Shown piece by piece: positions 1 through 64,000 of a DNA stretch of 64,000 nucleotides. The notes under the pieces were generated by a model. The model saw only the letters and a list, made by a program, of their open reading frames with translations, made no database searches and had not been told where the DNA came from. This DNA is from Gnetum montanum (Eukaryota > Plantae > Gnetophyta). Positions within the stretch are counted from its first letter, which is position 1. Every line of letters starts with the position of its first letter. The stretch covers positions 780,828 through 844,827 of the forward strand of contig MNCI01001817.1 in the NCBI GenBank assembly GCA_015680685.1, written 5' to 3'. Both the position numbers and the translations under genes were made by a program.

Positions 1-934
1 TCTGATTTGTAGATCCAAGAGTAATAATAATAATTCTATCATTACTTCTATTTCTTCAACTATTCTATCTCTCCATACTTCATAGAAAGAGTGGCCTCAA
101 TACGCCCTGATATGATAGTAACTTCATCAGAAGAGACGGCCACTATGAAAAAAAACATAGAGTGAAAGGTTAAAAACATAGTACACGATGATGCAACAAA
201 GAGAAAATGGAGTCTAAGAATGTGATCATTTACTGTCAGTAAATGGGGTAGGTAGATCAGGAGCAGGATCAACCCCTTGAGGAAGAATTGGCCCATTGGA
301 GGACCAATCCTCATGCAGCCAACCATGAACTTGACAGCGTTCAAAAGCCCTTGAGAATTTCCTAGTGTAGTCCATGATAGTAGTTTTTGTATGGTCCAGT
401 ACNNNNNNNNNNNNNNNNNNNNNNNNNNNNNNNNNNNNNNNNNNNNNNNNNNNNNNNNNNNNNNNNNNNNNNNNNNNNNNNNNNNNNNNNNNNNNNNNNN
501 NNNNNNNNNNNNNNNNNNNNNNNNNNNNNNNNNNNNNNNNNNNNNNNNNNNNNNNNNNNNNNNNNNNNNNNNNNNNNNNNNNNNNNNNNNNNNNNNNNNN
601 NNNNNNNNNNNNNNNNNNNNNNNNNNNNNNNNNNNNNNNNNNNNNNNNNNNNNNNNNNNNNNNNNNNNNNNNNNNNNNNNNNNNNNNNNNNNNNNNNNNN
701 NNNNNNNNNNNNNNNNNNNNNNNNNNNNNNNNNNNNNNNNNNNNNNNNNNNNNNNNNNNNNNNNNNNNNNNNNNNNNNNNNNNNNNNNNNNNNNNNNNNN
801 NNNNNNNNNNNNNNNNNNNNNNNNNNNNNNNNNNNNNNNNNNNNNNNNNNNNNNNNNNNNNNNNNNNNNNNNNNNNNNNNNNNNNNNNNNNNNNNNNNNN
901 NNNNNNNNNNNNNNNNNNNNNNNNNNNNNNNNNN

Positions 935-1289
935 TAACGATTAGCGTTTGGTAAGCCACAGTTGCATAGTTCAGGGTGTGTCCGGTAAGTGGGAACGGAT
1001 GCTGACGCTAGTTAATTTAGACTTAGGACATTAGTTAGAGTTAGCTTAGTTTCTCACCCTTTCCTCCGATAGCATAGAAGATAAAACGAAAAATACCAAA
1101 AAAATCACATACCTCAGACTTGCTTAACCATACACCGTGACACATACAAGCAAGCCTGGGAAGACAACGAACAATTAACCCCAAGTGTTTGAAGTGGTGT
1201 TAAGGCATTTAGTCTACGGAGTTTGACCGGATCGCGCGTGCACGCTCGTATTCGTATGGTTGAGTGTAGGGGTACCTCGCCACTCATCA
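935..1289 (+). mobile_element. 3' part of an Athila-family LTR inserted in cargo exon 2 of the partial Tat copy
   Basis: Reverse complement of the LTR ends at 33626 and 42564 (...CGTATGGTTGAGTGTAGGGGTACCTCGCCACTCATCA). Ends in CA at 1289; its 5' part is lost in the N gap 403-934. Confidence 0.85.
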
Positions 1290-2067
1290 ACAACATTCAA
1301 AAGCCCTTGAGAATTTCCTAGTGTAGTCCATGATAGTAGTTTTTGTATGGTCCAGTACCGTAGCACGAAGAGTGGGGTCCACCATGAATGCCTCCAATGT
1401 TGTGCACGTTAAGGAAAGCCCACCATCATCATCATGCATCCCCTGATCATTGAAACGAGGCCTACATAGAAAAAAGAATATTTATGCATAGACAAATGAC
1501 ATAATTTTAAAAGAATCAAAAATTATAGCAAAGCACATACCTATCCACTCTATACACTGTTCCAGGTGGGTTTTGGAACAACGTGTGAGCACGAAAAGCT
1601 AGAAAAAGTATGTTGCTGCTGTTATAATGACTACAAGTAGGCAATTCCCATACATGAGTCAAGGGACAAGTAGACCTAGGACCCTTAGGAGGGCCTCTCT
1701 CAACTATGAAAAGTCCCTCGTCTATGTCAACAATAAAGGCAAGCATGTCTAGTGTAGATCCCGGCAACATTGTTTCAACGATATCATGGGCCAACTGCTC
1801 ACTTAAGTGAGATCATATAACCATGATGAAACTTTGTAGGATAAATAAAAAAATGCACCAACCCTAGGACATAACCATATCACATGAGGCCCAATACGCA
1901 TATCATAGGGAGGTACGTCTAGTCCAAAAGGGCCAAACCAAGCAAGTACAACAACGAGCTCGACCACAAGGAGGGAAGGTTTAAGCCCCCTACATATAGC
2001 CAAAACCTTAGGTAAGTAAAAAGGGTCCAAGTGTTTAGAATAATATGCAATTACATAAACCAAATAC
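1290..2067 (-). pseudogene. Copy 1 of cargo exons 1-2 (NIF/FCP1-like domain)
   Basis: ORFs 1803..2063 and 1516..1794 match ORF 12532..13086 with one frameshift. Intron 1462-1540 has an AG|GTATGT donor and a TGTAG| acceptor. Confidence 0.8.
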
Positions 2068-3817
2068 CTAAATAATATTTAACACATAGATCCTCCCCAT
2101 GAGACAAGGACACCAATATTTATTTGATGTATTTAATGCTCACTGGGGCACATTGAAATCTTTTACACCGTAGTTTATTGCAAGCGATATAAAATAAACT
2201 CACAAATATAGTAACATAAACATTCATAGATTCGTAGAAACATACTTAAATCCATCCAAACAAGGAAACAATAAATAGTGTAGATATAAACACCAACAAT
2301 TAATAAACATTTCAACAAACAATGTTCATCTTCACAATTTTACGCAAGCCAGACATGCTCACATTACCAGCAATCGCTGTATATACACAAATTGCAAACC
2401 TCTCATTCTTGCATGAAATTTAGTGCAAATATACCAAGCTTTGAAAAATAAAACTCGCTGAAAACCAATCATTGTTTTCTCTTTAGCCTCCAAACACTGG
2501 TTCACCTTGCAGCAGACACTAAACTTAGCAAGAAAACCATGGCCTATATACAGGCCAATCGAGGAAAAACTATTGAAAAAAAAATAAAAAAAGAAACCCC
2601 AAAAAAGGGAAATGCTGCCCATGGGAAGCCCGTCCCAGGGCTAAGGACACCCACGTTACTCATGCTGCGAGTGCCTAGCACTAACACTAGGCTTGTTCTT
2701 GGCACTCAGGCTAGGCCTATTCTCGGCACGCACATTGCATGTTCCTAGGAACTCATGCTGGGGTTTCCCCTGGCACTCACACTAGAGCCTACCTAGGAAC
2801 TCACACTACCCATTCCCTGCAACTCACGCTCAGGTTTCTCCTGGCACTCACGTTGGAGCTTTCCCTATTTACAAAATGTAAACTGGCCCATATCCAATCA
2901 CGTACAACCAAAAGAAAAAGAAAAATGAAAACATAACAACCAAAAATACAACAAGCCATAAACCCCAGTATAAGCCCTGATGTCCCAAAACATAGTAGAG
3001 AAACCCAAAATCGTGCTGAGAAAATAGTAGAAAACAGTGGCCATGAGAGACCAAGTTGCCCAAACTAATGCTATGAACAAANNNNNNNNNNNNNNNNNNN
3101 NNNNNNNNNNNNNNNNNNNNNNNNNNNNNNNNNNNNNNNNNNNNNNNNNNNNNNNNNNNNNNNNNNNNNNNNNNNNNNNNNNNNNNNNNNNNNNNNNNNN
3201 NNNNNNNNNNNNNNNNNNNNNNNNNNNNNNNNNNNNNNNNNNNNNNNNNNNNNNNNNNNNNNNNNNNNNNNNNNNNNNNNNNNNNNNNNNNNNNNNNNNN
3301 NNNNNNNNNNNNNNNNNNNNNNNNNNNNNNNNNNNNNNNNNNNNNNNNNNNNNNNNNNNNNNNNNNNNNNNNTTCATGTTATTATTTACATCATCTTTGT
3401 TTCATTCTTACATGGTATTCTTCTTTATTTCATTCTCTGGAGATAAGGCTGAAATATTAAAAATAGCAAAAACAAAAAAAAAGAGGGGAGCAAAGTTAAA
3501 ATCAAAATAGAAATATATAAAAACATATGATGACGTGCTTAAAAATTCATAAGACTATAAAATTTCATAAATTTATTATTCGTGCAAAGCATAATGATAA
3601 GAATATTACCAGCATGATATGGCCTAAAACTACCATGGATGGCCCGGTATGGCCTAAAACTACTATATGGTCCAGGTATGACACTAAACTACTGCTACGT
3701 TCCGCAATTTTGTCAGTACATAGATTAGTTACCCAATACTCGTTTACATTTGACAACTCCTTCATCAAGTAAAATTCACTCACTTCGCTCCCAGTTTAAA
3801 TTAGTAGGAGTAAGCAC

Positions 3818-5073
3818 ATGGCCACCAAAAATATGTTTTCAACATTGTCTCTCAGTGGACCACATGGGGAAGTAAAAAGGATAATCAATCTAAAATCCTT
3901 GGATCTAGACCCATTCACTTATACTAATTTAATAACCTCCACTCAAGAAACGTTGGATTGGTCTAAAAATGTGGCTAAGACTTTAGATCTAGAGGCTGAT
4001 AACATCACTGAAGATCCTCTTGTTGAAGTCCCCATTACTACATCCAATGATGAGACTAGAACATTGAAATTAAGTATCCTACTTGACTCACAACTTGTTA
4101 GTGACATCACTCGAGTATTAAAAGACAATATAAAAACATTTTCATGGTCATATATTGACATGCCAAGGTTGGACCCTCGAATTGTCCAACATAATATTAT
4201 TCTTGATGCAAAAATCAAACTGGTAAAGCAAAAGACACAAAAGGTTAGACCCAAGGTGGCATTAGTAGTCCGTGATGAAATCACGAAGCTCTACCAAGCT
4301 AGTTTCATCTAAGCCATTGACTCTTCTGACTAGGTATCAAACATTGTCATAGTCCCTAAGAAGAATGGTAGTATACGCATGTGCATTAACTTCTGTGATC
4401 TTAACACAGCAACTATAAAGGATGACTTCCCACTACCTAGTATCGATCAACTTGTTGACACAACTGCTGGGCATGCACTATTATTCTTTTTAGATGGATT
4501 TTTAGGATACAATCAAATAAGAATCAACCTAGAACATCAACTCAGGACAACCTTTATGACACATTGGGACACATTTTTCTATACGATGATGTCGTTTGGT
4601 CTTAAAAATGTAGGTGCTACATATCAACAAGAAATAACATATATATTTAGTGATTACATGCTCAATTTGCTCAATGATTATGTTGATGATATCACAGTTA
4701 AATCTAAAACCGAAAAACATGCAAAAAATTTAGACTTAGTGCTTAAACATTGTCTCAAATATGACCTTAGACTCAATCCAAAGAAGTGTATCTTTGGTGT
4801 CAAAATGGGCAAAATGCTTGGCTTCATAGTCTTTCAAACAGGGATACGAGTAGACCCTGATAAGGTTAAGGCAATAATTAACATGCAACCACCAAAAAAC
4901 CTTATCAAACTATGTGGTCTACAAGGTAGACTACAATTCATTAAACACTTTATTGCAAAGCTGATGGATAAATTGAGACCCATGCAACACTTTCTATGAA
5001 AGAATGTGCATTTTCAATGGACTCAACAGTTCCAGGAAGCATTCGAGAACATAAAGCAAGAGTTGGCTCAACT
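3818..5073 (+). pseudogene. pol: Ty3/Gypsy reverse transcriptase, truncated (copy 1)
   Basis: KDDFPLPSIDQLVD, LDGFLGYNQI, FGLKNVGATYQ, YVDD, LNPKKCIFG motifs, with in-frame stops. Confidence 0.93.
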
Positions 5074-5074
5074 T

Positions 5075-8000
5075 AGGGCAAGGACCCTACTTACGCAATC
5101 CTCACACCAAAATAATATAACTTCATTTGTGTGAAGATTCAAATCAACCTACTTATCGATCGCATAGAAAGAGAAGCAAAGAAAAACTATGAGCTCATTT
5201 ACAAGGGAGTTTGTGAGTTCACTCCCCCAGCATTTGATATAATCCCCCTTTTTGAGCCCCATCACAGACTCATATCTTAGCTTCTCATGGCAAGGAGTCA
5301 AGCCTTACAGCCACCTCCGATAGAGCCTCAGAGTGGAGATGAGGAAGATGACTTTGCAACCCAATCTAAGCATGGGGATTCATACCATACTATTAGTCCT
5401 CATGCCCATCTATTCCAACCTTTCTTGGAAGAAACTATACTTCCTTCTTCATTCGCAAATACTTGAGCATCGGTTTCTCTACAGGAAGTACCCACTTCCA
5501 TTCCCACCTTCTCCATGCCCAACATTCAATCTGATACATCCATCTCCATCATACCCTTGCAAGTACAGTCCCAAAAACCCCCTCCTCAAAACTAATGTAG
5601 GAACCATCTTCTGACCTCAAGTAATTGGGATGCCATCAGTTATACCAGCTTCCATGTCCGTCCACTACATATCGCAAGTACAAACCCATGGAGCACCTCT
5701 GATTACTTCAGCCCAACATGTTCAAGGTGTCACCTCACAACCTGTGGCTGGGCAGTGGGTTTCACCAACTATTCAGCAATACCAACCTACTTACTACAAC
5801 TTATCACACCCTGCAATCCCATATTTGAATGTTGCTCCACCACAATGACTGACAATCCAATAGTCTCCCCTTCCACAAACAATGCAACAATCAAACTACT
5901 ACCAATCGCAATCTACTCAACCAACTAGTTTGCCTACTACCCAAGAGTGGGTAGACACAAAGAAAATGATGCACTCGTTAATTGAGGAGGTAAAGCACCT
6001 TAAAAATGTAAACATTGAGGAATTCAAAGTGCTGGACTTCTACCAAGATGACCCAATCAACCCTTCAGTTCCACCATTAAACTTACCAAAGAGAATCTCA
6101 TTACCTCAACTAACCAAAAATAATGGAGAGGGAGATCCAAACACCCATCTAGTGATATTTTGACTGGAATGTCTATTGCTTCAGGCTTGGCCTCATGTAA
6201 TTCTACATGTATTTGCTATGTTCCTGACAGGAAAAGCCTTAAACTGGTACCGAGCTTTACCTCGTAACTCCATATCCTCTCTAGAGGATTTGTTACATTA
6301 GTTCGTTACCTATTTTAAATATAATTTAAAGCCTAAAGCCACACTAGATAGCCTAATTCAAATTAAATAGGCACCATTAGAGCCAGTACAAAAATTTATC
6401 CAAAGGTGGAGTGCAGCCCTGAATGAACTTCATGAGCCCATCCCTGAAACATACTTGCTCACCATCCTTAAGGCTACCATGAATGACTTTATTAAATCAA
6501 AAATTTATTATTTGAGTGCCCGTACTTTGAGTCAAGCATTCATGCAAATTAAGAACATAGAAGAAGCGGAGCAAGCAAGTAACAACCTAGCTTACTCAGC
6601 CTTTGGGATCCAACATACAAGGAAGGATAAGGATAAATCCAAAACAATGGTAGTGATGGTGGTGGAGACAACCCAACCTAACAATCTAGGACAAAAAGGA
6701 AAACAACCCATTTCTACAACTAGCCGTGAAAGAATCACACCTACACCTACACCCAAATCTTCCTCAAATAAAAACACCAACATGGGTCACACTCATACAT
6801 TCAAACAAAAGGATCCCACTCAATATACACCCTTGCCTATGAAGCCTTCACAATTGTTAGATCAACTTCTAAGGGCCGGGTTAATCAAACACAAACAAAT
6901 GCGCCCCCCCCCCCCCCCCCCCCCCCCCCCCCCNNNNNNNNNNNNNNNNNNNNNNNNNNNNNNNNNNNNNNNNNNNNNNNNNNNNNNNNNNNAGGCTTTA
7001 GGTTGGATAGGTTTTGTGAATATCGCCAATGGTGTGGGCACAGAACTGACTGTTGCTTTACTTTAAAACAAGATATACAACGCATGATTGACAAGGGTGA
7101 AATAGTATTTGACAAGGCAAACCCAGTAAAGCCCCAAAACCAGCCCATGGGAGTCTATAAGGATCCTCTCAATACTAAAGACTCACAATATGTGATTAAC
7201 ACTATTCATGTGGAAAATGGGCAAGACACCCCTCAAAAACCTTTTGTAATCCGCAAGCCTTTTGAAACTACACCTACCTCAACACCTCCCCAAATTCCTT
7301 TTGTCATATGCACATTCCCTGCACCACAAAAACCATTCATCATTCCCATACCTCCTTCTATCATAGCAGCAACCACACCATTAGAAACCTGACCCACTCC
7401 TTTTGTGATCTGGGTACCAAAACATCCTAACATGGAACCCCCTATAGTTCCTCTATGAACCTTGCGAGAGTGCCTTGCTGACAGGCTCACAAGAGAGCTT
7501 CTAGAAAAGGAACATCATGAGCATAAATTGGGACCATCGAAGCCCATACCGCTAAATGTTGTTCCTATGGTTCTATCCACCAGTGAGCCTAGCACAAGCC
7601 ATCAAGAGAAGGATACCAGCACTCCCAGTGTCCCAAACTCAACATCCCTAGTTACTAACACAAGAATCCCTCCACAAGAAATACGAATGCTGGGTCAAAT
7701 GGACCAAGTCTCCACAAGAAAGAGCATCCCAAGTGGTAAGGATCTAGCAAGTGCATTAACCCAAGTCACGTAGGCTTTGAAACAAAAGAATACTTCCTTA
7801 AGCCTGTATGATCTAGTAATGACCTCACTGGTACATTGGGAAGCTCTCATGTGCATGTTGACTTTGATTCCTATTAGCGAGGACCTTCTCATAGATGAGC
7901 CATCCATTTATGCAATACTGTCCCCACAACCTCAAGAATTAAGGCCCACATCCCTAGAGTTTCATGCTAATGATATTAAGCGAGATGACAAAACAAGGGA

Positions 8001-8689
8001 GGTCACTACAGCCCCTATGTTTATAACAATATAAGTCAACCACTTCAAAATACATAGGATGCATGTTGATGACGGTGTAGCAACAAGCGTAATACCCTTT
8101 CCTGTCATCGAAAAACTAGGTCTTACAGAGCAAATATGGACCACAACAAATTCCTTTTTAAAATCCTTCAGTGGTTCCTGTGTCGTGGTAAAAGGCATGA
8201 TTACCTTAGATTTCATAGCAGGGGACTAGTTCCCCACATCGGCTGAATTCGTAGTGGTTGATAAAATGCTGGTTCAATCTGATTCTAGGATGAACTTGGT
8301 TAGCTCAACTTAGAGTCGTATCCTCACCAATCCATCAAGAAATCCATCTACCCTATGAGGGTGGTGAAGTCATCATACACGGGAACACAACAGCATCACT
8401 CACTTCCTTACACTCGGGAATGGATCAAGGGTCAGAGGTTGAGTTCTCTGAGCCTAAACAAGAAACCATGAACGCACTTCAAGACATGAGCCAACCATTA
8501 ACCCATGATACTACTAGAACTAAGGAAGCACTAGACATCACAGACATAGGAGCCATTCCCACTAACATCTCTTGGTCAGAGCTACCTTTTGATATCTCCA
8601 GTGAAGGGGAAGGTGAGTATAAGATTGTACCTACCTGCCCCACCCCTCATGTCAAACTACAAAAAATAAAAAAGCAACTCAATGACTAG
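5075..8689 (+). pseudogene. gag: gag-protease ORF (decayed)
   Basis: Retrotransposon gag core (LPQLTKNNGEGDPNTHL...LTGKALNWYRAL) ~6090-6330. Tat-type knuckle FCEYRQWCGHRTDCC ~7012-7056. Protease RMHVDDGVATSVIP ~8056-8097 and FNLILG ~8273-8290. Confidence 0.85.
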
Positions 8690-9546
8690 GGTGAACTATC
8701 AAGCGTCCAGAATGATGTTAAACTACTAACCGTCCGATTTGACATTAAAACTGCCGACGAATGTTCAAAATGATGTTAAACTAGCCACAGTTAGAAATGG
8801 CTGGTTCCTTTTAAAGCTTCCTAAAACTGTTATTGCTTTCGGGCCACTATGACCTAAAACTAGTAATCCCTCTTTCTCTTTTTCAACACTGATGCAATGG
8901 TCCACCATGACTCTAAACTAATGTGCACAGCCCGAAATGGCTTTCAACTAGAGCTTAGTATGTTGAAAGTTTACAAACTCTCATTACATTATGCCAAATT
9001 TTCATTTACATGTCACAAGTTGCAATTTCAATTATGCATTTTTTACAAATATTTTCCTTATGTTTTGTTTTACATCTTGAAATCTCATTTTACATTCAAC
9101 TACACGCATATGTTCATAATATACCTGAGAAAATAAGAAAAATAACAAAAAATATAAATATATATAAATATAATATGGAATGTCAACATGGAAATAGAAT
9201 GCCAACACATTATGACACGATTAAATACATATCATACACTCCCATTAAACATCAAAAATCCAAAACATTTGGTAGCCAAAGCTAGACTAATAGTTAGCTC
9301 ACACATTAGTACTAGGAGGGCGCTAGCCCCCAAAATCTTCCACATCATTTGCTCACACTCCACTAGGGCCAGCCTCATCATTACTATGTCCCTACAACAG
9401 AAAAAAAATAAAAAATAAAAAAATAGGTAAGCATAACAAAACATTACATGAATAGAAAACCTGAATGAACAATAACACTAACACTAAAAACAAATAAAAT
9501 AATACAAAAGTAAGCACCATAATAAAATACTCACAGGTGAAGAGGG

Positions 9547-12500
9547 CTATAGACTAGCCTCCAAGCATTGCAAAATCTCCTCCTTGGGTACGTTGGCCCA
9601 ATCCTCTTCTAGACCAAGATCAATACCGGCCAAAGTTTTACCCTTGTCCACCAAGGCCCAAGTAGGGCACTCAAGAGAGAACATGCCTATCAAAGCCTCC
9701 CTAAAGGTGGTGGTAATGGTTCTCTCAGGAGATTCCTCCACTTCAGTGCACTTAGAAAACCTATCATAAGCAGGACGCAAGCCTAGTCCATTAATGAACA
9801 TTTCCTTCTAGCGATGTTCAACTGATTCCTCTTTTAACCACTTCTTGTATTGGTTTCTTTTGATCTTAACCCCACTTACGTACCTTAGCAAAAAAATATT
9901 TTCAATCATGACATTTTCTATTTAGTAAATCCATTTGTGCCCTTTATTTAGCTAAATCCCATGTTGCCTGAACTTTGTTGTTTAAAATTGTCCAGTAACA
10001 TGCATGGGTGATCTCAGATGTGCACCAAGTACTATCACTAGATAGCCTAGCAGCAGCAAAATCATATCGAGACTGAAGATCCCTCTTATCTTCTCTCTCC
10101 TTCGCTAATGTTTCCTTCAATTAGTGCACCTCATTCCATAGGTACTCAATTGAATGCCTACAAGTCTAGAGGGACTTAGCATTTTGTACAACGTAGCTAA
10201 AAACTACATCATAAATCTTCCTAGGGACTTGTTCAACATTTTCTAGCAATTCAGGAAGAGCATCAATATGAGTAGCCTCAAAAGGATCCTATTGAACCTT
10301 GGCACCTACAAATATAAGTACCACAGCTATAATTAACAATGAATGCAAATAGACACAATAAGCCCAGACACTTAGCATGATACGTAACATACACATACCT
10401 AGTTCTGGATGAGCTTGTTGTAGGCAAGTGACCACATCATTAGCAATTCCCATGACAAAGTCCATTTTATTAGGCATTTCATGCCATGGCCTTAACCAGT
10501 CAGCAAATGTTGGACAAACATGGAATGTCACTTCAATCAGGGCCTGTGACCCTGACACCTTTGCCTAGGATGTATGCACCTCAGAGACCTCAGCATCCAC
10601 CTCTGATGCTAGGAATAATCAAGATAATCAATACCAACATATAAAGGTTAAAGGGTGAAAATGTGGATCAAGCTAAAGGAACATACCAAAAAGCCCTTTG
10701 CTAGTCAGCTTGGGCAGATCACCAAGTTGCAAGGACCCATCGAAAAAGCCCCTCTCATTGCTTGAATGCTTAAGTGCATCCAAGGCCTCAGCAAGTTTCA
10801 TCTCCATGATGCTTGCTACATCTTCCTCTTGCGAGACAGGGAGTTCCTCGATCGCTTCTTCCCTATCTTTCTCCCCTTCCTCTAGCCCTGTGACAACCAC
10901 TTCAGGTTCAACCATTGGGGCTAAGGCTTCTCTTTCCCTCTCAGAGCTTTCCTTTGATAACACCAGTACTCTAGTGTTAGTATGACATAGTATATACATT
11001 TGATAAACATATAAACTAAAAGTAATAATAAATAAAAATAATATGTATAATAAAAAAATAAAAAAATTACCCTCCAGTAGCAATACAAAGCGGATCCTCT
11101 TCGCTCTTGGCGGTCTCACCTCTGGAGCAGGCTCCCTTGGACATTCAACTCTCTTCACCTTCACCTTAGATTTCCCAATAGTCTCAAAAATCAAACATTC
11201 AGCTCCTCTAAGAGATGTGTGCAGTCTAGGTGGCTCCAATCCCAAGCTATCACAGGATTGATGGGACCAACTAGCTGCACCCTCAATGGTAACAAACACT
11301 AACTCTTCATTGCCTTTAGGTGGGTCTTAATATTTGGTAGTGTTAAACAAATGGCAAACCCATGGGCGAGATTACTATGAATGATCCCTCAATATATAAT
11401 GGTTGTCCCCATAAACCTCTAAAAACTCGACAAACCTACATAGATAAGCCATGAAGAAGGAGAATGTGAAATGGGACTTGGCATTAATGTTTGAGTGTAA
11501 TCTAACAATCTCTCCATGAAAGCTAGGCCCAAGAAATTGTGCCCAATTATAATGCATGTCCATCTCTAGGATTGCACATATGATATGCATAGACTCAATC
11601 CCTAGGTTTCTTCCTTGAGAAAAAGATTTAGGAAATGCCCATGTCCGAAAGATGGGATACAACAAATTCACCTCCATTGATCGAGTATCACCTTGCATGG
11701 AAAAACCTCTAGGACCCTGAGACACTCCTAACCAATCTTCAAGCTCCTTTATGACTTGGCTTTCCTTGGTTGCTTTATCTACTACCACCTTGGCACCATC
11801 CATAGGTATGCCAAAAATATTGGAAAGGAACTCAGCAATCAGGTGGAAATACACCTTGACTCCTCAAACCTGCATAGTAAAACAAGAAGCATCATCACTA
11901 AAGGAATCAACAATAGTAACCATTTCAGTCACTGGAACATTAGGAGTCAGAGCAATGAACAAGTCCATCAAACCTGCACGGGTAAGATGGTTGATGACTA
12001 ACTCAAAGGCCTTCGTCTGCAACCATTGTTGCGACTATTCTGTCTCTCCATACTTCATAAAAAGAGTGGCCTCAATAAGCCCTAATATATTATTAGTATC
12101 ATCAAAAGAGACGGCTGCTGTAAAAAAACATAGAGTGAAAGGTTAAAAACATAGTACACGATGATGCAACAAAGAGAAAATGGAGTCTAAGAACATGATC
12201 ATTTACCATCAGTAAATGGGGTAGGCAGATCAAGAGTAGGATCAACCCCCTGAGGAAGAATTGGCCCATTGGGGGACCAATCCTCATGCAGCCAACCATG
12301 AACTTGACAATGTTCAAAAGCCCTTGAGAATTTCCTAGTGTAGTCCACGATAGCAGTTTTTGTATGGTCCAGTACCACAACACAAAGAATGGGGCCAGCC
12401 ATGAATGCCTCCAATGTTGTGCGCATTAAGGCAAGCCCACCATCATCATCACACATCCCCTGATCATCGAAATGAGGTCTTCATAGAAAAAAGATATTTA

Positions 12501-13084
12501 TGCATAGAAAAATGAAATAATTTTAAAAGAATCAGAAATTAAGGCAAAGCACATACCTGTCCACTCTATACACTGTTCCAGGTGGGTTTTGGAATAATGT
12601 GTGAGCATGAAAAGCTAAAAAAAGTGTGTTGTTGCTGTTATAATGACTACAAGTAGGCAATTCCCATACATGAGTCAAGGGACGAGTAGACCTAGGACCC
12701 TTAGGAGGGCCTCCCTCAACTATGAAAAGTCTCTCATCTATGTCAGCAATGAAGGCAAGCATGTATCGTGTAGATCCCAGTAACATTGTTTCAATGATAT
12801 GATGAGCCAACTGCTCACTTAAGTGAGACCATATAACCACGTTGAAACTTTTTAGGATAAATGACAAAAATGCACCAACCCCAGGACGGAACCATATCAC
12901 ATGAGGCCCAATACGCATATCATAGGGAGGTACGTCTAGTCCAAAAGGGCCAAACCAAGCAAGTACACCAACGAGCTCGACCACAAGGAGGGAAGGTTTA
13001 AGCCCCCTACATATAGCCAAAACCTTAGGTAAGTAAAAAGGGTCCAAGTGTTCAGAATAATATCCAATTACATAAACCAAATAC
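9547..13084 (-). pseudogene. Antisense six-exon cargo gene (~1000 aa): NIF/FCP1-like pseudo-phosphatase + PMD-like region + acidic linker + coiled coil
   Basis: Exons ~13084-12557, 12478-12207, 12117-11071, ~10968-10687, 10608-10399, 10305-9547. GT..AG introns 12556-12479, 12206-12118, 11070-~10969 (acceptor uncertain), 10686-10609, 10398-10306; phases rejoin the ORF-track fragments. Stops are mostly TAG/TAA/TGA consistent with C>T decay; one frameshift in the last exon. Confidence 0.8.
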
Positions 13085-13678
13085 ATAAATAATATTTAAC
13101 ACATAGATCTGCCCCATGATACAAGGACACCAATATTTATTTGGTATATTTAACGCTCAGTGGGGTACATTGAAATATTTTACACCATAGTTTATTGCAA
13201 GCGATATAAAAGAAACTCGCAAATATAGGACCATGAACATTCATAGATTCGTAGAAACATACTTAAATCAGTCCAAACAAGGAAACAATAAACACTGTAG
13301 ACATAAACACCAGCAACGAATAAACATTTCAACAAACAATGTTCATCTTCACAATTCTACGCAAGCTAGACATGCTCACATTACCAGCAATCACTGTATA
13401 TACACAAATTTCGGCCCTCTCATTTTTGCATGAAATGCAGTTCAGATATACCAAGCTTTGAAAAATAAAACTTGCTGAAAACCAATCACTATTTTCTCTT
13501 TAGCCCCTAGACACTGGTTCACCTCGTAATAGACACTGAAATTAGCAAAAACTAGAATCACCATGGCCTATATACAGGCCAATCAAGGAAAAACTGTTGA
13601 AAACAAAAGGAAAAAAAAGAAATCCCAACAAAGGACCGCCCATGGGAAGCCTATCCCAGGGCTAAGGACACCCACATT

Positions 13679-13880
13679 ACTCACGCTGCACATGCCTAGC
13701 ACTCATGCTGGGCCTATTCCTAGCACTCACGTTGGGCTTGTTCTTGGCACACATGCTGCCTATTCCCAGGAACTCATGCTGGGTTTTCCCCTGGCACTCA
13801 TGCTGGAGCCTACCCAGGAACTCATGTTACCCATTCCCTGCAACTCATGCTGGGGTTTTCCCTAGCACTCACGCTAGAGC
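13679..13880. repeat. Degenerate ~21-24 bp tandem array with ACTCAYGCTRG core (copy at ~2655-2860)
   Basis: About 8 cores, e.g. actcacgctgc, actcatgctgg (several times), actcacgctag. Lies upstream of the antisense gene. Confidence 0.75.
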
Positions 13881-14988
13881 TTACCCTATTTACAAAATGT
13901 AAACTAGCCCATATCTAATCGCGCACAACTAGAAGAAAAAGAAAAATAAAAAACAACCAAAAATACAGCAAGCCATAAACCCTAGTACAAGCCCTGATGT
14001 CCCAAAATGCAGCAGAGAAACCCAAAATCGCACTGAGAAAATAGCAGAAAACGGCGTCCATGAGAGACCATGCTGTCCAAACTAACATTGCGCACATAAT
14101 ACTAGACAAGGAAGCAAGAGGAAGCAAACATAAGTGAAGTTCCATCCCATGTTGGAATTCTAGCCTTAGGGAGATGCTGAAGTAGCTCTTCACTCTTCTC
14201 CATGAATGCTAGATTCGCTTGCTTCTTCCCTTTGCCTTGACTTGGTCTCCCTTTTCCCTTCATTGCTGATCTGTGACACAAGCTACAACTCACACTGTAA
14301 TGCACGATGCAACTCATGCTGTAATGCACACTGTAACTCACACCAACGCTCATGCTGCACTCTCTAGCTTGCTCACACTCTCACATCCACAAACTCACGC
14401 TAGCACAAACGACACCCCTTTACCTCAAAGCCCTCTTTTTAACTCCCATGTTCACTTTCATTTTTCTTATTCATTTTATTGTTTTCATTTATTCATTTTT
14501 ATTTATTTTTAGTAATTTATCAGGTTCCAAGGTTAACTTTTACTTTCATGTTATTATTTACATCATCTTTGTTTCATTCTTACATGGCATTCTTCTTTAT
14601 TTCATTCTCTAGAGATAAGGTCAAAATATTAAAAATAGCAAAAACAAAAAAAAGAGGGGAGGAAAGTTAAAATCAAAACAGAAATATATAAAAATATATG
14701 ATGATGTGCTTAAAAAATCATAAGACTATAAAATTTCATAAATTTATTATTCGTGCAAAGCATAATGACATGAATATTACCAACCCGGTACAGCCTAAAA
14801 CTGCCATGGATGGCCCGGTATGGCCTAAAACTACTATATGGTCCAAGTATGACACTAAACTACCACTACATTCCACAATTTCTTCAGTACATAGATTAAT
14901 TACCCAATACTCGTTTACATTTGACAACTCCTTCATCAAGTAAAAGTCACTCACTTCGCTCCCGGTTTAAATTGGCAGGAGCAAGCAC

Positions 14989-17900
14989 ATGGCCACCAAG
15001 AATATGTTTTCAACATTGTCTCTCAGTGGACCACACAGGGAATTAAAAAGGATAATCAATCTAAAATCCTTAGATCTAGACCTGTTTGCTTATACTAATT
15101 TAATAGCCTCCACTCAAGAAACGTCAGATTGGTCTAAAAATGTGGCTAAGACTTTAGATCTAGAGGCCGATAACATCACTAAAGATCCTCTTGTTGAAGT
15201 CCCCATTACTACATCCAATGATGAGTCTAGAACATTGAAATTAAGTGTCCTACTCAACTCATAACTTGTCAGTGACATCACTTGAGTATTAAAAGACAAT
15301 ATAAAAACATTCGCGTGGTCATATACTAACATTCCAGGGTTGGACCCTCAAATTTTCCAACATAATATTATTCTTGATGCAAAAATCAAATAGATAAAGC
15401 AAAAGGCACAAAAGGTTAGACACGAGGTGGCATTAGTAGTTCGTCATGAAATCACGAAGCTCTACCAAGCTGTTTTCATCCGAGTCATTGACTATTCTGA
15501 CTGGGTATCAAACATTATCAAAGTCCCTAAGAAGAATGGTAGTATATGCATGTGCATTGACTTCTATGATCTGAACACAACCACTATAAAGGATGACTTC
15601 CTGCTACCTAGTATCAATCAACTTGTTGACACAACTGCTGGGCATGCACTATTATCCTTTATGGATGGATTTTCAGGATACAATCAAATAAGAATCAACC
15701 TAGAACATCAACTCAAGACAACCTTTATGACACCTTGGGTCACATTTTGCTATACGATTATGCCATTTGGTCTTAAAAATGCAGGCGCTACATATCAAAG
15801 AGCAATAACATATATATTTAGTGATTACACGCTCCATTTTCTCAATGATTATGTTGACAATATTGTAATTAAATCTAACACAACCGAACAACATGCAGAA
15901 GATTTAGACTTAGTGCTTAAACGTTGTCTCAAATATGACCTCAGACTCAATCCAAAGAAGTATGTCTTTGGTGTTAAAATGGGAAAAATTCTTGGCTTCG
16001 TAGTCTCTAAAACAGGGATACGAGTAGACCCTGATAAGGTTAAGGAAATAATTAACATGCAACCACCAAAAAACCTTACTAGACTACGTGGTCTACAAGG
16101 TAGACTGCAATTCATTAGACACTTTATTGCAAAGTTGACGGATAAGTTGAGACCCATGCAACACTTACTATGAAGGAATGTGCATTTCCAATGGACTCAA
16201 CAATGCTAAGAAGCATTCGAGAACATAAAGCAAGAGTTGGCTCAACTGTTGACAGTTTATCCCCCATAGAGCGATAAATCCTTCTACATCTACCTTGCAA
16301 CCTCTGATTCTTCCATTGCATCGATGCTTTTTCAGAAATGTGAAGATGAAATCGAGATCCCTATCTATTACTTAAGCCATGCTCTAATTACTTATGAACA
16401 ATGATACAATGACATGGAGAGATCATGCCTTGCCCTCGTCTTCTCCTTGAGGAAATGGCGACATTATCTCTTCCGTAATCAAGTCTACATCATTTGCAAA
16501 AATAATGTGCTTTGAGCCATCACTAACAGCATCTATGAGTTGAGTAGGATAGCTATATGGAAAGCAATGATCACGGAGTTTGACCTACACTATGTTGCTT
16601 AGTCCTCCATAAAAGGTCAAGCAATTGTCACATAATTGACCATCTCACCAACACATGATCAAACAACAATTAACCCTAAATTCCCCAATGAGAATGTTAA
16701 TTGTATAGGCACCGTACCTGATAACTACAAGGCAATCCTTTATTTTGATGGAGCTTCAACTTCCCGAGGAGGAAGTGCTGCGGCCATTTTAACATACCCC
16801 TCCAGAGAAATCTGGCACTTCAACTACCAATTAACCTTTCCTTGTACCAATAATGTGGTGGAATACGAAGGTATTCTTAGAGGTCTTCTGGCAGCATTGA
16901 CTTTAAAAATTGCACGTCTTGTAGTTCGAGGTGATTCACAACTAGTCATTAACCAAGTCACAAAGGTTTACACATGTAAGGCTTTCCATTTGCAACCATA
17001 TTGTGATTTGACCAAATATCTACTAAAGCAATTAATAGACGTGGATGTACAACATGTTCCTAGGAGCGAAAACACCGTTGCCGATGCACTTGCTACACTA
17101 GCCCTAAACATGACACCTGAAATGTTCCATGCATTGCCTAGTTCTATAACAAATTATGTCGAACCTATAACCGATGCTCTCAATGAAATGCCCTTAGCAT
17201 CCGTTAGCACAACACATGTGATAGAATGGTATGATGACATAAAAGAGTACCTTCTACAAGGCGAACCTCCATAACATTTGACAAACGCTCAAAAGGACAC
17301 AGTGCAAAAACATTCTCAAAAATATGCATTAATAGGGGACACATTATGTAGCAAGTCCTATGAAGGCATTCTGTTGATGTGCATTAGTAGCATCAATGGT
17401 CAAAGAATTGTAGAACAAGTCCACGAAGGACTTTGTGGAGGGCACATAGCACCCAAAGTGATGGCAACAAAGATTAGACATTTGGGTTACTACTAGCCAC
17501 ACATGAAGTACGATTTCTTCTCCAAGGTTAAGACATGTGACATTTTCCAAAGGCATGGTAACCTAATACATGTGCCACCTAACAAATTGCACACAAAAAA
17601 AATCACATGGTCATCCCAAATATGGGGATTAGACATCATTGGACCAATAACACCACCTTCTTCTACAAGGCATAGCTTCATTATCACTACAACTGAATAC
17701 TTCACAAAATGGGTGGAAGCTATTCCCCTTAGGAAGACCACTTCTAAGCATGTTTGCACTTTCATACTAGAAAACATCGTGACCCATTTTGACATTCCAA
17801 TGATCATCGTTACCAACAATGGGCCTCAATTCAGCAGTGCAGATACTAAAAGCTTCTGTGAAAGCCTAGGTATTAAACATGCCTTCTCATCACCTTATTA

Positions 17901-18465
17901 CCCGCAGAGCAATGGTCAAGCAGAGGCTACAAAAAAAACTATCATCATGGTGCTTAAAAAGATGCTAAATCAGATCAAGAGGCGATGGCATGAACAATTA
18001 TTCTATGCATTGTGGGCATGCAGAATAACACATCGAACACCTACAGGTAAAACTCCATATAGTCTTGTATATAGATCTGAAGTTGTTTTACCTTTGGAGT
18101 TACAGGTTCCCTCATTGTAGATAGCTCTCTAAGGCCTCCTAGATGAAATCCAAAGCAATGAATTGTGCATTGCTGACCTTAACTCGGTGGAAGAGGAATG
18201 TGTGTGAATGCTTGATTAGATCGAGTGGTACCAGAAACAACAATAGCAACGACATCGACACAATCTACATAAGTTCCCAATTAAAGAAGGAGACCTAGTC
18301 CTCAAGGCTGTCCATGAACACCCAGATAAATTCTCAGCTAACTAGGAAGGACCTTACTTAGTCACCAAGGTGTACAATAATGGAGCATTCAAACTTGCTG
18401 ACATGGATGGAAATGAGTTCGCTAATCCCACAAATCACCTGTACCTGAAACGGTACTATGTCTGA
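14989..18465 (+). pseudogene. pol: pol: RT (~15427-16110), RNase H (~16250-16630), additional archaeal-type RNase H (~16730-17110), integrase (~17390-18465)
   Basis: MDGFSGYNQI / PFGLKNAGATYQ / YVDN; LYFDGAS...TNNVVEYEG...GDSQLVINQV; HEGLCGGH, WGLDIIGPI, YYPQSNGQAE, WEGPY; stop TGA at 18463-18465. Confidence 0.95.
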
Positions 18466-18489
18466 TGAACTTGAGGTACATAACGATCC

Positions 18490-18770
18490 TGGCATCATGA
18501 CCTAAAAATGATATCATAGAATGGTCCTGGGGATATGACTTGAAACTGGCACCATAGAGTTCTATCTAGTATGACACTAAACTACCACATTTGTCCGCCA
18601 TGATGTAACACTAGCATGTAGAGTCCACTAAGACTATAAACTAGTTTGCCTCTTTACAGTCCACTACGACTATAAACTACTGCACCATCCACTACGACGC
18701 TAAATTTGCACTGTCCAAAAGGTTATGACATGAAAATAACCCACAACAGTTTGCTAAGACTATAAAATGA
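18490..18770 (+). repeat. 3' UTR array of short motif (C)CACTA/ATGACnnTAAACTA
   Basis: About 9 degenerate units, e.g. ccactaagactataaactag, ccactacgactataaactac. Confidence 0.7.
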
Positions 18771-19620
18771 TGACATCATTGATGACCAGGCAATACTCAA
18801 AAAGATATGTTGCTGCAATTGGCTGTACGTGCTCCACAAAGACTTGCTACATAATCTATCTTATGGACCTTAATGAAGCTGATGCTATTCATGATTCTGT
18901 CTACTTTGAAATTACACATGATGGCTTCATCTCCTTGGTTGTATTCAAGTTTAAAGTGCTTAGTTAACTGAATCATTTGTGGTTTTCTTATCTTCTTGGA
19001 GTTGTGTTTGTAGGATGACACACCTAAGGTGTTCGTGCATAGATGCATTTCATCATGAAGACAAAGTACCACATTCTTCCTGATGCACACAACTAGGTTA
19101 ATCAATTCATTCATAAGTACATTCCTAACTCCTGATATAGTCCCTATTCCCCATCATGTTCCCCTTATCCTATCGATACATTCTACTCATCCCAAAGCTC
19201 TTGATACATTGTTTTCTTGAAAAATAAAAATAGTTACACTTGTGTCTCAAATGATCATGTTACACATCATTGCATGGCTTTGGCTGTTTACAACGGGCTC
19301 CTATAAAAACTCTATAAGAGTCCTATTTCTCCAAAGAAAGCACCTCCTATGTCTCAATTCCGAGTCTGCTAAACACTGGCTACTGACAAGGACCAAAATA
19401 TAGCTTGTTCACATGAGAGCATTCCTCTCTCACAATTCCAATAGCAATTATAACCAATCCCCTTGCATCTTGACCTACAATTCCCCAATCCCATGTACTT
19501 TTGAACACAGTGTGATGACGTCAAGCCAAGGGCCGACAGACAATGCTTGATACTTGGTTGTTCATGGTGTTTTGTACTTCTTTGTCAACGCCTCTCAGGT
19601 GGATTCCTCCAAATATCAAC

Positions 19621-19633
19621 AAAGAGGGGCCAA
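19621..19633 (+). other. Polypurine tract of the Tat element
   Basis: AAAGAGGGGCCAA immediately before TGAAACACC. Confidence 0.75.
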
Positions 19634-21337
19634 TGAAACACCACTAATTTTGGCCTACCACTATGAAATAAGAACAACTCAGAGCCTTTTGAGCTTTTAA
19701 GAAGCAAAAATTTGACTAAGGCATAGAACTCACGCTAGGCTTGTCAAGCTAGGCTTACCCCTAGCATGAGCAACTACAATGACTTCAAAATTAAGTCAAA
19801 AATGGTTCAATCTGAGGGTGCAAGTCATCTGCATAATGTCATTGTTGTCCACTTCAAGTTTTAGCATTTAGGAGTTTAGATTTTAGGCTAGATTATACAA
19901 ATTTTCTTAGTCATGCTATAGTCACGCTCAGCTCACACTAGCAGCATGAGTCCAGCGTGAGCAACTCCAAGGGCCTCAAAATCATAGTTTGACTTCAAAG
20001 GTGCAAGTCATCCTCAGGGTTTTTTGATGACTACTTCAAGACCTAGTCACTTGAATTCTAAATTTCAGGTCCAAAATTACAAATTTTTTGTAGCTCACGC
20101 TATGGTCACATTGAGCTCACGCTCACAACATGAGTCTAGCATGAGCTACCAAAAGTGGTTCCAATCAAGGTAAATCCAATCTTAGTTTTTAACTTGTAGA
20201 TCACTCTCAGGGTTAGACACAGTCAGGCAAATGTTGCACTCAAGGAGTAGGCTTCAAAGATCAAATTTTGGAGTGAAATGTATCATTTTCAGCTCACTCA
20301 TACCCAGGTCATGTTGAGGTCACACTGAGCTCACGCTAGCAGCGTGAGTAGAGCATCTGTACTGATCACACCCAATCAAAAGCATGCCAAACACGTGTTG
20401 AGGACATGCCAACATAAAATAAACTCACGCTGGAGGCTTTGGTGAAATAGAGATGCCTCAAATAGCCACAAAACCACTCACATCAGCATCCTGCAGCAGT
20501 CAATTCAGGGATCGAGAAGTTCAAAGCGAGCCAGAGTCAATTTCTCTTGTTATACATTATCATTTTATGGTAAATTTTCATCATTTGTGAGCTCTTCAAG
20601 CTCTTACGCTCCAAATTGTATCTTCTTCTATGGGTGTAAGCTAGCTTGCATAAGTCAACACACGTTGTAAGATACAGTGCATCCAGTCAAGAACGTAGCC
20701 TACCTACACACGTCCAATTCACATGCAGCTGTCCATCAAACACCTATCACACGATCCATTTTCCTCTCATTTCTCAGCCATTGATTCCATCCATGAATTT
20801 CACACCTGAGCCTACCCAAACCTTATAAATACCCCGTCCATTCACATAAACGGGGTTGGTAATTTTGAAGGTTGATGGCTTTGGGAGCATTGACTGGCAA
20901 CTTTGGACGCTTGGGCACATGTGACTCTTAGCATCCAAGCACCTGAAACACATCACTCTAGGGCTTAGTGCTTGACTTGCCATCTACACCCGCAACTACA
21001 CTTTGACCGATGCACATCCTTGTTAAGCAATCTAATATAGTTCATTATTGCCTTCCTTTATACATTATTTTCTTTGTTTTGATTTATTTTACACTTATGT
21101 ATATGTGTTGTTTACATTTCATACGTTACCAGTTACAATAACCCCAACGCAAGCCATAGCTTACGCTCGGGGAAGTCCTTGGTTAATTTGTGTGCAGACC
21201 ATCCAAGGCACTCTTCCCTCATTTCTTTCTTTTCCAACTTGCCCTCATGCAAAGGTAGGGTCAGCTGTGACTCTCTGGCAATCTTTCAGCATTTGTTTTT
21301 CCCTTCCAGCCTTACGCCGACGATTTCGGTCAGCACA
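19634..21337 (+). mobile_element. 3' LTR of the Tat element (~1.7 kb)
   Basis: Starts TG after the PPT. Internal degenerate ~180-200 bp repeats, TATA-like CCTTATAAATA at ~20821. Ends ...GGTCAGCACA before a compositional shift; the end is not confirmed by a second LTR. Confidence 0.65.
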
Positions 21338-21339
21338 AT

Positions 21340-23290
21340 GATGAATTCATCCATCTTTCTTTCCGGTAGACCCTCTAGCTAGGAAAGCAATTAATAACAT
21401 CCATAGAACAATTAGTATATGTCATCTGCATCCATACCTACAAGAAGTTCTAGAAATCTACACTTTCATTGAAATTCATGCCACTACCCAAATGAATAAC
21501 TAATTGAATTCACTTAAATAGATGAGTCTCTCAATCCTCATTCCTTTTCCATCATGCTACTTGGGATAAGAAAGTTGTCACAAGTGGAGAATCACATATT
21601 CAACTATACCATCCACAATCTCTTCTCTCAAAATCTTTCTATGAATAAAAATAATTTTCTTATTGTAGATTTAAAATTGATTTTTAGGCCACCTCCTATG
21701 AGCTATGAGGGCATCATGATAGAGTTCATAGCTTTTTCCAAATGCCTCCATCTATGGAATCATTTCCAGTTATAGTTAGCTAAAGTTCCTTCCTTCTTTT
21801 GTTCTTTCTTTATTATTATATTTCATACCCAAATTAAACATCATGTCCCTCGCAAATGAAACCTTCCTTGTTATCCTTCCCCACTTGAAGATTCCATTTA
21901 GCATTTCCATGACACCCTACTCTCTACCCTTAGATCTTTAAATTTTTCTAGTAAACCTTTTCTTCCCAAATGTCTCCTATTTACTCTTAAAAAGCGTAGA
22001 TGATATCATTCCATTATTTTGAGACCTACCAACAAAAATCATAAAATCTAGATATTGGATTCTTTGTGGCATCTCTAAGAAGCTAATAGATAGCTTTTAG
22101 ACTTTGAGGTTTGCTTAGAATTTCAAACTGTTTCCTAGCATGTCATCCTTTCTAACTTTACCTTCATCATCAATAAAATTTCTTCTATTCTTTCTAGGTT
22201 TAAGAATTTTCTTTTGAAAATGTGTCTAAGGTCAAATCATGCATTTTCTATCTCATTCCTAAACTCCACAAACCTTTCTTGGTTGGTCATCCCATTTATT
22301 CCTACATAGGCTACCCTCTTAAATGTGCCTTTTGTTTTTCTTACTATTTACCCATGATCATCCTTCTCACTTAATCCTTTCACCTCACAAATTTCCTAGG
22401 CTTCCTCAAAGATCTTCACTTTTGTACTCTATCTTAAAATGTGATCCTCTTCGATTTTGATGTAGAATCTCTATACCTAAGTAATTTAATTAATGAAGAT
22501 CTTAGAACTCTGTCTATGATGGTTAATGCCTATTTTTGGGATCACCCTTATTCCCAATAGGATCTTTTCAAGGGTATCATCTTAGGTTTGGTTGTCTTGA
22601 TTCTCAAGCATCATTTTTAAGAATTTAATGGAAGGATATTTTAGCAAGTTAACAACACTACTATGGGTAGAAATTTTTCTATGGCTTATGCTTGTCTTTT
22701 TTTACCACCTCAAGTAACATTTGTTCAATTTAATGGATTATTCACCATTTCTCTACTATAATTGTTATATTGACAATGATTCTAGTGTTTAGAATAGTTC
22801 TCCTAATAAATTGCAAACTTTTTTTAGTAAGTACAATTCCTCTTTTCCTTCCATCTCCATCACCCAAATTATTTCTCATTCTTATGTAAGTATACTTAAT
22901 TTGATTTTCATCAAAGTTTCTTCCTTCTATGATAGTGGTATTCTTTCTATTCACTGTTATCAAAAATCTTTGAACACTTATCCGTATATTTTCCTCTTCT
23001 CCTAGCATCCCCTTTATTACAATAAGGACTTCATTATTGTAGAATTGAAATATTGTTTGTTGAGGAAAACACAACTTGGTAACTTCTTCAAGGCTAAGAT
23101 GTCTTTCTTTAAATAGCTTAGGGCTCACATTTACCCCACAAAAGTTTTGCTCCATTGTCTCAATAAGGTTTTTGCATCTACTAAAGTTGATCTCCTCTAG
23201 GCTATTTAAGGAAACATTCATAGAACCAAAAGAAACTCTCCCATTTTCAGAATGGATTTCAATGTTTCTCATAGTTGTTTACTTTCAATG
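21340..23290 (-). pseudogene. Heavily decayed coding remnant of unknown identity
   Basis: 176-aa ORF 22742..23272 plus E/K-rich stop-interrupted frames further downstream; no recognisable motif. Confidence 0.3.
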
Positions 23291-23299
23291 TTCATGAGA

Positions 23300-25631
23300 A
23301 AGGGAAAGTTCTTAGCAAAGAGGATTTTTCATAACCATTATGCTAGCATAGTACCAGCATCATGATGACCCTTCCAAGTACTATGGGAGGGCTACTAGAT
23401 GCTATATTCTTGTTGATGAAGAATGTGGCTGAGTCTTTCATTTACAATAATGTTGCATTATCCACAAAACATCAATTTTATAATTATGCTTGGTATGGGA
23501 CAAAGAAAATTTAATAGTATGATAGGGGCATGTAGGATGATGATTAAGCCTCTAATAAGTTTCGGGCTAATGTTGGAGTTTCTAGCCCTTATGATTTAGA
23601 GGAAGAGAACTTGATATTGGAAGCTATTATGTTGGAAAATAGGCTAGGAAAGCATAAGTTACTTTTATGTTTTTGTTTTATTCACATTTTATTTTATTTA
23701 TTTTTAGTTATATACTTATATGTTTTTGATTTTATGATTACATTAAGAACTACTTTGAAAGCCCGTAATAAAGTTGAAATGGAAGATTTGGCCAAGATAG
23801 AAGATAAAAGAAAAGCAAGAGAAGAAGCAAAACTTAAGGTGACAAAGGAAGCCAAAGCATAAGCATTGTTGTAAAAGGAAAGAAAAGCCACTGCATAAGC
23901 TATTAGAAGAGTTGAACAAGAGGATATAGCTAGAAGCTTGGTAGAGGAGAAGTCTCCTATAAAGTTAGATAATGATATAGGTGAGAATTCATGACCTAAC
24001 ATAGAATTAATAAGATGAAATAACATGGTTGATGAATTATTTAGAGATACATGACCTACCAAAGCCTAATAAACTATTAGCTAGTTATGCATGTCATGGT
24101 TTAGATGGTATAAATCAGAACATGGTAATGTCTCCTCGTTGATTCCCTAGGTTCTTACCCCCTAAGGATGAACCAATTTTTTATGAGACTAGAAGAAAAT
24201 GGCCTATGGAAAAACTAGCAAAGGAAGATAAGATTTTATTTGGTAAGTTAGTAGGTTTTACTTAAGGTTTTTTTATTTTTTTATTTTTATTTTTTTATTT
24301 TATTTAATTTTTATGATTTTTTAAATGATATTATTCATATTTACAAAGTTTAGAAAGATGGTTTGGAAAAGCATTGATAAGGAGGAGTTGATTAAGAGGA
24401 TGGTGAAAATCTTGATAGAGAAGGTAAGGGTCATAACAAATTTTGATAAGTTCATTTTATATTATTAATAATTGTGATAGTGATAATGGGTTACTATGTT
24501 ACTAAGATGATGAACAGTTTGTATTGTAGATGTATAGATTACAAATGACCTTGTCAAAGTATCACTTATGGATCTTAATTTTCAGGTTTTAGAATCTAAA
24601 CATCATGAATCTAGGAGAGGATCGATACTTCAGAAGGACATGGAGTAGATATGACTTCTCTTTCTATGATGCAAACTAATGCTAATGTTGGTTTAATGAT
24701 GGAGTTGGTGACCATGAAGAAAGATAAAAAGAAGTTCATGACATAGTTGACTTAACTACAAGAAGAGGTGGAGAATCTAAAAGCCAATGTGTATGGGAGT
24801 AAGATGGTACATCAAAATCCTATAGCTTCTTCCTACTTGCAATTGCATAACTTTGATAACTTCTTGGATCCTACACACACTATTCAATAGTAGAAGGTTT
24901 TGACCATGGAAAGGTTGAACACTAAAATAAAAGATAACTGCACTACGTAAGAATGTTGGGATTATTAGTAGAATAGGGGTAAACAATTCTATAAAATTAC
25001 AAGCTTTGATTCTTACAAAACAACTTAGAAATAGGCTACTAGAACAGTTAGAGATTTTTATTGATAGAGGAGATGGAAGTTGGTGAAGTGTTGAAAATCT
25101 TTGAGAAATGAATTTTTGTTTATTACAAAGAGATACAAAATCCATTTCTAGGATATACAAAGGAGAAGGATGATAAGGTTAAGAGAAGGCTAGTCTAGAT
25201 GAGCATTTAGTTATGTCCAAGATGCCTAATGTAAACCTAGATGATTTGGGATTAACCTTTCTCAACCTTGAAAAAAGCATAGAGAAGTTCATAGAGGAAT
25301 ATGGGTAGGTAGGAGTTGTTGAGGCATTAGCAACAAGACAAGAAAAAGGTGAAATGAGTCATGGTGATGCACCAATGGGTAAAAAAAAAAAGAAGTTTTG
25401 ATGGATAAGTTTATATTTATTTTCATGTTGATGTTTTAGAGTTTAGGTATATTAATAAATGTATTTATTTTATATTTTTATGTAATTTATTAATTTTTAT
25501 AATATTCATTAATTTTTACAAATGTGAATGCACCAGGAGCTTTAGGCAATGAAACCATGGAAGAAGATGATGTAGAAATGGTGGGAAAGATTTTTTCTAT
25601 TGATGGTTTAGACCCAAGTGGCATGGAGTAA
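23300..25631 (+). pseudogene. Decayed multi-exon gene (E/K-rich, coiled-coil) antisense to the adjacent old Tat gag-PR
   Basis: Purine-rich exon-like blocks separated by T-rich intron-like blocks. Donors G|GTAAGT (24243), AG|GTAAGG (24424), G|GTAAAA (25379); acceptors TTTAG (~24352), TTGTAG (24529), CACCAG (~25537). Last exon ...EEDDVEMVGKIFSIDGLDPSGME*. Confidence 0.55.
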
Positions 25632-25999
25632 TAAAGGATGAGATGTTAACTATGTTTTTGACTTTTACTATTTTGATAGATGCGAGGTATTTTTTTAGCA
25701 TGTACTTACATGGAAAATATGTTACAAGGATTAGTTTTTTATGGAATTTATGTTTTTATATGTTTATGATTTCATAGTTTTATGTTTTAAAATTTTTTTA
25801 TTCTGAAACTAATTTAAATGACTAACTAAAATGAATGAATCTAAACATGCTTAAAGAGATGACTAAGTAATAAAATAAAAAATAAAGGAACTCTAGATTA
25901 AGAGAGTATTAAATAGTGGGAGATGATATGAAATAAAAGAAGTAAGAAAATAACATAAAATGACTAAAATTGCTAAAAATAATAATGCTTTTAAAAAGT

Positions 26000-28400
26000 T
26001 AAGTATTAGACAAAGAAATAAAAAGCAAAAGGGAATACAGTTTTTAGGGTGACTACATCTTAGTGATGGCTTTTCTAGCCTACAATATAGAGTATTTAAC
26101 ATCCTTAATGGATTCAATGATGTCTAAATCCTTGAATTCTGTGTATGCAAACTTGTATGCATTAGATGACCATGGGATGCTAGCATCAAACTCTTTTGTT
26201 TCTTCTAATTATGAAATTTGTCCTACTAATGCAAGTTGGGATCCTAGGTTAGTTTTCTCTTAAACATTAACACAGGAGATAGTAGAGACTTTGGACTTTG
26301 CATGTATGACTACTTCCCTATTCTTACATGAGAAATTTACTTCTTAGTTTACTAGTGAGGAAACTATGTGATGACAAGCTAACTAGGAACTTTTTAGAAT
26401 GACATTGATACTAGATGAGTCTCTAATTATTGTAAAAATAGCCTCAAATGTAATACAACTTCCTACCAAAAAAGTAAACTTTATCACACATATAATATCT
26501 ATTCTAGCCTCACAAATTAAAATAGGAGAAGAGTTATAGTTAAAATATATTATTTATTTTTTGTGGTTGAGGCACTCTATGATAGTCCATGATATGATGT
26601 TGGATTTGGCTCCTTCATCCACATACATCAAGGGTAGCAAAACATTATCCTTGTCCTATATGATAATATAGATGGATAGTTGACACATGATATCCATTGT
26701 TGGATGAGTCTTGATGTTCTTCACTTTGAACACCAAGAATTATACCTCATATTATGAAGCATTGAGCACTAATAAAATGGCTTGAACATGAGGTTCAATG
26801 TTGGCTAGTACAATGATGGATTTCAGAAGGTCCTCCAACATCAAGTGATGCTTCTTTGAAGTTAAAATAAGATCAAAAAGGTAGAGATTCATCCCATTTG
26901 ACTTCATTGTTGGGGGTAATATAATGCAATGCTTTTCCTCTAGGTATTACATCTTTGGAGATGGATGTTAGAGGAAACACATCTAATGTAAAAGTAGTCG
27001 ATGTAGTCACCAAAGCAAGAGTAGGTATGTTTGGTATAGCTTGGAATAAGAATTTATTCTTGGTGTAGACAAGTTGTTTGTTTGCTTGTTCATTCTTTGT
27101 CTCTTTGTCATTGGATGCTAATTCATTTTGAGACCTAGTAAGAAACCTGATATATGGTAAAGGAGTAGGAAGTAGTGGTGATTCTTATGAACTGAATGAC
27201 AAAGAAGGATGAGATGGTACAGGTAAAACATATGGTAAGATAGGGGAATAATTAGTAGGCCTAGATGATGTTGGTAAAGCTAACCAATTTTTGGAGAGGA
27301 AGAAGAATAATTAATTGTGGAATTTAAGTGTGTAGGAGCTACATCATAAAAGGCATCATGTTAATGATAACTAGAGCCCTGCATACACTTTGAGTTATGG
27401 AAACATTGTGGTTATTTGAGAGAAGATTAATGAAAAAATACATTTTAAGCCTTAGTGGATTCTAATGGATAGATGGTTGGGAATTATTTTAGAAGGGTCC
27501 TATTTAAATTAAAAAGGATGTTTTGGGATGGTTATCTTTGTGTGTCAAGTGGAATGTAGATATCCTTCTTAAGTGAATGTTCAATGGATCTTGAAAGATT
27601 TACATATCTTAGTTACTACACTATATTAACGTATTCAAAACTATCTCACCTTTTTTCACTAGCACCTAGACATCATCCTTAAGGGTATTTTAATTGTTAG
27701 TATCATGTCCTGTAGGCTCATGGCAATAGTAGAACTTGTTAAAATTATACCAATTTAGGACCAATTGATCTCCTTCCATACATTCTGAAGCATAAGTTAC
27801 TAAAATATCCAAGTATCTAAATAGTGCTCTTTTCTACTTTTAGACTTTTTTTAGGGTTATGTGTCCCTCTCTCAATAACATGTTATATAGTTGAATATAG
27901 ATAATCTAAAATTTATGATATTTGGATTTATCCTTAGGTAGTCTCCTTTGCAAGTCCCCATTTCATGAAGTTTACCTAGTACCATTAGGCTTTGGATTGG
28001 TGTTCCCATTTCCTTTACTTATTGATAATAATTCTAATGATTCTTACTTCACTAAGGCCATCAATTACCTTGTCTTCTAGGAGAATTTTCCCTTGCTAGT
28101 TGCCTTGTTATCCTTGTTATAGAAGTTCATCCATTTCAGATCATTATATTGAGTGGAAACCTCCTTAATGTATCAGCTAAAGTAATAGTATGATGGAGGC
28201 TATGTGGCCCAGGGTATACTAGCTTACCTCTGATGTAATCATTGATAACTCCCTTAAAAAATTCCTATAATTGATGACCAAGTAGTGGATTGGTGAGCTT
28301 CATTGGAATTGAAGTCCATCTAGAGATGAACTTTGAGATAGAATCATTGAGAGCCTAATTAATTGCTAAGAGCTTTTGTAGTATGTCACATTTACTAATC
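26000..28400 (-). mobile_element. gag: Old, diverged Tat-clade gag-protease remnant related to the 5075-8689 ORF
   Basis: Minus-strand translations FYYCHEPTGHDTNN*NTLKDDV*VLVKKGEIVL (~27640-27735), LYLFDLILTSKKH (~26850-26887) and MYVDEGAKSNII (~26592-26627) match FCEYRQWCGHRTDCCFTLKQDIQRMIDKGEIVF, LSLYDLVMTSLVH and MHVDDGVATSVI. Confidence 0.75.
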
Positions 28401-29099
28401 TTATATTAGAATCACTCCACAAAGATTATGAAGTATAACACCCTAATAACCAATCTTAGGCTAGGAAGACATTACTTATATAAAGAACTTAAACATTGAA
28501 AAAATAAAATGTTGCTTAATAAAATTAAATGGATGCCAAGAAAATTGAATAGATAAAATAATAGACCTTAATAATTAAGCAAGTGCATAGGGGCAAGAAA
28601 AATATATAGAAAAATGTAGAAACATTATAAAACAATGACAATAGGCTCTTACATATCAAACCTAACTGTTTAGTACCAAAAATAGGATGAAATCTATTCT
28701 TCAAGCTAGAAATTAACAATTACAGACATATAAGAATAATTGTTAAAATTAACTTATGAATGATCAAATAAGAATAGGAGACAAACAACGTGATCCAAAA
28801 TTATATAATAAATATGAAACTAAAAGTACATTTTCATCAAATAAGGCATTGGACTCTAATGTTGCATAACTATGACTGATAAAAGAATACTAAATCACAT
28901 AGCATAACTAAAGTCCAAATTTGAGCTGGCCTACATTTAAGATAGGTAGAAATACAACATAAATCTCACATATCTTAAATCCATAAATCTAGTTGAATAC
29001 TACATCATAAAATCAAACTTAAACTGGAATAATAAAACTAACTAAACTTTCTAAAAAATAAAAATTAATCATTAGCTCCATGTATGAATTATATTCTAA

Positions 29100-29900
29100 T
29101 TGAACTATGGGATTTCCAAGTAACTATCCTCTTAATTATCTTCCTCAATTCTTAAAAAATTATTAACTACTCTTCAAATAGTACTAGGAGTATGTAAGTA
29201 ATAAATAGCATACTGGTGCCAATCAACATTAAGCCCAAGCTCTTCATGAAAGGATTCAAGTATAGCCTTAATTACTTTGGCTTCTAACATTGAGGCTTTC
29301 ATGGTGAGCATGGTATCATCAACATAATGATTAAGTAGACTTCTAATATCAAATAGTTGGATTCCTCTCACCCCAAATATTTCCAAATAAGTCTGGAAGA
29401 TGTCCATAGTGATAATGAAAAGATAGGATGATAATAGATCTTCTTGTCTTAATCCACACTGTGGAACAAAATACCTCTTAAATTTCCATTAATATCCAAT
29501 TAATTTACTTCTATTTTTTGGATGTTTATGCAAAGTAATATAAATTTTTTTCACAACATAATTTGCTAAAGGACCTTCCATGAAATACAATCATATACGT
29601 TAGTTATATCAAGTTTAATGAACATATATTAGAATTTAAGTATCATAATTGAGTGACCAAGCTCTTGATTGAGAATAATATAGCCTTAGATTAGATGTCC
29701 TTAAAAAAACCTATCTTTACGATCTCCTATCAACTCATTCATCATGGATGATAAGCGACTCATGAACTTCAAGAAAATTCTTAGTAGGATGTTGCAAACT
29801 CCAATTGATCTATAATGAGAAGATGTACAAAGATCATATTTTTAGGAGATAAGGATTAGCTTAGAACAACTAATTTTCCTATGAACCTATCTCCATTTGA
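29100..29900 (-). mobile_element. LINE (L1-type) RT fragment
   Basis: FIKLDITNVYD (~29595-29625), GLRQEDLLSSYLFII (~29410-29457), YVDDTML. Confidence 0.8.
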
Positions 29901-29903
29901 GCA

Positions 29904-32900
29904 TGATATTGAAGATGGTGAGAAGCTCCCTTGGATTCTATAATCCAAGCTCACTCAAAATGCAAAGATCCAACACAACTCATAATTAAACAAGAAAAAG
30001 TTTACCTAAAAGAAAAGAGATAAAATGCACAAATGGAAGCAATCCACTCCCAAGAATAAACAATTAATTAATAAAACTCTCATTCCACTCTCATAATATA
30101 AGAACCATAAAAAAGATGATCACTTAATCACAATATTCAAAAAGAGCACACACTCACTCTGTCAAGCTAATAAGGCACACAATGATGCAAATGATATGTG
30201 ATATACTTCTTTGGGCTATGGTCATTCTTTGATAAGCTTAGGAAAGATCCTTGAGCTTTCCTAATGATTGGTATTTCCGTTAAAAATTACACCCTTTTTG
30301 AAAAATTAATTTTCTTCAAGCTATGAGTATCTATAGCTTGCAGCCACTTTGCACTTACTACCCTATGATTGGATTATGACTTGAATTCTTTCATACTAGT
30401 GAAATTTAAAATATTTTCTTCTCTATTTATCATTAAATTATGACTAACGTTGGCTTGCAATTTTAAATTGTGACCTTACTATAGCTTGCAAGGGCTTGGA
30501 ACACACTATTTGACTTAAGAAACATTAAATTTTTTACATTTGCAAAAAATTGTGGCTCACTGAAACTCATAAAAACTCATAATTGTAGACTATGACTAAC
30601 TACAACCCATAGTCAAGCCACAATTGCCTACTCAAATAGGAACACAAACTCAAATGAATTCAAATTAACTTTAAAATATAAACACATAACTCATATGATT
30701 CCTAGGATACATTGAGAATACCAATTACATCAAGAACATGGGTTGATATTTTCATCATCTCCCTCACCCTTAAAAATATACTTATGTCAATTGGGAAATA
30801 CACTTTGAATAGCATCAAACCCCCATAAACTAAAATCATCTTCATAAATCTATATGGCATTGTTAGGTCCTCCATCACTCTAATGCATCAAGTGCTCATG
30901 CATCTTCATGCATCTTATGTCCCTTGCCTCTCTTACTTTCAATACAATTAGCTTCCTTGATGAATTCAATAAAGTTTGACATTTAATTACATCCTTAAGG
31001 ACTTCAAGACTATCCTCCAAATTTGATGCAATATCATTGTCATGATAAGGACTCAATTCTAAAACATTACAAACAAAAGAAATAAAAAATCATTATGTAA
31101 ATCAATCTTAAAGATTTTAGTCATAATTTTGAATGGATAATTTCTTCTTGATTTGAGCTTTTAAAAATGCACATTTATCTATCTTTCTTTGCTCAAATGA
31201 ATTTACACAAAGTCCCTAACTTCAAATTCAACTTTCTTGTTATCTTCATTGGCCTTAAAATACCATATCCTTGGTCTTCTTCTCCAAGTGATCTTTAACG
31301 TCTTGATGAAATCACTTCATTTTCTTAACAAAATCAGTACTTATGAAGACAAAAACATTAAATTTCTTACATTCATTAACCATCTTGGATGTGAAATCAT
31401 AGTTTTCAATAAATGAACTCTTACTAATGTTAATATGAAATGCATTGTTGTATGAAAATTTGGCATGATCCAACATATTCTCTCATCTTTGATATTGATC
31501 TTTATATAAGCATCTAAGAATCTTCAAGAAAGATCTATTAACAACTTTAGTTTGTCCATCAGTTTAAGGATGATAGACTATAGAGAATGAAAACTTTGGT
31601 ACCAATAATTTCCAAAGAAATCTCTAAAAATGACTTGTGAACTTAACATTCTTATTGCTTACAATGTTCAATGCAATACAATATAATTTGACAACATGCT
31701 AAAAGAATAGATGAGCAACATGAAAAAACATTACTACTCCTCCTACATGGAATAAAATGAGTCATCTTTGTAAATCTATCTAATAAAGGAATAGAATCAT
31801 TACAAGATCTTGTTCTTCAAACACCATAAACAATATCCAAAGAAACACTTTTTTCAAGGAGCATTTCAAATCCGTAATGACATATAGTGTCCATCAATAG
31901 TTATGTTCTTTTAAAGAAATAACATTTCTTTAAACATTTAACATCTCTATACATACCTAGCTAAAAATAATTTTTACTCACCAATTTTAATGTCTTTGTC
32001 TTATTCATATGTCTAGCCATGTTGCTATTACGCTTTTTCTTCTAAAATCTTAAATCTAAAGTCACAAATTGGAACATAAACTTTGTCATTCTTCAAAAGA
32101 ATACAATGTTGAATATGGTAAATCTTCCATTTATCATTTCATCCTAATATAGAATTCAAATCTTTCCATACATCACAAATATCAATATCATTTGGATACA
32201 ATTTGGTAAAAGAGTCAAAGCTATTAATCTCAACATAAGAATGAACAACATGAATTCTAAATAAAGCATCAGTAACCATATTTTGATTTACCACACCTAT
32301 GTTTTAAGACAAAATGAAATTCTTGAAGTTGCTCAACCCATTTCATATGTTTAGCACTTAGTTTCTTTTGAGAATTCAAAAACTAAACTGTTCTATGAGC
32401 AATAAGCAAAAAATTAAAAAATAAATGAAAATAGCCCCTAACAAATAATTTCTTCAATAGTTGATTTCTTGAAGTATGACATATAGCTCTTTCTCATATA
32501 TACTATACTTTTTCCTGGACTCATTTAAATTTTTAGGAAAAAATTTATAATGGGTTTACCCTCTTGTGAAAGCACACCGCTAATAATAAGTCCACTTTCA
32601 TCCACCTCAACTTCAAAAACTATGAAGAGAATTAAAATTATCAAAACTAGGGCACTATGAATTTTTTCCTTCAAAGCTAGAAATGATTTCTCTTATGCAT
32701 CATTCCACAAAAAAGCTAGATTCTTCTTTAACCAAAATAACATAGATAATGTAATAGAACTTAAATTTATAATAAATCTCCTATAGAAACCACCTAAACC
32801 AAGAAAATATCTAACCTCTCCCATATCTTTAGGTATTCCATGCTTGCCTTGATCTTTTCTAGCTCTATGCTAACTTGATTCTTGAAGAAAGCATGAGCAA

Positions 32901-33625
32901 AATAAATAATTTCTTATTCATAAAATGATATTTCTTGACATTAATAACCAATTAAGCTTTCATTAAAGCTCTAGTTCTAATAAAGCTCCTCATTAGTATA
33001 AACTTCCTATGGCTTTGAGAAAATCAGTACTCCTCCTAGACATCCTCACCTTGTTCTTGTGAAAGCTGGATAATAAACAACCTTTAACTTCATTGTTTCT
33101 TCTGGAAATTAAACAAATATTTTTTCTCCAATGCCCAATTTTTAATAAATCTTTTAACTCTTCATAGTCTATTTTTTAGAAAATTCCAAACATTTATATG
33201 TAAGTAACATTCTTGCCAAATTCTCTTCATTTTCTTCCTCAAACTTGATCTCCGTAACCAAAATTTTTCTAGCCTAAAGAAAGGATGGCCATCCTCCAAG
33301 ATTCCTATAGATAGTAGCCATGGAAGATTGTCAAATGTTCTTCTATCGAGAGCCATCAAGAAGAAATTTACATTTTTCATCAAATCAGCAACTACCCAAG
33401 CTTAATTAATCCATGGCATGACTCTCATCTCCTTTCCTTCAATTACTTCAAGTTACATTTGTGGAGCTAAAGGTCAATCAAGAAAAAGTTATCCATAAAC
33501 TGATGCATCAATTCTATGCCTATAGAAGGGTTGTATTCTCCTCCCCACTTCTCCCAATCAAAACGATTATGGTTGATATCTCCCATAATTATCCACTTTC
33601 TACTATCCTAAATCACTTGAGTAGC
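29904..33625 (-). mobile_element. Chromovirus (CRM-like) Gypsy remnant, 3' part: RT end, RH, INT, PPT, 3' LTR (~30757-29904)
   Basis: GEVRYFLGLGGFYRRFI (~32775-32825), FEVEVDESG...GVLSQEGKPI (~32550-32620), YHP*TDGQTKVVNR (~31535-31580). Minus-strand GAGGGAGA|TGATG at 30757; LTR ends ...AATATCA at 29904. Confidence 0.65.
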
Positions 33626-34405
33626 TAATGAGTGGCAAGGTACCCCTACACTCAACCATACGAATATGAACATTTCACACATGATCCAGTTAAACTCCAA
33701 GGAGTAAGTGCTTACACACCTTAATGGAACACTCAGAGTTAATTAATCGTTGTCTTCCCAAACTTACTTGTATTGTCACAATTGTATGGTTAAGTAAGCT
33801 TGAGGCATATGGTTTTTATAACTTTTATCTTTTTGGTGTCTTATGCTAATAAGGGAAAGGGAAAGAGAACTAAGTGACTAACTTACCTTAACTATTCATT
33901 AACTACTTTCTAATTGTCCTAACACCAGTATCTGTTCCTACTTGTCATACACATCTTGAACCAGTGCAACATTGCTAGGATTACCAAACACTAATTGTTA
34001 CTGGGTTACCAAGCGCTACATGCATGCTCAAAGTGGTCGTACTAAGTGCACTTAACTATGAGGATCAAGGGTTGAGAGAGATATTAATTAACTAGGAAAG
34101 CATTAAACATTCAACAATAATTAATTACTTATTAGCTTAGTCCGTATGCTGCAAGGTTTATCATAAATTTCATCTTTATTGACGTACACAAATGTGTGCT
34201 CAGGTACAATTTTCTCGAATAAAGATCCATTCACTCTATGACTCCTACTGCAGGCACACAGAAATTATTCTAACTCTGGAATGGTAAAACTACAAGAGTT
34301 TGGCTAAGGGTCTAAGTCTAACTATCGGGAACAAAGGTCACCGCCTCTTATTTATAGAAGATGGGGCAGGATGCGATATCGCATACACGATATTGCAACT
34401 CATCA
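33626..34405 (-). repeat. Athila 3' LTR
   Basis: Direct repeat of 42564-43339; terminal TG has decayed to TA on the + strand. Confidence 0.93.
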
Positions 34406-36329
34406 TACCCGCATGACTGAATGAAAACTCTTCCTCAAGTTTCTCACAAAATATTGGGAAGGTATGGGATTATTGACTTGAATGACACTAGTGGTAAATG
34501 GGGTGACATGTGAACGGATCAACATTACAATACATGGCAACATTAGTGTTCATGACCACAAGAGTGAACACTATGTACATTTAACATCTAGCCTTATTTG
34601 GCAACTAAGAGAGAAGAGAGAAGAGAAATAGTCTATTGCAATCAATGCCAAGATTGCACTTTCCGTTGGCCATCCATAAGTGTGCCATCAATCTCATTCC
34701 TTGCATGAATTTTCCAGCACCAGTCCATCCTAAGTGTTTCATCCAGATCTAGTCCATTGTTGTATGATTTCCATCTACACACACAATACAGTCTCATATT
34801 AGCAAGGATAAATAAATCACAATGCAGTTGATACCTTTCCTTGATATAATGTCCATTGGCTGAGTTGTGATATGGCTAATATGGATTCTGGAGATATAAC
34901 ACTGGTGACTACCCAAGGTGTAGGGGTTAGGAGAAAATTGAAAAAATTGGACCAGGACCCCCGTGACTAAGAGCAATCCTCTGGTAGTGATAGAATGGAA
35001 AAAGATAAAGAATAAGAAAGATGGAGAAAAAGAAACAACAACAACGCCGATAAAATGGATGTCAAAGGTGGGAATGAACAAAACAAATGTTGATTACAGA
35101 AATGTTTAAGGGAAAGAAGTTAACTGATGCACCAAATAGGAATGCTAGTGGGTACTCCCCAAAGCAGGCTCATGCCTTTTATGCTCTGACAAACCCACAT
35201 TCAAAGAGTCCGTAGGCTCTAGAAATGTTGTTTGGAAGCAAGAGTTAAAGTCTTAACCACAAGAATTTACCAAAAATAAAATAAAGCATCAACCAAAATA
35301 TAGACTGCCGATATAACTAGCAATGAGGTGGAGAATGGAGAAAAAATTATGGAAAGAAGAGAATGGAATGGAGTCCCAAGAACAAGGTGGTGTACAGCCC
35401 CTAGTGTATTTATGGTTAATGTGACTTAGTAGATCTCATTCCAAATCCAGCCTCAAACAATCCACATCCAGTGACTTCACATTAATACACTTGGCCAATC
35501 CATCCACTTGAAGTAACATGAATGCTTCTACCAAAGAGTCACCACCATTCCGAGAAAACAAGAAAGGGAAAAGTAGGAAGCGAGGAAGCGAGGAAGGGCC
35601 TTAGTTAGAGGAAACATGTTTGTTTAGTTCCATAACCAATTCTTGTAGCCCAGATGATTATTTTATCTAAGGGGTGTGCTTTGAATTCTCACTTCTTATT
35701 TTTTTACGTGAGAACCACACCATGCAAAGACTTATTATTTTTATTAGCTCAGCTTCCCGATAATGGAGGAATGACAGAATGGTAAGGAAAACTCAAGAAG
35801 AAAACATCCAAGCGCCCAAGAGAATGGCTAGCATAAATGCATCAAATCCCCTTGAAGTCACACCCTTTTCAATCCTTCAGTCCTTCCTCAGTTTGAGAAA
35901 TACCCAGCCACCAATTCGTTAATAGTTTCATTGTTAAGAAAGGGATCGTACAATTCCAAGCCAAGAGAGAAGATAGAAATTTATGAATGCATGGATGACA
36001 TGGAATCATTGCCTATTATATCACAAGAACCATACCTTAGTATCAACATTATAACTCCAAGGTAAAAATCAAAAATTAGCAATCAATACAATATAGTTCA
36101 TACCACCATCAGGAGCACTTATTAGGTGACGAACCTAACAAAACAAACAAACACACAAAGAAATGAAAGAGTATAAACGATGTTGTAAAATAAAAACAAG
36201 AAAAGTTAAAGATATTTTTAAAACAAAAATGTGTAAAAAAAAACTTAAAAATGAATTGAGGGCCTTAATTGATCAGCAGATGTGGTCATCTCCCCCATGA
36301 CTGAGTTAGGAGGAGGAGATCTAAAATAA

Positions 36330-39300
36330 TGAGCAAGGTCGTCCCTTCTTAGAGGCATTATTTGCACTAGCCGTTCTAAGTTCATGGAAGGGTTTATCTT
36401 GTTGCACATTGACTAGTAATCTCTTATCAGGGGTCTCAGGTTTGTATATGGTCATGGCCCCTAAAGGAAAGGTTGTATGAATAATGTAAGGTCCTTAACC
36501 TTTCGAATCTTCAAGTCATGACATCACTTGTTATATGCCTTGTGCAACTCATTTGATGACAGGGTCGCTAATCGATTTTCATCTAGCACATTTAAAGTTG
36601 CCAACCTTTGTTTTTGTGCTAGATCAAGATCGAGGTGGAGGTCACAAGCCATTGATAGTGTACAGAGCTCAATTTGAATTGGAAGCATTGGGAGCTTTCC
36701 ATACACTAATTCATAGGGAGAGTAGCCTATAGGGAGTTTCCAAGTGGAGCAATATGCCCAAAGAGCATCATTCAGTTTAGTGCTTCAATCTCTCCTCTAC
36801 TTGCTAATTGTCCTTGTCAATATTTTAGTGATCTCCCTATTGGTGACCTCAGCTTGCCCATTAGCTTGGGGATGATAAGGTGTAGTCAATTTATGTTCAA
36901 CCCCTAAGTGTTGCATTAACTTCCAAAACGCTACACTTATGAAATGTGTTCCGTTATCCAAAATAAGTGCACGCGGCACACCAAACCTATTTATGATTTG
37001 TTGTTTCACAAATCATGCAATTGTAGATGATGTGCAGTCTGTAACAATAGCTAATTCAGCCCATTTCGTTAGATAGTCTACAACAACTACAATGTAAGAT
37101 TTTCCATTGGACATTGGTGTAATGGGCCCCATGAAGTCTATCCCCCAAATCTCGAAGGGTACTAAAGGTTGAATCCATTGTTGCGGACCCTCCATTCTTG
37201 TAGTCATTCCGCCATCACATTGACAGTGTTCACAAGATTGGATAAATTAATGGACATCCCAAAATAATGTTGGCTAGTAATATCCTACAAGCAGGATCTT
37301 AATAGTTGTTCATCTCCCTGCATAGTGACCCCCACAAGGGCCCTCATGAGCGTCTTGGAGAACTCTTAGTTGGTCCACCTCGGGCACACACCATCGAACC
37401 AAGCCATCAAGACACACTTTGTAAAGTTATCTATTGATCTCCATGAAGTACTTATCTCTATGAAGAAACTTTTTTTCTTCCTAAATTCCAGCTCCTGAGG
37501 TGTTTTTTGGGTAAGGAGATAGGAGAGAATGCTACTATACCAATTCATCTCCATGGGTTGGTTATTCACTACACCGGCAAAGAGGGCTTCATCAAGAAAA
37601 TGATCAGATATTACATATTCATCCTCTTTGTTGTCCCAGCACAACCGAGATAAATGATCTACAACTACGTTCTCGATGCCATTTTGATCGATCATCGTTA
37701 GATCAAACTCCTAGAGGATTACCAGCCATCGTATAATACGAGGGCTAATCATTGGCTTATTCATGAGGAACTAGATTGCACTATGATCTGTATGGATGAA
37801 CACTTTGTAACCTAACACATAGTGCCTAAACTTATCCAATGCAAACACTACAACCATTAATTCTTTTTCTGTTGTTGTGTAGTTAAGTTGTGCATTGGCG
37901 ATACTCCTACTTGCACAGTGGATGTAGTAAGGACATTTTTGATCATCTAACTATGTAAGTATGGCTCCTAAGGCATAATTGGATGTGTCAGTCATTATAT
38001 GGAACAGTCTGGACCAGTCAAGAGCTTGTAGAATGGGAGTTTCTACAAGCTTTTGTTTCAGAGTTTGGAATTCTCATTCACATTCTCTAGTCCATTCAAA
38101 TGGTATGTCCTTCTTTGTTAGCTCTACCAATGGTTTAGCAATCTTGGAGAAGTTCTCAATGAATCTCCTATAGTAGCCAGTGTTTCCAAGCAATGACCAA
38201 ATATCTTTGATAGTTTCTAGTTGACGGGTGATTCCTTGGATGACTCTCACTTTATCTAGGTCTACCTCTATTCCTGAATGTGAAACCTTATGCCCAAGTA
38301 CTATGCCTTCTTGGACCATTAAATGGCTTTTCTGCCAGTTGAGCCTTAGGTTGGTTTCTACGCATCTTTTCAGCACTTGCTCTAATCAGTCCAAGGCTTG
38401 ATCAAAACTTGTTCCATAAGTGGAGAAATCGTCTATAAAGACTTCCACTCCATTTCCTATCTACTGTTAGAATATGTTTAGAACTAGGTGTTGAAACATG
38501 GAAAGGGCATTGCATAAGCCAAAAGCCATTTTTTTATATGCAAACGTCCCCCATAGACTGGTGAGCGTTGTCTTGGCTTGATCTTCTGGGGCTATCCATA
38601 TTTGGTTGTATCCACTATAGCCATCCAAAAAACTATAATAGCAATGCCCTGCTATGGTGTCTAAGACTTGGTCAACGAAGGGCAATGGAAAGTGATCCTT
38701 AAATGTTACCATGTTCAGCAGCCTAAAATCTATGCACACCATCCATTTGCCTCCCTTTTTTAGCATGATCACCAAAGGGCTAACCCATTCGCTATCAGCA
38801 ATGGGATATATGAACCCAGCCCTAAGAAGTTGTTCTATTTCTTCTTTTACTACTTGCTTCAATTTTGGGTTCGATCGCCTCTATGGTTGTTTTCAAGGTT
38901 TCATGGAGGGATCAGTGTAAATCCTATGCTGGCATATCCTAGGATCTATTCTAGTTAATTTGGTGTATGACCAAGCAAAGGCTTTTGACCACTTATTTAT
39001 TACTTTTAGTAGGCTCCCTTTTTGTTTGGAAGCAATTTTTGCATTGATGATTACTGGTTTTCCATTTTTCAGGGTCATATATTCTAGACTGGTGGGTAAC
39101 AATTTCAAATCTAGGGGCTCTTGTTTAAATTTTTTAGGAATTTAAAAACTTCCCCCAGTAGATGTTTTTAAGGTTAAGGCTTAGAAGTTGGCAGTGGACC
39201 TACTCTAGTGTATCTACACTTTCAATCTAAGTGCAAGTTATTGCCTCAGTTAGTTCCATGCACATTAGTGAGCTGCTCTCTTGATTAGCCATCAGCCACT

Positions 39301-41601
39301 AGGGTCTTCTTGTCATGTGGCTGCTACATATAGGCACTTTTATATATTAATATCTTGTGCACACCGGTTTCATGAAAGCAATGCTAAACTTTGCACAACC
39401 CATGATCTCTGCATGTAATTTCACCCTGTATCACTGTATGTGATGCATGGAACCTTCTTCTTCTCAATCTTTCTAAAAGTGTTCTTCTTTGATATTTCCA
39501 AGGAAAGATCATGGATTCCTAGGCCTGCATCTATAGTACTTAGCCATGCCCTTCCCATTATTATCGGGAAGTTCCCTTTACCGTTGTTTACTTGTATCAT
39601 TAGGAAATCAGTTGCATATGACCACCCACACACAGTGGTAACGATGTCCTCCACTAGTCCCAAGGGAATAGTGATGGACTGGTCGGCCAGCTCTAGGCGA
39701 ATATTACTCTTCCTTAATGGAGGCAGGTTCTAGGATTTGTACATCTCTTGTGATATTAAGTTGACTCCGAAACCTGAGTCTAGAAGAGCTTTACATGGTT
39801 CATTCCCAACAACTTGGAGATAGATTAGAGGGCTTTCAGGATCAAATAATTTCCTATGAAGGTGGCCCACCTTAATCCAGTTAGTAATGGCATGTGTTAA
39901 CATAACCATATGTGTTGAGCTTGGTGTTTGGTTTGAAGGGAGCTCTGAAGCCCTTTTTGATGGAGAGGCATTCAGAGGTTCAACCGCTTGTGGTTGTGAG
40001 GGTTTGGTTGGACTATTAGTTTTGAAGAAAGGTCTTTTCTTCATAAGGTTGTCAAAACCAACTACAGGTTGAGGATGCATAGCCCTCGTGGCATTGCGTT
40101 GCTACGGTTCAGTGGGAAGTTCCCCCTACATTGCTAGAGCGGGTGGTAATGGAGTTATTGGTGTGAGAGTTGCGGATGGATTTGGAGGATGGTATGTCTA
40201 TGGGTTATCTCCCCTAAGAGAAGGAGTCCTATAATACTCCTAAGATTGGTAGTGATGTTGTGGGGTCATGTGACCAACAAAGTCACATGGAGAGATTGGC
40301 TGCTACACATAGTAGCCATATGGATCTGATTACCGATAGGGGTATTGTTGCCTTGGTGGTGGCATCCCCCATGATTGTGGGTATTTCCACTATTGATGTT
40401 TCTCAATGAGTTGTGATGGATTTCCACTTGGATAATACATTGAAGGTTGGTGGAACTTCCTTGGGTTACCTTGGGGATAAGGTAACCGTTGGGGTGCTTG
40501 CTGTTTATTAAGTCGTGGGTTGAGTGCATACACCCCAAACTCTTGTACATGTGAGATCATTGGGTAGCATCTCTTAGGATGGTTGTATTGGCATATCTCA
40601 CAACCATCATCATTGTCTATGTCTAAATCCACAACCTCTTCAGTGATGGCCATTTTGCCCTTACCCTTGTTACGTGCATTGTTCACTTCTCTCTTTTTCT
40701 TTTTGTCATAGTCACTACCTCGCTCCCTAGACTCCTCTACAATTTTACGAACAGTTTCAAACCTACTATCTAGGGAGTCCCACATTTGGTCTACCTTTGC
40801 CGATACTTCTGTTGTTAACTTTTGGAGCAACAAAGTTTTCCCATTCACCATCTCTTCGAGTGGTGACTCTTCCTCCTCCTCACAAAATCTCACCTCCCTT
40901 TTCCAAAGGGAAGGATATCAGTCGTACTCTTCAGCACTTTCTCTCTTACGTAGCTCCCCTTCTTCATTGGCTACTTGCTCTAGCAATCTATGAACCTAAT
41001 GGGACCTAAGCTCTAATAATCTCCCTTGGGCATACGTTCCAAGGGTTCTCCTTGTTTCATGCCTAAGTCCATCTACGAGATGCCGTAGTTGATCCCGCTG
41101 CGAATAACCATGGCCAGGGCAACAATGTAACAATGCATAATAGTAGCCCATGAAAGCATCCAAGGGTTCATAATTTTTCTACTTCCATCCTTGGATTTGC
41201 GTTTGCAGGTTAGACACTCAGGAGTACGTTTGGTACTTATCATTAAACAATTCTAACATTGTACTCCACCTTCGAATGGATTCCAGTTCTAAGGACCAGT
41301 AGCAGCTTTCTGCTTCTTTCACTAGTTTCCTTGGGAACAACTTCAATTTTTTCCATTCGTTCTCAATGTTTTGCAAGTCACATGCATCGTGAAATGCTTG
41401 TAAGTGATTTTGAGGATCAGCATTGTATCCCCCTTCAAATTTTGGAATATTGTTCATGTCTAACCTCTTGATCCTACTATCCTTTTGGTGCCTTGTTAGA
41501 ACTCTTACGGCCTCCATGATATCTAGCATGCTTCTAGTTGCGAGTAGGGATTCTTCATGGTCATCTCGTTCATAGCATCTGTGATGTCTACGCAGTTCCA
41601 T
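36330..41601 (-). pseudogene. pol: Athila gag-pol (decayed)
   Basis: gag IPKFEGGYNADPQNHL...KLFP; protease ALLDSGFGVNLI (~39790); RT KDHFPLPFVDQVLD, LDGYSGYNQI; RH IENVVVDHLSRL; INT WGIDFMGP, PYHPQANGQAE. Confidence 0.93.
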
Positions 41602-42544
41602 ACTCTCCCTTCTTTTATGCCTTGATTCCTTAGAGTGCCCTCGTCCTCGTTCTCGACTATCTCATCGATGTTTTTCACTCTATTTTCCTTTATCCTCATG
41701 ATTAGGTTCCTTATGACTACGTCTAGACACTTAAGGAAGAAGGAGAACCATCACCATGGCAATTTTTTCTACCTTCCCTTCGGTGGTCCCAGCCCCGATC
41801 ATGATCATGATCATGATCAGAACATCCATCTTTATCGTGTTTTTGTGTTCCTTCGTTGAACACTTCATGTTCATGGATATCAGAACCAGGGTTGTGAACC
41901 ATGGAGTGGAGGTTCTGATACACCACCTCCTAACCATCGTTAGGAGGGGGAACATCATTTTGTGGGGAACCTGTTGAAGTTGATTTACTACCCTCAATTT
42001 CGCTCAAGACATGCAGAGCGTTATGGGACCCTTTACCCTTCAAGGATGTATGGTATCTCTCATGTCACAAGTCTCTTTGACGTTGCACTTCTGTGGAATG
42101 GTAGTCCCTTGTGTCATGATCGCATGCAACGTATTCCGCATATAAAAGTAGCACATTTATTCATGTAAGAGCATGAAGAAGCATGTTGGGGACTGATCGG
42201 TCTAGAGTCAACACTATGTTACCCTCCAAGTCTCTCCAATGCAGTTGTTCATCTTGGTGGAGGATAAAGGTGAAATCAAGTACATACTCATCATGATGAG
42301 TATATACCACCCAAAACTATTGAGGAACTGGCGGATCTTGGTCACGTGTATTATGCTGTCGACTATCTCTTGTGTTAGTCCTAGGCAGTGAAATGCTCTT
42401 ATGCGAACAAGAAGAAATTTTTGTCTTATTCAATGTGTGATGTACCGTTGTCTTATCTTTCTTTGATTAACCCTAAGGGTTCGTTCTAGCATTCCAATGA
42501 TATGGATGATTTCCTATGTTCTACGTAGCGTACAAACAACTAAG

Positions 42545-42562
42545 TCCCCAACAACGACACCA
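42545..42562 (-). other. Primer-binding site (Athila type, tRNA-Asp)
   Basis: Minus strand TGGTGTCGTTGTTGGGGA, a C>T-decayed form of TGGCGCCGTTGCCGGGGA, adjacent to the 5' LTR. Confidence 0.85.
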
Positions 42563-42563
42563 A

Positions 42564-43339
42564 TGATGAGTGGCAAGGTATCCCTACACTCAACCATACG
42601 AATACGAGCGTCTCACATGCGATCTGGTCAAAATCCAAGGAGTAAGTGCTTACACGCCTTAATGGAACACTCAGAGTTAATCAATCGTTGTCTTCCCAAA
42701 CTTACTTGTATTTTCATGATTGTATGGTTAAGCTTGAGGTATATGATTTTTATAACTTTTATCTTTTTGGTGTCATATGCTAATAAGGGAAATGGAAAGA
42801 GAACTAAGTGACTAACTTACCTTAACTATTCATTAACTATGTTCTAATTGTCCTAACACCAGTATCTGTTCTCACTTGCCGTACACATCCTGAACCAGTG
42901 CAACACTGCTGGGATTACCAAACGCTAATCGTTATTGGATTACCAAGCACTACACGCATGCTCGAAGCGGTCATACTGAGTGCACTTAACTACAAGGATC
43001 AAGGGTTGAGAGAGAGATTAATTAACTAGGAAAGCATTAAACATTCAACAATAATTAATTACTAATTAGCTTAGTCTATATGCTGCAAGGTTTATCATAA
43101 ATTTTATCTTTATTTTCATACACAAATGTGTGCTCAGGTACAATTTGCTCGAATAAAGATCCGTTCACTCTATGACTCCTACTGTGGGCACACAGAAATT
43201 ATTCTAACTCTGGAATGGTAAAACTGCAAGAGTTTGGCTAAGGGTCTAAGTCTAACTATTGGGAACAAAGGGTGTCGCCTCTTATTTATAGAAGATGAGG
43301 CAGGACGCGATATTGCATACGCAATATCGTGGCTCATCA
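42564..43339 (-). repeat. Athila 5' LTR
   Basis: TGATGAG...CTCATCA inverted termini. Confidence 0.95.
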
Positions 43340-43344
43340 GTAGC

Positions 43345-44426
43345 CATTCATGGTTCAACCATCTAGTCCTCAACTCCCTATGGACCATTGGCAAGCCATA
43401 AGTCATGGAATTGATTATAAAATATTAGAGCCCAATTTGATTCAAGCGTAACATGTAGCTATATCTAGAGGGGATAGTTAAGCCTCCAATAAAGCCTTTA
43501 GAAAACCTAAATAAAAATGCTAGCTAGACTAGCTCAAGAGATTTCCATGATCTTTTGTCACTTTCATATCCTACAAAAAACCAATCACAATAATTATTCC
43601 TAAGTAAATCCTTCAAGGTATTTCTTTTATGTTTGGGTACCTTATCCATATAGTTCCATGAAATGATTCTTATGATCTACTATAAGACCTTTTGCTATAA
43701 AATTTCTTGAGGATCTCTTACTTCCCCAAATCAATATCCTTTTGAGCTTCTCCCCTCATCTTGAAGGTCTCATGGATATTCTACCTCTCCTAACGTAAAC
43801 CATGAATCCTGATCCATGTAGAGACATGATTATATAAATCCACATCAAGATGAACACCCTGTCTCCAATATGTTAAGGCAAGATTCCTAACTCCAAAGAC
43901 TCAAGGTCCTCCTTGTAGAACTGACATCCTATTAGTGAAGTAAGAGAAAGTAAAAAGTAACAAATCACTTAATAAAGTCTAAATATCCACCAAAATCTTT
44001 AAGGTAGCAATGGCCTACGCCATTAGTAACTCTAGATGGGATCAAGGGAATTGAAGACATGAATTTCTCAATCAAGCTCTTCTCCATTTCATTAATCCCC
44101 TCCAAGAGCATCATCTCTGCAATCTTAACCCTAACCTTCTTCTTGATCCAAGAGGCCTCTTTAATGCTTCCATCCCTTAAACTCCAACTGCCTAAGTATA
44201 ATGAAGCTCCAAATGCCCTAAATCTCTAGTTCTTATCTTTCCTTACATGCCTTCACTACTTGCTTCATTAACTACATCATTATTACCAACTAAGCGACTA
44301 ATCCCATCCATGTTAATCATTTCATTCCTGTCCTCATGATACCATCTATAGTGGTCTCATCCATGTCAGTCACTCTTTCCATATCATCACCATAAGTTTT
44401 AGTTGTTTAGTTTCAATTGTTCCTTT
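43345..44426 (-). mobile_element. Continuation (gag remnant) of the chromovirus interrupted by Athila
   Basis: Lies directly beyond the Athila TSD. Decayed E/K-rich gag-like frames; a similar fragment resumes at ~57207-57310. Confidence 0.45.
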
Positions 44427-45770
44427 TGTAAGGATCCATCTTCCTTGGATTTTCATCTTAAAGTTTGTGACAATGTTAGTGAGTCTACTTTGTTATAATG
44501 ATATATGTGGAAAGTATTGATTTGTAGAACTATCTATCAAATTTGACTATGATAGATTTAGAGTGTTTCTAATGTGCTTTTATTTATGATTAGTTGAATG
44601 ATTAGTAATTCTTACTTATGATTAATCTAGGTTAAGGTATTACTAGATGCAAAGTACTAAGTACATGCTACCCATTAATGTAGCATATATTAATAGAACA
44701 TAAAAAGAAATGTTGAGTATAAATAAAGTTGAAACGTTGTATTATTTATAATGTTGTTACTATGCTTTTATTATTTATGTGTTGCATGACCTATCTATAT
44801 TTAAATGATTTTTTAAACTAATTAGAATATTTATGTATGAACTCTCTCTCTCTCTCTCTATAAGTGTAGGTATCTCATGTACTTGCTTTGGTGTATATTC
44901 ATATAAGTTGTGAATATCTTATCTCTAAGGGTTACTATGTGAATCCTAATTATTTAGCAATTAGATTTGGAAACAAAAAAGAAACAAAGATTCTTTATGT
45001 TATGCTTCAAGGGCTGAAAAAAATATGTTTTGTTGAGTATGAATGATTATTTTAAATATATATACCTATGCACATGTTGTTAAAGAACTTGACCAATGAA
45101 TCAAGTAGAAAGAACCTAACTTATGAATCAATAATATTATATATATCATAGTTGTATTATTTTAAATAATTAACATTTGAAATATTGTGTACGTTGTTGA
45201 TGCAATGTTCTTTAAAGTTTCATCAATTAATAGATTATATAAGTATCCCCTCTATGGCCGTAAAAAGGTCAAGTGATGACTTTTCAAGATATCATAAGAC
45301 AATATGATAATAAACTATGAACATAAAATGAAAACTCTTGCATTGTTGTTGGCCTAAAAGAGAAGGTGTTTTACTTGACTTTATATCTTGAACTTGCACT
45401 CTTTCATATTCTTATTTTGAAACCTCTTCCATTGCATCTTATGACTTGATTTCTAAGAAAAAATATTACAAAAAATAAAGCCTAGTTATATATTTGTTCA
45501 TAATTTTAAAAGTTACATGTTGCTAAAGAAATGAGGAATAAAGATGGATATTATATTTAAATATTTTATGCTTATTAGTTTTCTGCTATGTAAGATTAAG
45601 AGGAATTGAACTTGAGACTTGATAAAATTAGAATTTCAAAATATTAAAAGTTGCAACTCAAGGAATTGAACATGCAACCTATTATAATATACTTTTATTA
45701 TTTTTTAAGAGTGATTATGGAAAGAATTAAACTCATGACTAGGTGTTATGAAAAAAAAATTATTTATTTT

Positions 45771-45773
<3 letters not shown>

Positions 45774-45811
<38 letters not shown>

Positions 45812-45833
45812 NGAGAGAGAGAGAGAGAGAGAG
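45774..45833. repeat. (GA)n microsatellite
   Basis: About 30 GA units with one N. Confidence 0.95.
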
Positions 45834-47330
45834 AAGAAAAACTATTTTTAGTAAAGAATCTATTACAAGAAACAACCCATCATCTTTTGAAATCCACTAG
45901 TAATTCTAAAGAGATGAAATTAAAGAGAGCAAAAGATAAGAAAGAAAAGAGAAAAATGTAGAGAGTGTATGTGCATATTAATGAGAAGGAGAGCTCGATC
46001 ACATAGGAGATGGCTAGAAATGAACAACAACAAAAGGAGACTGTGGAAAAAACAACAAATGAATAACAAAAGAAAGAGTATGGTTGAAAGAGGTCTTCTT
46101 GGAAATCAAGTCATAAGATGCAATGAAAGAGGTTTTAAAACAAGAATATGAAAATCTACCAATGACAACAGACTATTCCAACTATTTGAAAACTAAAAGG
46201 AGTAAGACTAAAGCATGTCCTCCAATACTTGGTTGACTCTCTTAACCTAGTTATCAGTTTGTGGATGATAGGTTGAACTCATGTTCAACCTAGTACCCAA
46301 GTTGTCCATGAATGCACACCAAAAAAAAAGAAGTGAACTTGGCATCATAGTCTAAGACATTTTTGGTAGGAATGTCGTACAGTTATATGATATCAAAGAT
46401 GAACAAGTGTGCAACATCGTTTGCACTAGCTAAAGTCTTTATAGCTAGGAAATGTGCTAACTTGGTTAATAAGTCTACCATAACAAGAATGGAATCTTTT
46501 CCACTCCTAATACAAGGTAAACCAATAATGAAATTCATTCTAATCACCTCCCACTTCCACTCTAGAATAGAGTGGGGGTGCATGTAGCCACCTGGTTGTT
46601 GGTGTGCAAGTTTAACCTATTGACAAACCAAACATTTAGCCATAAATCTTCCAACATGTTTCTTCATGCCTGGCCACCAATACAAACTCTTTAGCATCTA
46701 GTATATCTTCTCACTACCCAAATGCATTTGAAGTCTACTACAATGAGCTTCATCCAACATATGTTGCCTTAAGGAACTAGGCACACATACCCAATCGTTA
46801 CGACAAAGCAACCCAAGTGCATCCACTATCATGATAGCATCATTAGAATGCTTTACCTCCTAACACTAAGAATTATGCTACTATGCCTTACAAATCTCAC
46901 CTATCACATCTGACTACATCACCAAGTTGTTAATCTTACTAACCACATGGCTCAAGGCATCTACAACTACATTGCTTCTGCTTGTCAAATACTAGATGAT
47001 AAAATCAAAATCGATCAAGAGTTCAATCCACCTCCTCTAGCATATGTTTAACTATGGCTTACTCATCAAATACTACAATCCCATGTGATTCATTTGAATG
47101 GCCAACCACTCTCTGAACAAGTAATGATGTCAAATCTTTAAAGCAAATACTACTACTCCCAACTCCATGTCATGAATAGGGTAGCACATCTCATGGGGCT
47201 TAAGCTATCGTGAGGCATAGGCTATGACTTTTCCCTCTTGCATAAGGAAACATCCATAACCTTCTCCTAATGCACTGGTAAAAACATTAAATGGCTTAGC
47301 TAGGGTAGGTGAAACCAAAATAGAATTTAA

Positions 47331-49332
47331 GATCAATCTACCCTTGAGTTCATCAAAGGTAGCCTGACTATGCAAGCTTCACAAGAAACTAACATTCTTC
47401 CATAACAAGTTCATGAGGGGTGAAGTAATGCAAGAGAAATTCTCAACAAATGTCTGTAATAATCTGTCAATTCAAGAAAACTATGAATCTCACCAACATC
47501 CTTGGGTACAAGCCAATTATGAATAACTGATATTTTAGTGGGATCCACTACTATACTAGCCTCTAAAACAACATTCCAAGAACTGAATCTTACATCACCA
47601 AAAAGAATACTTCTAGGGTTGGACAAATAACTAATTTTCTCTAAGCTTTTTCAAAATGATCCTTAGATGTTGCTCATGTAACTCCTCAAATGAAGAATAT
47701 ACCAAAATGTCATCGATGAACATGATAACAAATCAATCTAGGTAGGGCCTTAGGACACTATTCATAAGATGCATAAACACTGTAGGAGCATTAGTGAGTC
47801 CAAATGGTAACACCAAGAACTCATAATGCTCATACTGTGTCCTAGAGACTATCTTAGGTACATCCTCCTCCTTGATGCAAACCTAGTGGTACCCTGACTT
47901 CAAATCAATCTTAAAGAACACCAGAGCTTCCCTCAACTGGTCAAATAAACTATCTATGCATGGCAAGGGATACATGTTCTTTGCTTTCACCTAGTTCTTG
48001 TTGGTAATCAATGCATAGTCGCATACTACCATCCTTCTTCACAAAGAGGACAAGGGCATCCCAAGGAGACACACATAGACAAATTAGGTCCTTTTCAAGA
48101 AACTCCTAAAACTGAATCTTTAGTTCCACTAACTCAATAAGGAATACCCTATGTGAGACCATAGAGATAGGTTCTACACTAAATTTGAGAGCAATCTCAA
48201 ACTCAACATCATGTCTTGGGGTTAAACCAGGTAACTTAGAATGAAGGACATCAGAAAATGCACAAACAACTAGAACTTGATCAAGCTCTTATGACAAATA
48301 AAGGTCATAGGTGGAAATAATAAAGAGTCAAGATTAGCCCACCCTTAAGTTCATCAAAGGCAGCCTAACAACATGGGTTCCATAAGAAACTAACATCCTT
48401 CCACAACAACTTTTTGAGGGATGAAGTAATGTGAAAGAAGTTCTTAACCAACCTCCTATAATAATCTGTCAATTCAAGAAAATTGCAAATCCCACCAACA
48501 TCCTTGGGTACAAGTCAATTTTGAATAATCAATATTTTAGCGAGGTTCATTGCTATGCCAACCTCTAAAACAACATCCCAAGAATTAAATCTCACAGTAC
48601 CAAAAAGAATACTTGGAAGGTTGGATGAATAACTGATGTTCTCTAAGCTTCTACAAAAAAATCTTTAGATGTTGCTCATGTAACTCCTCAGATCGAAAAT
48701 ATACCAAAATATCATCAATGAACATGATAATAAATCAATCTAGGTAGGGCCTCATGACACTATTCATAAGATGCATGAATACTACAAGAGCATTAGTGAG
48801 TCCAAATGGCAACACTAAGAACTCATAATGCTCATACCATGTCTTGAAGGTTGTCTTGGGAACATCCTCCTCCTTGATGCAAACCTAGTGATACCTCAAC
48901 ATCAAATCAATCTTAGAGAACACTTGAGTTTTCCTCAACTGATCAAATAAATCATCTATGTGTGGCAAGAAATAGCTATTCTTTACCATCACCCAGTTCA
49001 ATTATTGGTAATCAATGCATAGTCTCATACTACCATTCCTCTTCTTCATAAAGAGGACAACGGCACCCCAAGGAGACACACTTGGATGAATCAAGTCCTT
49101 TTCAAGCAACTCCTAAATGTGAATCTTTAGTTCTACTAACTCAATAGGAGACATCCTATGTGGAACCATAGAGATAGGTTTTGCACTAGGTTTAAGAGCA
49201 ATCTCAAATTCAACATCACATCCTGAAGGTAAAGTAGGTAACTCAGAACAAAGAACATCAAAAAATGCATAAACAACTAGAACTTGATCAAGCTCTTGCA
49301 ACAAAGAAATGTCACAGGTGGAAACAACAAAG
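47331..49332 (-). repeat. Tandem ~1-kb duplication of the Tekay RT domain
   Basis: 47331-~48325 and ~48331-49332 are colinear (e.g. GCATTAGTGAGTCCAAATGG at ~47788 and ~48790). Confidence 0.9.
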
Positions 49333-49978
49333 TAAGAATGACCTTTCCTTAATAACCAGTGAAAATATTTCAAAGAAACAAGATCTAACTTGAATTTACA
49401 TGTTCTAATATGCACCACCGTTTGAACACCATCATTTGACACCAAGGAAAGTATCTTACAAAACAATCCAAGTTGTTCTAATAGCAAGACAACTAATCCA
49501 TATCTAAGATAATATTGTAGTTCCCTAAGTTCATGATGTGGAGGTCACTAAACCATGTGGCATTCTAAATTACCAAGGGTATGAACCTATAAACTTGATT
49601 AACCATAAGCATACAATCATGAATAGAGCTAACGACAAGTCCTTGGTCAAGACATTGATTCATCAAAAGCAAGCATTGATGAAAAACTAGAGTTCTTCTT
49701 TGTATGCTAACAAAGGAATTGAAATAGATAATGGTTAATATCTACTTGATTGATCTCTTCCTCTAGTATCTAAGTAGGAACCCAAGTGATAAGTTTGGTT
49801 TGCAAATTTGCCAGTGGCTCCTTCATTCTATCAAGAATGGAATTAGGTTTTGATGTTGGGTTCCTAAGTCCAACATCCATCCTCTTAACATGACCACATC
49901 CACTTATAGCACTTGTCATTACTAGACATAGTAATGAGAAGGGGAATATCAATAAAAACCTATGCTCTAATGCCAACT

Positions 49979-52900
49979 TATAACACCCTCCTTTCCATGC
50001 CTTAGGTTGGAGAGCATTACATTGGGTAAAACCCCTAAAAATCTAAGGATCATAACAAGATAGACGAATGAGCAAACTATGCAATGAAATGAAGAAAGAA
50101 ACCTAGCAAGAAGCCATGATCCCAAAGAGAAGAGAAGAGAAAACTAACAGAAGAAAAAAAAATACATGAATGTAAAATCATATAAATATAAAAGATGTTG
50201 AAAAAGAATAGAATAACATAAACTACAAAATTGAATCACATAATATGTATGAATGAAACAATGTCACAAGTCTAAACTATACATGATCCATAAATCCATA
50301 AACAAAAAAGAGAATTAAGGTCTAATACAATGCTAAAAATGCCAACATATAATATCCAAAGCTCTAAATTGAGACATAATATTATCAAGCTCGTATCATC
50401 ATAATAAATCCTCCAAGAGCTCCATCCCCTTCCCAAATCAATCAACCTGAAAATAAAATCAGCTATGAGTATAAAATTGAGTGGGAAACTGTGGAAAAGT
50501 CTCCAATTTTCAAATGAACAGGTCTCATGGAAATTAGAAGGAGCATGGCTAACCTGTAAAACATCAATTTATCATATAATGCTAAAACCAAGATTTCTCT
50601 ACTCCAACCATCACCACAAACAAGAAGGCTAGCATGCATTGTACTCAATGTCACATGTGTGTTATGTTGTCATGTGTACTTGCCAAAAGCGAAAACCAAC
50701 ATGTATCCAAACCAAATATCAAATTACTATGTACATGGATTTATTTTTAGTCTTAACTGGAACATGAAGCATTACCCAAGACATCACTTCTAATGTTCCC
50801 CAAACATCCCAATGCTAGAGGTGTTACCCAAGACATCACCTCTAACATCCTAGAGGCAAGGAACAATGAGCCATGATCATCTTCTCCTATAGGATGGGGC
50901 CTGTAGCAAGAGTTATAGTAGCACATTCTACAATGGGGATCAATCATCAAAACCATCCTCTAGGGAACCCATCTTCAATTGATCACACATACTTGGAGTT
51001 ATCTTCATTATCTAAATAACCAACAAACATACAACCATGGTAGGGGCCTGTAGCAAGAGTTGCACTAGTGCACTCTACAGTGGGGGTCAATCATCAAAAC
51101 TATTCTCCAGGGAACCCATCTTCAACCGATCACACAAAATCAGTATTATCCTCATTATCCAAATAACTGAAAAACATATAACCATGGCAACCAAAGTGAC
51201 GATGGAGGCAACAACCAAAACAAAGGAATCCATCTCATTAAAGAGATTCAACAACCTAAGGGATCCTCAAAAGAATACCAATCCAAAGCATAGCATAACA
51301 CCATCAAACCTAAACAAATCTCATGGAATTTCACTATCAAAAGAAGAATCAAAACCATCATCCAAAGAAATCTCACAAATCCTAAACAATAACCCAAGAT
51401 GCCAACTAATCCAAGCAAAGTTATCATTAAGCATAACTTCCAAACAAACTGATTAAGCCATAACAATGGAAAGACCCAAGTCACCAACAGCTAAAAATCA
51501 TATATGGATCAATACTCAAATGATTAAATAATCACTTTATCAAGAAGGATGAATCAAAACTCTATTAAATCCAAAACCAAGTCTAGAGTTGGATCATTGC
51601 CTAAATGTATAATAGTATATAAAATTATTATAACTCCACCATTCCTATAAATTTTATAATGATGCTATATCCCTAAGAAAATAAATATCTATACCTATTC
51701 TCTATTAAAAATTTAGGAAGGCATATATTAGAAATATATAGTTATAGAACCATCAATCTAGGCTTAGAGAATCAAGTTGAAATAAAAACGGAAAAGCTAG
51801 CTAACATAAAATAACTCATAACTTTGTGACTGGAAATTTTTTTTTTCAATGATTCTAAAACGGTTTGAAAAATAGAAGAGTAACCTGCCTACAGGTGAAT
51901 TTTCAAAGGATTATCTAGCTCATTCTAGGAGATATGGGATTTTAATTGTGCATAATCAAAAACAATGAAATTATGTATAATGTATAAAGAAAAACTAGTA
52001 CCTTCATCAAAACACAATGTTTTTAATTAATTCCAAATGGATTTGGAAGTTAACACATAAACAAACAAACATTCAGGTAAGATTTCAAAGTTTTATCCCT
52101 ATTCATAATCAAGATATAGCCTCATAAAACCACATCATAAAATTTCTTATGATTGTAGAGAGGTCTAAAAGAATGGCACATAACTCAAATTATACTATAC
52201 CTTTGTAAATGATTCTTCTTTTAAAATTGTATAACACTTCAAGAGGATTTCAAAAACCTATATCAAGAATCCAAACTCAAATGTATGTAAGAGATACAAA
52301 CATTTTTCTATGCGCTATCTATTCTGCTAATGAAAATCTCTAGAAACCCTAGCTTCATGAAGAGAAATCATACAAAAATAAAGAAGCAGCAAGTCAAGAA
52401 ATTCTATGGATCAACAAAACAATTGTATAAAGTTCATAAGAAAAATATTAAAATCTCTAGATCTACTTTGAAATTAATTTGTAAAACCCATCCCACAAAA
52501 TTATTGGTAAAATCCTCATAAAACTCGTGGCCAAAATCAGCAGAAACAACAATATAATTAATTAGAAATTATGCATACAAAATCCATCCAAATAGCATTC
52601 TACCCATTTAAAACAAAACCCATCAACCCACAAATAATATTAAAATCATACAATAAAAATAAACAAGACCTATCCCACAAATGTGCATAAAACTTGTAAC
52701 CTTAAATAGAGAAGAAGCCAAGATAACTCACATCTAAATTTAAATGATGAAAAAATGCAAAAGAGAACAGAAAAATGCAAAGATCCAAGCGATATGCACA
52801 ACTGATCTGCAATTTCACAGCACTTCCTAGCTCTAATCTCACAACACCTCTCCCCATATCATCAAAGTATGTAAAAGAATTGAACCATGGACGTTTTAAT

Positions 52901-53541
52901 GGAGATTAACCAGAAAACCATGGAATGGAAGAAAACACCAATTACCCAAACTTCCACAAAGCCACATGAAAACTACCAAAAATATTTTCCATTTTAAATT
53001 TAACTTCCTCTCCTACTCACATAACTCTGTCACATATCATAACCATTAAAAGAGAAAAATACCATAAAAATCTATAATGCTAAAAATATAATTTAAAACT
53101 TCGTAACATTAATAAGTATGATAAGTCTATATATATAGCACATATGTCAACATATAAGAGCCATCCACCACACATCCTCTAATTCCTACCATGCATTTTA
53201 GAATATATTAATAATAATAATTGAACAAACCACCAATCACTAGCTAGGCCATGCTCCCAACCAAAATTCATGAGATCCTATCACACTCAACAATAGGATT
53301 AGTGCACAACTACTAGATGGTAATAAAAGAAAATATATGTATAATTAAATATTAAGAATTGCATAACATTAACCAAGAATCCAAAAAATCCAAAGCTCAT
53401 CATTAACATCATCATCATATTATATAAAATATACCAAACCAACCAAACATATAAACATACAAGTGCAAGCATACCAATCTCCGTAAAAAAAAAAAAAAAA
53501 ATCATACGTACCAAGGATGTCCAAAAATACAAGTTGTTACA
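49979..53541 (-). repeat. Tekay 5' LTR (~3.56 kb) with internal ~145-bp tandem repeat (~50896-51185)
   Basis: Bounded by the PBS and by ...TTGTTACA at 53541. Confidence 0.75.
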
Positions 53542-53561
53542 TTTCTATACTACAGAATCAC

Positions 53562-56525
53562 TGTAACGATCCTTCTTGAGATTTTATCTTAAAGTTTATA
53601 GCAATGTGTATAAGTCTACTTTGTTACAATGATGTGTATATATAATGTTGATTTATAGAACTATCTAAATTTTATAACTATGATAGATTTAGAGTGTTGT
53701 TAATGTACTTGGATTGATAATTGGTTAAATGACTAGTTATTCTTCCTTGTGATTGATCCAAGTTGTGCTAATGTATGTTGTATGTATTACTAGACACAAA
53801 GTACTAAGTACATACCACTTATTGATTTAGCATATATTAATGAAATAAACAAAATGAATGCTAAGTAGAAATGAAGTTGAAATGTTGTATTATTTATGAG
53901 GTTGTTACTATGCTTTTATTCTTCATATGTTACATGACCTAAGTGCCTTGAAATGATTTCTTAAACTAATTATAATGTTTCTAGGTGAACTATCTATCTA
54001 TCTATCTATATATCAATGTGGGCTTCTCATGTACTTGTTTTGATGTGTATTCATATAAGTTTTAGGGATCTTATCTCTAAGGGCTAATATGTAAATTCTA
54101 ATTATTCAGTAATCAAATTTGGTAAGAAAGAAGAAACAAAGATTTCTTTATGTTATGCTTCAAGAGTTGAAAGAGGTATGTTTTACTTAGTATGAATGGT
54201 TATTTTAAATATACATGCACATGCACATGTTGAGAAACTTGACTAATGAATCAAGTGGAAAGAACCTAATCTATGAATCAAGAATATTATGTATATCATA
54301 GTTGTATTATTTTAAATAATGAACATGTGGAGTATTCTAGTTAACAGAATGTGAATACCCCATCTATGGCTATAGAAAGGTCATGTGATGACCTTCCAAA
54401 GCATCGTAAGAAAATGCAATAATAAAATATGAACATAAAATGAAATCTCTTACATTGCTGATAACCTGAAAGAGAAGGTGTTTCACTTGATTTTATATCC
54501 TAGAATTGCACTTTTCCATGTTTCCATTTTTTGCACCTTATGACTTAATTTCTAAGAGAAATGTTGCTAAAAATGAAGCACAACTACATATTTATTGTTG
54601 ATAAATTTAGAGGTGACATAGGTGGATATTCTATTTTTATATTTTATGTTTGTCAAGTTTTTGATATATGAGGTTAAGAAGAATTTAACCTAAGACTTAG
54701 CAAAACTAAAATGTCAAAATACTGAAAGTTGCGACTAAAGGAATTGAACCTATAACCTATTAAAATTATACTGCTATTAATTTTAAAGAGTGATCATGGA
54801 AAGAATTAAACTCATGACTAGGTGATGTAGAAAAAGGTTTTTATCTCTTTAAAATAAAGAGAAGCAAAATAGTTTTTAATAAAGAACCAATTACAAGAAA
54901 TAAATCATCATCTCTTGAATTCTACTAGCAATTATAAAGAGAGGAGAGAGGGAAGAGGAAAAGTCAAAAAAAAAAAGGAGAAAAAGGAAGATTGTGTGTG
55001 TGTGTGCGCGCATATTAAAGGAAAGAGAGCTCAATCACAAAGGAGGTGGCTAGAAATGAAAAGCAACACAGAGAGAATATGGCTAGAATAGAAAATGAAT
55101 AACAAAAAGAAGACTGTGATTAAAAGAGAAGATCAACAACAAAGAGAGATTGTGGCTGAAACAACAAATGAATAACAAGAAAAGAAGACTATTGCAACAA
55201 GGGAAGATTGTGGTTGTTATAGAAATCAACAAAGTAAAAGAAAACTTGAGTTGACTAGCAATCCAATATTAGAATTAACTATTCCTGGTAAGCAAGAAAT
55301 CTAAGTAAAATGGTAAGATGAATCCTTCTCTTGATGGTGGACAACATTGGTTGATTATATCAATATCTGATCTCATCTCCTTTCTTTAGCTTGAATATCA
55401 TTTTCTGTTTGAATTGACTTTGACAAAATTTGTTGTTCAAATCTTGGATTGTTGAATCCTTAATTTTGTTGCTAGATCTCTCCACCCATCCTCTACAATC
55501 TCAGGTTTAAATGACTTAGATAAGAGCTATTTTTGTAACGATTCAAAAACACCCATAACAATTTGGGGCATTTATGGCATAGTGACTTACCAATAGGGGC
55601 CAATGATCCCTAATATAAGGATTGGCATCACTAGCAAAAAGTTTTCCCTAGGCCTATGTCTATTTTATGATTTTCTCAAATTTACAAAGTTGTTGAATTC
55701 TTGGTTTTTGGTTCAAAAATTGGTTTGACGGTCCTCTTGAATGCTTAATTCTTGGATTTGAATTTTGATGCTTATTTGTGTACCTTCTCAAGTCTAATTT
55801 TGTTATCTTTCTAAGTCCAATGGAGTGTGGGAAATCTAGGATTTTACCTTATGGTTATTTAATGTTAGTGATATTAAATTATAGCTATTAAATGTAGGCG
55901 ATTTTTCTATTCTCTATTATGGTTAATTAGGAAACTTTATGATTTCATGTTAGAAAAGTTATTGAAATTATTTTTTATTGTGAGGGTTGCTAAAAGAATA
56001 TAAAATAGTTTTATTGTGCAATAAAATGGATTGGTATTATTGATTTACACATTTCTTGTGGCCAATTATTGGGTTGGACAAGCCGGTTGATGCAAAGCAT
56101 TTGATATATTATTATGGTTAGAGAAAAATCAAAATCTAATTGGCATATAAAGAGAAAATCAGACTTGTAAATTGTATCAAAGGAATCTTGCATAGATTTT
56201 TGTTGTCACTTTGGTTTTCATGATTGTCCTTTTTTTATTAGTAATTGCTAAACCAAAATCTGATTATGCTTATAGTTTGTTGATTAACACTAGATGTAGT
56301 GTTTTTTATTCTTTTGTTAAGAGTTTTGATAATTTGATGTGAAAACTAATGTTTCATGAGATTCTTGTGCTTATTGTCCACCTATCTATGTGAACAAGTT
56401 TATTAATGGGCATGATCTAGTTTTTGATTTTTCTTGCTTGATAAACCCTACATATTGTATCATTTTCAGCCAACTTATTAGTAGCTTTGAGTGTTAACTT
56501 TTGCTTCCTACGAATGGATGTTACA
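53562..56525. mobile_element. Solo LTR (~2.96 kb) with perfect TSD ATCAC
   Basis: TGTAAC...GTTACA termini; ATCAC at 53557-53561 and 56526-56530. Confidence 0.88.
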
Positions 56526-59184
56526 ATCACAAATTATGGTCAAGGAGCATTAGTATTTCTTCTAAGTTTTGTTCAAACATCATGTGGTTGTCCATTAGGA
56601 AATTAGAATTCATTTACTTCTTATCATAAGCAAAATTCAAAGCAACAAAGCTAGTATTGTATGTTCTTTGATTTAATAATAGCTAGAATATATGGGATAG
56701 TATATATAATGAATATTCAAATAAGCTATGAAATTTAACATTATTCATTATGGTTTGTTACTTAAGCTAGATGTAGTTGTTTTTAATTGTTTTGTTAAGA
56801 GTTTCGATAATTTGATTTTTAAACTATTGATTTGTAAAATTCTTGTGCTTGTTGTCTAGCTATCTATGTGAACAAGTACAATCTAATTTTTGATTTTTTT
56901 TTCCTTGCTTGCTAAACCCTAAATATTGCATTATTGGCAATGATATTGTAAATAAATGTAAAGATTGTTATATTATTTTGTATTTCAATTTCGAGTTTTC
57001 CAAGTACATGAATAATGTTTTCCTTGAGTTTGACTTATGACAAATTGCATTTTGGCTATGCATAATTTAAAACTACCAAGTAAAGTGATGAATTAATTAG
57101 CTTCTTGCTAAACTAGATAGTTGCAAATATGGTTTTAAGTTTTAGATATTTTTGCTTATTAGGGACTTCAAATGTTAACTCTTGCTACCTACCAATGGGT
57201 GTTACACCTCCAATCGCTTCGCTCCACTCACTCTAGTGGTTGCTCTTCTACTTGCTCCTCCTATCATTCATCCAATCACTCCATGAAATGTTCTTTGATG
57301 GATCCATATATATAGTAACTTTGTGCATAAAAATTTTTTTGAGGTATTATCAAATTATACTTTTTTCAGGCAATCATAATGGTCCCTTGAATACAGCTAG
57401 CGTTGAATCTATTCAGGTAAAAAGACAAGTTTGAAGTCTAAAAGAACCCAGAAAATTAAAATTTCCACAAATCCCATCATAATCCATGAAACATGTTTCT
57501 TCACTTTGCCATTTGAAATCTGTTTTGAATCTAGAATCCATGGTTGAAATAACTAGTTCAATCTAACGGATCCCAACATTCGAATGTTTCCTGTCACTCG
57601 TGTTTGAATCACCCACCTTAACCAAGCACCACTTGGGTTACATTACACTTCACGTAAATCAATAAGATAATAGAAAATTTAAGAAGCATTAATGTTTAAA
57701 CCGTAACACAAATATGTGTCAATACTATTAGAAATAACAGGTTAATTCTGCATCATACAAAAGCTAAAGCTACAAGAGATAAAACCTAACCATGATGACA
57801 ACAGGAATCTACTATTCATTGACACCACTAATGGTTCAGAATCGACACCTAGAATCACACTTACCAATGTAATTTCGTTTTTATGAAAGACTCTTGACTT
57901 CAATCAAACAAGTCCCAGGCTTAATTTCAATGAGTTATAGTTAAATAACGAGAAATAGTGTAAAAGGAAACGGCCTGAAATTCAAATTTTTATGATACAT
58001 ATCCAAGTTTTTCTGATATCCACATGATCGTAAGTATTTATTTCAGTTTCATCTTTAAATGTCATTATGATGTTCTAGCCCTCTCCCAGTTATTTGCAGA
58101 ACATACAATCATATGTGTTACAGAAAAGATGCGAGAACAATACACCATCCATTTTGACTATAAAAATCTATCTCAACCCCCCAAAAAAGGACGGGAAAAT
58201 CAAAAATTATTCTTCGTGGTACATTAATTACAAGTTGAAATGAAAAGAGTAGCTGACAAGGCATCTCCTGTACCCAAAAAAATAAAAATAAAAATAAACA
58301 AATCAATTTACAGGACTTATATGTACTTGATACTCTATAGAGCTTTAAACATGATAACGCTGTATAGAGCTTGCAATTTTCAGTAAAAGTTTACGTGCAT
58401 AAAATTTTTCTTATCTTGCCTGGATCTCTGCTATTTCAACAGACTCGGATATCAAACAAGCTTTATCTGAAGGTAGGAATTCAAAAGCATCTATCAGCTT
58501 GATGCATTTCAAATTCCATTTCATCATCAAATAGTTGAGCAAATGATGGCCACTGGATCACAAAGATAAAATTAAACTTCTAAATAAGAAGCCTGGATCA
58601 GCATAGGTGAAACAAAACATTCCAAACACTTAATCTAGGACATAAAATAAAACGTTTTATGTTGGAGTGCAATAACGTATACTGGATCCTGCCAAATTTT
58701 TATTGATATTCTAAAATCTATAACTATTCAATAATGTTTTTATATGATGCATTTAATCAACACAAAGAAGCATACCAGCTTCTGCAAAGAGTTTTTAATG
58801 TAACTCTTAAGTCTTGGCAAAGAGAGCAGAATGTTTTTAAAAAATTCTTTTTTTCTTTTTTTCTTTTTTTCTTTTTAAGAAAAGTTCGGGTCATTATATT
58901 AACAGCAAAAAGGTTACAACTTGAGATATACATCAAGCCCCAATGGGGCAGAAAATGGCGTTAGGAAAAACCCACAACAGCCAAAACGAAAGGGAGGTAA
59001 ACCCCATCAAAAGCAGGGGGATCAGGTGCCCCCCCCCCTCCCAAACCCCCTGACACCTGCCAAAAAAACTTGGACTGTCAGGTCAAAAAAACAGTTTCAA
59101 GCATCAATCAGGCAACCAACCCCCACCCGCACAAAAGTAAACCTTACAGCAATGAGACAAGAAGCCAAAGCACACAACCACAAC

Positions 59185-60814
59185 CTATAAATGAACAAGG
59201 AGGCATGTGCAAGCACAGAAAGCCCTCTCCCGAGAGTGGACAACATCGAGAACCACACGGTGTCTCTTCGAGTCCACGAAAGCTGCTGCCTCCTAAAAAT
59301 TTTTGAAGGCCTCCTCCTTCCTTGCATATTCCTCTACATTGCCCTCCCCATCCAAGTGCAACTCTTGGCCCCTGTGCCAAATACGTCTTCGTACCATGTA
59401 CCACAATTTGTTCCACCCAATGTCCATAATGACATACAAGCATCTACCTTGTTGCAACCATGACCTAGCACTCTACTCATGGGCATGGTTCAATTGTTGT
59501 TGTATCTAGGCAACCTCCTCTTCCTCCCACACCTTATGTTCCTACTCCTCGTACTCCCTCAATTCTTGGAGCCTCGCTTCTTCTTGGAGCTATGCCCTCA
59601 AGCTTTCCCGTAGCTTCACCTCCAGAGCCTCCTTAGCCGTAGCCTCAACCAGGCGCCGCTGTCGTCGCTCCTCCCTAGCCATTTCAATGTGTCGGTGTTA
59701 TGTCTCCTCCAACTACTGTTGGAAATCCTCCTAGCACGCTGTCCATTTGGCTTCCCATAAAGCCCTCTCCTCCTCCCGTGCCAAGTTCACCACCTCCTCG
59801 ATGGCCTTGACCAGCATTGCATCCATTTGAGGAGACCTCAAGGCCTCGGCAACCCCCAATCCCTCTTGCACCAACCAACTCCCAACATAGTCCCCCTTCC
59901 CCTTCCCCCCTTCTCAACCCCTATGGGAGAGAAGCATGCACCTTCTGTGAAGAAATCTAGCAGCTCAGCTCACCTTGCTCATCTGACAACTCCAAACTAG
60001 CCTCTAAACCAACATCAACCCCCTCCAAGTCGCCAATCAAATCAACCACCACCGGTGGTGCACATCTTGAGTGTTGGCTCCCATAAACAACCTGCACAGG
60101 CATACCTATAGGCAAAGGAGCCCTCATTTGCAATGCCATCCAAAGCACCAAAATCAACCCCGAATGTCGCCCCTCACGCTAGCACCACAACGTATCCAAG
60201 AAGAAACATGGCAAATTGACGATGCATCCTTGCTGCATGCAACGCATGAAGGTGAAATGCAAACCCTGAAGCTTTGAAACGTTGCTTGACTAGATGGAAA
60301 ACCACTCAACTAATTTTGCCTCATCTTGCCAAAGCTCAAAGTGCACCAATTTAAGAACCTGGCCACTCCCTATCTTGGGAACCAACCCCAAAAAGAACAC
60401 CTTTGCATCTTGCAGACCATGTCCCTTGGAAGGGATGACTTCACCCCCCACCAGAACCCCCCGCAACTCAGCAATTGACTACTCCACGAGGGTAATCTAA
60501 ACCCCCCCTTGAACAAAGTAATGTCCCCCACCAAATTCATGAAAAAAGTCTCATCAACCAAATCTGGCTCCCCCCCTAGAGCAAGGAGAGATGGTCTAAC
60601 CACCCAACCCTAGTCACCATACCCCAAAGCACTGAGTTGGCCCAGTACCCATCACAAGGTGGCTCAAAGGTTGAGGTCACCCCCATGGCAACTTGCACCT
60701 CTTTCCACAATCAAATTCCTTCAACTGCAATCTAAGTCAACAACGGTAATGGCTTCACTTGAAAGATGCGATGGTTCCTAAAGGGTCCACAAAATCAACC
60801 GAGGAGGAGGCCAT
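59185..60814 (-). pseudogene. Extra LINE-borne frame (~540 codons): transposon-protein-like domain + E/R/Q coiled coil + small alpha/beta domain
   Basis: Starts MASSS at 60814. Long frames broken mainly by C>T-type stops and a few frameshifts: ...ITLVE*SIAELRGVLVGGE...VNLPCFFLDTL...HSGLILVLW...; ...EEVVNLAREEERALWEAK...; ...WYMVRRRIW...EEYARKEEAFKNF*EAAAFV. Confidence 0.6.
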
Positions 60815-63168
60815 CGAAGCAGCATACCTAGCCATTACAAACAAAACCAATGTCACTAATAAGGCCCTCCCAGCTCAAGTAAGAAATTGGCATGTCCAAT
60901 GATCAACCCGTTTCTATAGCCGTTGTAACAGGCTAGACCAAGCCTACCGCCAATGCCAATCATACATCAAAAGACCAAGGTAAGAATCCTCATTAGATCC
61001 AGGCAATACTCCCAACTATTGCATAATCAACCCCTCAACCCTAGCCTCAGTATTCAGCAAATGAACAACATACTTGCCTATGTTTATTTCCAAACCAATC
61101 TCCTCAACCATGTGCTACAATGCTCTATTGATTGCCATTGCCTAGGAGACCACCACCCTAGAAAACAAGATGTTGTCATCCGTATAATGTTCAACCAAGC
61201 ACCTGACTCCGGCAATGTCCAACCCTCTCACCCCCTCCAATTCACAGTATGCCTACATAGTGTCCATAACCAAGATAAAAAGGTAAGGCGATAGTAGATC
61301 CCCTTATCTTAACCCCTGACCAGGGGAGGAAAACCCCCACAGCTTCCCTTCCAAGTCCAAGGAGAATGCCCTTGATGATTGAATATGAATACACAAATTA
61401 ACAAAGTTCAGGTGAAAGCCTTTTCTTAACATGATCTCCCTCAATGACTCCCAAGAGACAGTGTCATAAGCTTTGGAAATGTCTAATTTAAAGCACATAC
61501 CAGGATACTTTGTAACCCTTAGAGAATGTATAACCTCCTACACAAACAAAATTTGATCTTGGATGTACCATCCCTTGATAAAACCAACTTGGTGTGGCCC
61601 CACCAGACATGGCATAAGAGGCCCCAATTGGGCCACCAGCATCTTTGTGAAAAGATGGAGAAGAGTGTTGCAAACCCCAATAGGATGAAATTGTGATGGA
61701 TCTGTGCGGTTGGTAGACTTCCGAATAAGCACAATGTAAAAACAATTGATTTCCTTGCATATTTGCTGCCACCTCAACATTACATTGAAGGTGTCCAAGA
61801 TATTCACCCCCAGAATGTTAATGAAAGCCTTGAAAATTTCCACTAGCCAGCCATCAAGCCCTAATGCTCTACCTAGCTTCATAGATCCAAGAGCCTCTTC
61901 CAATTCCATTATGAAGAAAGGCGCTAATAGGCGGCGGTTGTCTTCCTTAGTTAGGAAAGGATCAATTGAAATTGAAAGAGGACTCACCTGCTTTCTTCTC
62001 CAAATGCGAGGCCAGAAATCTAGCAATATTTGAGCAATCCATTGACACCCATTCACCTCCTACCCCTAAAGGGTTAGGCTGTGAATCTTCTTGGACAGAT
62101 TTGCTAAGTTGGTAGTAGCAAAGAAAAAACATGTATTCTGATCCCCTTCTCTCAACCAACGCGCCCTACCTTGCTGCTTCCAATAGGCCTCTTCCTCCAT
62201 ATCCAAGGCATGAAGCTTAGCCAAAACCTCACACTTGGCCTAGCCCAAATCCTTACTCAATTCCTAGTTTGCTTGTATCTCCAAAAGTCGGTGAAGCAAC
62301 CTCCCTCTAGTGGACCTAAAAGAATATTTATCCTCCGCATGTAGGATCCTCAAGGCTCTCTTGAGTTGACTCAACCCCCGCTTGAGAAATCTTAGGGTTC
62401 CACTTTCTGCAAATAAGAACCCTAAATGCCCTCAACCAACAGACACAACAAAGGCTTATTGAGCCAATAAGGTTCAAAATAGAAAGGAGCAACCCTCCCC
62501 TAAGCCACCTCCCCCACATAGCATAGGATCGAACAATGGTTTGACACCATACAATCCTGCCATTTCACCACCACTCCTTGGGTCATGAGGACATGGGAAC
62601 TAACCTAGACCCAATCAATCCTAGTCATAATCCGCTCACTCCCCTTCCGCATGTTACTCCATGTGTATTCTACTAAGCTCCATGTTAACTAGATCATGTG
62701 TGGCCAAAAACTGCAAAAAATTCTAAGCTCTTGGAGAGTCCTGTGGCCCTACCCTGCATCAGACTTCTTGCACCTATACAGCCATTGATTGAAATCCCTC
62801 ACAATAATCCACTGCAGCTGATCCCGAACCAGGGAAGCAATCTTGTGTAACTCCTACAACCGCTCTTCCCAATGTTGAGCTTTGTAGAAATTCATTAGGC
62901 AGATTCCAGTGTTCGTGAGAATCATAATGCTCCACATGGAGCTCTTAGCAACTTCAAAAGTCCAACGTGAAAGAGATGCCAAACCCCCTACTCTCCCTCA
63001 ACAGGCAATAACTTGAGCTTGCCATCTAAGCCAATGACCCTCCTACTGCTAGAGTTTGGTCTCCTACAAATAGACAACATCACATTTCTCCCTACGCACC
63101 ATCTCTCTTAGGGTATTTTGTTTGTAGGAGGTACCCTGTCCCTTGCAGTTCCATGAGAGGATCCTCAT
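60815..63168 (-). pseudogene. LINE ORF2 (APE endonuclease + RT), ending shortly after the RT thumb
   Basis: MRILSWNCKG; RALGLDG; FHPIGVCNTL; FKLDISKAYDTVSW; GLR*GDLLSPYLF; YTDD; YLGV; W...LT*AGRALL. Confidence 0.88.
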
Positions 63169-64000
63169 GTCCTGCTTGTTGTGTGTTTCTTGTAAACCTC
63201 CTTGAAGATGGTTTGAACCCCTAGGTCAATCTCCAGCTACGTCTTCTTGGCTCAGGACATAGGGCTCAGTGGATGTCGAACCTTGCTAGCATCTAGGAAG
63301 ACAAGGAATGCCCCTTCCTTTGTGACACCCCCCTTTGTAACCTCTAACATGGGCAGTAACAAACCACCCCTCACCATTGAAATCCAACTCCCAAGGGGCA
63401 GCAACTCCTTCCTCAACATTCAGCTACTACCCCCCAGTGAACAAGAGCCACCCTTAATGGGCGATCTTGACAATCCCGAAGGAGTCCTTCTAGATACCCC
63501 CTGCAAAACTAGCACTTGGGCCCCTGCCCCCAAGGAAACATCTCCCTACATAGACCCTTGAGGTAAACCCCCTTTTTGGGTCACCACCATCCATCCATCC
63601 CCCAGTTTCTTGGGGCCGAGCACCTTCTAACCCACCTTGCAATCTACAATCTAGTATCCCTCCTTGCCATAGGTCCCACAACACTGAGCCAATTTTGAAT
63701 AAGAGGGGCAAAGTTTAACAACATTTTATAAGTAGAGATGTAGGGTTGGTGGTAGCTTTCCTCCTAGTCCTTTTTGCGCTATTCCAACTATTGCTGAAAA
63801 TTGCCCTCTAGCATCTCCCTCCTTTTGTCTATGTAGGCCTTTAGCAAACATTGGCTACCCACATCGTCTCTACCTCAAAACCTAGCACTCTACAATTCTA
63901 GGTCCTCAACAGATTTCCCATTCCATGTGATTCACCTTCAAGGATAACTATCACAAATCCTGCTACTAAACATGGGGCACCATCAATGTTTGATTTAACC

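Follow-up and report, generated by a model that had tools for sequence, protein, structure and literature searches.

Analysis of a 64,000-nucleotide stretch of Gnetum montanum DNA, hereafter the window, indicates that an LTR retrotransposon carries, on the strand opposite to its own genes, a cargo gene that opens with a predicted NIF/FCP1-type HAD phosphatase domain whose catalytic residues have been replaced. Host-domain capture by Tat/Ogre elements is already known, as in the active AlkB domain described in a section of PMC9289625, and so are NIF pseudophosphatases. What is new is the loss of motif IV across the family, the purifying selection acting on the domain in its dead form and the spliced poly(A) transcripts of relatives. 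The layout of the element and of its antisense gene is as follows.

59..5073, both strands: partial second copy with cargo exons (minus), spacer and start of the reverse transcriptase (plus), 89-92% identical; Glu codon at 1959-1961, Ala-Phe codons at 1594-1599.
5900..6900, plus strand: gag, broken (Pfam Retrotrans_gag, E 1.8e-6).
7990..8300, plus strand: protease-like stretch, broken, identified solely by eye, with no Pfam match.
9549..10305, minus strand: last cargo exon or exons, charged, interrupted by several stops and shifting frame near 9900; its acceptor lies at 10305 or 10326.
10399..10608, minus strand: cargo exon 5, with one stop; a joint near its donor in two reads.
10687..10968, minus strand: cargo exon 4, acidic (25% Asp plus Glu), stop-free.
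11071..12117, minus strand: cargo exon 3, 348 codons with five stops, no family match.
12207..12478, minus strand: cargo exon 2, 90 codons, stop-free, no family match.
12479..12556, minus strand: intron 1, 78 nt, GT-AG, spliced out of poly(A) reads from related copies.
12557..13086, minus strand: cargo exon 1 with the predicted NIF/FCP1-type HAD pseudo-phosphatase domain (about 12557-13008); 5' end uncertain, candidate ATG at 13086.
13680..14400, plus strand: arrays of the motif CTCAYRCT upstream of the cargo gene, a motif that is also dense in the LTR.
15394..16173, plus strand: reverse transcriptase (Pfam RVT_1, E 1.9e-21).
16636..17274, plus strand: second RNase H at the aRH position, in the interval between RT-RH and integrase (RVT_3, E 1.1e-18; RNase_H, E 7.4e-7).
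17497..18120, plus strand: integrase core (Pfam rve, E 3.7e-15).
19621..21337, plus strand: polypurine tract (19621-19629) and probable 3' LTR, with presumed ends at TG 19634 and CA about 21337.

The second RNase H lies between RT-RH and integrase, and this RH-aRH-INT order is what marks Ogre and Retand elements in the domain definitions of PMC6317226. By domain order alone, the element would thus be a Tat/Ogre-type member of Ty3/gypsy; its reverse transcriptase shares no more than about 59% identity with the nearest database proteins. Self-comparison found no partner LTR within the 64-kb window, and the 5' LTR and primer-binding site are missing. The cargo gene lies in the gap of about 6 kb between gag-PR and RT-RH-aRH-INT, an order that is complete in one copy only and in which PR was recognised by eye. 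Specifically, the antisense gene consists of six segments in phase, separated by five introns of 72-102 nt with GT-AG ends and amounting to about 1,000 codons. Its product would start with the dead HAD domain, run through a long middle into acidic sequence and finish charged. A Pfam search with exons 2-4 and part of exon 6 of this decayed copy gave no match to any family, PMD (PF10536) and Transposase_28 (PF04195) included, and a word-indexed protein search with exon 3, covering 845 candidates of near length only, returned none at E<=0.01. The CTCAYRCT motif, picked after inspection, occurs at 11 per kb upstream of the cargo gene, at 6.4 in the LTR and at 0.12 in 21341-64000. Weak Pfam matches of other open reading frames in the window (E 0.01-0.2) were taken as chance.

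The minus-strand frame at 12532-13095, 187 codons without a stop, contains every motif quoted in the earlier note on this DNA, which had assigned it to the NIF/FCP1 family of HAD phosphatases. A phmmer search of 1.84 billion proteins bears out this assignment, with 44 matches at E<=0.001 and a best E of 1.3e-9; 42 of them are NIF proteins above the Pfam cut-off and the other two are repeat proteins, and in the top clusters the proteins with a named source belong to Sphagnum, Bidens and a red alga. The Pfam NIF profile itself (PF03031) supports homology at E 0.0014, with a score of 18.8 bits that falls short of the curated cut-off of 21.8, and the best PDB sequence match is UBLCP1 (E 0.0012). 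An HMM built from the homologues only scores the domain at 69-78 bits, to be read with the knowledge that the query itself had picked the matches. The relationship is distant: the closest protein in the phmmer library is at most 38% identical, and identity to the aligned NIF relatives is only 20-30%. At the level of sequence homology, the exon-1 frame is confirmed as a predicted NIF/FCP1-type HAD domain, chance being excluded.

This evidence covers exon 1 (about 12557-13008). The earlier note had spread the domain over exons 1 and 2; the exon-1 part stands, and adding exon 2 brought no gain in score. Exon 2 as the last helix of the domain looked plausible by eye and was rejected, having no profile match and being equalled in score by 25 of 200 shuffled versions. 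A word-indexed protein search with exon 1 (102 candidates, near lengths only) gave nothing at E<=0.01, and none of 78 pattern matches among metagenome contigs was confirmed. In one HMM search the aligned core left motif I out; in another it included it. The phylogeny by which the donor was to be found did not place it: in a tree of 49 domains from an incomplete search, the cargo sits on a long branch (3.31) with 42% support.

The predicted structure points the same way. An AlphaFold2 model made with the alignment reaches a pLDDT of 86.5 and a pTM of 0.83, and the Foldseek matches listed at E<=0.001 all belong to the FCP/SCP family (CTDNEP1, UBLCP1, Scp1-3, Tim50 and Fcp1); the earlier note had proposed Scp1, Fcp1 and UBLCP1 as targets for this check. 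Small CTD phosphatase 3 is matched by VIA with Z 15.4 and an rmsd of 2.4 over 130 aligned residues, and other HADs at about 11. This structural evidence is partly circular because the confidence of the fold leans on the alignment: folded from its single sequence, the cargo domain reaches a pLDDT of 42.9.

The cargo domain (residues 30-179) was aligned with 38 of the 42 NIF matches, four long two-domain proteins being excluded, which gives the following state of the catalytic positions.

12976..12978, minus strand: motif I nucleophile position, Glu for Asp; Asp in 34 of 38 relatives (three gaps, one Glu), same codon in both copies.
12970..12972, minus strand: motif I acid/base position, Val; relatives have Asn in 31 of 38 and Asp in 2 of 38.
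12826..12831, minus strand: motif II Trp-Ser, kept; the Trp is a stop in the other window copy.
12682..12684, minus strand: motif III, Arg for Lys; Lys in 38 of 38 relatives, Cys in the other copy by a CpG-type change.
12610..12615, minus strand: motif IV, Ala-Phe for Asp-Asp; Ala stands on Asp in 38 of 38 relatives, Phe on Asp in 36 of 38.

In HAD chemistry, the first Asp is the nucleophile, and the first Asp and motif IV together hold Mg. Motif I of the cargo reads E-L-V-G-V and so lacks the D-x-D-x-(T/V) signature that defines CTD phosphatases (PMC5070719, in part) and that an active FCP/SCP enzyme requires; among the further residues of active FCP/SCP enzymes, the Ser/Thr of motif II is present, and the Lys of motif III and the Asp-Asp of motif IV are gone. 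From HAD chemistry, the domain is thus very probably without Mg binding, without a phospho-aspartate intermediate and without phosphatase activity. Catalytic motifs replaced in a domain that is under selection are what characterizes a pseudophosphatase, and this is the combination found here; a portion of PMC13216928 assigns both Tim50 and a fungal NIF group with D-x-N-x-T to the HAD pseudophosphatases.

The relatives also bear on where the domain came from. Their motif I reads D-x-N in 31 of 38 and D-x-D-x-(T/V) in 2 of 38, and the nearest host family, judged by sequence likeness, is the D-x-N NIF subfamily rather than Fcp1/Scp1/CPL. The earlier proposal of a captured host domain resembling CTD phosphatases is supported in its host-type NIF/HAD origin and not supported in its CTD-phosphatase-like donor. 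The D-x-N NIF proteins (PF03031), uncharacterised and here matched in mosses, flowering plants and red algae, are the closest sequence relatives, with E down to 1e-9, and share with the cargo the Arg-Pro, Trp-Ser, Trp, Thr and Asn-Pro landmarks. They retain the first Asp, the Lys and the DD, whereas the cargo has lost all of these and sits in a retrotransposon. The fungal D-x-N-x-T group, as presented in the relevant passages of PMC13216928, is likened to these relatives by motif and not by tree.

Both copies in the window are broken, the second carrying one stop and a 1-base gap in exon 1; C>A changes at 12865 and 12968 are among the differences between them. These differences are neutral (8 of 29 synonymous against 7.7 expected), as expected of decay after insertion. 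The codons at the motif I and IV sites, GAG, GCT and TTT, are nevertheless identical in both, in keeping with the earlier view that the changes predate the split of the copies; because reaching these codons from Asp codons requires transversions, decay of methylated cytosines does not explain them, which likewise agrees with the earlier exclusion of C>T decay.

Parts of the cargo are present in nine DNA runs under five organism labels. Four of these runs, one per organism, were aligned on 12590-13000 at >=80% identity, yielding 1,549, 1,780, 1,415 and 1,410 aligned contigs; the summed contig depth lies in the thousands, which is not a copy number yet fits a high-copy repeat. Depth within the exon is highest in the motif I region and low, at 204-507, over motif IV owing to its position at the edge. 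Variants were called at a threshold of >=20%, giving 73 places, of which 40 are listed individually, and the per-run tallies cover all 73; variants below 20% and copies below 80% identity escape detection at these settings, so that minor or distant subfamilies would be missed. Within this scope, the Asp-Asp of motif IV stays below 20% in the family contigs of all four organisms. Specifically, the first Asp would need G>T, and G>T places number zero in every run; the second needs A>C together with A>T, but three runs lack A>T altogether, and any A>C of the fourth is among the listed places. At motif I, C>G places are zero in every run, and three runs hold one unlisted C>A place each that could fall in the Glu codon, the fourth having none unlisted.

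The listed variants further indicate that the altered domain has been maintained. Synonymous changes make up 21 of the 40, against 10.3 expected for the same changes matched for methylation context (P 1e-4), and 17 of the 25 outside CG and CHG sites against 6.5 expected (P 5e-6); the two wrong frames show no excess, with 12 synonymous against 13.2 and 9 against 14.2 expected. This excess implies purifying selection on the already dead domain while the family amplified. Variants in RNA reads are synonymous in 9 of 19 cases (5.0 expected) and in 6 of 10 (3.1 expected). The earlier claim that the element keeps a non-catalytic domain is borne out by the lack of a family Asp-Asp at >=20% together with the synonymous excess, and neither finding that the earlier note had set against its own reading, namely a frame without a HAD/NIF match or a family that keeps DxDx(T/V) and DD, was obtained.

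Four RNA runs with the species label of the best DNA run were aligned on 8600-15400. Two poly(A) runs from one study cover the cargo exons, with coverage that extends to about 9360 and is near zero at 13140-13820 and below 9280, and the predicted intron 1 is skipped by six reads in one run and seven in the other. Reads less than 90% identical to the window account for 636 of 687 and 608 of 647, which identifies their source as relatives of the window copies; these expressed loci could be elements or a domesticated gene. In one run, split counts point to at least two expressed variants, and 15 reads from one run match as far as the Glu codon and then diverge. One RNA run favoured a single direction across the cargo, a bias to which no weight was given because the orientation of its library is not stated.

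The loss of the catalytic residues, together with purifying selection on the dead form, makes a binding module likelier than an enzyme, and we lean towards a model in which the cargo domain provides an accessory protein with a non-catalytic module for binding, this protein probably aiding expression of the element. By analogy with known elements, a NIF domain from the D-x-N subfamily would have been fused to an extra ORF of Tat/Ogre type. The antisense gene would be expressed apart from gag-pol, and its opposite orientation would spare its introns when the sense RNA is reverse-transcribed. A product of about 1,000 residues may then act in trans in the nucleus, where the dead domain may recruit or block a host partner and the later exons may tie the product to the element, perhaps at the motif arrays of the LTR and the cargo upstream region. 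A more specific version is tentative and on present evidence doubtful: that a Tat-type lineage built a counter-silencing or trans-activating protein from a captured phosphatase fold, placed antisense in the PR-RT gap and acting on the motif arrays of its own LTR.

Among the alternatives, the best placed, though unlikely, is that the domain is a structural passenger, kept for the folding or splicing of the fusion while the working part lies in exons 2-6. The very long tree branch would suit it, purifying selection demonstrates constraint and is not proof of a binding role, and Tat extra ORFs elsewhere work without such a domain in the portions of PMC4408406 and PMC6317226 that describe them. 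Against this, 150 residues have kept their Trp, Arg-Pro and Asn-Pro landmarks, and the conservative exchanges of Asp for Glu and Lys for Arg suggest a surface that would have been maintained.

Lower in rank and also unlikely is the role proposed in the earlier note, a decoy for the Pol II CTD or other phospho-proteins in which the dead site captures phosphorylated CTD and keeps host phosphatases away from it; it received no direct support. The best structural matches are indeed Scp1-type CTD phosphatases, motif II keeps its Ser, and an Arg in place of the Lys could still hold phosphate. Predicted likeness to Scp1 shows fold and not ligand, however, and the structural ranking mirrors which NIF proteins have been solved, while the closest sequence family is D-x-N and not the CTD phosphatases. 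The Mg ligands would be gone, and the loss of residues that hold Mg and phosphate would speak against trapping of a phospho-peptide at the old active site.

It is improbable that what is expressed and selected is a host or domesticated gene, with the element copies as decaying passengers. The divergence of most reads from the window and the broken state of both window copies are compatible with this; yet the variants that show the synonymous excess are genomic, frequent and drawn from a high-copy family in four organisms, an indication that selection acted while the family was amplifying, and one run expresses at least two variants. An active enzyme of altered chemistry, with a Glu nucleophile and another substrate, is very improbable, for even though human TIMM50 lacks the canonical motif and has reported activity under acidic conditions (PMC13216928, in part), here four acidic or amide positions and the Lys have all changed and both motif-IV carboxylates have become non-polar.

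The preferred reading, a dead domain used for binding, has parallels in known proteins and elements. Tim50 is a NIF-fold pseudophosphatase used in protein binding, as discussed in PMC13216928 (in part), and compares with the predicted cargo fold at Z 12.7 and an rmsd of 2.5 over 123 aligned residues; it is, however, a host mitochondrial import subunit, 13% identical, with no sign that the cargo descends from it. Scp1/CTDSP, Fcp1, CTDNEP1 and UBLCP1 are alike in predicted fold (Z 11-15) at 12-21% identity, but FCP/SCP phosphatases need D-x-D-x-(T/V) and act on CTD or proteasome substrates, and the cargo is without the motif.

Among transposons, Tat, Ogre and Retand elements with extra ORFs (PMD, Transposase_28, coiled coil) show an antisense gene and the RH-aRH-INT order, as here, and a PR apart from RT, as is probable here. 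In Ogre, an intron splits gag-PR from pol and antisense PMD-coiled-coil ORFs are known, according to parts of PMC4408406, and the cargo product broadly resembles the PMD/Transposase_28 and coiled-coil ORFs of Tat elements in the corresponding sections of PMC4408406 and PMC11963269. The extra ORFs reported in the relevant sections of PMC6317226, PMC4408406 and PMC7264820 lie before gag or after pol, whereas the cargo occupies the PR-RT interval; it also differs in having at least five introns, a HAD domain first and, in this decayed copy, no match to either PMD or Transposase_28. Arabidopsis PMD proteins pair or fuse with phosphatase domains in an account given in part of PMC7156037.

Fixation of a host enzyme domain in a transposon family is likewise described, in excerpts of PMC9289625 and PMC13317346, for orchid Ty3/gypsy elements with AlkB and for VANC proteins with Ulp1. 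The AlkB domain, captured by an Ogre-like element, keeps its catalytic residues and is active (PMC9289625, same section), in contrast to the predicted dead domain of the cargo. In the account of PMC13317346 (in part), VANC proteins work at short motifs within the elements that encode them, and some carry a captured Ulp1 domain; the motif arrays of the cargo and LTR recall these proteins. NIF is not named among the extra domains in the relevant section of PMC9289625 or in the domain table of PMC6317226, and no report of a NIF cargo in a Ty3/gypsy element was found in the literature searched, most subscription papers lying outside its scope.

The findings bear on the origin and role of antisense extra genes in plant Ty3/gypsy elements, most of which are without a recognisable host source according to reviews (PMC7264820, in part); here, such a gene starts with a recognisable predicted host enzyme fold that is dead, selected, expressed and spliced in a high-copy family spanning at least four organisms. 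The domain constitutes a defined, foldable bait of 150 residues, whose partners would name the host pathway that is engaged, and the cargo may also hint at what the little-studied D-x-N NIF proteins do. If true, the counter-silencing reading would provide an LTR-element counterpart of VANC as well as a handle on what plant D-x-N NIF proteins bind.

The cargo gene lies within a Tat/Ogre-type Ty3/gypsy element that is represented by a fuller and a partial copy. Features of these copies are:

3618-3693, 8746-8913, 14796-14855 and 18577: short-repeat family, with members following PR, preceding RT and following integrase
5073/5074: copy junction, where the partial copy ends and the fuller copy's sequence upstream of gag begins
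8612, (+): strong donor-like site, 3' of PR
14978, (+): AG before the RT frame, kept in both copies
14100-14263, (-): 53-codon frame upstream of the cargo, with a Lys/Arg-rich start

The presence of this short-repeat family in all three places links the three blocks to one element. The donor-like site and the AG could delimit an Ogre-like intron of ~6.4 kb, with the whole cargo inside it. In the fuller copy, which is decayed, the phases at these two sites disagree, and there is an ATG belonging to the RT frame itself near 14989. The partial copy ends at the start of RH and runs straight into the fuller copy; the LTR-less junction reflects either inter-copy recombination or an assembly join.

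Within the 53-codon frame, only ~14141-14202 is fitted by poly(A) reads (320-375 per run), whose sequence is unlike the window past both ends and whose depth far exceeds that over the other cargo exons. Possibly, the frame constitutes the first exon of the cargo gene, or the reads derive from a more distant, abundant related transcript.

Further repeats occupy the window:

33628-43339: another LTR element, with RT on (-) at 38467-38880
44427-55128: old repeat pair, ~1.7 kb, 72% identical

The 778-nt repeats of this LTR element are 91% identical to each other, and a related fragment (72-74%) at 935-1289 adjoins a gap in the partial copy. The old pair encloses a 1-kb tandem duplication (47306-49332) as well as AT-rich, strand-skewed sequence that holds no recognised ORFs.

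P0047, an unrelated NIF protein that occupies a separate long branch in the tree of 49 domains, likewise carries Glu where motif I has its nucleophile. P0047 is a second, independent degenerate NIF form.
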